Made by a program: the position numbers and the translations under genes. From Nitrosomonas sp. (lineage in GTDB: Bacteria; Pseudomonadota; Gammaproteobacteria; Burkholderiales; Nitrosomonadaceae), in contig NZ_JALHQJ010000003.1 in assembly GCF_022842015.1 (NCBI RefSeq), forward strand, positions 4,557 to 68,556: DNA of 64,000 bases. Direction: 5' to 3'. The notes under the pieces are model-generated. The model was not told the DNA's origin. It ran no database searches and worked only from the letters and a program-made list of their open reading frames with translations. Numbering within the stretch: position 1 is the first letter of the stretch; each line of letters opens with the position of its first letter. This document shows, in pieces, positions 1 through 64,000 of this stretch.

Positions 1-1718
1 ATTGCTGTCAGCTCGATAGCATCCTGTGTTTGCACTGCATGCTCAGTCAACACATCGATAATGGTGCGCATGTCGCGAATATGCACACTCTCTTGTAGCA
101 AGTTATGCAAAACTTTCTGCACTGTTGACAGCGGCAATAATTTTGGAACCAGATCTTCAATAAGTTTGGGAAATTGTGTATTAAGATGATCAAGCAGTTT
201 CTGCAATTCCTGCCTGCCCAATAATTCAGCAGCGTGCGAATGGATCAAGTGGTTGATATGCGTCGTTACCACCGTGCTGGCATCAACCACGGTATAGCCA
301 TGCAGTTGCGCCTGTTCGCGTAAGGTTGCTTCAATCCATACTGCTGGCAATCCGAATGCCGGATCACTGGTTGCTGTGCCGGGTAACTGCATCGTGACTT
401 GTCCTGGGTTTATCGCTAGATACATACCCAAGTAAGATTCTCCCTGACCGATGACAGAACCTTTCAACGTAATACGATAAGCGTTAGGTCGTAACTCCAG
501 GTTATCCCTAATATGAATTACAGGTGGTAGAAAACCGATTTCCTGAGCAAATTTCCTGCGTATGCCATTAATTCTTTTTAGTAGATCACCTTGTTGTGCT
601 TTATCAACCAAAGGAATCAACCGGTAACCAACTTCTAATCCCAATGTATCAATTGGAGTTACATCATTCCAACTGGCATCTGTCTTTTCGATTGTCGGTA
701 TTTCTGGAGCAACAGACTCAACAAGCTGCGTAACTGGGCTTTTTTTCTTCCAATAAGCTATCGCACCTAAGGCAGAAGCGATAAAAAGAAATACAAAATT
801 TGGCATGCCCGGGATGAGCCCCATCACAGCTAAAATTGCGGCAGTAATTACCAATACTTGCGGTTGATTAAATAACTGACTTAAAACTTGCTCGCCCAGA
901 TCTTGATCAGTCGTTACTCGACTTACCACCATGCCTGCAGCGGTAGAAATAATGAGCGATGGGATTTGTCCGACCAAACCATCGCCGATGGTTAACAAAG
1001 TATAATTCTTCGCTGCCGATGCTAATTCCATATCGTGCTGCATAACACCCACAATCAATCCACCGACAATGGTAATCAGCATAATCAATATGCCGGCAAT
1101 TGCATCGCCGCGCACAAATTTACTGGCACCATCCATGGACCCATAGAAATCGGCTTCTTGCGAAATGACCAGTCTACGTTTACGCGCTTCGTCCTCGCCG
1201 ATCAATCCAGCATTCAAATCAGCGTCAATGGCCATCTGCTTGCCAGGCATAGCATCAAGTGTGAAGCGTGCGGTAACTTCTGCGATACGCCCCGCTCCTT
1301 TAGTAATCACGACAAAATTGATTACCACCAGAATAATGAACACCACCAACCCGACAGCATAATTCCCACCCACTAGAAAATGTCCAAATGCCTCGATCAC
1401 TTTGCCTGCAGCATCGGGTCCGGTATGTCCTTCAAGCAAGACAACCCGGGTTGAGGCGATATTTAACGACAGTCGCAACAAAGTTGTAATCAACAAAATA
1501 GTCGGGAATACTGCAAAATCGAGTGGATTCCTGGTATACAGGCTCACCATGAGCACGATAATGGCTACCGCAATATTGAAGGTAAACAGCAGATCCAATA
1601 CAAAAGGCGGCAATGGCAACACCATCATGGCCAGGATCATAATAATCAAGACCGGCCCAGCCAAGGTCCTGAAATTATTAATATCTGCTAAAGATGACAA
1701 TGTAACCGCGTTATTCAT
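1..1718 (-). CDS. flhA: Flagellar export protein FlhA (5' part, runs off left edge)
   Basis: Manual translation from ATG at 1718: MNNAVTLSSL...LAMMVLPLPPFVLDLLFTFNI...FPTILLITTLLRLSLNIASTRVVLL...KGAGRIAEV; directly downstream of flhB. Confidence 0.95.
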   Translation of the reverse strand, partial: MNNAVTLSSLADINNFRTLAGPVLIIMILAMMVLPLPPFVLDLLFTFNIAVAIIVLMVSLYTRNPLDFAVFPTILLITTLLRLSLNIASTRVVLLEGHTGPDAAGKVIEAFGHFLVGGNYAVGLVVFIILVVINFVVITKGAGRIAEVTARFTLDAMPGKQMAIDADLNAGLIGEDEARKRRLVISQEADFYGSMDGASKFVRGDAIAGILIMLITIVGGLIVGVMQHDMELASAAKNYTLLTIGDGLVGQIPSLIISTAAGMVVSRVTTDQDLGEQVLSQLFNQPQVLVITAAILAVMGLIPGMPNFVFLFIASALGAIAYWKKKSPVTQLVESVAPEIPTIEKTDASWNDVTPIDTLGLEVGYRLIPLVDKAQQGDLLKRINGIRRKFAQEIGFLPPVIHIRDNLELRPNAYRITLKGSVIGQGESYLGMYLAINPGQVTMQLPGTATSDPAFGLPAVWIEATLREQAQLHGYTVVDASTVVTTHINHLIHSHAAELLGRQELQKLLDHLNTQFPKLIEDLVPKLLPLSTVQKVLHNLLQESVHIRDMRTIIDVLTEHAVQTQDAIELTA

Positions 1719-1771
1719 GGTTTCGAAATAAATAATTTAAAGAAAATTTAACTTAAAATTCACTCACGCTG

Positions 1772-2914
1772 CTAAACCGCAAGATTTACCTGATCCAGCT
1801 CAGCCGGAACAGGCACATCAACCGGCGGTCTCGGCTCAGCGCCGCCATACTCGTTATATCGCCGTAACTGGAAAACGTACGCCAATATCTCAGCCACTGC
1901 GGTATACAGCTTTTCCGGTATCTCGCTTTCTAGTTCCGCGTGGTGATACAACGCTCGCGCAAGCGGCGGTGCTTCAAGAATTGGTATACGATGCTCAGTA
2001 GCAATCTCCCGAATTCGTGCAGCCAGCAAATGCACGCCTTTGGCGACCACTTTGGGTGCACGCATACTATTACTCTGATATCGCAATGCCACAGCATAGT
2101 GTGTCGGATTGGTAACAATGACGTCTGCCTTTGGAATTTCAGACATCATGCGACGGCGTGCGGCTTCACGTTGCAGATTACGAATACGGGCCTTGACGTA
2201 CGGATCACCTTCGCTTTCCTTGTGTTCTTTACGAATTTCGTCTTGAGTCATGCGTAATTGTTTCGCGTGTTCCCAGAGTTGAAATGGCACATCGATCGCA
2301 ACTATCATGATCATTGCGCCAATGATCAGCAGAAAACTCATTGCCAGAAAGTCACCGGTACGGCTAATTCCCAAATCAATGGATACTGTAAGCAGCGCTA
2401 TCACAGACTCTTTGTTATTCCAAATAACTAATGCCGCGACTCCACCAATGATGACGGTTTTAAGAATGGCCTTAACAAGCTCAATCAGGCTACGCATTGA
2501 AAAAATGCGGGCCAAACCTTTAAATGGGTCAATGCGCTTAAAATCTGGAATAACAGCCTTAGCACTGATAATCCAGCCACTCAAAAACATCGGAGCAAAG
2601 AATGCCACGACCAGAAGCAAAAACAACAAGGGTGCCATCGATATCAGACCTTCAATAGCAAGCTGATAAAAACGATCGATCATTAATTCAGGCTGAAACG
2701 CCAACTCCCGCTCCATTTGCATGCCAGATTGCATGATTTTCACCAACTTCTCCATCAGAGCTGCGCCCATCATCAATATCCCGACAGCAGCAGCCATCAA
2801 TAAGGTAAATGTGGTAAGTTCTTGAGAACGCGCAACCTGACCTTCTTCCCGTGCCTTCTCCAGGCGCCTGGGTGTGGCCTCTTCAGTACGTTCTAGATCA
2901 CTTTCTTCAGACAT
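1772..2914 (-). CDS. flhB: Flagellar export protein FlhB
   Basis: N-terminal ERTEEATPRRLEKAREEGQV, TNPTHYAVAL autocleavage motif, EGDPYVKARIR; start taken at MSEES (ORF track starts at 2926). Confidence 0.97.
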   Translation of the reverse strand: MSEESDLERTEEATPRRLEKAREEGQVARSQELTTFTLLMAAAVGILMMGAALMEKLVKIMQSGMQMERELAFQPELMIDRFYQLAIEGLISMAPLLFLLLVVAFFAPMFLSGWIISAKAVIPDFKRIDPFKGLARIFSMRSLIELVKAILKTVIIGGVAALVIWNNKESVIALLTVSIDLGISRTGDFLAMSFLLIIGAMIMIVAIDVPFQLWEHAKQLRMTQDEIRKEHKESEGDPYVKARIRNLQREAARRRMMSEIPKADVIVTNPTHYAVALRYQSNSMRAPKVVAKGVHLLAARIREIATEHRIPILEAPPLARALYHHAELESEIPEKLYTAVAEILAYVFQLRRYNEYGGAEPRPPVDVPVPAELDQVNLAV

Positions 2915-3130
2915 GACAAGCTCCAAATTTCTATCAATGAATTATCATTGGAATTATCTGAATCCCATATTGGGAATAAAGAAGGAATCATCCCCTTTAT
3001 TACTGGAACATTAAAAGCAGTCATATATCGTTCCTATCACCCATGAATCAGATCATTTTTCAGTTAATGGCTATGGCAAATCTGAAACGTATTACTATAT
3101 GATTTACCCGTTTATTTTTGTGATCACTCG

Positions 3131-5521
3131 ATGCAGTTTACTTTACGTTTTGTCGGATACATTTTTGCAACAGGGCTGCTTATCACTGTCTTATTGATCC
3201 TTATCGCCTTCTTACTGCTGCGCGCAAGTTTGCCGCAATATGACGGCGAAGCACCGCTTGCTGGGTTATCTGCACCCGTATTCATCGACCGAGATGCACT
3301 TGGCAGCGTGACCTTTAAAGGCGAAAATCGATTGGATTTAGCGCTGGCGATGGGCTATGTCCATGCACAGGAACGCTTCTTTGAAATGGATTTGATGCGC
3401 CGACAGGCTGCGGGCGAATTGTCCGAATTATTTGGTACTGCATCGCTCGCGCATGATCGCAAAGCACGTGCATTTCGCATGCGCACGCGCGCCACCGCCG
3501 TTTTACAACAGTTGCCTAAAACTCAACTGCAATTACTCGATGTTTATCGGGACGGTGTCAATCAAGGCATTGCAGCACTGACGGCGCGCCCTTTTCCATA
3601 CTTATTGACTCAAACCCAGCCTACCGTGTGGCGCAATGAAGACAGCATCTTAGTCATTGCTGCAATGTTTTTTACTTTGAATGAATCCAATATTTATCGT
3701 GAATTGGCGCTATCCCGCCTGCGCGCAACGCTATCAGAACCGGTTTATCGATTTTTGAACACTCCGGCAGGCAATTGGGATGCACCGTTGATTGATGAAC
3801 CCATCACCTTACCGGAACTCCCTTCAGCGGTGCATATCAATCTGCAAGCATTAGACAAAAAATTATTCAATGGCAACCCGTTAGCCATAGAACAATCGCC
3901 CGGCAGCAACAGTTTTGCGGTTGCCGGAGGACTAACCGATGGCCCTGCCATCGTCGCTAATGACATGCATTTATCGTTACGAGCACCTAACCTTTGGTTT
4001 AGAACTCGCCTTATTTATCCTGATGCCGCAACTGCAGATCAGTTTCACGACATCACCGGCATCAGCCTGCCCGGCGTGCCTTCAGTTGTGATCGGCTCAA
4101 ATCAGCATATCGCCTGGAGCTTCACCAATAGCCACGGAGATTTTTCCGATTGGGTAAGGATAAAAACTGATGCAGACGATCCAACACGCTACCTCAGTTC
4201 AACTGGCTGGCAACCGATGAAGATTCACCATGAAACCATTCGCATCCGCAATTCAATAGATGAAACCCTGCAAATTTCAGAAACTGAGTGGGGCCCTATT
4301 TTGGCGCAAGACCACGATAAAACCCCATTAGCGTTAGCCTGGACAGCATTGCAACCTGAAGCTATAAATCTTAAATTGACCGAGCTGGAACAGGTCAGGT
4401 CCGCGCAACGCGCCGCAAGGATTGCACCATTACTTGGCATCCCGGTACAAAACTTTATCGTCGGTGATCGTCATGGCAATATCAGTTGGACTCTTGCAGG
4501 CCGCATCCCCATCCGATCAGGTATGTATGATCCGCACGTACCTGCCGACTGGACTACAGCAAGTACGGGATGGAGCGGATGGCTGGAGCCTGAGCGCTAT
4601 CCGCTCATCAATAATCCTGCAACACTACGACTATGGTCTGCAAATTCACGTCCTGTTTCAGGTAGCCTGCTGAATCTTTTGGGTAATGGCGGCTTTGATT
4701 TAGGCGCAAGAGCCACGCAAATTCGCGACAGTTTATTGGCGCGTAACCAATTTACCGTAGCGGATATGCAAGCCATTCAATTGGATAATCGCGCGCTCTT
4801 GTTGACACGCTGGCATCAGCTACTGAGCAATATTCTGGAATCGGCAGACAGTGAGCTACCGTGGGTTTTAACAATGAAAAATGCATTAACTGACTGGAAT
4901 GGACAGGCTTCCACGGATTCTATTGCCTACCGGATTGTACGCACGTATCGCCATGAAGTGACAAAGACTGTATTAAACGGTTTTGCCGCCCCAGTGCGGC
5001 AAAACGATGCAGCTTTTGAATTACCTAGACTAAGTCAAGCGGAAGTAATTGTGTGGCAACTGCTCGAACAGAGACCCCAACACCTACTGCCATCGCCGTA
5101 TAAAAATTGGGAAGAATTACTATACCTTTGCGCACAACAAAGTGCCAAACAGATGCAACAAGATGGCGGTATTGCTGAACGAAACTGGGGTGAAGTCAAT
5201 GCAGCGCGTATTCGGCACCCCCTCAGTCAAAAACTTCCGTCATGGGTAGCACAATGGCTTGATATGCCAAGTGATCCGCTACCGGGTGATCACAATATGC
5301 CGCGTGTGCAATCCCCCAACTTTGGCGCCTCGCAACGCTCCGTGGTTGCTCCAGGGCAGGAAGAACATGGCTATTTTGATATGCCTGGAGGACAAAGCGG
5401 TCATCCGCTTTCGCCATACTACGGTCGTGGGCACGCCGACTGGGTAAATGGAAATCGCACACCTTTTCTTCCGGGGGCAGCGGAAAGACAAATGAAGCTT
5501 ATTTCAGTCCAGTCTAAATAA
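3131..5521 (+). CDS. Penicillin acylase family Ntn-hydrolase
   Basis: DRDALG..., GYVHAQERFFEMDL, GSNSFAV catalytic Ser start of beta chain, ANDMHL, PGGQSGHPLSPYY; N-terminal membrane anchor. Confidence 0.9.
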   Translation: MQFTLRFVGYIFATGLLITVLLILIAFLLLRASLPQYDGEAPLAGLSAPVFIDRDALGSVTFKGENRLDLALAMGYVHAQERFFEMDLMRRQAAGELSELFGTASLAHDRKARAFRMRTRATAVLQQLPKTQLQLLDVYRDGVNQGIAALTARPFPYLLTQTQPTVWRNEDSILVIAAMFFTLNESNIYRELALSRLRATLSEPVYRFLNTPAGNWDAPLIDEPITLPELPSAVHINLQALDKKLFNGNPLAIEQSPGSNSFAVAGGLTDGPAIVANDMHLSLRAPNLWFRTRLIYPDAATADQFHDITGISLPGVPSVVIGSNQHIAWSFTNSHGDFSDWVRIKTDADDPTRYLSSTGWQPMKIHHETIRIRNSIDETLQISETEWGPILAQDHDKTPLALAWTALQPEAINLKLTELEQVRSAQRAARIAPLLGIPVQNFIVGDRHGNISWTLAGRIPIRSGMYDPHVPADWTTASTGWSGWLEPERYPLINNPATLRLWSANSRPVSGSLLNLLGNGGFDLGARATQIRDSLLARNQFTVADMQAIQLDNRALLLTRWHQLLSNILESADSELPWVLTMKNALTDWNGQASTDSIAYRIVRTYRHEVTKTVLNGFAAPVRQNDAAFELPRLSQAEVIVWQLLEQRPQHLLPSPYKNWEELLYLCAQQSAKQMQQDGGIAERNWGEVNAARIRHPLSQKLPSWVAQWLDMPSDPLPGDHNMPRVQSPNFGASQRSVVAPGQEEHGYFDMPGGQSGHPLSPYYGRGHADWVNGNRTPFLPGAAERQMKLISVQSK

Positions 5522-5612
5522 ATGGATTCCAGCAAAGCTGGTTATCTTGGTTAATTATCTTCATCGATAAGCACTGCACTGCCATAGTACAAACTATCTG
5601 CTATGCAACAGA

Positions 5613-5978
5613 TTACTTCTTCTGTCCGCTCCGATGTACTTCCGTTTCTTCAATAATTTGTGCGTCTTCGATGATTACGGTTTGATCCATACCGGATTGA
5701 CGGTTTACATCATTGGATTGCTGCATGGTCTTTTCATGTTTCCGGCGTAACCACCAGAAACGTATGCCAACGACCACAACCGCCACGGCAACTAATGCCA
5801 GGAAAGCGGCAAAAAAGAAAATACCCGCGAACACCATAACCACAACAACGGGAATCAGCATCGCATAAGTAAGCCAGCGATTTAAAGGCGAAACCGGTGC
5901 ACGCTGAAATTCTCCCGACTCATCCTGACGGTATTCAGCAATCCTGCTCATTACAATTTTTCTCTCTTCATCATTCAT
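5613..5978 (-). CDS. Hypothetical membrane protein
   Basis: 121 aa with a long central hydrophobic segment; 4-nt overlap with pepP stop. Confidence 0.6.
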   Translation of the reverse strand: MNDEERKIVMSRIAEYRQDESGEFQRAPVSPLNRWLTYAMLIPVVVVMVFAGIFFFAAFLALVAVAVVVVGIRFWWLRRKHEKTMQQSNDVNRQSGMDQTVIIEDAQIIEETEVHRSGQKK

Positions 5979-7282
5979 TGCATTAACTCCTCTATTGCAG
6001 CAATTGTTTTGGGTGCCGCTAAAGTTAAAAGTTCATGGTCTGTTTGCGTAACCACCACGTCATCCTCAATGCGAATGCCAATATTCCAGAAATGCTCCGG
6101 CACATTATCCGCTGGACGGATGTAGCAACCCGGCTCAACTGTCAGCACCATGCCAGGCTGCAATAAACGCCATTCACCTTTCTGTTTGTATTCTCCAACA
6201 TCATGCACATCCATACCCAGCCAATGACCGGTCTTATGCATATAAAAACGTTTGTAGTCGCCCGACTCCAGCACAGCCTCCATGCTACCCTGACATAATC
6301 CCAAATCAATAAAACCTTGCGCTAACACAAGCAGTGCGGCTTGATGCGGATCATTCCAGTTATTTCCCGGCTTCACTTGCAATATTGCTGCTGTCTGGGC
6401 AGCCAGCACGAGTTGATACACATCTCTTTGTGCGGCAGTAAATTTTCCATTGATAGGAAATGTCCGCGTAATATCAGAAGCATAGCCATCCAACTCACAA
6501 CCCGCGTCAATCAATAATAAATCACCTGATTTCAATTCGGCATTATTCTGCACATAATGTAATACGCATGCGTTAGCGCCTCCGGCAACAATAGAAGTAT
6601 AAGCCGGTGACTGAGCACCATGCCGATAGAAGGTATAAAGCAATTCAGCTTCAATCTCGTTTTCGCGCATTCCCGGTATTGTCGTTTGCATCGCGCGCTG
6701 ATGTGCCTGCGCTGAAATATCCGCTGCCCGCTGCATAATTTGCAATTCGTCGGTACCCTTAATCAGGCGCATTTCATCCAATAATGCACGGTAATCATGA
6801 ATCTCACTCGGTGCCGCAACGCCTGTACGTGCCAGTTCACGCACCCGATTTAACCAACCGACAACACGCTGATCCCAGTTCTGATCCAATCCCAAGGCGG
6901 TGTAAACAGCGGGTTGATCTGCGAGTAACTGGGGCAGCAATTCTTCCAATTTAGCTAATGGATAAGTCTCATCAAAGCCGAAAACCTCCTTGGCTGCCTC
7001 CGGCCCATAGCGAAAACCATCCCAGATTTCACGCTCAGCGTCTTTCTCCCGGCAAAATAAAATATGCTCGGCCGGTGCACAATCAGTTGCGGCAACAATC
7101 AAAAGCACCGCCTCTGGTTCACGAAAACCAGTCAAGTAATAAAAATAGCTATCAAACCGGTATGGATAATGCGCATCACCATTCCGTAACCGCTCCGGAG
7201 CCGTTGGAATAATCGCCACACCCGTTTGCATTTGAGCTGCCAGAAGTTTGCGACGTGCGATAAAAGGTTGAATATAGGTCAT
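5975..7282 (-). CDS. pepP: Xaa-Pro aminopeptidase P
   Basis: YRFDSYFYYLTGF, DAGCELDGYASDITRT, HKTGHWLGMDVHD, TVEPGCY, GIRIEDD metal-ligand motifs. Confidence 0.93.
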   Translation of the reverse strand: MTYIQPFIARRKLLAAQMQTGVAIIPTAPERLRNGDAHYPYRFDSYFYYLTGFREPEAVLLIVAATDCAPAEHILFCREKDAEREIWDGFRYGPEAAKEVFGFDETYPLAKLEELLPQLLADQPAVYTALGLDQNWDQRVVGWLNRVRELARTGVAAPSEIHDYRALLDEMRLIKGTDELQIMQRAADISAQAHQRAMQTTIPGMRENEIEAELLYTFYRHGAQSPAYTSIVAGGANACVLHYVQNNAELKSGDLLLIDAGCELDGYASDITRTFPINGKFTAAQRDVYQLVLAAQTAAILQVKPGNNWNDPHQAALLVLAQGFIDLGLCQGSMEAVLESGDYKRFYMHKTGHWLGMDVHDVGEYKQKGEWRLLQPGMVLTVEPGCYIRPADNVPEHFWNIGIRIEDDVVVTQTDHELLTLAAPKTIAAIEELMQ

Positions 7283-7313
7283 AGTTACTATTTCAAGTTA
7301 TTACAATCAGTTA

Positions 7314-8084
7314 TTACTTGATCCCTGTTTGCGATTTAAGTTGCTTATCCAGTGCTTCGAGTCGCTCCGATGTTCCTACATCAATCCACTTTCCGGAAAA
7401 ATATTCACCGCTCACTTTGCCTATTGCTATTGCCTGCCGCAATACCGGAGCTAGTTTTACCGCCATGCCTGGTTTTATTGCGCTAAATAGTTGCGGTTGA
7501 TAAATGCCGATGCCACTAAACGTTAATCGATTGCTGCCTGTCAGTAAGATCTGATCCTGCTGTAACGCAAAATCTCCTGCGGCGTGATGCGATGGATTAT
7601 CCACTAGCACCAGATGCGCCAACTGTACTTTCTCCGACTGCATCGCTCTCATAACCGGTAACAACGATACATAATCCATTTCACAATAAATATCTGCGTT
7701 GACCACCAAGAATGGCTGATTGCTGGATTGACTCGTCAATAGCGGCAAGGCATTAGCGATCCCTCCCGCAGTTTCCAAAACTACTTGTTCAGGTGAATAT
7801 TGAATATTAACACCATAGCACTCACCTGTACCCAAAGCATTTTCAATCATTGCACCCAGGTACGCATGGTTAATGACAATATCAACAAAACCAGCACGCG
7901 CCAGATTTCTTAACTGGTATTCAATTAACGCCGCACCTCCTGCCTTTAACAATGGTTTTGGTACAGCATCGGTAAGCGGGCGCATGCGCTCACCGCGCCC
8001 CGCCGCAAGAATCATTGCCTTGTAGGCAACATTTTTAGAAGGTGTAGCCAATCTTCTGGTCTGATTTAGCAGGATGCAATTCAT
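7314..8084 (-). CDS. murU: MurNAc-1-phosphate uridylyltransferase-like nucleotidyltransferase (true start probably near 8015-8024)
   Basis: KAMILAAGRGERMRPLTD..PKPLL, LETAGGI, WIDVGT; adjacent to amgK. Confidence 0.85.
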   Translation of the reverse strand: MNCILLNQTRRLATPSKNVAYKAMILAAGRGERMRPLTDAVPKPLLKAGGAALIEYQLRNLARAGFVDIVINHAYLGAMIENALGTGECYGVNIQYSPEQVVLETAGGIANALPLLTSQSSNQPFLVVNADIYCEMDYVSLLPVMRAMQSEKVQLAHLVLVDNPSHHAAGDFALQQDQILLTGSNRLTFSGIGIYQPQLFSAIKPGMAVKLAPVLRQAIAIGKVSGEYFSGKWIDVGTSERLEALDKQLKSQTGIK

Positions 8085-9039
8085 CCAATAAATTCAGCAG
8101 CGGACGGAGTTCCCGGTAGCGCTCACACGCTGTACGCAAATATTGCATCACCAGCGGCATATCGTTTAGATAAGTCGCTTTGCCATCGCGATAATTGAGA
8201 CGGGCAAAAATCCCTAACACTTTTAGGTGGCGTTGCACACCCATCCACTCAAAGTCGCGATAAAACTCTGCAAAATCTGCAGCCACCGGCAACCCGGCTT
8301 GGCGTGCTTTTTCCCAATAGCGAATGGTCCAATCCAGAATGCGGTCTTCGTCCCAGTGAATATAGGCATCTTTGAATAAAGACACCAGATCATAGGTAAT
8401 CGGCCCATGTACCGCATCCTGAAAATCAAGAATACCCGGATTCGGCGTGGATACCATCAAATTGCGTGAATGATAATCCCGATGCACCAATACTTTGGCC
8501 TGTGCCAGATTGTTTTGCACTATATGATCAAAAACATTGCGTAAAACCGTTTGCTGTTCTTTGGATAGACTCACTTGCAAATGTTTCGCAATATACCAAT
8601 CCGGAAACATATCAAGTTCTCGCTGCAATAACGCTTGATCATAACTTGGCAAGCCTTCGACTTGTTGCGACATCTGCATTTGCACCAACGCCTCCGTCGC
8701 ATCACAATAAAGTTGATTGGCTGATTCAGGTGCCTGATTGAGTGCATGCAAAAAAGTGGTATGACCCAAATCGGATAACAACAAAAAACCAAACTCTACA
8801 TTTTGTGCCAGAATTCTGGGCACATGCACCCCGGCTGCAGCCAAAATCTCCGCCACGTGCAAGAACGGCGCACAATCTTCATATTGTGGCGGCGCATCCA
8901 TCACAACCAGTGTCTGGTCATCGAAAGAAACCCGGAAATAGCGCCGGAAGCTTGCATCCGCAGAGGCTGGTTCCAGCATAAATAATCTTTCGGGGAATTG
9001 CCCCTTTAGCCAATTCTCAAGTTGTTGTATACGTTCCAT
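8035..9039 (-). CDS. amgK: Anomeric MurNAc/GlcNAc kinase (APH-family phosphotransferase)
   Basis: ASADASFRRYFR, MDAPP, HRDYHSRNLM, LDFQDA, QRHLKVLGIFARL; paired with murU. Confidence 0.85.
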   Translation of the reverse strand: MERIQQLENWLKGQFPERLFMLEPASADASFRRYFRVSFDDQTLVVMDAPPQYEDCAPFLHVAEILAAAGVHVPRILAQNVEFGFLLLSDLGHTTFLHALNQAPESANQLYCDATEALVQMQMSQQVEGLPSYDQALLQRELDMFPDWYIAKHLQVSLSKEQQTVLRNVFDHIVQNNLAQAKVLVHRDYHSRNLMVSTPNPGILDFQDAVHGPITYDLVSLFKDAYIHWDEDRILDWTIRYWEKARQAGLPVAADFAEFYRDFEWMGVQRHLKVLGIFARLNYRDGKATYLNDMPLVMQYLRTACERYRELRPLLNLLDELHPAKSDQKIGYTF

Positions 9040-9257
9040 TCATATATCCGGATAATTAATCGCTCTCATCAAGATCAAAAATAGCCTATATTTTAACCCT
9101 TGAGAAAACTTCAGAAACTTTCCCTAGCGGGTAAAACTGGAACCGTTCTCAATAACAGTGGATAATTCGAACTTGTAAGCTCACAGCGTGAGATTTTATC
9201 ACGTCACACACGTGGCCAGTTGATCAGCTGGCAGATCAATCAACAAGGAGAACAACC

Positions 9258-9524
9258 ATGATTAATAAAAATGTAATTGACGAAATCAATGCCAAAGTCA
9301 GCGAAATTATGCAAAACAGTCCAGCCAAAGATATCGAAAAAAATGTCCGGGTTTTATTATCGGGCGCATTTTCCCGGCTTGAATTAGTTACTCGTGATGA
9401 ATTTGATGTACAGCAGGAAGTATTACAGCGCACCCGTGAAAAACTGATGATTCTTGAAGCCAAGGTAACCGCACTAGAAGCTCAGTTGGGTACAAACGAA
9501 ATGCAGTCAGAGTCCGATAAGTAA
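9258..9524 (+). CDS. ubiK: Accessory factor UbiK family protein
   Basis: LELVTRDEFDVQQEVLQRTREKL coiled-coil motif; usual position upstream of comM. Confidence 0.8.
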   Translation: MINKNVIDEINAKVSEIMQNSPAKDIEKNVRVLLSGAFSRLELVTRDEFDVQQEVLQRTREKLMILEAKVTALEAQLGTNEMQSESDK

Positions 9525-9593
9525 TTTATACTCCGTGGTAATAGCTTGAGTAAATCTTAACCTGCATCCATAACTTAATTCTGCGCTTAATAG

Positions 9594-10640
9594 ATGTCAC
9601 TCGCCATACTGTATAGCCGCGCGCTTTCCGGTATTCAAGCACCGTTGGTGACAGTGGAAACGCACATCGCCAACGGCTTGCCCAGCTTCACCATCGTCGG
9701 CCTTCCCGATACCGAAGTTAAAGAAAGTAAAGACCGCGTCAGAGCGGCGCTGCAAAATGCACAATTCAAAATCCCTGCGCAACGCATCACCATCAATCTA
9801 GCTCCTGCGGACTTACCCAAAGAGAGCGGACGGTTTGACTTACCCATAGCATTAGGAATACTCGCCGCAACCGGGCAAATTCCCAAAGATAAACTGGACC
9901 AATATGAATGGGCTGGTGAACTGGCATTAACCGGAGAATTGCGCCCGATTCACGGCGCTCTGGCAATGACCTACAACGCATTACAATCTGGCCGCAGTTT
10001 TGTGCTGCCGGAACAAAATGCCGCTGAAGCCGCGCTAGTCAAAAAAGCCACGATCTACGCGGCCAAATCGTTACTACAAATCTGTGCGCATTTAACCGAA
10101 CGAGAAACCTTGCCCATTTTTTCAGGCGTAACCGAGGCCAGGAATGAAGACTCCACTTACCCGGATCTTGATGAAGTCAAAGGACAAACGCAAGCCAAAC
10201 GTGCGCTAGAAATTGCCGCCGCAGGTGGCCATAGTCTGCTAATGATTGGCCCGCCCGGTACCGGAAAATCCATGTTGGCGGCACGCTTCCCCGGTATTCT
10301 ACCGCCCATGACAGAGGTAGAGGCTCTCGAATCTGCAGCCATTCAATCACTTAGTTATGGTAGCTTCAATATTGAGAATTGGAAAAAACGGCCGTTCCGC
10401 TCACCGCACCATACGGCATCCGGTGTTGCTCTGGTCGGCGGCGGCAGCCACCCTCGCCCCGGTGAAATTTCACTGGCCTTGCACGGCGTGCTGTTTCTGG
10501 ACGAGCTGGCCGAATTCGACCGCAAAGTTTTGGAAGTGCTGCGCGAACCCCTGGAATCTGGAAAAATCACCATCTCACGTGCCGCACGTCAAGCAGAATT
10601 CCCGGCGCAATTTCAACTGATTGCCGCAATGAATCCGTGA
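9594..10640 (+). pseudogene. comM: ComM/YifB Mg-chelatase-like ATPase, 5' part interrupted by the integrated element
   Basis: [42 protein letters not shown]; ends abruptly at AAMNP with TGA formed at the junction; continues as CPCGYLG at 43851. Confidence 0.95.
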
Positions 10641-12175
10641 GGTTCTGTTGCCTTTTTACCACGATTTAAGGAGGAATAATTAGAAATTATTCCTCCTTGT
10701 TTTGAGCCTGAATCTGGAAGTTGAGTTGGTGGTGGAGTATAGAAAAGGTTTATTTCGATTTCTCCATCACCAATAATAATTTTCTCTACGATAGCTTCAA
10801 CAATACGACGTTTTTCTTCAAAGGGAAGCGACGGCCAGCGACTATAAAGATCACGAGCTTCTTCGATAGCTACTTCTTGGGAAAGATGAGAGATTTTAAG
10901 TATATCGATTTCGGCTTGGAGTCTAGGGATCTGCTCTTCAAACTGATCACGACGCTCAGCTAGGGGTTTATACTTTGTCCCGAAGCCATGTTTATCAATC
11001 ATGCCCGACTGATATAAGTCATAAAGCTTATCAATTTCTAAGGTAAGTTTTTCTGATTCCTTTTTCTGTAAAGTTAGAAGTTCAACCTTTTGCTTCACCG
11101 TTTCATTGGCCTGCTCAAGGTGAGTTGCAATCTCCTGATCTGATACCAGGAAACTCTTGATCTGTTCGTGAAATACGGCTTCAAGATCATCAATCGGCAT
11201 TTTGTTACGACATTGCTGGCAAGTGTATTTGGGGCTATTTGAGGGCACATACATCTTTGGGCCACAACTACAATAAGTTAGGCCGGAAAACAAATAAGTA
11301 GCGGGTTTAGCGGAGCGTTTAAGTTTATTTCTCTGCTCATCCAGAAAAAAGTTGCATTCCTGCCAGAGTTCTTCAGAAACAATTGGCTCTATTTTTGAAT
11401 ATACCCATTCCGATTCTGGTTTAAGTTGCCAAGCACCATTTCGATCTTCACTGGATGTATAGTTGGCTCGGCGAGTGCCAATAACAATTGTATCTCTGAG
11501 TAGTCTATCAATAGTTGTATCAGAGAATTTACCACCATTTCTGGTGCGGTAACCTTGTTCATTGAGAAGTCTTGCCACTAATTTCTTGCGTTTATGCTCC
11601 CGAAACAACTCGAACATGAGCTTGCGGACTTTGGCTTCCGCGTCATCAATGCAGAGTTTCTTATCCTTCCATTGATAACCATAAGGGGCTTGGCCACCAG
11701 TTGGTAAACCGGCTTTGGCGCGAATAGGCACCGCAGCAGCAACGCGCTCAGATATTTCTTCACGTTCCCATTGGGCCATGGCTGCAATCATAGTGTAAAA
11801 AAGGCGACCAGCAGGCGTAGATGTATCAATAGATTCTGCCAAGGAAATCAGGTCAGCACCATATTCCCTGAAAGTCTCAGAGAACTCCAAAAGTTCTTTG
11901 GTATTTCTAGCGAGGCGGGCCAATTTTGAGAAGATAAGGCCAGTGATATGACCTTCCCGCATGTCATTAATCATCCGCTTAGCTTCGGGTGTCTCTTTAA
12001 CCGTTTTTCCCGACACAGCGTCGAGTCGATACACCTCGACTACGTTCCAGTCTTTTGCTTCAGCATAAAGACGAGCACGGCGTTCGTGGGTCTCAGGACT
12101 TTCACCCCGCACCTGATCTTCAGTGGAAACTCGAATCCAGATTCCAACCCGCTTTGATTCGTTTTTTATGCTCAT
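10613..12175 (-). CDS. Large serine recombinase (integrase of the comM element)
   Basis: WIRVSTEDQ catalytic Ser, SKLARLARN, recombinase domain PYGY, Zn ribbon CSCG..CQQC, coiled coil; last 7 codons are comM antisense beyond the crossover. Confidence 0.95.
10638..10661. repeat. Left attachment junction: TG core + 7-bp spacer + arm GTTGCCTTTTTACCA (10647-10661)
   Basis: Arm is the exact reverse complement of 43829-43843. Confidence 0.92.
10668..10702 (+). terminator. 13-bp perfect hairpin just inside the left junction; possible terminator of comM read-through
   Basis: AAGGAGGAATAAT-TAGAA-ATTATTCCTCCTT followed by GTTTT. Confidence 0.5.
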
Positions 12176-12355
12176 TTGTGTACCTCGTATACAAATAGAG
12201 ATTAGCTAATTGTTATTTCCTAATTATCACGAATATTGATAGCTAAATAGAAAGCAATAGTTTCCGTTTTAGGAGAGTAGAATTATTATAAAGTGGTTTA
12301 GTGATAGACACGAAGTTTTATCGGCTTATTGATTTTGTTGATTAATTATTTCTCT

Positions 12356-12781
12356 ATGTGCGGTGGCATTAAATATCAAGATCAGAAAATCTACTTTCCC
12401 AAGTCCGATGCTCGGTTAACTGTATTGCTGCGACATGGTGGAGTAACCTGGATTACTTGGGGTAACCATACAACTGTCGATTCTAGTCGTTTTCCTAACG
12501 GTGGCTGGGCAAGGCTTGATTCCATTAAGTTAGGGAAGTGGAAACCTTGGCATCCCAGACCAGTTTTAATTCCGGCAGATAGTTTTATGGAAAAAGACCA
12601 CGACAAGCAATCTCACTGGATAGATTTAGCTCCCAGCATGGCAATTCAAGCATTGCTAGCGGAAAGAAATAATGAACAACGAGTTTATGTGGTTACCGAA
12701 AACGCTCCGATTGAATACAATTGGATTCATGATCGTTGGCCAAGACTAAGAAAACTTTCTGATAAACAAGAAAAACATTGA
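12356..12781 (+). CDS. Short SRAP/HMCES-like (SOS response-associated peptidase) protein
   Basis: Starts MCG (Cys2); FME and IHDRWP resemble the SRAP Glu and IHDRMP motifs. Confidence 0.6.
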   Translation: MCGGIKYQDQKIYFPKSDARLTVLLRHGGVTWITWGNHTTVDSSRFPNGGWARLDSIKLGKWKPWHPRPVLIPADSFMEKDHDKQSHWIDLAPSMAIQALLAERNNEQRVYVVTENAPIEYNWIHDRWPRLRKLSDKQEKH

Positions 12782-12791
12782 GATATTAATA

Positions 12792-13529
12792 ATGCGATTC
12801 ATTATTCTTCTTGCTTCGTTGCTGTCTTTACCGATCCACGCAGAAAGCACCTACAACCCAATTCTTAAAAGTATAAAGCCACATAGCATCACCATTATTG
12901 GCGAAACCCATAAGCGGCCAGAATCTTTTCAGTTATTCCAGTCAATAATAAACGACTATCTACAAAAAAATAAATGTCTTATCGTTGCTTTAGAAATTGC
13001 TAGTAACAAACAATCCACGATAGATCAAGTGATTCAAGGTAAAGCTAAAGTTTCTGATATTGAAGTCGCGCCACCGATTGATCATCCAGATTTCCGGGTA
13101 TTGATAGAGAACTTAGCAAAACTACAAAAGCATAATGACTGCTTTCAGTTAATTGCTGTAGATGCTGATATTAAACTGAAGACTGATCGTGATGAATGGA
13201 TGGCTAAAGAGATGACTAAGCAGATTGGGAAGACGTCAATACTTGCGCTCTTGGGAAGTCTGCACACCTTAAAGAAAGTGAACTGGAATCCGGAACTGAC
13301 TCGCAAACCACCTTATCTACCAGAAATCCTTATTTCCAAAGGCTATGCCGTGCAAACGTATCCACAAATCTGGAAAGATCGCGAATGCAACACTCATTTT
13401 CAATTTATCAATGCAGATCAACCGGAAGCTACTGAATTACTCAATACCAGCTTGTTTTCTGTATTGAATGCTTCTAAACCCAAAACTGTATCGAATATTA
13501 TTGATGGAGTCATTCTCTGGAAATGTTAA
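12792..13529 (+). CDS. Secreted hypothetical protein, possible ChaN/EreA-like fold
   Basis: Signal peptide; IIGETH and VALE motifs; LLGSLH. Confidence 0.45.
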   Translation: MRFIILLASLLSLPIHAESTYNPILKSIKPHSITIIGETHKRPESFQLFQSIINDYLQKNKCLIVALEIASNKQSTIDQVIQGKAKVSDIEVAPPIDHPDFRVLIENLAKLQKHNDCFQLIAVDADIKLKTDRDEWMAKEMTKQIGKTSILALLGSLHTLKKVNWNPELTRKPPYLPEILISKGYAVQTYPQIWKDRECNTHFQFINADQPEATELLNTSLFSVLNASKPKTVSNIIDGVILWKC

Positions 13530-13549
13530 TAAATATTTTTGAAAAAATC

Positions 13550-14278
13550 TTAAAGAATATGAGCTCCGGCCAATTCAAGTTTTTCTTTTTTCTTTTCCCA
13601 CATAGGATACTTCTCACTTAAAAAAGCAAAGAATTTTTTATCGTGGTTTTTATACCGCATATGGCAGAGCTCATGAACTATTACATAGTCAATACAGTCT
13701 TTTGAAACATGAATTAGTTTAGGATGTAAGACAATTTTTTCTTTACTGATAAAACTACCCCAACGCTTTTTCATATCACGCATTGATAGTATCGGCATTT
13801 GTTTATAGTCAAACCTCTCCTTCATTACATCAAAACGATCAGCAAAAACTTTCTCTCTTTTTTCTTTAAACCAGCTGGTCAACAACTTTTTAGTATATGT
13901 ACTATCTGCAACAGATTTAGTTGTCTGTACCAAAAGTACGCCACGTAGCAGCAACACCTTGTCTTCCAAACTTTGTTTAACAAGTAATTGGTGCTGGCGA
14001 CCCAGGTAGTAAAAACTCTCGCCCGACACATATTCTTTTGTATACGCTTTTCGTTGGTGCTTTCCAAAGAAATGAAGTTGTTTTTGAAGCCAATACCACT
14101 TACGTTTAAGAAACTGCTCTATTCTCTCGGGAGCAGTATCATGCGGACACTTAACACAAATTCGCATGTCAGGCGTAACGGTCAGACCAAGGGTTTTTCT
14201 ATCTTGTGGAATGAGGTCGTAGCAGTAAACAAATGAACCGAAAATAAATTCTTTTTGATTCTTATGAGAAGATTTCAT
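13550..14278 (-). CDS. YgjP/M48-like metallopeptidase associated with type I RM
   Basis: MKKRWGS and YVIVHELCH (HExxH); ATG at 14278 overlaps the hsdR 3' end. Confidence 0.85.
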   Translation of the reverse strand: MKSSHKNQKEFIFGSFVYCYDLIPQDRKTLGLTVTPDMRICVKCPHDTAPERIEQFLKRKWYWLQKQLHFFGKHQRKAYTKEYVSGESFYYLGRQHQLLVKQSLEDKVLLLRGVLLVQTTKSVADSTYTKKLLTSWFKEKREKVFADRFDVMKERFDYKQMPILSMRDMKKRWGSFISKEKIVLHPKLIHVSKDCIDYVIVHELCHMRYKNHDKKFFAFLSEKYPMWEKKKEKLELAGAHIL

Positions 14279-17200
14279 AATTATTTTCTGCAAGAGTGAG
14301 CGTGTTGTTTATAATCGCTCGCATATCCGCGTCAGACAAATCAACTCCTTTCTCTTTTTTCACAACGTCATACAGATAATCGTCGAGAGTGTTCATAATA
14401 CGACGCTTCACATCAAGATTTTTGTACCAATCAACAATCGCTTCAGCTTTCACAATACCGAATATATCAAGAGTAATCACAATAAACGCATCCTCAGCAA
14501 CATCAAACTTTTTGAAATCTTCTTTAAGGTTGCGATAGAAAATATCAGATCCTTTTATAGATTCAATGGCTCCAGGCAGAAACTCATCCTTTTTACTTAC
14601 AACATCATCACTTATCAATTTAAGCTGTTTGAGCGCCGCCACGTCAGCTAGTTTTCCGTCACGCATCTTCTTCAAGATCTCTGAAATCTTCTTAGAAAAT
14701 CGTTCATAGAATTCAGGATCAGAATCCAGCTTTTCAGAAATAGTCTTTTGGGTTTGGGCTGCAATTGCTTCAGCCTTCGATTTGTCAGAACCAAGCGATT
14801 CAATCGCTTCCTCAAACTGTTTGCGATCTGTAATATTTATCTGCTTTGTAAGCAACTCCACACCCATTGCATCAACGTATTTGTCCAAAATATTCACCAG
14901 GGATTGCTTGTACTCAGCAAGATCAACTCGATCTGCGTATTTCAAACTCGCTGTCTTGCGAAGTTCCATAAATTTCTTAAGTTCACGGGTATACATATCC
15001 AGGCTATCAAACTCATGTACAAAGTCCTGCAATACAAAACACTCATTCAGATTTCTAATAAATGCGTTGAGGGTTTTATAGAACACTTCACGAGTTGGAG
15101 CATCATCAAGTAGCTGTAAGAAAGCCTCATCATCAGATGTGCCCTTAATGGCTTTGAAAATGTCATGCAAAAGACTGTAGCTCTGTTCAAGTTCTTCTAT
15201 CTTTTCAGCAACATCAATAAGGGTTCCCTGTACATCGGCTTCATCATAATTACCGAAGAGCTTCATTGCAGTATCAATATTCTTGGCATTCTCAGAATAA
15301 TCAATGATATATCCCGCAGTCTTTGGCAATTTCTTGTTTTCATGGAGCCGATTTACACGAGCAATTGCTTGAAGTAGGTTGTGATCTTTCAGATCCTTGG
15401 CGAGATATAGAACCGTATTGCGTGGCGCATCAAAACCAGTGAGTAGCTTATCTACTACGATAATCACTTCAATACCGTCATCGTTGTATTTAAAGCTATC
15501 AATAACATCCTTTTCATATTTCGTCACACTGCTGTGATTTTTTCTGATTCCATCAAGATATTTCACAACCTCGGCTTTATGTGTGTTTGCTTCATCGCCG
15601 TCATCATGTTCATCAGAAACTACAACTGCAGTGCGTATATTCCCGCGTTCCTGAAAGAATTTTTGAAACAAAACCGCTGAGAACTTGGATGGCGCTACAA
15701 TCTGCGCCTTAAGACCAGTATCTTGAAAATGTTTAGTGAAATGTTTTTCGATATCGTAGCCAATCTCGACGATTCTCTGAGGATTATCCTTAATGACTTT
15801 TGTACCAATATATTTTTGAAGTTCTTTTTTCTGTTTATCATTTAGAGCTTCAATAATACGTTCGACATGGCGATCAATCTGCTCTTCATTCTGAACCAAG
15901 TCCACATACCGACCTTCATAGATGAGCGGGAGAATTATGTTATCTGCTAAAGCGTCATCAATCGTATATTTATCAATATAGCCGCCAAATTTCTTCCAAC
16001 TCTCCTTATCCTTCTTCATGAGTGGAGTACCAGTAAAGCCGATATAGCACGCATTTGGAATAATGCGATTCATCTCAAGACTTGCGATACCGCTTTGACT
16101 TCGATGCGCCTCATCAATGAGTACAAAAATATTTTGATCAGAATCGACAAAACCAGCTTTCTTTTTTGCAGCTGATTCAAACTTATCAATAATCGTGGTA
16201 ATAACACCGAGGTTTCGATCCTTAATGAGATCAAGAAGATTCTGACCGCTCGTTGCCTGAATAACTTCCTTCTTAAGATTACAGTTTTTAAAGGTATCTT
16301 TAATTTGTTTATCCAGATCCTTACGATCGGTTACGATAATGACTCGGGGATTACTAATGTGCGGATTCTCAATGAGAGCTTTCACAAACATCACCATGGT
16401 GAGCGATTTACCAGATCCTTGGGTGTGCCATACAAGCCCACCTTTGCGACGAGTAATACCAGATTCTGAAGTCTCAGTTTCATCGACTCGTTTAAGCATT
16501 TTGTGAATCGCAAAGTATTGCTGATAGCGTGATAGTTTCTTTACCCCTGCATCAAAAAGAATGTAGTTTTTGGTGAGATCTAAAAGTCGTGCAGGTTCAA
16601 ACAACGCCAAGATGCCCCGATCCTGTTCAGTAGGCAATCTTTGGGTTTTTTGTTTGTGCCCGTCAGTGTACCCATTGAGGTCTTTCAGTACCTTCTCATA
16701 TACGGCATCATCAATCTTTTTACCAATGAGTTCTTTTGCTCGCTCATTTATTTCTTCAAAGGTCATCTCTTTTTCTTTCCAGACCGCATAAAACTTATTT
16801 GGGGTACCAGTAGTGCCGTACTGAAATTCCTTACCATTGGAACCTACAAGAAGTTGAGTGTAGGTAAAAAGTTTTGGGCAAAACTCAGGCCCCTGATTCC
16901 TATTCATCTGATTGATTGCCTCAATGACTGCCACACTCGATTTCTTGTTCTCAATGGTGGCGAATGGAATACCATTCACAAAGCATTGAACATCAGGGCG
17001 GATGTTCTGCTTACCACTTGCTACAAACTCAGCAGTCACATGAAATACGTTGTTTTCTGGATACTCAAAATCAATGAATCGAAAATTCTTTGAAATGGTC
17101 TTTCCACCCGCGCGCACACGGATAGTTTTACCACCCGAGGTGGGCATAATGATGTTGTATATCTTTTGAGACGTATCAATGAGACCCTCGTACTGAATAT

Positions 17201-17450
17201 GCTCAAGTTCGTCCACCGCACCTTGGACATCCTTTTCACTAAACGTATAGCTTTCACCATCAACTTCGTACTCATTGATCTCCATGAGTTTCACACTGGC
17301 GATATTCGCCAAAATGAAATTACTTGTGTCACCACCACGTTCAAGTAGCGCCTCTTCTGCGGATATGTATTGATATCCCATCGCCAAAAGTAGCTCTAGT
17401 GCAGTGAGCTGTGATTGTTTGGCTTCATCGAAGTGTACTTTTTCTAGCAT
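14262..17450 (-). CDS. hsdR: Type I restriction endonuclease subunit R
   Basis: RPDVQCFVNGIPFATIENK nuclease motif, HTQGSGKS, DEAHRSQ, FTGTP, KLLTGFDAP. Confidence 0.95.
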   Translation of the reverse strand: MLEKVHFDEAKQSQLTALELLLAMGYQYISAEEALLERGGDTSNFILANIASVKLMEINEYEVDGESYTFSEKDVQGAVDELEHIQYEGLIDTSQKIYNIIMPTSGGKTIRVRAGGKTISKNFRFIDFEYPENNVFHVTAEFVASGKQNIRPDVQCFVNGIPFATIENKKSSVAVIEAINQMNRNQGPEFCPKLFTYTQLLVGSNGKEFQYGTTGTPNKFYAVWKEKEMTFEEINERAKELIGKKIDDAVYEKVLKDLNGYTDGHKQKTQRLPTEQDRGILALFEPARLLDLTKNYILFDAGVKKLSRYQQYFAIHKMLKRVDETETSESGITRRKGGLVWHTQGSGKSLTMVMFVKALIENPHISNPRVIIVTDRKDLDKQIKDTFKNCNLKKEVIQATSGQNLLDLIKDRNLGVITTIIDKFESAAKKKAGFVDSDQNIFVLIDEAHRSQSGIASLEMNRIIPNACYIGFTGTPLMKKDKESWKKFGGYIDKYTIDDALADNIILPLIYEGRYVDLVQNEEQIDRHVERIIEALNDKQKKELQKYIGTKVIKDNPQRIVEIGYDIEKHFTKHFQDTGLKAQIVAPSKFSAVLFQKFFQERGNIRTAVVVSDEHDDGDEANTHKAEVVKYLDGIRKNHSSVTKYEKDVIDSFKYNDDGIEVIIVVDKLLTGFDAPRNTVLYLAKDLKDHNLLQAIARVNRLHENKKLPKTAGYIIDYSENAKNIDTAMKLFGNYDEADVQGTLIDVAEKIEELEQSYSLLHDIFKAIKGTSDDEAFLQLLDDAPTREVFYKTLNAFIRNLNECFVLQDFVHEFDSLDMYTRELKKFMELRKTASLKYADRVDLAEYKQSLVNILDKYVDAMGVELLTKQINITDRKQFEEAIESLGSDKSKAEAIAAQTQKTISEKLDSDPEFYERFSKKISEILKKMRDGKLADVAALKQLKLISDDVVSKKDEFLPGAIESIKGSDIFYRNLKEDFKKFDVAEDAFIVITLDIFGIVKAEAIVDWYKNLDVKRRIMNTLDDYLYDVVKKEKGVDLSDADMRAIINNTLTLAENNYEIFS

Positions 17451-17456
17451 GATAGT

Positions 17457-18713
17457 TTATTTAGAAATTGATAATGATTCAGGTGTGGGGATCGCTCCAG
17501 TAACGAGTTTGTTGAGGAGATATTTCTTTTGGTCTTTAAGAATTGTTAGCTTTTGTTTAAGTCGATAAATTTCTTTGTCCGCAACGTCTAGAATTTCTGC
17601 GATTGCTGATTGTTCTTCAAATTCAGGTATTTTTATGTTTATTTTTCCTAATTCTCCAAGATATACACCCCCTTGAGCACCTCTACTTTCCCTTTGCTTC
17701 AACTGTTTCTGAAAATTGCTTGCTTGCATTAGTTGAAAAAAAAATTCTGGACTTTGATTTTTAAATCTTAGAATTCCAACACTACGTTGAAATGTATAAT
17801 TATTTTTATAATCTTTAGTTAAAGCTACTCTTCCAATAGACCCAACCAAGCAAAGTAGCAGATCCCCATTTTGTATACGATATGATTTATGAATTTGTTC
17901 AAATTCTGTCTGACTAATAAGTCTAGGATCATTATTAGTGATAACATTTCCATCGACAATATCTTTGGCACTAAGTAACGGAATACCATTTTTGACATTC
18001 ATGTGAGTTGCGTGGGTACCATCTTTTATTAAAGAAGTAATTTGAGTCAGTTTATAAATCTTCCATGGATTATTGAATCCCGGTAAGCGTGTCTTGCTTG
18101 TAAGCAATTCCTGCATCAAACCTTTTTTGATTTCTTTCTTAATTTCAATCTTTCGCTTCAAGCTTTTAATTGAGTGATCCCAGGCACCTAAAACTGCAGC
18201 GATCCTTTTTTGTTCAGAAATAGGTGGCAAATGGAGTTTAACTTTTTTTAAATCTCCAACATTTACATGCTCCATCGTAGAACCAGTTTTTATTCTTCTT
18301 ATCTGTCTTTTACCCTCTAGTGATCTAAAGTATTGCAAGAAGTATTCTGGCGAAGCAATTTGTTTTTTAAGTCTAGTGATAATTAATGCGTGACAGTTTG
18401 CTCCAACTAATTTAGGTGGAACAATTGTTGTTAAACCAACTTCACCAGTTTGAACTATAAGCAAATCTTTTTCCTTTAAAATTGACTTGCTATTTTTTGT
18501 ACTAAATTCTGGTGTTACTTTTTTTATACCATTAAAATTAAATCCAAAATCAGTGACGTTGTAACCTTGAACATAGGTAACCCCATTAGGTTCTTCAGTG
18601 TAGTTCTCTACCGCCTTACCAACAAATCCATTGGTCATAAGTTCACACGCGTCATTCATTGTGACTTCTTCCCATGTTTCAGGAATATTCTGTTGTTCCT
18701 GGTTAGTTTTCAT
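17457..18713 (-). CDS. hsdS: Type I RM specificity subunit S
   Basis: Two TRDs with conserved PPISEQKRIA and PEFEEQSAIA repeats, KKGLMQELLT. Confidence 0.92.
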   Translation of the reverse strand: MKTNQEQQNIPETWEEVTMNDACELMTNGFVGKAVENYTEEPNGVTYVQGYNVTDFGFNFNGIKKVTPEFSTKNSKSILKEKDLLIVQTGEVGLTTIVPPKLVGANCHALIITRLKKQIASPEYFLQYFRSLEGKRQIRRIKTGSTMEHVNVGDLKKVKLHLPPISEQKRIAAVLGAWDHSIKSLKRKIEIKKEIKKGLMQELLTSKTRLPGFNNPWKIYKLTQITSLIKDGTHATHMNVKNGIPLLSAKDIVDGNVITNNDPRLISQTEFEQIHKSYRIQNGDLLLCLVGSIGRVALTKDYKNNYTFQRSVGILRFKNQSPEFFFQLMQASNFQKQLKQRESRGAQGGVYLGELGKINIKIPEFEEQSAIAEILDVADKEIYRLKQKLTILKDQKKYLLNKLVTGAIPTPESLSISK

Positions 18714-20130
18714 AATTTCGCATTAAAGCTATTGATTCTTTCAGCTGAGAAAGAAAGCTCTTGTTTTTGTTCGCAGGATAGTGAATGCAGTTTCTTATAA
18801 ATGTTGGTAAGGTGACTTGATTTTGTTTTCCCTTTTCTGGATAAGTTTTTTTAAGTTTTAATTTTTGAACAAAAAACTGTTCATCAAATGCATTTATGCC
18901 AATAGTCTCTTTCTTTTCATCTTCTACTAATTTTTCGTTTACTTCATCCAGTAGTCTTTGGCGGAGAAAGTCATAAAGTTCATTATGGTAACTATCATCT
19001 AATATTCCAAAAACATCAAAGTTTACACTTGCGTAAGTAGAGTTTTTTTCATCAAATGGAATTACTTCAGTTTTTTCATCTTTATCATGTTTAACTACCT
19101 TAAAATTTCTAGATAAACATTTCTTGTCTATCATATAATTTGAGTGTGTTGCAAAAAAACAGATATTATTATCTGATGAAGTTAGTTTTATTAGCTCACT
19201 CAAAAAATATTCCTGGGCTTGTGGATGAAGATGTGTTTCCGGCTCGTCTAAAAGAATAAGTGAGTTTGAAAGTGAATTTACTTCTTTCTGTGCAGATATG
19301 TTAAGAAGAAATGAAATAAACTGTTTAAAGCCATCGCTTCTTTGACTTGTGGTTTTTGCCTTTTTATTTGAATCCTTTACATGAAAATTGATCCCATCAC
19401 CTGAAATATCGAAGGTTATTGTGATTGAATGATTTGGCCAAACTTTTCTTATAAGACTAGTAACTTGCTGTCCGAGTTTATCCCTCAGATCCTCTCGTTC
19501 AGTAGAATCTGTTGTTATTGTTTGTATGATGCTTTGTATTCTTTGTTTTGTATCATATCCACAAAGTTCAAAACATCTCTTAAGTGGAATAGAAATATTA
19601 TCTGGGTTACTAGCAAATTGAGACAGTAATATTTGGTTTGTTATCAAATATTTCTCAGCATATTTCCAGTATATTGTGTAATGAGTAGAGCTAAATATTT
19701 GATCTAGCAATAGCGGCTCTATTTGAGTTTTTATATTCTCATCTGTCAGATCGTTAAATGATATAGTTTTTACTAGTTGTAAATTAGGTAAACTATAATT
19801 CACTTTTAGAGTTACATTTTTTATATCATTATCTTTAATTTTGATATCTGTATACTTTTTTACAATGAGTTCTTTACAAACTATAACATCATCTTTTTCT
19901 TGAACATATTCGTACTCGACTTCAATAGGAAGATCTTTATCTTGAAAATCTGAAGCGGTGGGGATAACGTGCTCGTCTAAAAGAGCAAACGATTGCAATA
20001 TGCTACTTTTTCCAGCTTCATTAACTCCAATAAGTCCATACGTAAAAGTACCGTCAGAAACTTGGTTGATGTCAAATTTTACATTCTCAATACTTCTGTA
20101 ATTTTTTATAGTGATAGATTGTAGTTTCAT
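18703..20130 (-). CDS. ABC/AAA ATPase with unassigned C-terminal domain, embedded in the RM operon
   Basis: IKNYRSI, GVNEAGKS Walker A, SDGFKQF signature, LLDEPETHLHP, THSNYMI; C-terminal IRNCIHYP. Confidence 0.8.
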   Translation of the reverse strand: MKLQSITIKNYRSIENVKFDINQVSDGTFTYGLIGVNEAGKSSILQSFALLDEHVIPTASDFQDKDLPIEVEYEYVQEKDDVIVCKELIVKKYTDIKIKDNDIKNVTLKVNYSLPNLQLVKTISFNDLTDENIKTQIEPLLLDQIFSSTHYTIYWKYAEKYLITNQILLSQFASNPDNISIPLKRCFELCGYDTKQRIQSIIQTITTDSTEREDLRDKLGQQVTSLIRKVWPNHSITITFDISGDGINFHVKDSNKKAKTTSQRSDGFKQFISFLLNISAQKEVNSLSNSLILLDEPETHLHPQAQEYFLSELIKLTSSDNNICFFATHSNYMIDKKCLSRNFKVVKHDKDEKTEVIPFDEKNSTYASVNFDVFGILDDSYHNELYDFLRQRLLDEVNEKLVEDEKKETIGINAFDEQFFVQKLKLKKTYPEKGKQNQVTLPTFIRNCIHYPANKNKSFLSQLKESIALMRNYEN

Positions 20131-20134
20131 ATGT

Positions 20135-21643
20135 TTATTTAATACCTAGCTCCTTCAAGTATTCAGACATCTGCTTTTCTAGTTTTTGCAGCTCCGGCTC
20201 AAGTTCAGCAAGTTCCTTAAGATTCGCACTGATATCGACTGGCGTTTCCTCTTCAAAAGTATCAACGTAACGAGTGATATTAAGATTGAAATCATTCTCT
20301 TCTATTTCGGCAAGATCAACCGAGCGAGCAAATTTTTCTACATCCTTACGCTTGGTGTACGTACCGTAAATCTTCTCAATATGCTCATCGGTCAGAACGT
20401 TTTGTGCTTTTGCTGACTTAAACTCCTTGGATGCTTCGATAAAGAAGATATCTTTTTTCTTTTCGTTCGCCCCACCTTTCTCACGTGATCGATCAATGAC
20501 AAGAATTGCCACTGGAATACCTGTTGTTTGAAAAAGCCCTGCGGGTAGGCCAATAACTGCATCAATGATGTTTTCCTTGATCAGATGTTCACGAATCTTG
20601 CCTTCGACTCCACCACGAAAGAGTACGCCATGCGGAACAATGACTGCCACACGTCCAGTTTTTGGCTTTGCTACTTCGATCATGTGCGTAATGAAGGCAA
20701 AGTCGCCTTTGTCCTTTGGTGGAACTCCTCGCCAGAAGCGATTATATGAATCTGATTCAGCATGTTCTGCACCCCACTTTTTAAGCGAGAATGGGGGATT
20801 GGCTACAACAACATCAAAACGCATCAGCTGGTCATTTTCGACGAGAAGGGGATTATTGAGCGTATCGCCCCATTCAAGACGTGCCGAATCTTTTCCGTGA
20901 AGGAACATGTTCATGCGAGCGAGTTGGAAAGTTGAACCTGTTGATTCCTGACCATAGAGGGCGTAATTCTTTGAACCTTTCTTTTCAACTTCTTCACCAG
21001 CCAAAAGAAGGAGGCCGCCCGAGCCACAAGCTGGATCACAGATACGATCACCCTCCTTAGGTTCTGCAAGCATAGCGACCAGCTGAGCCACCGAACGAAC
21101 CGTGAAGAATTCACCTGCTTTTTTACCTGCATCGGCACCAAAGCGTTCAACCATGTACATATATGAGTTGCCGATGATATCGTCGCCCACATCCGAGAGG
21201 TCAATCTTTGCAAAATCCTGAATGAGATGGCGAAGCATCTTGTTACGTTGTGCCAACTTGCCAAGTACCGACTCAGAGTTGAAATCAACACCAAATACAC
21301 CTTCAAGCTTCTCACTGTTTGCATCTTCAATACGGCGCAGCGCTTTATTTATCTCATCTCCAATGTTGTCCTCTTCAATTTTGCTGTAGATATAATCGAA
21401 AGAAGATTTTGGGGGAAGATAAAAGCGATCAAGCTTCATCTTCTCCTCGATTCGTTTTTCATCACTTCCAAAGCGCGCCTTGTATTCATTGTGACGCTTC
21501 TTATTAAGATCACTCAGGTACTTAAAGAAAAGCATGGTGAGTGCATAGTCTTTATATACACCGCCATCAACACTACTTCGTGAGGAATCAGCGGCGGCCC
21601 AAAGAATTTTATTGAGTTCTTCCTGAGTGAATTTTTTAGTCAT
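20135..21643 (-). CDS. hsdM: Type I RM methyltransferase subunit M (m6A)
   Basis: EFFTVRSV, DPACGSGG, ANPPF, PHGVLFRG, NLNITRYV. Confidence 0.95.
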   Translation of the reverse strand: MTKKFTQEELNKILWAAADSSRSSVDGGVYKDYALTMLFFKYLSDLNKKRHNEYKARFGSDEKRIEEKMKLDRFYLPPKSSFDYIYSKIEEDNIGDEINKALRRIEDANSEKLEGVFGVDFNSESVLGKLAQRNKMLRHLIQDFAKIDLSDVGDDIIGNSYMYMVERFGADAGKKAGEFFTVRSVAQLVAMLAEPKEGDRICDPACGSGGLLLLAGEEVEKKGSKNYALYGQESTGSTFQLARMNMFLHGKDSARLEWGDTLNNPLLVENDQLMRFDVVVANPPFSLKKWGAEHAESDSYNRFWRGVPPKDKGDFAFITHMIEVAKPKTGRVAVIVPHGVLFRGGVEGKIREHLIKENIIDAVIGLPAGLFQTTGIPVAILVIDRSREKGGANEKKKDIFFIEASKEFKSAKAQNVLTDEHIEKIYGTYTKRKDVEKFARSVDLAEIEENDFNLNITRYVDTFEEETPVDISANLKELAELEPELQKLEKQMSEYLKELGIK

Positions 21644-22226
21644 GGTGGTTTGTTAAGTTTGTAAATATTGCGTCTAGTATTTGATGCTTGAGCTCGTTTC
21701 TTCGATCTAGTATCTGCTGTTGCATTTGCATATTCTGGTAAAGTTTAACAATTGCTTTTTGTTTTCGTAGGTCGGGTATCGGCATTTTTAGTTGTTCAAG
21801 CAAACGACGGGGAAGTGCACCAATGTATGAACCTGTCACTATCTTTGAAAGCAAATCTTGGCCATTTTTTGAATTCAGATAATGAGTAACATATTCGGGC
21901 AATATGCCAGGAACTGTAATGCGGATAATATGCAACGATGATGATGCAATCACGTTCGATGCATCTGACTTAAATACTGCTGCTCTAAAAGCTCCGGCTC
22001 TCATTCCTCTTGCAATAATAAGTACGTCATTCTTTTTGATACGATTCGGATATCCAGCCGAATCAAAAGCGATTGGAGTGAGGATGCTCGCGTCAGTAAT
22101 AAACGTATTTCGTCCTAGATCCTTTGCTTGAATCACAAGGAGATCACCATTTTTGTCGGCCGTGATTGCACCACGGAAGGTGTATCCAGCGATGATAGTA
22201 GCAACATTATCTAATTTCATTTGCAT
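21636..22226 (-). CDS. Single-TRD HsdS-like protein
   Basis: One TRD-like unit ending LKMPIPDLRKQKAIV; overlaps the hsdM start. Confidence 0.7.
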   Translation of the reverse strand: MQMKLDNVATIIAGYTFRGAITADKNGDLLVIQAKDLGRNTFITDASILTPIAFDSAGYPNRIKKNDVLIIARGMRAGAFRAAVFKSDASNVIASSSLHIIRITVPGILPEYVTHYLNSKNGQDLLSKIVTGSYIGALPRRLLEQLKMPIPDLRKQKAIVKLYQNMQMQQQILDRRNELKHQILDAIFTNLTNHHD

Positions 22227-22380
22227 GAGTATAAGTTACTGCACATTATTTGTAAATATTGACATATTACAAATATAACTACCTGAGTAATATAACATTT
22301 TATTTATTGATATTAATAACTCAAAGTAAAATACGATATAACACCTCTCTACAGGTATGAACTTGGTGCTATAGAGTAAG

Positions 22381-22406
22381 AAAAACCCGGCAAAATTACC
22401 GGGTTT
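22381..22406 (-). terminator. Intrinsic terminator downstream of ardC
   Basis: AAACCCGG-8nt-CCGGGTTT hairpin with a T-run on the minus strand. Confidence 0.55.
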
Positions 22407-22413
22407 AAAAGAA

Positions 22414-23337
22414 CTATAAATTTGCAGTCTTTTCCATACTGCTATCTGTAGCCAAGCTTTCCAGATACAAACTGGCCGCCGAAGCCGCACTTGCTGCCGC
22501 AAAGATCGCTGTTTTGTGTTCTTTGAGCACTTGCAGCCAACTAGCAATGTATGCAGCATGATCTGATCTTGGATAGGTATTTATACCAAGCGTAGCGCAA
22601 AGAAACGAAGCGCCAAGCTCAGCAATCAACTCTTCCATAGCATAAGCACTTGATCCAAATCGTCCCGATAAATCACGTTTAAGTCGTGAAGGATGTCCAG
22701 ACCAGTGAACATGCTCATGGAAAAGCACGGCATAGTAGCCTTCTACCGATGATCCTGATTTAGTATCTCGAAACACTGATTGATTTGGCATATAGATACA
22801 ATCCAAAGCTGGACTGTAATAAGCGGTGTCACTGCCGTGGCGAATTTCACTTTGCAGGGAATTGATAAAACATACTGCCTTAGAGAATTTCTGGTGGTTT
22901 GCATCGTCAGACACTTCATTTGCCATCCAGCCATCAACCTGATCGCCATTAAACACATGAGAATAGCGAATTACGGCTCTCGCTTGATTTTGGGTATCGT
23001 CTTTTTCAACATCTTCATCCTCTTCCTTCCGTTGATAAAAAACGATAGTGGCTCCCTTTTCTCCCTGTCGCACTTGCGCTCCCAATGAATTCCATTGCAA
23101 ATACGAAGCCCAATATGAACTGGCGAATCCGGCTTTTCGCCTTGTAATCCACAGCGCTAACGCATTAATCCCTTGATACAGTTTTTTAGTTGCCGGATTG
23201 CGGGGAAGTCCAGCTTGCGCTTGTCTATGCCAAGGCATCTCGAAATCAGCCGCACCCGCTTCGATGGCACTGATTATTTCATTGGTGATCTGGGTATAGA
23301 TGTCAGCTTTTGAATTACCTAATATTTTCTGATGCAT
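22414..23337 (-). CDS. ardC: ArdC family antirestriction / ssDNA-binding protein
   Basis: MPWH..LPRNPATKKLYQGIN N-domain; zincin-like FHEHVHWSGH, YAMEELIAELG. Confidence 0.88.
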   Translation of the reverse strand: MHQKILGNSKADIYTQITNEIISAIEAGAADFEMPWHRQAQAGLPRNPATKKLYQGINALALWITRRKAGFASSYWASYLQWNSLGAQVRQGEKGATIVFYQRKEEDEDVEKDDTQNQARAVIRYSHVFNGDQVDGWMANEVSDDANHQKFSKAVCFINSLQSEIRHGSDTAYYSPALDCIYMPNQSVFRDTKSGSSVEGYYAVLFHEHVHWSGHPSRLKRDLSGRFGSSAYAMEELIAELGASFLCATLGINTYPRSDHAAYIASWLQVLKEHKTAIFAAASAASAASLYLESLATDSSMEKTANL

Positions 23338-23356
23338 AATGATCTCCTTGTCACGT

Positions 23357-23384
23357 GAGGAACACCGGAAATTCGGTGCTCCTC
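23357..23384. other. Imperfect hairpin immediately upstream of ardC
   Basis: GAGGAACACCG-GAAATT-CGGTGCTCCTC. Confidence 0.4.
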
Positions 23385-23408
23385 GATGACAAGGAAAGTC
23401 ATTAGCTA

Positions 23409-23939
23409 CTAAGAATCAGCGTCAAATGGGCTTGGTATGCCACGGCTACCGTAGAAAACTAATCCTAATGCCGCCGCATCAAATAGGCTTTGGCGTGGAT
23501 CGGCACTCATCCAGGGTTTTCGTACCCGTGGCAACCTATGACTGAAAGCCGGTATTTGCCGTCCAATAGCTTCGGCGATTTGATACTTTGTAACTGCACC
23601 CACAGCGCTGAAATATTGCTTAACTTCGGTATTAGAAAATCGGTGTAGATCAATATGCTCGGTAGCAGCTAAGTGAACTAGCATTTGATAAAGGTTTTTA
23701 ATTCGTGAAGAACGACGATTAACTCGGCTATTAGTATCTTCAAGAACAATCACTACCGGGCTATAGCGATCAATCAACTCTTTGATAGCAATGATTGTTT
23801 TATCATTACGATGTTTTTCTCTGATTTCCTTCACACCCCAGTCAAATGGGCTTTCTATGCCTTCAAACAAAACAAAGGCAAAACCGCGACTAAAAGGATA
23901 GATGGCGAGAACCAAATTCTCTTGACAAACGACACTCAT
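23409..23939 (-). CDS. RNase H-fold / RuvC-like hypothetical protein (176 aa)
   Basis: LAIYPFSRGFAFVLFEG, VIVLED, FDAAALG resemble RuvC motifs; ATG at 23939 overlaps the XRE stop (ATGA). Confidence 0.55.
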   Translation of the reverse strand: MSVVCQENLVLAIYPFSRGFAFVLFEGIESPFDWGVKEIREKHRNDKTIIAIKELIDRYSPVVIVLEDTNSRVNRRSSRIKNLYQMLVHLAATEHIDLHRFSNTEVKQYFSAVGAVTKYQIAEAIGRQIPAFSHRLPRVRKPWMSADPRQSLFDAAALGLVFYGSRGIPSPFDADS

Positions 23940-24307
23940 ACTTCCTTTTGTGAACGCGACGTGGATAAAGCTCGTTTTAGCGCGAAATTGAACAACTCTC
24001 GCTTGCGTAATCCCGTAAGGCTGGTAGTGTTGCTGAGCGCCTGGTCCATTCGATACATATTTCGCATGACCTCTTCCTCGACCAAGGCGTGGGCATCTGG
24101 AAACATGATCGAGGGGGGAACCCCGAAAATGACCTGGCAAGCAAGCGCGACCTCAATCTTGGGGGCGCGTTTGCCGTTTTCATAACGACTAATCTGCACA
24201 CTGCTTGCTGTACCGACCAACTTAGCAAGTTCTTTTTGGGTAAGTCCCCAATTGCGCCTGTGCGTGCGCAGATAGCACAGAACAACTGTGTTTTTCTTTT
24301 TCTCCAT
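23936..24307 (-). CDS. XRE-family HTH regulator
   Basis: LRTHRRNWGLTQKELAKLVG..QISRYENGKRAP. Confidence 0.85.
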   Translation of the reverse strand: MEKKKNTVVLCYLRTHRRNWGLTQKELAKLVGTASSVQISRYENGKRAPKIEVALACQVIFGVPPSIMFPDAHALVEEEVMRNMYRMDQALSNTTSLTGLRKRELFNFALKRALSTSRSQKEV

Positions 24308-24406
24308 TGGATATTGCGCTTCTGGGGTTATTAAGCAGAAGCAATATAATTGTCGCGCTATATCGATTTACGCAGTAGAGGTTAAAATTTTCTGTGGTGG
24401 ATAATC

Positions 24407-24543
24407 GGGTGGACTTGGGGACGTGGGGACGAAGAAAAGGGATACGGTATAGGCCAATATATTGAATTATAATGATATTATAAATAACGGATATCAGTAG
24501 TCTGATACCCGTTATTTACGTCCCCAAGTCCCCAAGTCCACCC
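24407..24543. other. Nested inverted-repeat element, candidate replication origin
   Basis: 25-bp arms 24407-24431 / 24519-24543 (1 mismatch), each with two GGGGAC units 8 bp apart; inner 17-bp hairpin 24481-24518; AT-rich spacer. Confidence 0.6.
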
Positions 24544-24551
24544 CTGCATCA

Positions 24552-25886
24552 TTATTCGTCAACTTCTCGCTCCGTTACCCCGTAACGAATGCATAGCTCA
24601 TCAACTTTTGTCTTCTCCGTTGCCGGGAGAACGTATACACCGTGACTTTTGTATGTCACAAGACGTAATCGTTTGCGAAGGACACCGCCAATTATTCGTG
24701 CAGTAATCGGGCGTTCATATTCAGCGGAGAATCGCTCAGTAAAAATGGTAGTGACTTCGGAGACTGGTATCGAATTTTCTTTGCCTTGCTGATATAAATC
24801 CTTTAATACTTCAAGCACCCCGGCTTCGATGGAAGAAGATCGTTCGGCATAAAGTTTTTGGTCAAAGGATCGCACGGTGACTCTGATTTCTTCCCGGAGT
24901 TTTTCATCTTCAATGATCGATAGCAGTGGAATGAGTATTTGATTGAGTCGCGGTGACAGTGACGGATCAATCAATGATTCATTGATTTTGATGGTGGTTA
25001 GCATGGTGAAACGATACATAAGCAGTTGGTTTCTGAGCGCCACCGCTTCAATTTTTTGAATATCTGGAAGATTAATCGGAATATCTCGCCTCAGGCTACT
25101 TTGTCCCATTTCTTCTGTAAGAAACCGGCTTTCTAGTGCAGGATCATCAAATGACTTTCGCATCGCCACGATCTTGGGGCCATAGACGTTAAAAGCCCGC
25201 GGATCGAATTCTCGTTGAGTGGTGATAGCGGTACGGAGAATCGGAAAACCCCGTACATTGCCGTTGTTAAATATCTTCACCAGCTCATTTTTCTCATCAC
25301 TAAAGCGAAAGTCGGCTTCATCAAAAATCAAGGTTCCTCTGAAAGTATCGAGGGTATGAAAAATCGGTGACACCGTTGACGCTCCACTGGCAAAGAATGC
25401 CTTATTGCACAGTGATCCAATCACAAACAGAGCACGGGTTTTGCCGGAACCAAAATCACCCCGCAAACGTAAATAGGGAAGCTCATTAAAAGCGTCGTAG
25501 ACCCAAGTTAGGAGAATGTAGTAGCTAGCGATCTTGCGAAAATGATCGGATATATCAACATAGCGGTAAATGTATATTTGGACATCGGTTATCAGCTTGG
25601 CCACTGATTGGTAGGATGCCGGTTTCTCGGCAAAAATTAGCGCTCCGTGCTTGATAAGGTTGTTGGAAGCGGGAATCGGCTCCAGTTTTCCTTCTTCTGG
25701 TGTTTTGTAGGAAGCAGCAACGGTAACTTGACCATTTTTTAAATAAGCCAAGGAAGTTTGTTTGGTATTGGCATCGTAAACCGTTTCAATAATGACGCCA
25801 CTTAAGAAGTATTCGGATACTATTTTTCTGGTTTGCTCTACCGGCTTGGGTGTTTTTTGTGTCATTGATACAGAATACCCAGCCAT
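24552..25886 (-). CDS. P-loop NTPase, probable replication helicase (Rep) of the element
   Basis: GDFGSGKT Walker A, TLIFDEAD Walker B, NNGN, ALESRF arginine finger; ori-like IR just downstream. Confidence 0.65.
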   Translation of the reverse strand: MAGYSVSMTQKTPKPVEQTRKIVSEYFLSGVIIETVYDANTKQTSLAYLKNGQVTVAASYKTPEEGKLEPIPASNNLIKHGALIFAEKPASYQSVAKLITDVQIYIYRYVDISDHFRKIASYYILLTWVYDAFNELPYLRLRGDFGSGKTRALFVIGSLCNKAFFASGASTVSPIFHTLDTFRGTLIFDEADFRFSDEKNELVKIFNNGNVRGFPILRTAITTQREFDPRAFNVYGPKIVAMRKSFDDPALESRFLTEEMGQSSLRRDIPINLPDIQKIEAVALRNQLLMYRFTMLTTIKINESLIDPSLSPRLNQILIPLLSIIEDEKLREEIRVTVRSFDQKLYAERSSSIEAGVLEVLKDLYQQGKENSIPVSEVTTIFTERFSAEYERPITARIIGGVLRKRLRLVTYKSHGVYVLPATEKTKVDELCIRYGVTEREVDE

Positions 25887-25972
25887 CCAGCTTTGCTCGA
25901 GGATGGATTGTTTGCGGTAGCGCTATACCTTCAGTACCTACCAAAGCAAATCAATTCTCGCAAACTAGCGGG

Positions 25973-26191
25973 ATGAGAAAAATCAAGGAACCACCAGAAA
26001 TTGCCGATATCGTGCGGTATTTTATGCCGGATGCCAATGATGAAGAATTAAAGGAAGCCACCATTAATTTCCGGGATTATTTGGCTGTGCTTTATCGAAT
26101 ATTCCTGCGCTTGGAAGCCGAGGGGCGTTTGGATGAGATTCGTGACTTTCCTGATAATAATGATAAAGTTAATGAATATAAACCTGATTAA
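25973..26191 (+). CDS. Small helical protein coupled to second recombinase (possible directionality/regulatory factor)
   Basis: 72 aa from ATG 25973; stop 2 bp before the recombinase ATG. Confidence 0.5.
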   Translation: MRKIKEPPEIADIVRYFMPDANDEELKEATINFRDYLAVLYRIFLRLEAEGRLDEIRDFPDNNDKVNEYKPD

Positions 26192-26193
26192 GT

Positions 26194-27747
26194 ATGAATA
26201 ACGTTTATGCCTATATTCGAGTATCAACCATTAAACAGGGTACGCAAGGCTCTTCCTTAGTTGAACAGCGCTTTGCTATCGAAAATTATGCCGAGCGCCA
26301 TAACCTAACGATCAAACAATGGTTTGAGGAAAAGGAAACGGCGGCAAAACGAGGCCGCACTATTTTCACTAAAATGCTAGGGCTTTTGATTAAAGGTAGA
26401 GCGCAAGGGGTAATCATCCACAAGATTGATCGCGGGGCCAGAAACCTCAAAGACTGGGCTGATCTTGGTTCCCTGATCGACAAAGGTATCGAAGTACATT
26501 TCGCACATGAAAGCCTGGATATGCAATCCCGCGGCGGTCGCTTGGCTGCTGATATTCAAGCGGTAGTAGCCGCCGACTTTATCCGCAACCTACGGGATGA
26601 GGTTAAAAAAGGGTTTCGGGGACGATTGCGCCAAGGGCTCTATCCGTTACCTGCGCCACTAGGATATTTAGATCAAGGTCGAGGATTACCAAAACTGCCT
26701 GATCCGGTAATGGCTCCGCTGGTACAACAAGCCTTTAAATTATATGCAACCGGCGAATACAATCTCTATACCCTGGGCAGAGAAATGTATGAAGCTGGTT
26801 TGCGTAATCGTCGTGGCAACCGAGTATCCCGAAGTGGCTTATCAACTATGCTTAACAATGAATTCTATTTCGGTATTATTCATATCGTATCGACAAACGA
26901 ACGCTACCAAGGTATCCATGAACCACTAATCAAAAAATCCCTGTTTGATCAGGTTCAGGATATTTTGCACGGAAGAACCAAGAACACCGGCCTAAAACAC
27001 GAATTCCGCTACCGAAAAACTATCAAATGCTTGCATTGCCACTATAACCTCATTGCTGAACGCCAGAAGGGAAAAGTCTATTACCGTTGCCAAACAAAAG
27101 ATTGCCCACTTACGTGCATCAGAGAAGATACGATTGATCAAGAAATGCAAACCATGCTTGATAGACTTAGCCTTCCGGAAGCGGCTATTAACCGACTAGA
27201 AGCTGAATTTGCTACGCTCCAGGCTGAAAGGTATCAGCATCAAGATGAATTAATACAATCAGCCCAACTAAATCTCGCTAATATTAATGATCGAATCACT
27301 CGTCTCACCGATGCTTATATTGATCGAATGATAGACAAAGAAATGTTTGATAACAGAAACAAAAAGTTACTGCACGAGCGGATAAGCGCCAAAGATACTT
27401 TGGACGAATTACGATCAGCTATGACCGACAATGACTACAAAACTCAATCGTTTCTGAAGTTGGTAAAAGCTATATCTCTGAACAAGACACAAGCCAATGA
27501 AACTGAAAATCGTGATCTACTAAAATCAGTTACCTCGAACCTTGAGATTGATGGAAAAAGGCTTGTCTTTACTTTGCAAAAACCATTTTCTGCTATTGCT
27601 GATTGGGACGAATCTCTTTATGGTGAACCACACCGAGCCACATCTCGAACTTTTGATGTAAAAGCCAGTAAGACTTCAAAGAATTTGTTTAAGTTGATAC
27701 ATGACAAGGAACCACCTGGTGATGAGCTAGGCAAGTTAGCTGCATAA
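26194..27747 (+). CDS. Second large serine recombinase
   Basis: YAYIRVST catalytic Ser, HKIDRGARN, PAPLGY, Zn ribbon CLHC..YYRCQTKDC, coiled coil. Confidence 0.93.
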   Translation: MNNVYAYIRVSTIKQGTQGSSLVEQRFAIENYAERHNLTIKQWFEEKETAAKRGRTIFTKMLGLLIKGRAQGVIIHKIDRGARNLKDWADLGSLIDKGIEVHFAHESLDMQSRGGRLAADIQAVVAADFIRNLRDEVKKGFRGRLRQGLYPLPAPLGYLDQGRGLPKLPDPVMAPLVQQAFKLYATGEYNLYTLGREMYEAGLRNRRGNRVSRSGLSTMLNNEFYFGIIHIVSTNERYQGIHEPLIKKSLFDQVQDILHGRTKNTGLKHEFRYRKTIKCLHCHYNLIAERQKGKVYYRCQTKDCPLTCIREDTIDQEMQTMLDRLSLPEAAINRLEAEFATLQAERYQHQDELIQSAQLNLANINDRITRLTDAYIDRMIDKEMFDNRNKKLLHERISAKDTLDELRSAMTDNDYKTQSFLKLVKAISLNKTQANETENRDLLKSVTSNLEIDGKRLVFTLQKPFSAIADWDESLYGEPHRATSRTFDVKASKTSKNLFKLIHDKEPPGDELGKLAA

Positions 27748-27830
27748 GTTATATTTATGATCTAACTCAATGTTCTCAAAAACATGTTTTGAATAAAAGG
27801 AGGGAGATATTGCAAAATTATGTTATCTAA
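27619..27830 (+). repeat. Copy A of a ~200-bp diverged direct repeat (recombinase-2 3' tail and downstream)
   Basis: Begins TATGGTGA; shares an identical 18-mer CGAGCCACATCTCGAACT (27634-27651) with 29098-29115; similarity continues past the stop; end coordinate approximate. Confidence 0.85.
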
Positions 27831-27987
27831 ACAGTAACTTGCAATTTACAAAACTTGTGGCATAGTGTAGTACTGTTCTTTAATAAAATTTAGTAGATGA
27901 GACGAACAAGCAGAGTGGCAAATATTGATATTCTGCTTGTTCGTCTCATTTTGAGCGGACATAACTTCAACTAATTGGAGGCACACG

Positions 27988-28812
27988 ATGTCAAACATCG
28001 CACACCTTGATACCGCTACTCTTGATACTGTCGCCAAGTTTTTCCGCATCATGCGGAAAGCTGGTGCTGATTTCACGGGTCCTATGCAAGATCTTAACAA
28101 AAGGAAAAACCTAGTAGCCTATTTGGCGCTTGAATGTCCTGAGATCACTGCCGAAGGCACAACAATCGTCACGATTATACCCAAAGGAGCCGAACTAGCA
28201 CGACGGATCTTAGGTGACGATTTCATCGACATCACCGAAGTTTCCTCGGCGTACAACTTTTCGTATTCTGATGAACAGCTAGTGAACTTTTCAAACACCT
28301 TGCCTGACTTCGATACTCTAATATGGCTACGTACTAATGGATACATGCTAGTCGCTGGGCCAAATGTAGATATCAATATGGTTGATATCTACAAAATCAA
28401 CCCCTCGCTGTATTACAGCAAGTTTCCCACTTTCGATTACGGGGAGGTTTGGCAAGAAAATGACAAGGAAAAGTTCCCGCGGTTGGACATGGTCAAGGCA
28501 GGGAAATGGCTTATGCTTCGCAAAGGTGATGTTCCGAATTCTCGGGCTAGTCCATGGTCTAATCAGAGTAAACTAGTCACCAGCCCCGAATACATTCCCA
28601 ATATCGCCAAAGTCATATACGGTGTGACTGTGTATCATAAAATTCGTAGTCATTACCTTCTATCAAACTTTTATGTCCGCACATCTTCATCTAATATGTA
28701 TGGCAATTCTGTAGGTGTCGGTTTTTTTGGTAGACATGGTATATGTATAGATGACAAATCTTTGGAAGATCGAGGCTTTGGCAACTGTGGCGTATCGTCG
28801 ATTCGAGACTGA
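27988..28812 (+). CDS. Hypothetical protein with DGR-variable-region-like C-terminus
   Basis: 274-aa ORF between repeat copies; C-terminus YVRTSS..GNSVGVGFF..GICI..DRGFGNCGVSSIR. Confidence 0.5.
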   Translation: MSNIAHLDTATLDTVAKFFRIMRKAGADFTGPMQDLNKRKNLVAYLALECPEITAEGTTIVTIIPKGAELARRILGDDFIDITEVSSAYNFSYSDEQLVNFSNTLPDFDTLIWLRTNGYMLVAGPNVDINMVDIYKINPSLYYSKFPTFDYGEVWQENDKEKFPRLDMVKAGKWLMLRKGDVPNSRASPWSNQSKLVTSPEYIPNIAKVIYGVTVYHKIRSHYLLSNFYVRTSSSNMYGNSVGVGFFGRHGICIDDKSLEDRGFGNCGVSSIRD

Positions 28813-28881
28813 ACTTTAAGATTATCAAGATTCTTAGATAGTTAAATAGACTAATTTGATCTTCATAAACAAAAAAAACAC

Positions 28882-28916
28882 AGACCCCCAAGTTGAAAAA
28901 CTTGAGGGTCTTTCTT
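28882..28916 (+). terminator. Intrinsic terminator after the 274-aa gene
   Basis: AGACCC-C-CAAGTT-GAAA-AACTTG-A-GGGTCT then TTCTT. Confidence 0.6.
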
Positions 28917-29016
28917 GATTAAGAATACCTAGTAAAGGGCGTTTAATCAGTTCGATTCCCACCAAGGTCTAATCAAAAGATATTCAATTTGGCAAATTTT
29001 CTTCCCAGAGCGTAAA

Positions 29017-29053
29017 ACACAAAATCGCTCTTAAAATAAGAGCGATTTTGTGT
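29017..29053. repeat. Perfect 17-bp inverted repeat
   Basis: ACACAAAATCGCTCTTA-AAA-TAAGAGCGATTTTGTGT. Confidence 0.85.
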
Positions 29054-29082
29054 CAAGGTAGGGAAACTTACCAAATGAAAGA

Positions 29083-29290
29083 TATGGTGAGCCATGTCGA
29101 GCCACATCTCGAACTAAAAACACTAAACCAGGTAAAACATCTAAGAATTTGTTTAGATTGATACATGACAAGAAACCGCCTAGTGATACTTCTAGCAAGC
29201 AGGTCGCTTAGTCTCCTTTATAAATCTTTGTTTATGTTCTCAAGAGTGAAACTTGAACAAAAGGAGAGAAATGTTACCAACAATATTGTT
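29083..29290 (+). pseudogene. Copy B: orphan 3' tail of a paralogous serine recombinase
   Basis: Translates YGEPCRATSRTKNTKPGKTSKNLFRLIHDKKPPSDTSSKQVA* versus YGEPHRATSRTFDVKASKTSKNLFKLIHDKEPPGDELGKLAA* in 26194-27747; end approximate. Confidence 0.85.
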
Positions 29291-29481
29291 TTTGTAGCAG
29301 AAGGTTTATCATTACTAAATGACAACAATTATTATATTGATGGATGCCCAGCTTTTGTGGGAGAAATAATACTACAAAATCAACTAATTGATGTAATATG
29401 GCACAATACAATTGCTCTATGAGTCTTCTATTATTGATTAGGAGCTCTGTGGTTGCTTTATTAATTTTTTAAATTTCACCT

Positions 29482-29940
29482 ATGTTTGAATTAGATCACA
29501 AGCATTTCATGCAGCTTGCGTTTGAACAAGCCAAAAAATCGTACGATGAAGGAGGATTACCAATTGGCGCAGTAATGATAGAAGATAATCTTGTCATTGG
29601 CTCGGGGCATAATCGGCGGGTACAAAATGGAGACCCAACTGCTCATGGTGAGATGGATTGTTTTCGACAAGTTGGTAGACGTAAAAACTACCAAGATGTC
29701 ACTCTCTACACCACATTAAGTCCATGTATGATGTGTGCTGGCACAGTGGTGCAATTCGGAATTCCACGGGTTATCATCGGTGAGAATAAGTCATTTGCCG
29801 GTAATATTGATTTTCTCAAAGAACATGGCGTCGAAGTCATTCTTCTGAACGATCCGCAATGTGAGTCCTTGATGCAAAAGTTTATTATTGAAAAACCAGA
29901 ATTGTGGAATGAGGATATTGCTGGGAGAGAACGTGTTTAA
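29482..29940 (+). CDS. Zn-dependent nucleoside/cytosine deaminase
   Basis: GGLPIGAV, AHGEMDC (HxE), LSPCMMC (PCxxC), ELWNEDI. Confidence 0.9.
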   Translation: MFELDHKHFMQLAFEQAKKSYDEGGLPIGAVMIEDNLVIGSGHNRRVQNGDPTAHGEMDCFRQVGRRKNYQDVTLYTTLSPCMMCAGTVVQFGIPRVIIGENKSFAGNIDFLKEHGVEVILLNDPQCESLMQKFIIEKPELWNEDIAGRERV

Positions 29941-30433
29941 TCATAAGCTGTTTCGTTTTAATATCCAAGATCAACTTCCCGAGACAAAAGAAGAGTTAGA
30001 TGAATATCTCAAAAACCTCAAAAACCTATTAAGCGATCAACAGCAAGAACCGATTTTTGCACACTTATATGAAAATCTATCAATTTTAGATGCAAAAGCT
30101 GCGTCATTGTTGCAGTTCAACTCAATCTTACTTGCAGTATTGGCCATATTTCTAACAGCCGACGCCATCTCAAGTACTGCTTTTTTTATTACCATAGCCG
30201 GTATATTCCTTATACTAATTTCATCATATTTGTTACTGGATGTTGTTTGGGTACATTGGTCAGCAGCGGATCATATGCACATCAGAGAAGATCATGAGCT
30301 TAAATTGCTTGAAGTGCGTAGAAGTCGCACGAGACTTTATCGTATTGCTTGGAATTTCTCTAGGGGAAGCTTATTGATGGTCGCAGCAGTTGTTATTTTT
30401 GAGCTTTTTCTAAAGATTACAGAGAAAGTTTAG
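29933..30433 (+). CDS. Small multi-pass membrane protein, possibly Pycsar-effector-like
   Basis: GTG overlaps the deaminase stop; ILDAKAASLLQFNSILLAV followed by about 3 hydrophobic helices. Confidence 0.55.
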   Translation: MFNHKLFRFNIQDQLPETKEELDEYLKNLKNLLSDQQQEPIFAHLYENLSILDAKAASLLQFNSILLAVLAIFLTADAISSTAFFITIAGIFLILISSYLLLDVVWVHWSAADHMHIREDHELKLLEVRRSRTRLYRIAWNFSRGSLLMVAAVVIFELFLKITEKV

Positions 30434-30589
30434 GAAAATTACCATCCAATGAATCGTCATACTTCAATAAAACTTCAAAGAATTCATTGAATTAAATCTC
30501 TGGGCACTACTAATATTTTCCATAACATAAGGCTAGAAGAGTTGCTTGTAGGTAGATCAAGTTCAAGTTTTACTTCACAATTAGCCTTT

Positions 30590-33169
30590 CTATAAGGTAG
30601 AGAACTTCCTAATTTTTTTTCTAATTTCTTCAAATCGCATTATTTCATCATTAAGATTCTGTGGTTCAGGATTCTTGTAAGCATATTTATCGCTATGGGT
30701 ATGTCCTTCCATATAGCGACAACATTGTGCAAAACTATCTTGTAGTTCTTGAATTAAAATCTGGTCAAAGTTCACTTCTGATAAGGAATCAATACTAACT
30801 CTATCCTCAAATGGTCTTACTGTATTATTAAAGAGATCATAGATAACTAGTACCTCATAAGAAGTTCTTAATGCAGAAAAGCCTTGGGCTAAATACCTGT
30901 ATCTTTCTTCCGGAGGACAATCGTCTTTATTGCTATTCCTGAAGTAATTCTTTGCAGGCTCAGCATTTCTGTATTTCTTCTGATATATTGGAGCGTTTCC
31001 GAACCAAATAAAACCAGGCTTATTGTTTCTACTTTCAATCCAATGACATAATACTTCGTCTTCTTTTGATTTAGATAAAAGATTAGATACGAAAACCAAA
31101 TCGTGTGAGAAGACAATTACTTGCTTGGCTGATGATTCGGCAATTAATCTCCTTGCTATTTCAGCTTTTCTTGCATCATCTAAAGAAGTAACAGGGTCGT
31201 CAAATATGATTCCTCTGTTCACTTCTGATAATTGCATTTCTGCTATAAAGTCAGCAATAGCAATAACTTTCTGCTCTCCTTCACTCAATACAGCATTCGG
31301 GTTATTACCTCGTAATTTTAGCTGTCTATACGATCTACCTGCTGTGCCTGTATGATTTATCTCGATACCAAAATTTCCATTTAGTTTTTGACACTCTTCA
31401 TTAAAAGTTTCGACATATTTCTGATTGAAATACTTATCTGATAGAGCTTTCTCAGTATCGGTTATTTTTCTTTTGGCAAAATTTGCACTACCTGCTTTTT
31501 TTATCCATATTTGATTATCAACGAAAGCCTCAAATTTTGAAAAATGAGTATTAAATTTCTCTTTGTGTTCTAAGAATGTTTTTTCCTTCAGCAATTTTTC
31601 CAATTTATTGCTTTGTTCATCATCTTTGAACAATTTAATTGCATCGCCAAGCGCTGTTTCAATCGTTGTGTGCTCTTCAACGCTAATTTTTACTTCAATT
31701 CGATTATTTGCTGTTTTATTTTGAATATCGGAAATGATGCTTTCAGATAGCGTTTTTTGTTCAGTGAGCCTTTGTTTTAATGAGTTCAAATGCTGGGGAT
31801 ATTTTTCAGTAAGCCAAGCTGAGAGTGTATTTTCTATAGGAAACAACTCAAAAACTAATTTCTCAAAAGCTTGCCTGATTTTATCAAGCTCTTCCTGTGC
31901 TTTTTTTGCATTCTCTTCCGCGACACTTTTTATAAAAGTCCAATAACTTGCAATCAATTTCTCAGCATCTTCTGAAAGTGGCTGATGGCAAAATAAACAG
32001 TTATCTCCGTTTTCAGGATAAATAGCTTTTTCAAATTTTTGATTTATTGCGAATGCTTCGGCGCTTACAATAAAATCTTTCCACTCTTCAGTGCCAATAC
32101 CTTCAATTTTATCCGTTTTAAAATTTTCAATTCCCTCGGCTTTAGCAACATCTTCTTTTTTCTTGCAATCGTTTATTACTTTTTTTACCTTTTCAAGTGT
32201 TTCGGTTGAGAAATATCGGTTAAGTGTTTCAAGTGCCTTTTTATTTTCTCCTAATAATTTTTTAATGTTCTCAAGATCTTTTATTTCCTTATCCTTACTT
32301 CTTGAAGCCAGAAGCAGTTCGTCATATTGCTTCTGAATTTCCGCTTTTTTGGTTTTATCTTCTTCTGAAAAAGGAGTGTATTTTTTCAAATCTTCAATTT
32401 TGGTTGAGGCAGAAAGTTTCTCAATTGCTGTTTTAATTTCAGATTCGCCATCAAATAAAAATAAAAGACTATCTAATGTATGCCCAATCCTCTTATCACT
32501 AATATTAGCATTTAGTTTTTGTTCAATTTTTGTAATAGCATCGGTGTATTCAGCAAAAAAACTTAATCCTGCTGGCCGGAACTCAAATTCATTTTTGTTC
32601 TCAAGTTGCTTTAATAATCCCTTTCCGTCAAAAACAGAGAACTGTTCAAACTCTACTGAATTCTCATTTGCAGGATATTCCAATGGAATGTCTGAATTCT
32701 GAGAAATGAAAGTAAATTTTGCTTTAATGGATTTGTGACCGCTATTGATATGAACATTGGGCAAAATTTCTTCTGGAGCTTTTGAGTAAAATACTTTTTT
32801 GAGCAATCTAACATAACCTGATTTTCCGGAACCGTTTGCACCGTAGATGATAGTCAGATTAGGGCTGAATTCAATTGTTTGGTTTTCAGTTAAAGCGTTT
32901 ACACCTTCAACACTTTCAAGTCTTGAAAGTAATAAATCAAGTTTATGATTACCTGAATTTCCGGCATTGTAATTGATTGTAATTACAGGCTTCTCGGTCT
33001 CATTCTTTAGCTTTAATTCTTCAAGGAGACAGGAATACGAAGTATCGATGTCATTTAGAGAAATGGCATTCCCTGACAAAATCTTCTGAGCGATGTATTT
33101 TGCCCAATACGGGAGATTATTGGCAAAATTATTTATTTCAGATTCAAGTGTTAAGTGCTTAGAAGTCAT
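30590..33169 (-). CDS. RloC-like ABC-ATPase with zinc hook and HEPN-like C-terminus
   Basis: GANGSGKS, CLFC hook in a long coiled coil, LSEGEQK, FDDPVTSLD, RYMEGH (Rx4H). Confidence 0.7.
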   Translation of the reverse strand: MTSKHLTLESEINNFANNLPYWAKYIAQKILSGNAISLNDIDTSYSCLLEELKLKNETEKPVITINYNAGNSGNHKLDLLLSRLESVEGVNALTENQTIEFSPNLTIIYGANGSGKSGYVRLLKKVFYSKAPEEILPNVHINSGHKSIKAKFTFISQNSDIPLEYPANENSVEFEQFSVFDGKGLLKQLENKNEFEFRPAGLSFFAEYTDAITKIEQKLNANISDKRIGHTLDSLLFLFDGESEIKTAIEKLSASTKIEDLKKYTPFSEEDKTKKAEIQKQYDELLLASRSKDKEIKDLENIKKLLGENKKALETLNRYFSTETLEKVKKVINDCKKKEDVAKAEGIENFKTDKIEGIGTEEWKDFIVSAEAFAINQKFEKAIYPENGDNCLFCHQPLSEDAEKLIASYWTFIKSVAEENAKKAQEELDKIRQAFEKLVFELFPIENTLSAWLTEKYPQHLNSLKQRLTEQKTLSESIISDIQNKTANNRIEVKISVEEHTTIETALGDAIKLFKDDEQSNKLEKLLKEKTFLEHKEKFNTHFSKFEAFVDNQIWIKKAGSANFAKRKITDTEKALSDKYFNQKYVETFNEECQKLNGNFGIEINHTGTAGRSYRQLKLRGNNPNAVLSEGEQKVIAIADFIAEMQLSEVNRGIIFDDPVTSLDDARKAEIARRLIAESSAKQVIVFSHDLVFVSNLLSKSKEDEVLCHWIESRNNKPGFIWFGNAPIYQKKYRNAEPAKNYFRNSNKDDCPPEERYRYLAQGFSALRTSYEVLVIYDLFNNTVRPFEDRVSIDSLSEVNFDQILIQELQDSFAQCCRYMEGHTHSDKYAYKNPEPQNLNDEIMRFEEIRKKIRKFSTL

Positions 33170-33304
33170 TTATGTATTCTACATAAAACACAGATTTCTA
33201 CAAAGATAAGCAAATGATGTTAAGTTCTCACACCATGCCTATCCTCCAATTATGGTGAATTATTTATATCGGGTTGTTCTTTTGATTTCAAAAAGGAGTC
33301 CGAT

Positions 33305-33871
33305 ATGTCAATGCAAATGCGCTCAAACGCTGAGCTTCTCGCCATGCTGGTGGGGAAAAGAAAAGCCGATAAGCTATTTCGCAACACACTGGTTTCACTA
33401 TTTTTTGCCAGGGAAGGAAGCAATAAATACTCGAAGGAACTGGCCGCTGCCAAGGAGCTAGTTAAACGCTCTCTAAATGAAGAGATACAGCAATTGGATG
33501 CTCTCAGTTCACCGGCAAAAGTGGCTGATTACCTGAAGTTAACGCTCATGGGATATGAACATGAAGTTTTTATCACCTTATTCCTTGATGCACAAAACCG
33601 CCTCATTGCTACCGAAGAATTGTTTCGTGGCACTTTGACCAATACAGCCGTCTATCCACGGGAAATCGTCAAGCGGGCGCTTTTGCTCAACGCGGGCAAT
33701 GTTATCTTTGCGCACAATCATCCTTCCGGATTGGCGACACCAAGTCATGCCGACAAAGTGCTGACAGAGACTTTAAAACAAGCATTAGCGCTCATAGACG
33801 TGAAAGTGCTCGATCATTTAGTGATCGGAGACGCCGCTGCGGTTAGTTTCGCCGAAAGTGGATGGTTATAA
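33305..33871 (+). CDS. radC: RadC family JAB-domain protein
   Basis: EHEVF, VYPREIVK, FAHNHPSG..PSHAD, VLDHLVIG. Confidence 0.9.
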   Translation: MSMQMRSNAELLAMLVGKRKADKLFRNTLVSLFFAREGSNKYSKELAAAKELVKRSLNEEIQQLDALSSPAKVADYLKLTLMGYEHEVFITLFLDAQNRLIATEELFRGTLTNTAVYPREIVKRALLLNAGNVIFAHNHPSGLATPSHADKVLTETLKQALALIDVKVLDHLVIGDAAAVSFAESGWL

Positions 33872-33874
33872 ATT

Positions 33875-33908
33875 AAACCCTGCCATAAACAGCAGGGTTT
33901 TTATTTTT
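33875..33908 (+). terminator. Intrinsic terminator after radC
   Basis: AAACCCTGC-8nt-GCAGGGTTT followed by a T-rich run. Confidence 0.7.
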
Positions 33909-33992
33909 TGTGAAAAACAATGGCTATAGAAATTACCAGAGCAGTAATTCACCACATCGTGCCATTTTTTTAGCGCAATCTATTCTAGCTAG

Positions 33993-35183
33993 GTGCATTA
34001 CCAACCCATTTCATTTTTTGGAAGAACCAACGCTCGAAATTCTCACCGCCACTTTGGTATCAAAAATAATGACCGTTTTTCCCATATCTATGTAATTGGC
34101 CGTACCGGGGCTGGAAAAACTACCTTATTGGAAACTCTGGCTACACAGGATATACAAAATGGCAAGGGCTTATGCGTCATTGATCCACATGGCGATCTGG
34201 CTGAAAGATTAGTATTAAGTGTTCCAGAACAGAGGACTAATGACCTTTGTTATGTGAACGTACCCGATATACAACAACCTTATGGCTATAACCCACTAAG
34301 AAAGGTACACCCTTCCCGTATACCCTTGGCCGTGTCGGGACTGATGGAAGCTTTCAAAAAACTTTGGGACGAGGCCTGGGGCGTTCGCATGGAGCATATA
34401 CTTAGAAATACGCTCTATGCCTTGATTGAAGCCGGTGACGCCAAGCTACCCGATATTCTTGGTATGATTGCTGATAAAAACTATCGCGCAACCATCATTC
34501 CGAAAGTTAAAAATGAGCAAGTGCGTAGTTTCTGGCTGGAAGAATTCACTGCCTATAATCCCCGCTATCGGCAGGAAATGATCGCTCCTATTCAAAATAA
34601 AGTCGGTGCATTTCTGGCCGATCCCAAGCTAAAACGCATCTTTACCGCAGCCCCCGTTAACCTCCAATTTCGATCAATTATGGATGAAGGGAAGATTCTG
34701 ATTGTGAATCTAGCCAAAGGTCGTCTTGGTGAGGATAGTGCCTCACTGTTTGGTGCGCTACTCGTAACCACTCTTGGTTTAGCGGCTATGAGTCGTGGTG
34801 ATATGCCGGAGTCAGAGCGCCGCGATTTTTTCATATACATCGATGAATTCCAGAGTTTCACTACGCTTTCCATCGCTAATATGGTTTCGGAGCTGAGAAA
34901 GTATCGTATTGGCCTTGTTTTGGCGCACCAACACTTCTATCAATTGGAACCCGATGTTAGGCATGCGGTATTAGCCAATGCCGGTACACTGATAGCGTTT
35001 CGGGTGGGGCCAGAAGATGCACCGCTGATTGCTCGGGAATTTGCACCAGTTTTCAACGTCACCGATCTTATCAGTCTACCAAACCACCATATCTACCTAA
35101 AACTCATGATCGACGGCGCTCCTAGCCAGCCATTTAGTGCCACCACTTTACATCCCCATGATCTTAATCATTTAAGTTATTAA
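33993..35183 (+). CDS. VirD4/TrwB/HerA-like P-loop ATPase
   Basis: HIYVIGRTGAGKT, VIDPHGDL, YIDEFQSF, ELRKYRIGLVLAHQ. Confidence 0.8.
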   Translation: MHYQPISFFGRTNARNSHRHFGIKNNDRFSHIYVIGRTGAGKTTLLETLATQDIQNGKGLCVIDPHGDLAERLVLSVPEQRTNDLCYVNVPDIQQPYGYNPLRKVHPSRIPLAVSGLMEAFKKLWDEAWGVRMEHILRNTLYALIEAGDAKLPDILGMIADKNYRATIIPKVKNEQVRSFWLEEFTAYNPRYRQEMIAPIQNKVGAFLADPKLKRIFTAAPVNLQFRSIMDEGKILIVNLAKGRLGEDSASLFGALLVTTLGLAAMSRGDMPESERRDFFIYIDEFQSFTTLSIANMVSELRKYRIGLVLAHQHFYQLEPDVRHAVLANAGTLIAFRVGPEDAPLIAREFAPVFNVTDLISLPNHHIYLKLMIDGAPSQPFSATTLHPHDLNHLSY

Positions 35184-35257
35184 CCCTTCTATCCGCTAAT
35201 ACAAAACGTAGATACTTTAGTTACTTATCTTATTCATGAGAAAAGAGGAGAAATCAT

Positions 35258-35638
35258 ATGAAGTTATTGCTACGTCGTAATCAAAAAACCGGCATGCTCG
35301 GAAAAATCATCTTTATCATCGCCGTCCGCGCGGAACTATCCGATGAAGAAAAAGCCGATATCAAAAAATACAAACTTGGCGATACTATGCTCTATGAACG
35401 CTCCAAAATCGCTGATCCCGGTAGCGGACTTCTTGGCATGGCTTCACGCTTAGCTTTCAGAATGATTAATCTGTCAATCTCAGTTAATGATTTAGAGAAG
35501 GGAAAAGAGGTTGAGTGCAAAGATGTGGTGGAAATGCTGGCCGTTGAAGAACAAATAAAAGAAGCCGCCCATACCTTTCGGACAGTCCTTGGAGCCGCTA
35601 GTACTTTTGGTGGTGAGGAAATTATCGAGATCAATTAA
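35258..35638 (+). CDS. Hypothetical protein
   Basis: 126 aa, SD-like GAGGAG upstream, abuts the 926-aa gene. Confidence 0.65.
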   Translation: MKLLLRRNQKTGMLGKIIFIIAVRAELSDEEKADIKKYKLGDTMLYERSKIADPGSGLLGMASRLAFRMINLSISVNDLEKGKEVECKDVVEMLAVEEQIKEAAHTFRTVLGAASTFGGEEIIEIN

Positions 35639-38419
35639 GTGTCTCAAAACTGGCTTTCCTGGCTCAAACCTTCGCCTAAACAATTAGAACAGGCGGAGAT
35701 GCTGACTATGTTGCAGCAGTTACAGCAGCATAGTCAGTGGGCATCGCCTCTCAATACCGAAGACAAAGTTAACAACTTTATAATTGATGTCATTGCTGAT
35801 GCTTGCAGTGAGCATGGCACTCTACCCGGCATACCTTTAGGCGAAGCGCTATTCTACGCCATCAAAACTCTTTTAAAAGATGATTCAATTATCGGAGAGT
35901 TACCAACTGAATCAGAAATTTGCCATCTAAGTATTGAAGAAGGTGTGCGTCTCCGAGCCGCTTTTAGACGCTATGAGCGGTTTCTAGCAACCCCAGATCG
36001 ATTATTAGCTATCTGGCAGGCAAAGCTCATATGGCTTTTTAGAGGTCTGCTTGGATATTTTCCCGAGTCCGCGTTTATTGATGTTAATGAAAATGGACAA
36101 GGTGCTGATGATTCCGTTGTTTTCCCCAAAGCTCAGGCTTTTGATCTTTGCGACAACCTTCCGGAAGTCATTCAGCGCATCATCGCGACTTTATTTGATG
36201 AGGATGTTGTTGAGGCACAGCTTTTTGCGCCAGAGCGAGACATATTTAACCGGAATTTGTTAAAAGCATCAGGCTATTCACCTGATGCTACCTTTAACCA
36301 TGATCCCAAAATAATATTACCCACAGAAAGCAAACTTAGAGAACCTGCGGCGTTGGTCGATGCGTATTTAGGCGGTACGCCATTTCAGGAACTGTTATAC
36401 AGCCCATTACCGTTTGCGATTCCGTTTCCGGCCCGATTTGAACACACGCACATTGTTGGCGGGACTGGGCACGGCAAAACCCAGCTTATGCAATTCTTGA
36501 TTCATCACGATATTGTGCGCTCACAAGATGATGGACGCTCAATTGTGGTGATTGATAGCCAAGGTGATTTGATCAATACCATTTCAAAGCTTGGTTATTT
36601 TAGCAATCCGGCACTAGCCGAACGTTTCGTACTCGTTGATCCAAACGATATTGAGCATCCGGTATGTCTAAACATGTTTGATTTCAATCGGGACAGACTA
36701 AGCGGTTATGCACCGGTTGACCGGGAAAAGATTTTAAATGCCACCATTGAGCTTTATGAGTATTTCTTTGGTGCTCTTCTTGGCGCTGAACTTACCCAAC
36801 GCCAAGGACTAATATTCCGCTACTTGGCCCGGTTATTGATTGAGATTCCCGATGCCAATATTCATACACTCAGGGAATTGATGGAAGATGGGGCAAAATT
36901 CCGGCCCTATATGGAGAAACTAACCGGTACGGCCAGAAGTTTCTTTGTCACGCAGTTTTTTGATAAAAAATTTGGTGAGACCAAAAAGCAAATTTTGACC
37001 CGTCTTTGGGGTGTGCTATCGAATTCATCCTTGGAGCGGATGTTTTCCCATACTCGCAATCGGATAGACATCTTTGAGCTCCTAAATCAAGGCAAGATTA
37101 TTCTTATTAATACCGCCAAGGACTTGTTAGGGCAAGACGGTGCAGCCATTTTCGGGAGATTCTTTATTGCCCTGATCGCTCAAGCCTCGATTCAACGGGC
37201 CGCCATGCCACCGCATACCCGTCGATCAGCTTTTGTTTATATTGACGAAGCGCAAGACTATTTTGATGACAATATTTCGCATCTGCTTAATCAAGCTAGA
37301 AAGTATCGAGTAGGACTGATCTTTGCTCATCAAAACATGGATCAATTAACTGCCAATCTTCGTTCCAGTGTACTGGCTTCCACCACCATTAAATTTGCCG
37401 GTGGTTTAAGTGCCAAGGATGCCGGAGTTCTTGATTCTGAATTCCGTACCGATGCCGATTTCTTGCTAGGTATGAAGAAAGGGAAAAATCATACCGAGTT
37501 TGCTTGTTATGTGAAGAACTACACTAATAAAGCGCTGACAGTATCGATTCCACTCGGGTTTGTGGAAGATAAACCCAAGATCACAGCCTTTCAGTATGAA
37601 GAGCTTTTGGATCGGAATCGTGAGTTATACAGTGAACCGCCACTATTGCCTGAAGAAATAGCGTTTCCTGAGCAGAGCAAACCAGAGTATAAAGGGCTAC
37701 AACCAGCCAAACCCAAAGAAACAACACCAGAAAAGCCATCACAGCCAGTGGCTACACCAGCTGAGCAAGAAAAATCCGCTTCACATGTACAACAGTCAAT
37801 TATCACGCCTATTGAATCGGAAGTACCTACTACACCAGAAGCCACCGCTAAAACAACCGCTGCGCCTAAAAAAGCGAAACCCATACCACCAGAGGATATT
37901 CCTCAAGCTGGCCGTGGTGGGCGACAACATAAGTATCTGCAACATTTAATCAAGCAATTGGCCGAAGAACGCGGATTCCGTGCCACTATTGAAGAAACCA
38001 TATTGGATGGCGCTGGACGGGTCGATGTATCGCTTATTCGTGAGAAAATACGAGTAGCTTGCCAAGTTTCGGTCACCACTACCAAAGATTGGGAACTTGG
38101 TGGTATCGAGAAGTGTTTTGCGGCTGGCTATACCGAGGTAGTGCTGGTATCGGGGACGGAACGGCATATCAAGAAATTATCCAAGTTTGTGGAAGAAAAC
38201 CTTGATCCCAAGGATCAGGGACGTGTCCGGTATATAATTCCTGATGGCGTTATTGAGTTTCTTGATAGTCTTGGGAAATTTACTCCGACTGAACAAGTGG
38301 TGCGTGGATACAAAGTACGCACGGTGCAACAGGCTACTGATTCAGAAGATGCGGCTTCGAGGCGGAAAGCAATTTCGGAGGTTATTGCTAGGTCGTTGCA
38401 GAAGGAGAGGGAGAAATAA
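35639..38419 (+). CDS. Large VirD4/TraD-like ATPase with Pro-rich linker and nuclease-like C-terminal domain
   Basis: HTHIVGGTGHGKT, VIDSQGDL, YIDEAQDY, QARKYRVGL; C-terminal GRVDVSL..VACQVSV. Confidence 0.75.
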   Translation: MSQNWLSWLKPSPKQLEQAEMLTMLQQLQQHSQWASPLNTEDKVNNFIIDVIADACSEHGTLPGIPLGEALFYAIKTLLKDDSIIGELPTESEICHLSIEEGVRLRAAFRRYERFLATPDRLLAIWQAKLIWLFRGLLGYFPESAFIDVNENGQGADDSVVFPKAQAFDLCDNLPEVIQRIIATLFDEDVVEAQLFAPERDIFNRNLLKASGYSPDATFNHDPKIILPTESKLREPAALVDAYLGGTPFQELLYSPLPFAIPFPARFEHTHIVGGTGHGKTQLMQFLIHHDIVRSQDDGRSIVVIDSQGDLINTISKLGYFSNPALAERFVLVDPNDIEHPVCLNMFDFNRDRLSGYAPVDREKILNATIELYEYFFGALLGAELTQRQGLIFRYLARLLIEIPDANIHTLRELMEDGAKFRPYMEKLTGTARSFFVTQFFDKKFGETKKQILTRLWGVLSNSSLERMFSHTRNRIDIFELLNQGKIILINTAKDLLGQDGAAIFGRFFIALIAQASIQRAAMPPHTRRSAFVYIDEAQDYFDDNISHLLNQARKYRVGLIFAHQNMDQLTANLRSSVLASTTIKFAGGLSAKDAGVLDSEFRTDADFLLGMKKGKNHTEFACYVKNYTNKALTVSIPLGFVEDKPKITAFQYEELLDRNRELYSEPPLLPEEIAFPEQSKPEYKGLQPAKPKETTPEKPSQPVATPAEQEKSASHVQQSIITPIESEVPTTPEATAKTTAAPKKAKPIPPEDIPQAGRGGRQHKYLQHLIKQLAEERGFRATIEETILDGAGRVDVSLIREKIRVACQVSVTTTKDWELGGIEKCFAAGYTEVVLVSGTERHIKKLSKFVEENLDPKDQGRVRYIIPDGVIEFLDSLGKFTPTEQVVRGYKVRTVQQATDSEDAASRRKAISEVIARSLQKEREK

Positions 38420-38628
38420 AACTTGGGAAAACAATTAAAATAAACTAAGACATTGAATTCTTCTTCAGTAACATGATAACCAGATACCCCCATGAAGATT
38501 AATTTATCGTAAGCAAATTCTTTCGAAAGTTGCTTAAGTAACTCTTAAATAATGCATTTAAATAGGACAGTCACAGCTAAGTGAAACCATTTTACCGTTA
38601 TACTAAAAATATTTAAAATCAATTAACA

Positions 38629-38645
38629 TTGATAAGTGTTATCAA
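38629..38645. promoter_or_regulatory. 7-3-7 palindrome upstream of the PqqD operon, candidate operator
   Basis: TTGATAA-GTG-TTATCAA about 70 bp before ATG 38714. Confidence 0.35.
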
Positions 38646-38713
38646 GTAATTGAAATTTTCTGTTTTTCTTTTTATTATGACAATGTAATTATTTAACTGA
38701 AAAAGGGCACTAT

Positions 38714-39148
38714 ATGAAAAATCTTTTTGATAGAAATCTTTCGTTAATAGAATCCGAAGTAGGTAATAATCTACTGTTGTATGATACTGTTAAAGAAGTA
38801 TTCTTTGTACTTAATCCACCAACAAAATTTATATGGCTGTTGTATTCCGAGGAGGATTCAATTACGCCAATCATCCAAATGATCAAAAAGTATTATAAGC
38901 ACCCTGCAAGAGAAAAAGAAATTATGGATGATGTTATCCAGATGGTAGATGAGCTAAAAAAAAATAAAATCCTTATCCCTGCAGATAATACTAAATCATC
39001 TCATTCCCAGTCCTTAAACTTAAGTACTTCTATTGAAGAACAATACAGCAAACCAACCCTAAGAAGTCTTACAAAAGAATGGATGCTGGAGTACCATCCA
39101 GACTCATATTACAGGGGTTCCCATTTTAGTGACCTGTGGGATTCTTGA
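38714..39148 (+). CDS. PqqD/RRE-family protein with C-terminal precursor-like tail
   Basis: Residues 1-89 PqqD-like (LLLYD..FFVLNPPTKFIWLL..DDVIQMVDELKKNKIL); Ser/Thr linker; YSKPTL at 111-116; aromatic-rich tail. Confidence 0.75.
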   Translation: MKNLFDRNLSLIESEVGNNLLLYDTVKEVFFVLNPPTKFIWLLYSEEDSITPIIQMIKKYYKHPAREKEIMDDVIQMVDELKKNKILIPADNTKSSHSQSLNLSTSIEEQYSKPTLRSLTKEWMLEYHPDSYYRGSHFSDLWDS

Positions 39149-40115
39149 ATTGAAAAGCTTTTCTTTTCTCTCTACTCCTGTTAAAAAATTAATTGAACAA
39201 GACTATCCTGAATTAAATTATGGAGAATACTTTTCTTCAATTGAATTTGAAGATCGGTCATTGCTGGTAGAAACGAATATTCCAAATTTAATTCCATTAC
39301 TGAACAAAAGATTCTATTGTGTCTCAAAAACAAAATTATCTTTTTGCCAAGCTTTTGTTAAGATTATTAAATCAAAAGAAAACCTTATTATTGAAACATC
39401 TTACAGAAAAACAATTTGTTTATGGAATGAATTATCTATATTTTTTGTAAAAAGAAATTCAACAAATAAAATTATTCAGGCTGGTAGTTTCAATCAGGCA
39501 ATTGGATCAAGCGACCCCCTTGATGACTCACTTACAGCCGAAATTAACACCCTAATATATTTTTTCATTGAAAGAGAAATTCTTTTAGAAATAAATTACT
39601 TATATAGAGATTATCTTTTTTTGCACGCATCATGTGTATATAACGATATGAGTAAGTTAGTCTTTCTGGGGCCGTCCTATTCGGGAAAAACGACACTTGC
39701 ATCAGCATTTGAATCTCTCGGCTGGCAATTTTTATCTGATGACATCATTGCAATCCACAGAATAACAAAAGAAATTAAATCATTCCCCAAAAAGAAACAC
39801 TTGCGCGAAGGAACAAGGAATCTTATCAATAATATTCATTTATCCAAAATTGCGAAGAAAGAATATATGAATAAACCAAATACTCGAGGATATTTTTTAT
39901 GCGGTTATAACCAAGGCCATGACCCGGAAGTAATTCCGGTCACTAACTTGGCTGATACACTTAATCAGATTTCACAGCATTTAATCATTCAAACTAAAAT
40001 GAATGGTGAAGAGAAATTTAATCAACTTTTTCCAATATTTGATAAATGGGAATTCTTCGAAATTCGAAGCATTTATGGTGACTTAACAAGCACTATTGAA
40101 GGCATTATCCAATGA
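39129..40115 (+). CDS. HPr-kinase-related P-loop kinase
   Basis: FLHAS, GPSYSGKTT, FLSDD motifs. Confidence 0.75.
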   Translation: MTCGILELKSFSFLSTPVKKLIEQDYPELNYGEYFSSIEFEDRSLLVETNIPNLIPLLNKRFYCVSKTKLSFCQAFVKIIKSKENLIIETSYRKTICLWNELSIFFVKRNSTNKIIQAGSFNQAIGSSDPLDDSLTAEINTLIYFFIEREILLEINYLYRDYLFLHASCVYNDMSKLVFLGPSYSGKTTLASAFESLGWQFLSDDIIAIHRITKEIKSFPKKKHLREGTRNLINNIHLSKIAKKEYMNKPNTRGYFLCGYNQGHDPEVIPVTNLADTLNQISQHLIIQTKMNGEEKFNQLFPIFDKWEFFEIRSIYGDLTSTIEGIIQ

Positions 40116-41077
40116 ATCCTACCACTCAAGAAAAAATACTTTTAACACCACAGATTAGAAAAGTGGTTGTTAAACTTACCAACAAGTGCAACCTGACTTG
40201 CAAACATTGCTATGTTTCAAGTCATCCACATGGAGAACATGGTCTTCAAGTAAATCAAGTTAAAAAAATTATCGATGAAACCTATAGATTGTATGGTTCT
40301 TTACTTTTTACACTCAGCGGGGGTGAAGCTCTCGTTAGAAAAGCAGATGTACTAAATCTGCTCAGATATTCAAAAAATTTTCATAAAACAGCTTTATATT
40401 CTAATGGAACTTTATTTACTAAAACTGTGAGCGAGCAGATTGCAGCGATAAGCCCAATAGTTCAAATAAGTATTGACGGTGCCTCATCATTTTCTCACGA
40501 TACCATGAGAGGGTCCGGAGCTTTTGATCGTACCCTTCATGGAATTGAAAATCTACTTACTGCCGGCTTGTCTTCCGAAAACATTCAGATTTTCTCGTCT
40601 ATTACAAATGAAACGGTTGAAGAAATGAATGAAATTCTTATGCTTGCAGATCGCTTGAGCATCAAGAGAGTGAGATTCGAACCAATTGCAAAAACAGGGA
40701 GAGCGAAAGAAACATGGCCAGATTCAGCTTCCCAAGTTTATGAAAACACTACCAAAAAATATCTAACGTATATAAAAAACCAAAAGGAATGGGTTAATGA
40801 TTGGGTTATGGAAGAAAGAAGAGACCTAAATTTTAATTTGCTTAAAATCTATAGCGATGGAACGGTGATGCCATATGCCTATTACGATGAAGAAGATAAG
40901 AAACTGGGCTCATTAGGAAATATTTTTGTCAATGATATTACAGAAATAGTCAATCCAGAAAATTTTACAAAAAAAATCATTGGGAAGTTTATCAGCGTAT
41001 CAAGTGGCCCCCAGCGAAGCTTGAAAGCTATTCAATTTACAAAACGAGGTTGTAATTTGTTATGGGATGTAATATGA
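40112..41077 (+). CDS. Radical SAM enzyme
   Basis: CNLTCKHC, SGGE, ISIDG; ATGA coupling to the kinase. Confidence 0.9.
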   Translation: MNPTTQEKILLTPQIRKVVVKLTNKCNLTCKHCYVSSHPHGEHGLQVNQVKKIIDETYRLYGSLLFTLSGGEALVRKADVLNLLRYSKNFHKTALYSNGTLFTKTVSEQIAAISPIVQISIDGASSFSHDTMRGSGAFDRTLHGIENLLTAGLSSENIQIFSSITNETVEEMNEILMLADRLSIKRVRFEPIAKTGRAKETWPDSASQVYENTTKKYLTYIKNQKEWVNDWVMEERRDLNFNLLKIYSDGTVMPYAYYDEEDKKLGSLGNIFVNDITEIVNPENFTKKIIGKFISVSSGPQRSLKAIQFTKRGCNLLWDVI

Positions 41078-42453
41078 GCTCTTTCCCAACATCTAAATCC
41101 AACAAAGAAATAATTGCTACGCTGCATCATCATAGATCAACTCTCTTCTCGTTTGAAAAAGAAGATCGTGTGATTCTCGGGGCAGTGTTCTCTAACTATA
41201 TGACAGCGCTCAATCGAGCAGCTCAAGTGATACGAAATGTAACCAATATTAAAACTAATCACACCATTCTCCTTAAAAGTCCGATAGATTCTTACCTCAT
41301 TAAACCTGTATCAGATACTTGTAATTTAAGATGTACTTATTGTTATGAAGGAGAAAAAGTAATTCGCAAGAACGGAAAAATGCCGTTAAGTCTTTTGGAA
41401 CCATTAACGAAGCAAATCATTGACATATCTCATGATAAAATCACAATTTCATGGCATGGTGGAGAACCCATGCTTAGAGGAATTGACTTCTTTAAGAAAG
41501 CTCTTTTCTATCAAAATAAATATAACAAAAAAGACCTCACAATCATCAATTCAATTCAGAGCAATGGCACATTGTTAACGAATGAATGGATCGAATTTAT
41601 ATTACTTCATAACATTAAAATCGGCATTAGTGTTGATGGACCTCTCTTATTACACGACAAATCTAGGATAGATTCAAATAATAAGGGAACCTATAATAAA
41701 GTAAAAGAAAGTATAAAAGCACTACAGCAAAGAGGAATAAATCCGGGAATAATATCAGTCATTCAGCCTCATCACATTGGAAATGCAAAATTGTATTTCG
41801 AAGGAATTGTAAAATTGGGTATCAGGAACTTAGATGTGCATCCATCTTTCGGATTTCACGGCCCAAGTGACCCTACAACCATTACAGCAAAACAATTTTC
41901 TAATTTCATGATTGAATTATTCGAATTGTGGTTAGCTTTTGGCGATCATACTATCAGGATAAGAGCTTTTGATGAATTTTTCAAAGGTTATTTAGGTGAA
42001 AAACCCGTTGTTTGTCACAATAATGGTGGTTGTTCAAAAATCTTAGCAATAAATGCAAATGGTGAAGTTATTCCATGCACCAGGCCATTTCATGACAAAG
42101 AATATATTTTTGGAAATCTTTATTCAACTTCATTACATGAAATAATACAAAGTAGCAAATGGAAAAATTTTGTTCAAAACGAAATAAGTGGTCAAAATCT
42201 CTCATCTGACTGCAAATGGAAAAGTATATGTTATGGAGGATGCCCTCAACATAGATATTCAGACAATCAGCAGGATATTAATTCATCAAACTATTTTTGT
42301 AGCTGCAGGAATAAAGATGAGAGCGGTTTCGGTCAATTATGGAGCCATATGCTGTGTAGAACGGATAGCATTATTTCGAATCTTAATGAAAAACACCTCG
42401 ATTGTTTGGTACAGACCTACGATAATAGATACAATCAAAAAGTAACCCCATAA
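41074..42453 (+). CDS. Radical SAM/SPASM maturase (anSME-like)
   Basis: CNLRCTYC, WHGGEP, SPASM-type C-terminus C..GC..GEVIPC..CKWKSICYGGCP..FC.C; ATGA coupling. Confidence 0.9.
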   Translation: MSSFPTSKSNKEIIATLHHHRSTLFSFEKEDRVILGAVFSNYMTALNRAAQVIRNVTNIKTNHTILLKSPIDSYLIKPVSDTCNLRCTYCYEGEKVIRKNGKMPLSLLEPLTKQIIDISHDKITISWHGGEPMLRGIDFFKKALFYQNKYNKKDLTIINSIQSNGTLLTNEWIEFILLHNIKIGISVDGPLLLHDKSRIDSNNKGTYNKVKESIKALQQRGINPGIISVIQPHHIGNAKLYFEGIVKLGIRNLDVHPSFGFHGPSDPTTITAKQFSNFMIELFELWLAFGDHTIRIRAFDEFFKGYLGEKPVVCHNNGGCSKILAINANGEVIPCTRPFHDKEYIFGNLYSTSLHEIIQSSKWKNFVQNEISGQNLSSDCKWKSICYGGCPQHRYSDNQQDINSSNYFCSCRNKDESGFGQLWSHMLCRTDSIISNLNEKHLDCLVQTYDNRYNQKVTP

Positions 42454-42455
42454 AA

Positions 42456-43289
42456 GTGACATTTAATCTTGGTGGAAAATTCGAAATTAACCGAATTGGT
42501 TATGGTGCCATGCAGCTCACTGGTAAGGGTGCTTTTGGTGAAATTCAGGATCAGGAAAATGCAATAAACCTTTTACAAACCGCAATCAGCAGTGGAGTAA
42601 ACTTTATTGATACTGCAGAAGCTTATGGACCTCATACCAATGAAATATTAATCAAAAAAGCACTTTATCCTTATAAGGAAGATTTGGTCATTGCGACGAA
42701 AGGTGGTCTCTTCAGACCTGGTCCATTTCAATGGAAATACAATGGCAATCCGGACTTTATCCGGAAAAATATAGAATCCAGTCTAGAAAGGCTTCAGATT
42801 GAAAGCATTATTTTATGGCAACTGCATCGAATTGACCCTGAAGTTCCAATTAAAAAAACGCTGGAACCTGTACTTGATGCTGTGAATACGGGAAAGATAA
42901 AGTTTGTTGGCTTGTCAGAAGTTTCCATAGATCAATTGAAAGCGGTTGAAGAAATTTTGCCTATTGTTTCAGTTCAAAATCTCTATAATCTCTCGATAAG
43001 GAAGTGGGAAGATATGGTTGATTATACAGCCAGCAGAAATATTGCATTTATTCCGTGGCACCCATTACATTCAGGAAAACTTTCCTTATCAGAAAAGATT
43101 AGAGATATTGCAATCGCTCACGATGCGACAGTGTACCAAATTGCATTAGCTTGGCTGTTGAAACGGTCCTACAATATTATTCTAATTCCTGGCACGAAAT
43201 CACTCACACATTTAATTGAGAATTTAAAATCTGCAGACATTAGATTATCAGATTCTGAATTTACTGAAATCTCAAAAGCAATGTATTAA
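42456..43289 (+). CDS. Aldo/keto reductase
   Basis: IGYGAM, FIDTAEAYG, IATKGG, LHRID, VGLSE, SVQNLYN, LIPGT. Confidence 0.9.
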   Translation: MTFNLGGKFEINRIGYGAMQLTGKGAFGEIQDQENAINLLQTAISSGVNFIDTAEAYGPHTNEILIKKALYPYKEDLVIATKGGLFRPGPFQWKYNGNPDFIRKNIESSLERLQIESIILWQLHRIDPEVPIKKTLEPVLDAVNTGKIKFVGLSEVSIDQLKAVEEILPIVSVQNLYNLSIRKWEDMVDYTASRNIAFIPWHPLHSGKLSLSEKIRDIAIAHDATVYQIALAWLLKRSYNIILIPGTKSLTHLIENLKSADIRLSDSEFTEISKAMY

Positions 43290-43357
43290 AAAATGTGTTC
43301 TCATATAAAAATATCACGAAATACGGGTTGATAAATATACAATAAAAAAAGACCAAT

Positions 43358-43825
43358 TTATTTACCATGTCGCTCATTCCACTGCTTTCTCATAGTTTTA
43401 TCAATAATATCCTCATTCATACCAAGAAATGAAGCAACGAGTCGCCGGTGATCATTCTTCATGATCGTTCCACCGCCTTCCCAATCCTTTACAGTACAAG
43501 GATCAACGCCTAAATTCCTAGCAACTACCCGCTGGCTCCACCCTAATTCTCGGCGCTTGGCAAACAACAATTCCGCAATTGATTTGGGATTCAAGTTAAC
43601 AGGATCATAACCAAGAAATTTGATCAGGATCGGCGTTTGGCAAAATTTTGGTTCTGAATGCCCATTTTCCCAGTTACCAACGGTGAAGTGAGTAACATTA
43701 AATAGCTCTGCTACCTCTGTTTGTTTCATATTAAGAAAAAGCCTTCGTTTAAGAATGTGTTCACCAATTGCTTTTGGTTCAAATTCATAAGGCTTAGGAA
43801 TTAATGACTTAAGTGAGGTGCGCAC
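43358..43825 (-). CDS. Tandem XRE-type HTH protein; predicted C-terminal module of the excised-state integrase
   Basis: Two HTH units (LKRRLFLNMKQTEVA..VGNWENG; KRRELGWSQRVVA..VKDWEGG); GTG start with no SD-like sequence; frame is open back to the TG core and closed by TAG at 43862-43864. Confidence 0.85.
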   Translation of the reverse strand: MRTSLKSLIPKPYEFEPKAIGEHILKRRLFLNMKQTEVAELFNVTHFTVGNWENGHSEPKFCQTPILIKFLGYDPVNLNPKSIAELLFAKRRELGWSQRVVARNLGVDPCTVKDWEGGGTIMKNDHRRLVASFLGMNEDIIDKTMRKQWNERHGK

Positions 43826-43828
43826 ATA

Positions 43829-43852
43829 TGGTAAAAAGGCAACGCGTCTATG
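43829..43852. repeat. Right attachment junction: arm TGGTAAAAAGGCAAC (43829-43843) + 7-bp spacer + TG core
   Basis: Exact inverted copy of 10647-10661 at the same 7-bp distance from TG. Confidence 0.92.
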
Positions 43853-44312
43853 CCCTTGCGGCTACTTGGGCCATTCCAACGGAAAATGCCATTGCACCCC
43901 AGACCAGATTTCCCGCTATCGCGGCAGAATCTCCGGCCCGTTATTGGATCGCATTGATATCCAAATTGAAGTTCCGGCGGTGCCGCAAGAAGAATTGATG
44001 CAACGCCGAATTATCGGCGAAAAAAGCAACATAATCAGAGACCGCGTGACGGAATCGCATCAACGACAACTCAGCCGACAGGAAAAAACCAACAACCGCT
44101 TGAGTGTTAAGGAAATCGACAAATTCTGTGCACTGGATACTGCTAGCGAAAACCTACTGAAACAGGCAATCAGTCGTTTGAACCTGTCTGCCCGGGCGTA
44201 TCACCGCATACTGAAAGTCGCGCGAACAATTGCGGATTTGTCGGGTATCGAGAGAATCAATAATCAGCACATTGCGGAAGCGATTCAGTATCGTAGGTTA
44301 GATAAACATTAG
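43851..44312 (+). pseudogene. comM: ComM/YifB 3' part
   Basis: CPCGYLGH..YRGRISGPLLDRIDI..LSARAYHRILKVARTIADL..HIAEAIQYR; 348+153 = 501 aa when rejoined. Confidence 0.95.
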
Positions 44313-44395
44313 ATTTCATATATCTGATGAATCAACAACGCCAAGACGAAAGATTTTGTACCTTGCATAGATATTTCAAATACTAATAAACAGGA

Positions 44396-45091
44396 TCAAT
44401 TTTTACTTTGGACTTTTAACAAATCATCTGGTACAACATTTTTGCTTTTTAACTCAAATGCCCCTGTATGAATGCCATTGACTGCATATTCATAAGCACC
44501 GGTCCCTAAGTCATACACTTGCAACGGTAGAACGAGCGTATATAGTTTGTCATCTGTAGTGCAGGGAACTTCTATCTCATTTCCCGAGAATTGATTGTAA
44601 GATGACACTGTCACTTCAAATCGGAAGCGATATTGCGGCTTATCTGCATATTTTGTCTGTCCTTGATTAACAATCAGTACATTCCCACATGAATAGTTGA
44701 AATGTCCGCTTAATTTAAGAAAAACCTGAATTGGCTGCTCGCCCGTCATGACAAGCTCTACCTGCTCTACGATATCTTTATTTAACGGAACTTCCTCAAC
44801 TTGCATCAATTTGTACGCATCAATATCTGGATCATGCTGCAACCGAATTTTGTGATACCAAGTCCTGTTGAAGTGTTGATCCAACGTAAAGACACCGGCT
44901 ATCGAAACTATGCCCTCAAGAGTATCGTAATAATTTCCCGGCTCATGTTTTCCCAAAACACTTGTATCTTTATCCCACATTCCGTAATAAATTGGATTAC
45001 TATGCGCCGAAATTGGATTTAATACCGTTAATCCCAGAATTAAAATAGAAAAGATCGTTTTTCTTGCTTGATGAGTATTCATAGCGATCAA
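44396..45091 (-). CDS. Secreted hypothetical protein
   Basis: 231-aa ORF with signal peptide; no family recognised. Confidence 0.6.
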   Translation of the reverse strand: MIAMNTHQARKTIFSILILGLTVLNPISAHSNPIYYGMWDKDTSVLGKHEPGNYYDTLEGIVSIAGVFTLDQHFNRTWYHKIRLQHDPDIDAYKLMQVEEVPLNKDIVEQVELVMTGEQPIQVFLKLSGHFNYSCGNVLIVNQGQTKYADKPQYRFRFEVTVSSYNQFSGNEIEVPCTTDDKLYTLVLPLQVYDLGTGAYEYAVNGIHTGAFELKSKNVVPDDLLKVQSKN

Positions 45092-45240
45092 TCCAAGTTA
45101 GTTTAAGATGATTTAAAATATGCACATATACGCAGAGGCTTTTGCAAAAGTCTCACGCATTGTATATCTCAAAATAGGCCCTTGTCCTTGTTATTTTCTC
45201 TCCGTCGCTTACAGAAATGCTGATTTGAAAAATGATATCC

Positions 45241-46113
45241 CTAGCTAGAGGTAGGGTTTGTTAAAATCCAGGTGTCTATCAGTTCGCGAAGATGATCAGG
45301 ATGCGTGGCTGGGAGCCAGTGATCGGAGTCAATGGTAACAAACTCCACTTGTGGCAATGTTGCAAGCGCAATTTGCGTACGCCTTACATCGGTGATGCTT
45401 CGCCCGCGTGATTGAATCACCAGGCAAGGGCAATGCACAGCAGTTACCGGCAGGGGTTGCATAAGTTCAATGAGATTACTGAGGTACTGGACTGTCGGCA
45501 TCGTCTTGATGTCAAGCCAAGGTGAACCGTAATCCGTCAGTATTTCTTTTAGTTGCGCGTGGCTGGCTTCATGAAGGCGACGATCCAATAGCTGCAGGTC
45601 CAGAGTTTCGAGCTGGCGCCGATAAAGTCCGAGGCGATTGAGTAATTTAATCAATCCCAGAGCAAGATGCAGTACCGGCAAAAGCCGCCGCAGCCAGACA
45701 AGGATGCCAGTTACCGCCTCTCGATCCATGGGTTCGATGAGCACCAATCCAGCACACCTATCGGGAAAGCGCGATGCGAAGCCAAGCGCAATGTTGGCGC
45801 CCAAACAATGGCCCACAACGAAAGCTTGCGTCTGCTGCTCGTGATCCAGCATGCTGGCAATATCTTGACTCCAGTCCTTGATACGTGCCGCTCCTCGCCA
45901 AATGGATTTTCCGTGTCCGCGCAGATCTGGACGGAGCACAAGCCGATCGTTAGTCAAGCGGCTATGCTTAACGAAATGCCACCAACGCGTAGAGTTGCTT
46001 GCAGCACCATGCAGCAGTACGATGGGCGTATTCCGTTCACTTTGTACCGGTGTCCATCGCCGGTATGTGAGTTCAACGCTATCTTCACCCTGGAAATATT
46101 GTTTCTCATCCAT
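45241..46113 (-). CDS. Alpha/beta hydrolase
   Basis: LLHG oxyanion motif, PDLRGHGKS, GHCLG nucleophile elbow, C-terminal DHW. Confidence 0.85.
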   Translation of the reverse strand: MDEKQYFQGEDSVELTYRRWTPVQSERNTPIVLLHGAASNSTRWWHFVKHSRLTNDRLVLRPDLRGHGKSIWRGAARIKDWSQDIASMLDHEQQTQAFVVGHCLGANIALGFASRFPDRCAGLVLIEPMDREAVTGILVWLRRLLPVLHLALGLIKLLNRLGLYRRQLETLDLQLLDRRLHEASHAQLKEILTDYGSPWLDIKTMPTVQYLSNLIELMQPLPVTAVHCPCLVIQSRGRSITDVRRTQIALATLPQVEFVTIDSDHWLPATHPDHLRELIDTWILTNPTSS

Positions 46114-46512
46114 CTACAAACGCCCGCTTTTTTCCAAACGCCGCTTGACCATCCAGTGGTAGAGTGACGACAGCAATGGGCGAATCACGGGCAGACCGAT
46201 GAACCAAGCCAGCGGTTTTAGCAAGAATACCCGGGACATCAACACAATGTAAGCATCCAGTTCGGAAACTATCTCCCGGCGTTCATCACGAACATGCAAC
46301 TGAGTCAGTGCCAGACGAGGATCAATACCGATGTCACGCAAATGTTCGTCTTGCCCAGTGATATCAAACCAGCATACATCTTCCCCATTTTTTCCTGCCA
46401 GCTTTTCATAGTTTTCTCGATCCTTAATACAACTAGGGCATGCGCCATCATAATAGACGGTGATCTTTTCTTTTCCTTCACGCATCATTAATCCCCCTTG
46501 ATTAGATACCAA
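46114..46512 (-). CDS. DCC1/DUF393-like thiol-disulfide oxidoreductase
   Basis: VYYDGACPSC; true start may be 46488. Confidence 0.8.
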   Translation of the reverse strand: MVSNQGGLMMREGKEKITVYYDGACPSCIKDRENYEKLAGKNGEDVCWFDITGQDEHLRDIGIDPRLALTQLHVRDERREIVSELDAYIVLMSRVFLLKPLAWFIGLPVIRPLLSSLYHWMVKRRLEKSGRL

Positions 46513-46804
46513 AACAGCAAGGATTTCGAGATCAGGCCTTACATCTCACACCCTTCTATATTGCAATGACCCAAGCAATGTGGCTGGCAAAAATAAACAA
46601 TGCGAGTGCCAAATGTTTAGGTCTGCAACGGGTACTTCATTGTGTGATTATTATGTCTTACGTAATTGCGTTGTGCTGGGCAGAAAAACCCAGCACAACG
46701 GCATTTGATCTGACTTCAGATATCGATTTGTTACCTAATTCCTACAATCTATTTGTCATCAGATCATAATAATAAACTGGCTTTCCTTTTCACTGACTTG
46801 AGCC

Positions 46805-47350
46805 TTAGTCATCATTGCTACCCTCTTCTTCTAGCAACTGCCCCCGAATCACACCTGCAGGGAAAGCTGTACTATGCACATTCGCGTAGATTTTTCCGCC
46901 TCGCATTGCAAAAGCCAGAGAAGCAATATTATTGAGCGGCACACCGCATACTTCAATAGCCTCAGGTGTTTCAGGCGATACGATATCGCTGTTATCCAAG
47001 GCAACTTCAACTGAACCTTCGCCCACATCCACTGGCGGATCTACAGGACCGAAAAGAAAAGCCACGACTGGCCCGTTCACCCCCGCAGATGCGCAGTGAA
47101 AGTGTGCCTGCGTTATTCCAGAACCGTTACGAACAGTAAGGCGAAACTGTGCTTTGGTTAGCGCCGAATCAAATTCAACTTCAATTGCGCCGGTAGTATC
47201 AGCAACAACTCCGCCTGCGGGAGTGGTAACCTCTTGCGCGCCACTTAAGCCTGCCTTAAATTTTAATTCATTTGCAGCATATGCAGAAACAGAACTCAGT
47301 CCAAAAAACAAAATTATTAATAACAACAGGTTAATATACAGTTTATTCAT
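46805..47350 (-). CDS. Secreted CHRD-domain protein
   Basis: Signal peptide, LSGAQEV, AHFH, YANVHSTAFPAGVIRGQL. Confidence 0.85.
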   Translation of the reverse strand: MNKLYINLLLLIILFFGLSSVSAYAANELKFKAGLSGAQEVTTPAGGVVADTTGAIEVEFDSALTKAQFRLTVRNGSGITQAHFHCASAGVNGPVVAFLFGPVDPPVDVGEGSVEVALDNSDIVSPETPEAIEVCGVPLNNIASLAFAMRGGKIYANVHSTAFPAGVIRGQLLEEEGSNDD

Positions 47351-47596
47351 GATTTATTCTCCTTATAGAATAACCACCTTGTAAAATAGTGATATTTCTA
47401 ATTTAAAACTCAAGGCGGCATTCAGGTTCAAAATTAAGAATCCTTGTGCTTGCGAAGAACAACGCCAAACCCACTTCGGCGCAAATATAGTATGGTGAAT
47501 TCAAGCACCAACCGCAATAGTTATTATTTAGTAGTAAACTTGTGACTCCCCGTGGTCTCGCTACGAGGCTGTTTATTAATTTAAAGTTATGACTCC

Positions 47597-48286
47597 ATGA
47601 GCAACGTTGTTCTTGTTTTACTATGTAAGCGACCGGCTCTCGGCATAGGGAAACAAAGATTGGCTGCAAGTCTAGGTATGGAATTGGCGCAGCAGATTGC
47701 TGATGCTTTGTTGGCATGTGCGCTGGAAGACACGTGTAATTGGCCTGGTTCGGTGATCATTGCGCCCGCCAATCAAGAAGATATGGAATGGGCGCAAGCC
47801 TTGCCAGTGCCAACGAATTTTCCGGCAACCGCTTTGCCGCAGGTGGCAGGCAATTTGGGACAGCGGCTCAATGCGCTAGATCAGGCATTGCGTGCGCAAG
47901 GCATGGAACAATTGGTATTTATCGGCAGTGACGCACCGGGGTTGACCTCAGTTGATTACGAGGCGACCTGTGCTGCATTGCGATATCATGATGTTGTGTT
48001 AATTCCAGCCCTCGATGGTGGTGTCGTGCTTATGGCTAATCGATGTGCATGGCCGGACTTGGCTGCCTTGCCGTGGAGCAGCAATCGCTTAGGCCTCTCT
48101 TTGATGGATATTTGCCGCAATGCCGGACAATCCGTGATGACGATAAAACAAGGGTGTGATGTCGATGAGTTGAAAGATTTGTTAGCGTTGACTGGTTTGC
48201 TGCGACAGGATAAACGACCCGCGCGTCGTGCATTGCTGGAGCTTGTTGATAAGATCACTTCATCTACAAAAATACCTTATGGTTAA
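47597..48286 (+). CDS. DUF2064-type glycosyltransferase-like protein (arsenosugar-cluster associated)
   Basis: KRP..GKQRLA, GNLGQRL, IGSDAP, PALDGG, DVDE. Confidence 0.8.
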   Translation: MSNVVLVLLCKRPALGIGKQRLAASLGMELAQQIADALLACALEDTCNWPGSVIIAPANQEDMEWAQALPVPTNFPATALPQVAGNLGQRLNALDQALRAQGMEQLVFIGSDAPGLTSVDYEATCAALRYHDVVLIPALDGGVVLMANRCAWPDLAALPWSSNRLGLSLMDICRNAGQSVMTIKQGCDVDELKDLLALTGLLRQDKRPARRALLELVDKITSSTKIPYG

Positions 48287-48968
48287 GTGTAGTGTCATTA
48301 TCCCTTGCTATTATGATAATGAAAATTTAGCACGTTTAACGGAGCAGTTGCAGCAATTACCGAATAACCCGTGTGAAATCATTGTCGTTGATGCTGCCAA
48401 TAGCACCCGCTGCTTAGATATTTGTAAACAGTTCGGGGTACAGCGGTTGGTGAGTGAGCCTTGCCGTGGGCAGCAATTGCGTCAAGGCGCAATACAGGCC
48501 AAAGGCGACGTTTTGTGGTTTCTACACGCGGATGCGCAACTCTCCACCGATCCGGTGGCAGCGATATCAAGTGCGTTAGCACGAGGTGCAATTGGTGGTT
48601 ATTTTCGTTTCCGCTTTGCCAAGCCGCGTGCTTGGCAAGCTTTTATTTTGGAACCGGCGATAGCCCTGCGATGCCGTTTCGGTGTTCCCTATGGTGATCA
48701 AGGGATTTTTATCAAACGCTTAGTTTATCAACAAATAGGCGGGCATGCGCCGTGGCCGCTGTTTGAGGAAGTGCCTTTAGTGCAATCCGCTCGCCGTTGT
48801 GGTAAATTTTTAGCACTATCCGAACCTGTTTTTGTCGATACGCGTCGTTGGCGGCGTGATGGTTGGTGGCGGCGTACTTGGTATAATCGCAAATTGGCCT
48901 GGAATTTTATGCGTGGCGTTACGCCACAGGAACTCGCTGAAAAATACCATTCTAAAATTGGCTCGTAA
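48279..48968 (+). CDS. GT2 glycosyltransferase (arsenosugar-cluster associated)
   Basis: SVIIP, RGQQLRQGA, FLHAD, PYGDQGIF, FEEV; ATG at 48279 overlaps the upstream gene. Confidence 0.85.
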   Translation: MVKCSVIIPCYYDNENLARLTEQLQQLPNNPCEIIVVDAANSTRCLDICKQFGVQRLVSEPCRGQQLRQGAIQAKGDVLWFLHADAQLSTDPVAAISSALARGAIGGYFRFRFAKPRAWQAFILEPAIALRCRFGVPYGDQGIFIKRLVYQQIGGHAPWPLFEEVPLVQSARRCGKFLALSEPVFVDTRRWRRDGWWRRTWYNRKLAWNFMRGVTPQELAEKYHSKIGS

Positions 48969-49008
48969 ATGACATAATAATGCAAATCATCCTATGTGAA
49001 GGAATATC

Positions 49009-50055
49009 ATGCAAGAGATTGTGCAAAAATATTATGGTGAAACCCTTACGGGAACTCAGGATTTATTGACCGATGCGTGTTGCACAGACACAGGACTACC
49101 GCATTTTATCAAGCCGCTGCTGAGTCGAGTGCATGCGGAAGTGCGAGCACGTTATTACGGCTGCGGTTTGGTTTTGCCTGAATTACTGGAGGGACTAGCC
49201 ATTCTGGATCTAGGGTGCGGTGCGGGGAGAGATGTGTATGTGCTATCGCAATTAGTCGGGGAGAAAGGACAAATTATCGGCGTGGATATGACTGAGGAGC
49301 AACTGGCAGTTGCCCGTCAGCATGAAAAATACCACCAGCAAGCCTTCGGCTACAAACGCAGCAATGTGCGCTTTCTGCACGGCTATATCGAACGGTTGCA
49401 CGAGCTTGAATTGGCGGATGCCAGCGTGGATTTAATCGTATCGAATTGCGTCATTAATCTGGCGTCAGATAAGGCGGCGGTATTGCGTGAAGCTTTCCGT
49501 ACATTGAAACCTGGAGGGGAATTGTATTTCTCCGATGTCTACAGCGATCGGCGTATTCCAGCGGAATTGACGCATGATCCGGTACTGTATGGCGAATGCT
49601 TAAGCGGCGCGCTGTATTGGAATGACTTTTTGCAACTGGCGCGCAAGAATGGTTTTGCCGATCCGCGTTTGGTCGACGACCGGCCAATTGGCATTAACAA
49701 CTCTGAGTTATCCGACAAAACGGGGAATATTCGTTTTTATTCGGCAACTTATCGGCTGTTTAAATTGCACGACCTGGAGCTGGCTTGTGAGGATCATGGA
49801 CAATCGGTGGTATATCGAGGCACGATTCCTCATCATCCTCATGCATTTCGGTTGGATAAGCATCATTTTATTGAAGCTGGCAGGCAGTTTCCAGTGTGTG
49901 GGAATACCTGGCGTATGCTGCATGACACGCGATTCAGAGAGCACTTCGATTTTTATGGTAACTTTGGTCAGCATTTCGGCATTTTTCCCGGTTGTGGCAT
50001 GGGCATTCCGTTTGCAGATGCAACCACTGGCGGACAGACCAACGGATGCTGTTGA
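49009..50055 (+). CDS. ArsM/AS3MT-like SAM-dependent methyltransferase
   Basis: ACC, YYGCG, LDLGCGAGRD, SNCVINL, GECLSGA, terminal GCC. Confidence 0.8.
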   Translation: MQEIVQKYYGETLTGTQDLLTDACCTDTGLPHFIKPLLSRVHAEVRARYYGCGLVLPELLEGLAILDLGCGAGRDVYVLSQLVGEKGQIIGVDMTEEQLAVARQHEKYHQQAFGYKRSNVRFLHGYIERLHELELADASVDLIVSNCVINLASDKAAVLREAFRTLKPGGELYFSDVYSDRRIPAELTHDPVLYGECLSGALYWNDFLQLARKNGFADPRLVDDRPIGINNSELSDKTGNIRFYSATYRLFKLHDLELACEDHGQSVVYRGTIPHHPHAFRLDKHHFIEAGRQFPVCGNTWRMLHDTRFREHFDFYGNFGQHFGIFPGCGMGIPFADATTGGQTNGCC

Positions 50056-50057
50056 AC

Positions 50058-51008
50058 ATGAATGCCACTGTTTTACCAACATCTGAAAAGCCTCGTACTC
50101 GTCGCTCCAAATCATGGTATGTCACACACGACGACAAGCCGCATGGTTTTATCCGTTCGCATGCTTTGGAGGAATTATGGTTTCACACCGGCACCGCGTG
50201 TAATTTAGCTTGCCCCTTCTGTCTGGAAGGATCAAAACCTGGTGATGATCGTCTGCAACTGATGCGTTTCGATGATGCTAAACCATACATCGACGAAGCG
50301 ATGGTTCTGGGAGTTAAGCAATTTTCTTTTACCGGTGGGGAGCCTTTTGTTAATAAAGACATAGTGCATATTCTCGATTATGCATTGCAGCATCGTCCCT
50401 GCATGGTGCTGACTAACGCCACGGAACCACTGATCAAGCGTTTGTCGCAATTGGAGTCAGTGCGTGAACGTCCCCATGCTGTGCATTTCCGGGTTAGCCT
50501 AGATCATTTCCTGGCGGATGAGCATGATCGAGCCCGTGGTGAAGGGATGTTTTCGATGGCGCTGGATGGTTTATGTGCTTTGAATGAGTTGGGATTCAGT
50601 GTATCCGTGGCAAATCAGAAAATTGCTGATTTATCGGCAAGTAAAGTATCTAAGTGCTTCGCGGAGGTTTTTCGCGGCGCAGGTTTACCAGAAAATTTAC
50701 CGCGGATTGAGTTTCCTGAATTTTATCCGCCTAATAGTACCGTTCCTGCACCCCAGATTACACAAAGTTGTATGGTGGATTATCAAACCGAATCGACCCG
50801 GCGTGAATTCATGTGCGCTTTTAGCCGTATGGTGGTTAAGAATGCCGGTGAATGCAAGGTTTATGCGTGCACACTGGTCGATGACGATCCCGATTATGTA
50901 TTAGGGCGAACTCTAACTGAGAGTCTGCAAGAGCCGGTGAGTATGAAACACCATCGTTGTTACAGTTGTTTTCAGTTTGGTGCCTCGTGCAGCGAAATGA
51001 AGCGATAA
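50058..51008 (+). CDS. Radical SAM protein of ArsM-linked cluster
   Basis: LWFHTGTACNLACPFC, TGGEP, C-terminal CAFSRM..VYAC..CYSC. Confidence 0.85.
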   Translation: MNATVLPTSEKPRTRRSKSWYVTHDDKPHGFIRSHALEELWFHTGTACNLACPFCLEGSKPGDDRLQLMRFDDAKPYIDEAMVLGVKQFSFTGGEPFVNKDIVHILDYALQHRPCMVLTNATEPLIKRLSQLESVRERPHAVHFRVSLDHFLADEHDRARGEGMFSMALDGLCALNELGFSVSVANQKIADLSASKVSKCFAEVFRGAGLPENLPRIEFPEFYPPNSTVPAPQITQSCMVDYQTESTRREFMCAFSRMVVKNAGECKVYACTLVDDDPDYVLGRTLTESLQEPVSMKHHRCYSCFQFGASCSEMKR

Positions 51009-51300
51009 TGATCAAATATCATTGATTGTTTGGATTGTTTTTTAGTTTTGACCTGCAGTGTTTTCAATGCCGCAATGAGAATAACATCAAGTGCCTAGGA
51101 AATGAGTCAGTGGATATCAGAAGGTATCAATCATCATGGCGTTTGAGTGCGTTCAATATGGCAGTGCCTGAAAATGGCCTGGCATCATACTGATACAAAC
51201 TGATGACTAAAGATCAGCATATCCCACTGTAAGATTGACTCCAGCCAGAAACGAATCTGCCGACTATAATGAAGCTATTACAATCTAGAGGTGACAGACT

Positions 51301-53235
51301 ATGGCATACTCTACCAAAGAAACCAATAAAGTAAGTCATAATTCAGTGACAAAGAATGAACAACTACTAACGATAATCGAGCGCGTCACTTGTGCTCTCA
51401 GAACTTTGAGCGCCGGCAATCATACTTTATTGCATGCCTCAGACGAGCAAGAATTGCTGCATGACATGTGCCAAGTTATCGTGGAAAAGGGTGGTTATCG
51501 CATGGCTGGCGTCGCATATGCCGAACACAACAAAGAAAAGAGTCTTCACTGGATGGCAAGTATTGGAGTAGATAAAGAATTTGTGGAGGCGTCACAATAC
51601 ACTTGGGCCGACACAGAAATGGGACTCTCCGCTACAGCTACTGCGATTCGCACAGGCCAGCCCTGTGTGGGCAGGAGCATCCTCACTGATCCTGTCTACG
51701 CTGTCCCCGCTTATGCTCCCCTTCGCGAAAATGCAATCAAGGTCGGATATGCTACAGTTACCGCTTTTCCCTTGCGCGTTAATGAGCAAGTGCTTGGTGC
51801 CTTGGTTATGGGTGCGATCGAACCTGATGCGTTCGATGAAGAAGAAGTCAAATTACTCAGCGAATTGGCCGATGACCTGGCTTATGGCATCGCCAATCTG
51901 CGCATACGCATTGAGCATCAGACAGCCCAAGCTACCATTGCACGTCTGGCTTATTATGATTCCTTGACTGAATTACCCAACCGCACCTTCATGCTTGAGC
52001 GCTTGCAAGATGCCATTCAAACTGCAAAACGTAACCACCACCCTCTTGCTCTCTTGCATATGAGTATTGTCCGGCTACGTGGCGTCAATCAAATCCTGGG
52101 TTATGGTTCGGGAGATCAATTGCTGCAAAAACTGGCTCAGCGTCTGAAGCGCAGCCTGGAAACTGGTGATTTTCTGGCGCGAGTCGGAGAAGGCGAGTTT
52201 GCTTTGCTCTTGCCCAGCGGAGGATCTGATGATGCTATTCAAGCTGCACAGCGGCTGGCTAATGTCTTGCACGACTCCGTGGAAGTGGCGGGTCTAATGG
52301 TCGATCCGCGCGTCAGCATAGGCATTGCCCTCTATCCAGTTCACGCCATCGAAGCGGATATCTTGTTGCGGCGTGCCAATGCGGCTACAAATGATGTCTG
52401 TCCTGCTCGAGGCGGCTACGCCATATATACAGGAGGACAGGAACAAGAATGTACCCGACGTCTTTCCTTGATGGGGGATTTTCGTCAAGCGATTGAACGA
52501 AAAGAGTTATTGCTCTATTGCCAGCCCAAGGTCGACATTGTGTCGCGACGGGTGTGTGGAGCAGAGGCTTTGGTGCGCTGGCAGCACCCTGTGCACGGCA
52601 TGCTTGCAACCACGGAATTCATCAAGCTCGCTGAAAATGCCGGTTTAATTACTCCTCTAACGCATTGGATGCTCGACGCAGTTTTTAGTCAAAGCTATGC
52701 CTGGCACGAGATAGGGTTGGAGCAGGCCTTATCGGTAAATTTGTCCGCGCATGATTTGTATGATCCTATGCTCATTGACCGTATCAAAGGTTTGTTTTCC
52801 ACTTGGCATATTAGTCCGGAGCTGATTCAATTTGAATTGACCGAGAGCACCTTAATGGAAGAGCCATCAATCGCATTAGAGACATTAACCAAGCTCAAGA
52901 AACTCGGGACCCGATTATTCATTGACGACTTTGGCACGGGATATTCGAGCTTGAGTTATTTGCAAAAACTGCCTGTAGACTCAATCAAGATTGATCAGTC
53001 GTTTGTCATGCCCATGGAAGCAAATAATGATTCAGCTGTGATTGTGCATTCGACCATTGAACTTGGACATAATCTGGATTTGGAAGTGGTGGCGGAAGGA
53101 GTGGATAGCCAAGCTGTGTGGGATCTCCTGGCAACATTGGAATGCGATGTGGCGCAAGGTTATCTGATCAGCATGCCGATGCCAGCAGAGGAATTCAGCA
53201 ATTGGGAAAGCGAATGGGTGCGGGTGCCAGTGTAA
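51301..53235 (+). CDS. GAF-GGDEF-EAL protein, probable c-di-GMP phosphodiesterase
   Basis: GAF N-terminus; degenerate GEGEF; intact EAL, ELTES, DDFGTGYSS. Confidence 0.9.
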   Translation: MAYSTKETNKVSHNSVTKNEQLLTIIERVTCALRTLSAGNHTLLHASDEQELLHDMCQVIVEKGGYRMAGVAYAEHNKEKSLHWMASIGVDKEFVEASQYTWADTEMGLSATATAIRTGQPCVGRSILTDPVYAVPAYAPLRENAIKVGYATVTAFPLRVNEQVLGALVMGAIEPDAFDEEEVKLLSELADDLAYGIANLRIRIEHQTAQATIARLAYYDSLTELPNRTFMLERLQDAIQTAKRNHHPLALLHMSIVRLRGVNQILGYGSGDQLLQKLAQRLKRSLETGDFLARVGEGEFALLLPSGGSDDAIQAAQRLANVLHDSVEVAGLMVDPRVSIGIALYPVHAIEADILLRRANAATNDVCPARGGYAIYTGGQEQECTRRLSLMGDFRQAIERKELLLYCQPKVDIVSRRVCGAEALVRWQHPVHGMLATTEFIKLAENAGLITPLTHWMLDAVFSQSYAWHEIGLEQALSVNLSAHDLYDPMLIDRIKGLFSTWHISPELIQFELTESTLMEEPSIALETLTKLKKLGTRLFIDDFGTGYSSLSYLQKLPVDSIKIDQSFVMPMEANNDSAVIVHSTIELGHNLDLEVVAEGVDSQAVWDLLATLECDVAQGYLISMPMPAEEFSNWESEWVRVPV

Positions 53236-53461
53236 GGATACGGTGCATATTTGTCCATAAGGTATTGTCAAGTTGAGTAAATTTGGGCACGACTATTGAA
53301 TTACAGACTTTAAAGTCTGATGTTACTTTTTCCAAGACGCAAAGAACCTCTTATTGTATGATTTCAAATGGAAATCGATAGCACTTGCATAGCGTCGCTG
53401 ACTTCTTTATTGCTCTATTATCGCTCAGATACAGTTCACTTAGCAGCATTCTTGTTTCATA

Positions 53462-54055
53462 TCAATTTCTTGCAAATCTTATCCCAATGGTTGCATTGGT
53501 ATCCGATGCAGTCAATATGGCAGAAAAGTGATCGTCGATTTGAATCCACTGTCCACGTCCAAACCTAATATCGGTCGCAGTGAGAGGATCGCACGCTCTT
53601 GCATTTTGCAGTTCTTCTGCAATATCCATACAGACTAAATGATAAAGCTGTTGTGCCATGCCGATATCGGAATCAGGAATCGGTGCATCACGCGATGTGG
53701 GACTTTTGTTCCGCCCACCGCTCATGCCGCGATAATAGGTGATTTGACGAAAAGCTGGATTATCATCGATTTCCACACGAGAAATAGTACTCCGCCCTTT
53801 ATCCGCATATTCCTGTTTTGTATACAAAGACTCCTTGATCTGTATGTAATCCCGCGCTTGTAGAATATCCGCAATCATTTCTAGTGGTGTATTAATTGAA
53901 ATACCCTCGATTTCAACCGTTTTCAATGTTTGACTTTCCGAATTGCCCGCCCATCCATGCGATGCAGCAATACTTAGTAACCCGACAATCCAAAACAACA
54001 TGAACTTCCGAGTAAGACTACCCTGGCATAATTTTTTCCATTTCATATTGTTCAT
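53462..54055 (-). CDS. Exported hypothetical protein
   Basis: 197 aa with an N-terminal hydrophobic/signal segment. Confidence 0.6.
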   Translation of the reverse strand: MNNMKWKKLCQGSLTRKFMLFWIVGLLSIAASHGWAGNSESQTLKTVEIEGISINTPLEMIADILQARDYIQIKESLYTKQEYADKGRSTISRVEIDDNPAFRQITYYRGMSGGRNKSPTSRDAPIPDSDIGMAQQLYHLVCMDIAEELQNARACDPLTATDIRFGRGQWIQIDDHFSAILTASDTNATIGIRFARN

Positions 54056-54076
54056 CTCAATCTCCTTGTAAAAACT

Positions 54077-56098
54077 TTAATGCGCATGTTCACCGGGTGG
54101 CGGCATGATTTCATCTTCTTCATTAAGTTGCCTCAACTGCAGTGTCAGAGCATCGAAATTTTGCCAACCAAATCCTTCGAATTGACCCACCCATCGCGCG
54201 CGCAAGTAACCAAAACGATCGGTAATAAATTCCATGTGTCCAGGAAACATTCCTTTACCCGATAAATCGGGAACTGTTCTAACTCGGCGATAGAGCCAAT
54301 AACTGTCCTTGATCTCCGACCAACCCTCTATTACTACAGGGAAATTAGCAATTTCAGAAACCTGCTCTAACTCCGATTGACTCAGTGCACGAATTGGAAT
54401 CGCCAGAACCTCGGTATTTAGCGCCTTGATTCTGTCATATGCAGCAGCCAATTGAAAAAAGCGTTCTTTAGATTGAGGCCAGGAAAATAACACCAGCAAT
54501 ACATTCTTTTGCAAACGAAAATCTTTTAAATTGCCACTGGAACCATCATTCGCTGCATAATTAAATACCGGCGATGCGATGACAGGCATCTCAGGCAAAA
54601 TCATACTCCCCAACAAGCGTGCATCAAAACCACGCGACAGTGCATGAAGAAAATTGATCAAATCCCAGCGATCATCTTCAGACAAAGTCGCGGCATAACC
54701 CGGCATCTGAGTTCCCGGGATACCGTGCGATAACAGATGAAAAACGTTACCTACGGTATATTGTGCCGTATGTTGTTGCGTCAACAGATCAGTAGGATCG
54801 CGCACGTCGGGATCGGCGACGGGCTGAGTACCCTTGCCTTGCGGTCCATGACAGTTGATGCAGTTTTCTGCAAACAACCTGGAACCATTAACAATGGAGA
54901 TCGCATCAAAAGGGATTGTCGGTTTCAGATAAGTCTCAGGATAGGCTTCAATTGCCAAAGGCGGCAAAGCAATCGCCATCGAACTAATTCCCAGAAAACC
55001 AGGCACTAAAATCTTCGCCATCCGGTTCCAGTGATTCTTTTTACCCAGCCAGATAGTACTCAATGCGATGAGAAACAACACAATTCCGAACCACACCATT
55101 TCCTGCACATACGGCTCATCCCAAGTTGCATTGATCGAGAAACGGAACGGATAAGGCCAATTCTCAATCATCGTATGCTTGGCAGGCAGCGTATTGGCCA
55201 GAATGGTTGCAAGCAGTACCAGCAACACTGCTAAAAAGAACTCAATACCGACCCACTGCCTTAGATGTTTAGTACTGCGATCGTCCTGTTCAATACCATC
55301 CTCAGACAATCTAGGAAGCCACCGGTAACGTGCTTGATATGCAATCACCAAAATGACCACCAGAATACTTAACTTGGCGATTAATAACCAGCCGTAAGGA
55401 CTGGCAACCAGGGTATGATAAAAAGTTTCAACCAAGCGATCAGTCACAATCAAACCGGTCACCGCCAGCAGCAGCATGACAGGCGCTGCAACAACTGAGA
55501 ATTTTTTAAGATAACTTGCCGTCACCAAAACCATTCCTTTACCGGATTCACTATGGCTACTGTATAAAACAAGCAGAACAGCCGGTAATGCTCCAAACCA
55601 TGCGCCTGCCAGCAATATATGAACCGCATACGGAGCAATAGCTGCAAACGACATCTCGTCCGCGCTGGAATGACTCATTAGGGTACCCGCTATTAACGGA
55701 AGGGAAGCAGCAATAGCCCATAAAAGATAATGCCATTTTTCTCGCTTTGCACGTCGAAGAACAAGAATAGCCATCAATAGCATACTTGCCAGGGCCGCGC
55801 GAGCCACCCAAACATAACCAATCTGTGTTTTCTGTACGATTTCCAACCAAGCGAGTGGACTCCAGACGTTAGCAACGACTCCCGTTGCTTCACCGGTCGT
55901 GATAGCCAGAATGCCAATCAATCCAAGCAAAACAATACCCGCCATCCATGGAAAACACCTTTCCAACCGGGTGACCCAAGCAGCTTCAAATAATGTTTTC
56001 TGCTGACCAATAATAAACAGAAAAACACAACTTCCAAATAAAGTTAAATTGGCAGTCAACTGCGACCACCGAGCAAATGCAGCAATGATTTCAATCAT
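54077..56098 (-). CDS. CopD-family membrane protein fused to cytochrome c and a C-terminal redoxin-like domain
   Basis: CopD-like TM helices with HILLAGAWFG, CINCH heme motif, GTQMPG, LKDFR..VLLV. Confidence 0.8.
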   Translation of the reverse strand: MIEIIAAFARWSQLTANLTLFGSCVFLFIIGQQKTLFEAAWVTRLERCFPWMAGIVLLGLIGILAITTGEATGVVANVWSPLAWLEIVQKTQIGYVWVARAALASMLLMAILVLRRAKREKWHYLLWAIAASLPLIAGTLMSHSSADEMSFAAIAPYAVHILLAGAWFGALPAVLLVLYSSHSESGKGMVLVTASYLKKFSVVAAPVMLLLAVTGLIVTDRLVETFYHTLVASPYGWLLIAKLSILVVILVIAYQARYRWLPRLSEDGIEQDDRSTKHLRQWVGIEFFLAVLLVLLATILANTLPAKHTMIENWPYPFRFSINATWDEPYVQEMVWFGIVLFLIALSTIWLGKKNHWNRMAKILVPGFLGISSMAIALPPLAIEAYPETYLKPTIPFDAISIVNGSRLFAENCINCHGPQGKGTQPVADPDVRDPTDLLTQQHTAQYTVGNVFHLLSHGIPGTQMPGYAATLSEDDRWDLINFLHALSRGFDARLLGSMILPEMPVIASPVFNYAANDGSSGNLKDFRLQKNVLLVLFSWPQSKERFFQLAAAYDRIKALNTEVLAIPIRALSQSELEQVSEIANFPVVIEGWSEIKDSYWLYRRVRTVPDLSGKGMFPGHMEFITDRFGYLRARWVGQFEGFGWQNFDALTLQLRQLNEEDEIMPPPGEHAH

Positions 56099-56250
56099 GT
56101 TCTTACGATAAAGCCATTTCTATTATTGTGATAATACCCGCGAAATAGATTGCAATAGATAACAATTCGATCAGCAGGCAATTCTGGATTTTCTGGGTTC
56201 AGATTAAATTATAAAAACATTCTACCTTGAGTTGAGAGATATTCAAGCCT

Positions 56251-56675
56251 ACTGATGCGCAGGGTATCAAGCATACCTGCACCTGGGATGCTTTAAACCG
56301 ACACCGACCAAACACACCCACGTCACAGTAAGCGGTGTACCCGGTGTGGCTGCGCTCATTTGGTGTTATGACACCGAGACTAACGGCATTGGGCGCCTAA
56401 CCAGCATAAGCGATGAATCCGACAGAGCAAGCTTTAGCTATGATTAAATGACGTATCCCTCCGGCACAATAGTAGCTGCCACTTATGGTGCCGATGGCTG
56501 CCCGATAGAGATTCGCGTCAACGACGATCTGCTAATGAGTAACATCACATATCACCCGTTTGGAGAACCGAAAAGCCGGATGTGGAGTAACAATCATGCA
56601 CATAACCGCAGCTTTGACTATGATGCAGGAAATCGCTTAAACAACCAGTCAAACAATATCATCTTCAAACTCTGA
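56251..56675 (+). pseudogene. RHS/YD-repeat remnant
   Basis: Fragments TDAQG..WDALNR, YD..GIGRLTSISD, TYPSG..YGADG, ITYHPFG, YDAGNRL, broken by stops and frameshifts. Confidence 0.7.
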
Positions 56676-56849
56676 GCGGGTGCTGCGTTTGATATTGCAT
56701 CACAGCAATTCGGAAATGGCGGTAATTTGCAATGTATTGATAAAGGAAATTAAGCAACTTGCTATGTCCATCCAGAGACTGTGCAATCTGTAGTTCTTGA
56801 TAAGAGTTCATTCATGTTACTGGTTCCCAATTTAAATATTGAGGTCACT

Positions 56850-57048
56850 ATGAATGTTGCTATTTATGTTCGATTGCTAAATGAAGGATTAGACGTTTTT
56901 CGACTTGTATCTGCATACTCGAGTTGCTCCAAATATTTTTGTTCTTGGTAATGCGGACTTTTATGATTCTATAGATGAAGAATGGGAGTTTCAAGCAGGA
57001 TCAAATATTTCAAGGTCAGGAGCTGACTTGAGTTTAAAAAACTCGTGA
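56850..57048 (+). pseudogene. Frameshifted small hypothetical gene next to the RHS remnant
   Basis: GAGG then MNVAIYVRLLNEGLDVFR; continues FVLG..YDSIDEEWEFQAG after a frameshift in the T5 run at 56936-56940. Confidence 0.45.
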
Positions 57049-57143
57049 AAATTAGTTTGTTACAAAAAACCAAGGAAAGATACTCCAGCCAAGCCGGAGT
57101 ATTTTGACATTTTGACTGGAGCAAATAGTCAAAATATTGTGAA

Positions 57144-57428
57144 TTAGCAATAACCAGGAAATTCATTTAGATTATCGTCCTGAGATAGACTGTAATTCAT
57201 AGCAATAATCAGGTAAATGATATAAACCCCCGCCCCAAGAGCGATATCTGAACTAATCCAGAAAATTAGCGTGCTTGGAGGATAAAACATGGATAGCATA
57301 CCAAAAATAGTTCCAATGACAAATAGTGTCAAAATTGTAAAAATTTTATTTGTTTTCATAAGTATCTCCAATATAAATAAATAAAAAATTCTATGCCTTA
57401 ATGCTTTACTTATGACGACATACTTCAC
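57144..57428 (-). CDS. Small membrane hypothetical protein
   Basis: Two hydrophobic helices; start uncertain. Confidence 0.4.
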   Translation of the reverse strand: MKYVVISKALRHRIFYLFILEILMKTNKIFTILTLFVIGTIFGMLSMFYPPSTLIFWISSDIALGAGVYIIYLIIAMNYSLSQDDNLNEFPGYC

Positions 57429-57840
57429 AAAATATTTACATTTTATTCACATTAATTTCACACCACTAACGCCGCGCAATTGACAAACCCGTGGCAAGAC
57501 CACAGGGCATGCAAAGATCAACTTATTGTTTTTGCTTGATAATTATAAATTCACCTTGAACCACCGCAACATTTAAATGCTTTTTCTCAATAAACTTGGC
57601 GAATCAGCAGAAAAGACTACAAATAAACTGCTCCCAATACAAAAATTGAAGAATAACTATCTCTTACTTGAAAAAGTAGTGATAGAATTCCGACGTCAAG
57701 TCAATTAACCCTGCTCTAAACATGACATATTGGTTACGTGGCTTTGGCGAGATTTGCCCTTTCCTCGCATTTCTTTGAATATGGCAAGTATGAAATAGAA
57801 ATTATGATCAACTGACCAATTACTACAAAGGATATATAAA

Positions 57841-58806
57841 ATGTTTGAAAGTTTAAAAAATCTGTTAAAACATTTTACAGGCAGTCAAGAATCAACTTCA
57901 GGCATCAGCACGCAGGATACGACTTCATCAGCCGCTGCTGCAGGCAACACTCAATACATCACTCTGAGTCAATTCAATTTAGGTACAGGCTCCATTGGGC
58001 CAGGCAATCGCAATGATATTGATCAGAATGTTTTAAATCAAATGTATCACGCCATTGCATCGGGCTTGTTTAATGTTCCGGTAAACAACTCCATACCAGA
58101 AATATGTGTTGATGGCCGTACCAATAAAAACGGTTATCGTAAAAGCGCTCCTTGTGCAGCCGGAGGCACATTAAGCATAGTGTACGGTGGCGATCTCGGA
58201 AGCAACTCAGCCGCCACTGACATCAACGAAGTACAGTTAACCACACAAACCATTAATAAGCTTAAAGAAAAGGGACACCAAGCTGGGGTGCATGGAGATG
58301 ATCATAGTGACTGCGGCTGCGGTGCATGTTCCAAAGCGCCGACGATATATCAACATATTACAGAACACATCAATGATCTTGCTTCACTGACAAATCAGCT
58401 GGGTATTAATATAACCGAATCAGAAAAAGATTCGATTGTTCAACAGGCCAAGAATCGTTTAAATCAAGCGGGTTTCTTTGCGGAAAACAGAGCATCTGTA
58501 GTACAAGCAGCTCAGGATAGCGGTGCTGATTATGAAGAATTAGTAGGACAGCACAATGAATTAGGTATTGCATTAAATACGCGCGTTGGCACAACTGTGG
58601 ATCGCTCTGCAATTCGTTCGAAGTATGGACCGCAATACGACATGTTTGTAGTTGACGCGTGGACATTTGGCAATGCGGCAAAAGATATCAATTCAACCGA
58701 TAATGAAGCAGACGAACAACGCATCGCCAAAGCAATCACCTTGCAAAATGTAGCCACCGCTTCCGTGCTGGGCCATGGCTCTTTGCCCATTATCCCAATC
58801 GCATAA
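57841..58806 (+). CDS. Cadmium/zeta-class carbonic anhydrase-like protein
   Basis: CVDGR, GG, GHQAGVHGDDHSDCGCG match the CDCA Cys-His-Cys ligand pattern. Confidence 0.65.
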   Translation: MFESLKNLLKHFTGSQESTSGISTQDTTSSAAAAGNTQYITLSQFNLGTGSIGPGNRNDIDQNVLNQMYHAIASGLFNVPVNNSIPEICVDGRTNKNGYRKSAPCAAGGTLSIVYGGDLGSNSAATDINEVQLTTQTINKLKEKGHQAGVHGDDHSDCGCGACSKAPTIYQHITEHINDLASLTNQLGINITESEKDSIVQQAKNRLNQAGFFAENRASVVQAAQDSGADYEELVGQHNELGIALNTRVGTTVDRSAIRSKYGPQYDMFVVDAWTFGNAAKDINSTDNEADEQRIAKAITLQNVATASVLGHGSLPIIPIA

Positions 58807-58854
58807 CCTGCATATTAAGACTTTATCCAGACGAAATTCTATCTCAAGATAAAC

Positions 58855-58883
58855 AACATCCCGTGGCAAAGCCACGGGATGTT
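58855..58883. terminator. 13-bp perfect hairpin between convergent genes
   Basis: AACATCCCGTGGC-AAA-GCCACGGGATGTT. Confidence 0.6.
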
Positions 58884-58945
58884 CAAGTTGATACGTCCGT
58901 ACTTTGCGCCTTATTATCCGATCAAAATCTATACACTATTGCAGA

Positions 58946-59401
58946 TTAGGTGTCGACTTGAGCAAATTGCGCTCGCACTGGCAATTTAAGAATAGCCTCG
59001 GCATTACTGCTTGAAAAAACTTTCTCGGCCGCTTGCTGCCATGGTAGCCAAATATAATTTAAATGCTCCCTGGCAGCGATCATAATCGGCATTATGTCCG
59101 GCAAACACAAACCGAATACATGTTCAGTATTGAATCTTACATCCGGCCCATAACGCCAGCGCCATTCTTGATAAATTTCGTAGCAATTCTCAATCTGCCA
59201 ATTAGTCAGAACATAACCAGTGGGATTTAACCCTGTTTCCTCGGATACTTCCCGAATTGCAGTCTGGACTAATGTTTCGCCAGGATCCTGGCTGCCTGTA
59301 ACCGACTGCCAGAAACCCGGATGATCCGCGCGCTCTAATAATAATACTTGCAAATCAACTGTATGAATAATAACCAGAACAGAAACCGGAATCTTATACA
59401 T
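58946..59401 (-). CDS. nudB: Dihydroneopterin triphosphate diphosphatase
   Basis: YKIPVSVLV, FWQSVTGS, Nudix box AIREVSEETG, NTEHVF; next to aspS. Confidence 0.92.
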   Translation of the reverse strand: MYKIPVSVLVIIHTVDLQVLLLERADHPGFWQSVTGSQDPGETLVQTAIREVSEETGLNPTGYVLTNWQIENCYEIYQEWRWRYGPDVRFNTEHVFGLCLPDIMPIMIAAREHLNYIWLPWQQAAEKVFSSSNAEAILKLPVRAQFAQVDT

Positions 59402-59412
59402 TAAAGCAACAG

Positions 59413-61200
59413 CTACCCATTACTTGATTTAGTTTCAACTTGACGCAAGCGAATATTGAGTTCTCTTAGTTGCTTTTCATCGACAGTGCTGGGCGCATGA
59501 GTCAATAGGCACTGCGCACGTTGGGTTTTAGGAAAGGCAATGACATCGCGAATTGATTCTGAGCCGGTCATCATGGCCAGAATACGATCCAATCCAAACG
59601 CGATGCCACCATGCGGTGGAGCACCATATTGAAGCGCTTCTAACAAAAAGCCAAATTTTTCTTGTGCTTCTTGTTCGGAAATATTTAAAGCACGAAACAC
59701 CTTGGACTGGATATCTTGGCGATGAATCCGCACTGAGCCACCGCCAATCTCCGAACCATTCAGAACCATATCGTAGGCTTTGGAAAGCGCCTGACCGGGA
59801 TCGTTTTCGAGTAAATCCTCATGTCCATCAGCCGGTGACGTGAAAGGATGATGCAATGCCTGCCAGCGATTATCTTCTTCGTCGCGTTCAAACATCGGAA
59901 AATCAACCACCCATAGCGGCTTCCACCCGGGTTCAGCATGGCCGTGCTGATGACCAACCTTAATGCGTAATGCGCCCAAAGATTCATTGACAATTTTGGC
60001 TTTGTCCGCACCGAAAAAAATCAAATCGCCATCTTGGGCCTTAGTGCGAACAAGAATGGTTTTGATTGTATCTTCCGGCAGGAATTTCAGAATCGGTGAT
60101 TGCAGTCCTTCCACACCATCGGAGAGACGATTAATCTTAATATACGCCAAACCCTTAGCGCCATAAATTGCAACAAACGCCGTATAATCATCAATTTCCT
60201 TGCGCGATAATTCACCACCTTTAGGCACCCGCAAAGCCGCTACCCGTCCATCCGTTTTTTCCGCGGCCTCACGGAACACCTTGAAAGGAACTTCTCTCAT
60301 GATGTCGGTTAACTCAGTAAACTCTAGTGAAATGCGCAAATCTGGTTTATCCGAACCATATTTGAACATCACTTCGGCGTAAGTCAGCCGTGGAAATGGG
60401 TTGGGCAAATCCACATTACTCACATTCTTGAATAGTCCGCGCATCATCTCTTCCATCAAAGACATGATTTCATGCTCTGACAGAAATGAAGTTTCTATAT
60501 CGATCTGGGTAAATTCAGGCTGCCGGTCCGCACGCAAATCTTCATCACGGAAACAACGGGTAATCTGATAATAACGATCAAAACCAGATACCATCAACAG
60601 TTGTTTGAATAATTGCGGTGATTGCGGCAAGGCAAAAAAATGACCGGCGTTCACCCGTGACGGCACCAGATAATCCCGCGCACCTTCGGGCGTAGATTTA
60701 GTCAACATCGGTGTCTCAATATCTAAAAATCCATGTTGATCCAGAAATACGCGAACCGCCATAGCAACCTTATGCCGTAAACGAAGATTCGATTGCATCG
60801 CCGGGCGCCGGAGATCCAGATAGCGATGCTCCAGCCGCACAATTTCACTGATATTGTCGTCATCCATCAAAAAGGGCGGTGTCAATGAGGTGTTCAATAC
60901 CTCAATAGCCGCCACCAGGATCTCGATTTCCCCGCTGACCAAAGACGTATTAATCGTTCCCTCAGGTCTATTTCGTACCTTACCGGTAATTTTCAGTACA
61001 AATTCATTGCGTATTTTTTCTGCCGCCTGAAATGTTTCCACGTTATCGGGGTCACATACAACCTGTACCAAACCTTCGCGATCACGCAAATCAATAAATA
61101 TCACCCCGCCATGATCTCTGCGTCGGTGTACCCAACCAAAAAGGGTTACTGTTTTATCTAAGTATTCGGTATTAATGGCGCCACAGTAATTTGTACGCAT
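59413..61200 (-). CDS. aspS: Aspartate-tRNA ligase
   Basis: [56 protein letters not shown]. Confidence 0.98.
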
Positions 61201-61279
61201 AATTCTTTCAATGGTCTAAGTAAAGGGATTGATAATTTCCGGGGTTTATATCGCCGCAATATGGTGACGCTCAGGTCAA

Positions 61280-61603
61280 TCAATCGGCAGCTGCGGCAGT
61301 CGTTGTCGGAATGCTCTCTTTTTTCGTGGTCGTATCTGCGGGTGCGGGTGCCGACGTTGCTGATGGCGTGCTTTCGGTATTTTCTTTTGCAGCAGGCTTG
61401 GTAGTATCTGATGGTTTCGTCTTGTTCTTAAAATCAGTGACGTACCAACCGCTTCCCTTCAATTGAAATCCTGCAGCAGAAATCAGTTTTGTATAGTTAT
61501 TACTGCCACACACAGGGCATGCTGTAATGGGTGCATCGCTAATCTTTTGCAAATGTTCTTTCTCGGCACCGCATGAATTGCAAAGATATTCATAAATAGG
61601 CAT
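61280..61603 (-). CDS. FmdB-family zinc-ribbon protein
   Basis: MPIYEYLCNSCG..CPVCGS..FQLKGSGWYVTD; start at 61603. Confidence 0.88.
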   Translation of the reverse strand: MPIYEYLCNSCGAEKEHLQKISDAPITACPVCGSNNYTKLISAAGFQLKGSGWYVTDFKNKTKPSDTTKPAAKENTESTPSATSAPAPADTTTKKESIPTTTAAAAD

Positions 61604-61902
61604 AGAGACCTCCAACAATTCAAAATTGAGAAACCGCAGATTATATACCTTAACCTGTTTTATTTTAAGCATGCAATCGCTACAGAACAAGAATTCACAC
61701 CCACCAATCCTATTTTCTCAATTGTTGTCAATACTCAGCGTTGTGCGAGAATTATCATAATGGAGATGAATTATGTTTCATTTACACCTACAGATAGGGA
61801 AAACATTCAGCCTATACGTGACTTTATTGGATCAAAATTATATATTATGGTCAGAATTTTTTATTTATCCGTCCAGTCGCGCTTATCTTCAGGAACATTG
61901 CC

Positions 61903-64000
61903 ATGAATCACAATTTATTCAACAGCCTGCATGAATTAAACCTTCCCCAAGGAAATCGCGCAAAATATTACTCACTCCCGGCATTGGAAAAAAACGGTGC
62001 CGGGAAAATTTCTCGCCTGCCGATTTCGATTCGTATTGTTCTGGAGTCTGTTTTACGCAATTATGACAATAAAAAAATCACCGAAGCACATATCCGTCAA
62101 TTAGCGAAGTGGAAACCGGATGCCCCCAGGGTAGATGAAATCCCGTTTGTTGTTTCTCGCATTGTACTGCAAGATTTCACCGGGGTACCATTGTTGGTAG
62201 ATCTCGCCGCCATGCGTAGCGCGGCAGTCAAACTGGGGAAAGACCCTAAGCTAATCGAGCCATTGGTACCGGTTGATCTGGTTGTGGATCATTCGATTCA
62301 GGTCGATCATTACGGCAACAAAGATGCGCTGAATTACAACATGGAGATTGAGTTTTCCCGCAACAACGAACGCTATCAGTTCATTAAGTGGGGCATGCAG
62401 GCGTTTGACACTTTCAAGGTCATCCCGCCCGGAATCGGGATCGTGCATCAGGTCAATCTGGAATATCTTGCGCGTGGTGTGCATCAAAAAAATGGGCTAA
62501 TTTATCCAGATACCTTGGTCGGCACCGACTCGCATACTACTATGATCAACGGAATCGGCGTGGTCGGTTGGGGTGTCGGCGGCATTGAAGCAGAAGCTGG
62601 CATGCTAGGGCAACCGGTTTATTTTCTTACACCCGATGTAGTCGGCGTGAATTTGATCGGCCAATTACACGAAGGCGTTACCGCAACCGATTTGGTGCTG
62701 ACAATCACCGAAATGCTGCGCAAATCCAATGTGGTCGGAAAATTTGTTGAATTTTTCGGTACAGGGACTGCCTCGCTGACATTGCCCGACCGTGCCACCA
62801 TTGCCAATATGGCACCCGAATATGGCGCTACGATGGGTTTTTTTCCGGTAGATGATGTCACCGTCGAATACTTCAAAGGCACAGGACGAAATGAAGAAGA
62901 AATCAAAGCATTCCAAAGTTATTTCCAAGCACAACAGATGTATGGCATCCCCCGCCAAGGCGACATTGACTATACCAGCGAACTGACACTTGATCTTAGC
63001 TCGGTCACACCATCACTGGCAGGCCCCAAACGGCCGCAGGATCGTATTGAACTGAGTGCGATCAAATCCAGGTTTACTGAACTCTTCAACAAACCCGCTA
63101 AGGAAAGCGGCTACGGCAAACAAGATCACGATCTCCATCAGCGTTACTTGACACGCAGCAGCCGTGCTCAGGATCCCGAGGTATGCACACATATCGACGC
63201 CTGTGAACCAGATGATAGCCGGTTGTCGTCACCCGTTCCCGGTAACGTAGCAAGAGAGGATAACGCACCAACAGCTCACAACACGGCACCTGTCGAACGG
63301 CGAATGACCTCCCGCAACGTTGCCGAAATGACCAGCAACCGGCCAACACCCGATCCGATCGAATTATCTCCGCATAAATTGAACGGTTTCTCAATTGAAT
63401 TAGGTCACGGCGATGTCCTGATTGCCGCCATCACGTCCTGCACTAACACCTCCAACCCCAGCGTGCTGCTCGCCGCCGGATTACTGGCCAAGAATGCCGT
63501 CGAAAAAGGATTGTCTGTCAAGCGCCATATTAAAACCTCGCTCGCGCCCGGTTCACGCGTGGTTACCGATTATCTGACCGTTACCGGATTGCTGCCTTAT
63601 CTGGAGCAATTGGGATTTAATCTGGTCGGCTATGGCTGCACCACCTGTATCGGCAATTCCGGGCCTTTGGCAGAACCGATTGAAGAAACAATTGTGAAGA
63701 ATGATCTGGTTTGTGCTGCGGTGCTATCGGGAAATCGTAATTTCGAGGCACGCATTCACTCAAATATCCACGCCAATTTTTTAGCATCTCCACCGCTCGT
63801 AGTTGCTTACGCCATCGCGGGCTCGATGCTGAAAGATATTACTACCGAACCAATCGGCATCGGAAAAAATAATCAACCGGTTTGGCTTAAAGATATCTGG
63901 CCCAGCAGTGAGGAAATTCATGCGCTGATGAAATTTGCCACGAACGCGGATACTTTCCGGCAACTCTACAGCAACCTCACCAAAAACCATGACCTGTGGA
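61903..64000 (+). CDS. acnA: Aconitate hydratase A (runs off right edge)
   Basis: Manual translation: [57 protein letters not shown]; absent from the ORF track because no stop lies in the window. Confidence 0.95.

Follow-up and report, generated by a model that had tools for sequence, protein, structure and literature searches.

The window, by which we mean the whole 64,000-nucleotide stretch of Nitrosomonas DNA analysed here, contains a comM gene interrupted by an island that carries a large serine recombinase (LSR) gene at one end and an ORF for a tandem HTH protein at the other (Table 1). Joining the flanks at the TG common to both boundaries restores an intact ComM of 500 amino acids, reading ...AAMNPCPCGYLGH... 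in the window sequence. Joining the two ends of the island at the same dinucleotide yields an attP in which two 14-bp arms, GGTAAAAAGGCAAC / GTTGCCTTTTTACC, form a perfect inverted repeat centred on the TG. Serine-integrase att sites are made of inverted arms placed symmetrically about a short core, and the features of LSR sites (short dyad-symmetric sites, a 2-bp core and the lack of a target duplication) are all found at this locus. The core is a TG, comM is restored exactly on joining, and the position of the core is common to nine genomes. Within the att arm at the HTH end, GCGTTGCCTTTTTGC is conserved in 13 attR ends.

Table 1. Features of the interrupted comM locus and its island, in window coordinates.
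Feature	Position	Strand	Remarks
comM 5' part, codons 1-348	9594..10637	+	ends ...AAMNP, then junction-made TGA
Integrase, integrated state, 520 aa	10613..12175	-	513 own codons + 7 comM-antisense codons (GFIAAIS)
Island, 33.2 kb	10638..43850		between comM halves; GC lower
Left crossover core TG (attL)	10638..10639		Cys codon of NPCPCG; comM position identical in all relatives
attP arm, integrase end, GTTGCCTTTTTACC	10647..10660		codes GKKAT of integrase tail on minus strand; kept in relatives
Hairpin, 13-bp stem AAGGAGGAATAAT / ATTATTCCTCCTT, then GTTTTGA	10668..10705	+	inside integrase-tail coding region
Second large serine recombinase of island, 517 aa	26194..27747	+	
Island cargo			type I R-M, AAA ATPases, ArdC, RadC, two TrwB-like ATPases, PqqD/radical-SAM cluster
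Split gene, C-terminal part	43358..43850	-	8 joint codons + tandem Cro/CI-type HTH module
HTH ORF, 155 aa, GTG start at 43825	43358..43825	-	two HTH_3/HTH_31 matches
attP arm, HTH end, GGTAAAAAGGCAAC	43830..43843		codes VAFLP on minus strand
Right crossover core TG (attR)	43851..43852		
comM 3' part, codons 349-500	43851..44312	+	

When the ends of the element are rejoined in silico, a single minus-strand ORF of 676 amino acids results, which runs without a stop from the LSR through the joint and into the tandem HTH module, the junction peptide being TEPHRRVAFLPYVR. The preliminary description of this DNA had claimed as much. It had the integrase ORF reading through the left crossover to end in seven residues of comM antisense, a 676-residue product on rejoining, and an HTH frame that is closed upstream by a TAG in the integrated state and whose GTG lacks an SD-like motif; each of these was borne out by inspection of the sequence. 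The TAG (43862-43864) that shuts the HTH frame precedes the core by three codons. The C-terminus of the HTH protein is identical in the integrated and free states. A contig spanning the attP junction was looked for in the window's own assembly and none was found.

A search of one genome per species gave 35 relatives of the integrase, nine of which adjoin the 5' half of comM as in the window. An HTH protein lies beside the 3' half of comM in eight of these nine genomes, the ninth being a MAG without the HTH protein. Joints were rebuilt as integrase end + CA + HTH end after locating the core in each end, several of the integrase/HTH pairs coming from different contigs of one MAG and being assumed to represent one element. 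Conservation of the frame across attP had been set beforehand as the test on which the preliminary description could fail, and the rebuilt frame proved open in all eight of the other comM-inserted genomes. The fused ORFs, from integrases 56-81% identical, span 602-689 amino acids: 602 in L006+L052, 689 in L007+L043, 667 and 662 in L008+L046 and L008+L056, 662 in L010+L055, 659 and 672 in L011+L045 and L011+L054, 652 in L013+L058, 662 in L014+L049 and 666 in L031+L048. Since it is found across the joint in all the relatives examined, the open frame is more than would be expected by chance.

Two of these joints, those of L013 and L014, have the core in a shifted codon phase (length of the integrase part modulo 3 equal to 2, not 0). 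Both are open, the HTH ends of the same genomes being read in the matching shifted phase with the att geometry unchanged. In every rebuilt joint, 28 codons separate the core from the first HTH helix (LGEH). Stops were counted over the 70 codons preceding this helix in 16 joints, and there were none in the fusion frame; for comparison, the other two frames contain 39 and 77. One further pairing, L010+L047, closes after 16 codons and was considered as a counterexample. It was set aside, as a T-run of its att arm has lost 1 nt relative to the outer copy L055 and as it represents the inner junction of a tandem array, where decay seems to have set in; the outer junction (L055) is open.

The fused gene also occurs as a single uninterrupted ORF, of 638-685 amino acids, on seven contigs (L005, L009, L083, L085, L087, L088 and L090). 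The ORF of L005 encodes 683 residues, with integrase and HTH portions respectively 81% and 67% identical to those of the window; the corresponding figures for L009, with 685 residues, are 71% and 47%, and both have the same joint peptide. Searched exhaustively with phmmer, using the L005 protein as query, 1.84 billion cluster representatives yielded at least ten full-length fused proteins of 633-674 amino acids at 34-51% identity. These fused clusters, defined at the 50%-identity level (P0002-P0005, P0010, P0012, P0015, P0071, P0074 and P0088), align end to end. Five of these proteins could be placed on contigs of independent metagenomes (L083, L085, L087, L088 and L090), and the genes neighbouring them are element- or phage-like, encoding TrwB-like ATPases, a second LSR, TIR and radical-SAM/SPASM proteins. 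The presence of radical-SAM/SPASM genes beside the diverged fused genes parallels the right end of the window.

In the diverged members the linker DNA contains att-like palindromes around a central CA. That of L083 has 16-bp arms, and that of L088 has perfect 18-bp arms, ATTTGGGGTACAGAACCC-CA-GGGTTCTGTACCCCAAAT, of a sequence unrelated to the comM site. The occurrence of an att-like palindrome of unrelated sequence in the same linker implies that the att site took up its place in the gene before the specificity for comM arose. A word-indexed protein search with the junction and HTH part of L005 gave no match, and tblastn of linker plus HTH against cultured phages and plasmids gave generic XRE regulators only, at less than 36% identity, with no characterised relative among them. 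NCBIfam and PHROGs give both parts of the protein generic names only.

Two of the uninterrupted genes lie in elements that appear to reside outside comM. In the genome containing L005 (G003) the element is circularly permuted with respect to the window, in the order second recombinase, helicase, integrase-attP-HTH, ATPases. It lies inside a 594-kb contig and is bounded by 210-bp direct repeats, 92% identical, which correspond to the 3' end of the second recombinase gene; the attP of the first integrase is intact. The layout in G007 is similar. The two MAG contigs (594 and 185 kb) thus carrying an attP-intact element have the fused gene stably encoded, and each MAG possesses an uninterrupted comM homologue elsewhere. 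The NPCxCG site was looked for in the stretches around the comM homologue of these two genomes and none was found. Judging from these contigs, the element appears able to enter a genome by another route, with its first integrase gene intact. The preliminary description had the fused protein made only when the element is circular. Fusion in the circle stands; the restriction to the circle is too narrow, since, going by the attP-intact copies in long MAG contigs, the gene would be fused whenever the element is not inserted in comM.

The window integrase matches the Resolvase (PF00239, E-value 1.3e-33) and Recombinase (PF07508, E-value 2.2e-17) families. The architecture of the full-length form was assessed through an AlphaFold model of the L005 protein, based on a 12-sequence alignment and having a mean pLDDT of 79.5. 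The model contains a confident LSR core (residues 1-486) and a linker (488-527) with pLDDT values below 50, beyond which the chain forms a short strand, two HTH domains built of helices and, at its end, one further helix. Within the core of this protein, 81% identical to the window integrase, long helices (353-456) lie between strands, reproducing the zinc-ribbon/coiled-coil feature of LSRs. When the L005 core was submitted to Foldseek, around 510 residues aligned with the full-length SPbeta (9dxh), Bxb1 (9iu2) and phiC31 (9rah) integrases at E-values of 1e-20 to 1e-15. As the core aligns with full-length integrases, the 520-residue integrated form has everything that a canonical LSR has. The HTH module may consequently be dispensable for catalysis, the integrated form retaining all canonical LSR domains. 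The split falls after a complete LSR core, so that the parts needed for catalysis are not separated from each other as they are in SSV-type integrases. Both the att site and the neighbouring hairpin are coded within the disordered part of the linker.

The HTH module matches PF01381 and PF13560, the Cro/CI (XRE) HTH fold, five-helix and lambda-repressor-like, being present twice, and its profile matches include P22 C2, the 434 repressor, HipB, ImmR and SinR. An AF2 model of the module (pLDDT 88.8) comprises two helix bundles, which Foldseek superimposes on single domains with TM-scores of 0.6-0.8, among them those of P22 C2, the 434 repressor, HipB, C-proteins and ICEBs1 ImmR. The module is a single-chain pair of predicted Cro/CI-type DNA-binding domains. 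Its model matches no chain in those integrase complexes of the PDB library that include an RDF, RDFs themselves having no common fold.

Signals for independent expression of the HTH module were sought at the joint. No conserved start codon and no convincing SD for a stand-alone protein were found in any of the attR ends compared. In most relatives codon +6, which falls within the conserved att arm GCCTTTTTGCC, is a TTG; in the window this codon is TTA, and a GTG occurs at +9. Promoter and terminator scans at both ends of the element gave sites no more frequent than those in shuffled sequence, and the scan of the comM-3' antisense region contained no promoter-like site for the HTH ORF. An operator to which the HTH module might bind was also looked for: alignment of the regions upstream of int in nine relatives contained no conserved block, the palindrome TTAGCTAA, present twice upstream of int, is not enriched (7 found against 4.5 expected), and the short inverted repeats in this region are unremarkable.

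On the integrase side of the core, the hairpin listed in Table 1 lies around 25 nt before the att arm, and a hairpin occupies the same place in L005, L006, L007, L009, L010, L011 and L022. Its stem sequences vary among the relatives (AAGGAGGAATAAT, GGAGGA, GGGGGAAC, GAAGGGGGAGG), and in most of them a T-rich tail comes after it when the comM-sense strand is read. The structure reads as a putative intrinsic terminator acting against comM transcription that runs antisense into int, int-sense transcription not being terminated. We also considered that the hairpin might hide an SD (AAGGAGG) for internal initiation. This was rejected, there being no start codon at a workable distance and the stems of relatives reading GGGGGA.

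Taking these observations together, we think it probable that the integrase and the tandem-HTH ORF are the two halves of one gene, that attP is situated in the linker between them and that integration into comM splits the gene. The window element would then belong to a subfamily of large serine recombinases bearing a C-terminal double Cro/CI-type HTH, in which attP is coded within a disordered linker of about 40 residues. By sequence and comparison, the element outside comM, whether as a circle or elsewhere, has a continuous gene for a protein of about 640-690 amino acids. Recombination of the TG core with comM splits this gene, leaving a complete recombinase core with a short foreign tail (520 residues in total here) and stranding the HTH module at the far end of the element, 33 kb off, where it has no conserved start or SD; excision or residence outside comM rejoins the halves. 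The Int-attP-HTH arrangement is, to judge by the sequences compared, under selection, the independent evolutionary events behind the conserved frame being few: the standard phase, the shifted phase and at least one other att sequence. The peptide of the linker, on the other hand, would not itself be selected, its DNA serving as att site and terminator hairpin with the open frame alone maintained. That the linker DNA has these other jobs, and keeps only an open frame, would explain its low-complexity Gly/Pro peptide.

The full-length form presumably carries out integration between attP and attB, because the circle can encode no other form. The HTH module would recognise specific DNA sequences as a regulatory domain which, in the unsplit state, is attached to the integrase, and would either autoregulate int or control genes of the element. 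After integration a core-only integrase would be made, with little or no HTH protein. Integration would thereby change both the integrase isoform and the supply of HTH protein, by which the element could read its own state. As candidate roles, the HTH module may autoregulate int, control genes of the element, affect directionality or be released as a weakly expressed free repressor. We suggest, tentatively, that the placing of attP inside the gene might constitute a self-contained switch, with isoforms that differ in directionality, activity or regulation and without the need for a classical RDF/repressor pair. The more specific version, to which we would likewise give somewhat less than an even chance, has full-length Int-HTH as the integrative, self-regulating form and truncated Int, with or without HTH protein, differing from it in directionality, stability or output.

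Integration could also act by releasing a free tandem-HTH repressor from weak TTG/GTG starts, the fused form being inactive as a repressor. This variant, which is compatible with a gene split by integration, we regard as rather unlikely. The repressor would act on excision, replication or incoming relatives, in the manner of BPs-type immunity but with a serine integrase. An intact HTH ORF at comM-3' with a normal attR, and no integrase anywhere, is present in three genomes that belong to the same genus as the window, G001 (= G026), G002 and G032. These integrase-less remnants hint that the HTH module may be useful or expressed alone, and a released repressor is kept among the possibilities because HTH ORFs survive without an integrase. 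Also in its favour are a dN/dS of around 0.09 between the HTH ORFs of L001 and L002, the two closest copies, a figure based on eight changes (six synonymous and two non-synonymous), the presence in every attR end of at least one in-frame TTG or GTG 3-11 codons from the core, and an HTH fold like that of phage and ICE repressors. Against it, neither an SD nor a promoter-like site lies upstream and the candidate start shifts, from the GTG at +9 in the window to the TTG at +6, inside the att arm, in most relatives. Nor does a released repressor account for the openness of the frame in both phases and across differing att sequences. A natural integrase-RDF fusion, in which the HTH module acts in cis to favour the excisive state and keeps the element episomal for replication or transfer, seems to us improbable. 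Engineered integrase-RDF fusions are reported to be active and directional (PMC5737554), the lack of a common fold among RDFs (PMC11795197) would accommodate an HTH protein in this role, and the helicase-, ArdC- and TrwB-like genes of the element suggest an episomal or transfer phase. However, a circle in a new host makes the fused form only and must still integrate, and it is because the fused form must integrate that a cis-acting RDF role is less likely. Moreover, the structural matches of the module are to Cro/CI DNA-binding domains, not to the RDF chains of the PDB integrase complexes, and expression signals for the module are lacking in just that state, the integrated one, which requires an RDF.

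That independent Int and HTH genes happen to abut attP, the open frame being an inherited 1-in-3 accident and the HTH gene having its own start, we consider highly improbable and contradicted by the comparison of relatives. The shortness of the joint (eight codons in the window), coding flanks that make indels multiples of three and the persistence of HTH remnants without an integrase would all be compatible with such an accident, but 16 of 16 joints are open, down to about 31-34% protein identity, and the frame has been maintained in both codon phases and where the att sequences are unrelated, with never a stop between the domains. Proteins of 633-674 amino acids are, furthermore, called in many independent metagenomes. 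It is scarcely credible that the contiguous fused genes are assembly artefacts in which attL and attR reads have been chimerically joined. L005 and L009 do lie in Saccharibacteria-labelled MAGs in spite of an element 71-81% identical to the Nitrosomonas-like one, hinting at a problem of binning or co-assembly. The fused gene is nevertheless present at seven loci from independent samples (Logan, JGI and ENA-derived) and is flanked on both sides by element genes in circularly permuted order; even a mis-joined circle would still give a real attP sequence.

LSR directionality is currently explained by coiled-coil interactions together with a separate RDF. A family found in nature whose enzymes lose a DNA-binding domain upon integration would represent a new way to couple the form of an enzyme to the state of its element. 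Catalogues of LSRs compiled from integrated elements would list the subfamily as truncated proteins of 500-530 amino acids with a few foreign residues. The form that we infer to be the integrating one is about 150 residues longer than that catalogued, a difference of relevance to tests of these enzymes as genome-engineering tools. The linker would also be an instance of stacked constraints, a single stretch of DNA serving as att site, terminator hairpin and open reading frame.

The architecture had been put forward as undescribed. For large serine recombinases this holds, in that we found no description in their literature of an integrase gene spanning its own attP. Precedents for attP-spanning integrase genes were found for tyrosine integrases only (Mx8, SSV and BPs-type immunity); of these, Mx8 IntP/IntX and the SSV-type integrases are additional to the BPs-type precedent already cited in the preliminary description and narrow the claim to that extent. 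By its layout the window enzyme fits among the attP-spanning integrases, its chemistry being that of a serine and not a tyrosine recombinase. In the BPs-type mycobacteriophages of clusters G, I1, N and P, reported on by Broussard et al. (2013), attP reportedly lies in the 3' end of the repressor gene with a tyrosine integrase adjacent, and integration is said to remove a C-terminal degradation tag from the repressor. As in the window, an att site in the gene of an HTH regulator makes the product dependent on integration state. However, the BPs-type attP is 3' in a separate repressor gene, whereas that of the window comes after the integrase core and before the HTH module, which it joins to a serine integrase. 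In Mx8, attP lies inside the integrase gene, and integration gives it a new 3' end, converting IntP to IntX with the catalytic part kept and, as reported, the properties changed (PMC6070905, PMC4383910). Mx8 and the window integrase thus share an attP in coding sequence and an integrated form with an altered C-terminus, but the Mx8 enzyme is a tyrosine recombinase that exchanges a C-terminal stretch of its own, whereas in the window a serine recombinase loses a separable tandem-HTH module, which is left behind as an ORF at the opposite end of the element. The SSV-type integrases of archaeal viruses and plasmids similarly have the integrase gene lying across attP and split on integration. These 'suicidal' enzymes, described in one review of self-splitting integrases as exclusive to archaea, are tyrosine recombinases in which the enzyme proper is broken, whereas the window element keeps a complete serine-recombinase core.

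Of predicted site-specific LSRs, 12.4% are directed at comM homologues, the most enriched target (Durrant et al., PMC10083194), and the Int-HTH layout across attP is not mentioned in that paper's treatment of comM/Mg-chelatase. The end-to-end LSR/HTH layout of the window is shared by phage WO sr1WO of Wolbachia, which has an LSR at one end, an insertion in Mg-chelatase (comM) and HTH_XRE genes at the opposite 3' end; no frame crossing attP is described for WO (PMC9203015). A tblastn search of a phage collection detected no similarity between the HTH genes of WO and the HTH module of the window. Engineered integrase-RDF fusions resemble the window protein in having an accessory protein tethered to the integrase C-terminus (PMC5737554). 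Those fusions are artificial and their partner is a known RDF, whereas the partner in the window is a Cro/CI-type double HTH, attached and detached by recombination itself. The principle of the attP-spanning integrase gene would in this way be extended from tyrosine systems to the serine recombinases of bacteria.

Within the genus of the host, a survey of its own genome and 24 further genomes (including G026, G029 and G032) located the HTH module in only four, and the full element, comprising both integrase and HTH module, in the host genome alone. The remaining copies of the module in the genus are fragments or remnants lacking the integrase. The cargo of the island is itemised in the table; nothing in it was recognisable as a relaxase or mating-pair gene.

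In one genome of the genus (G001), comM is intact and, 4.7 kb away, there lies an ars operon followed by an HTH module joined to a comM 3' fragment. Beginning exactly at the core, the two comM 3' copies share 93.5% identity across 461 bp. Tandem junctions of HTH module and comM 3' part, two per genome, are present in G006, G008 and G009. One possibility is that such arrays arise through homologous insertion of circles carrying acquired comM flank.

The coding region of the integrase tail contains a hairpin, also seen at the equivalent position in seven relatives (L005, L006, L007, L009, L010, L011 and L022), with stem sequences that differ among them. A T-rich tail is usually present on the comM-sense strand, and several relatives have a second, GC-rich hairpin upstream. 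The integrase-tail hairpin is probably an insulator terminator, blocking read-through from comM.

Features of the island and its relatives
Feature	Location	Pfam
Hairpin inside integrase tail coding region	window 10668-10705	
Cargo region of island	window 12792-43289	
ChaN/Tiki-like protein	cargo, within 12792-43289	
YgjP metallopeptidase	cargo, within 12792-43289	
Type I R-M system (HsdR, HsdS, HsdM) with AAA_15/AAA_21 ATPase gene inserted within	cargo, within 12792-43289	
ArdC-like and RadC-like proteins	cargo, within 12792-43289	
AAA_13 ATPase	cargo, within 12792-43289	
TrwB/HerA-like ATPases (two)	cargo, within 12792-43289	
Radical-SAM cluster, PqqD first	cargo, within 12792-43289	
Second large serine recombinase and 3' region	window 26194-27747 and 27385-27774	
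comM, ars operon, HTH/comM-3' region (L001/L064/L069)	G001:C15 43547-50238	
Duplicated comM 3' parts	G008:C17 50878 and 74505; G006:C111; G009:C128	
Integrase-comM fusion, P0001, 648 aa	L091 5001-6947	Mg_chelatase, Mg_chelatase_C
Direct repeats bounding element	G003:C1 236477-236685 and 271858-272067	

At a further locus, L091, an integrase relative is joined in frame and in sense to the C-terminal part of comM (...NMATR/PCRCGHLGD...). Its core in the integrase sense is TG, as against CA otherwise, so that the two central bases are inverted and the element faces the opposite way within comM. The fused gene of L088, a 46%-identical relative, contains a perfect 38-bp palindrome, ATTTGGGGTACAGAACCC-CA-GGGTTCTGTACCCCAAAT, in its linker (residues 489-502), a candidate attP for a target other than comM.

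In G003, which carries an uninterrupted Int-HTH gene, direct repeats of 210 bp (92% identity), which correspond to the 3' end of the second large serine recombinase gene, lie on either side of the whole element, and the attP of the first integrase is intact between them. This arrangement suggests a second integration route for the element, with tail replacement. The second recombinase, too, seems to have its site within the 3' part of its coding sequence.
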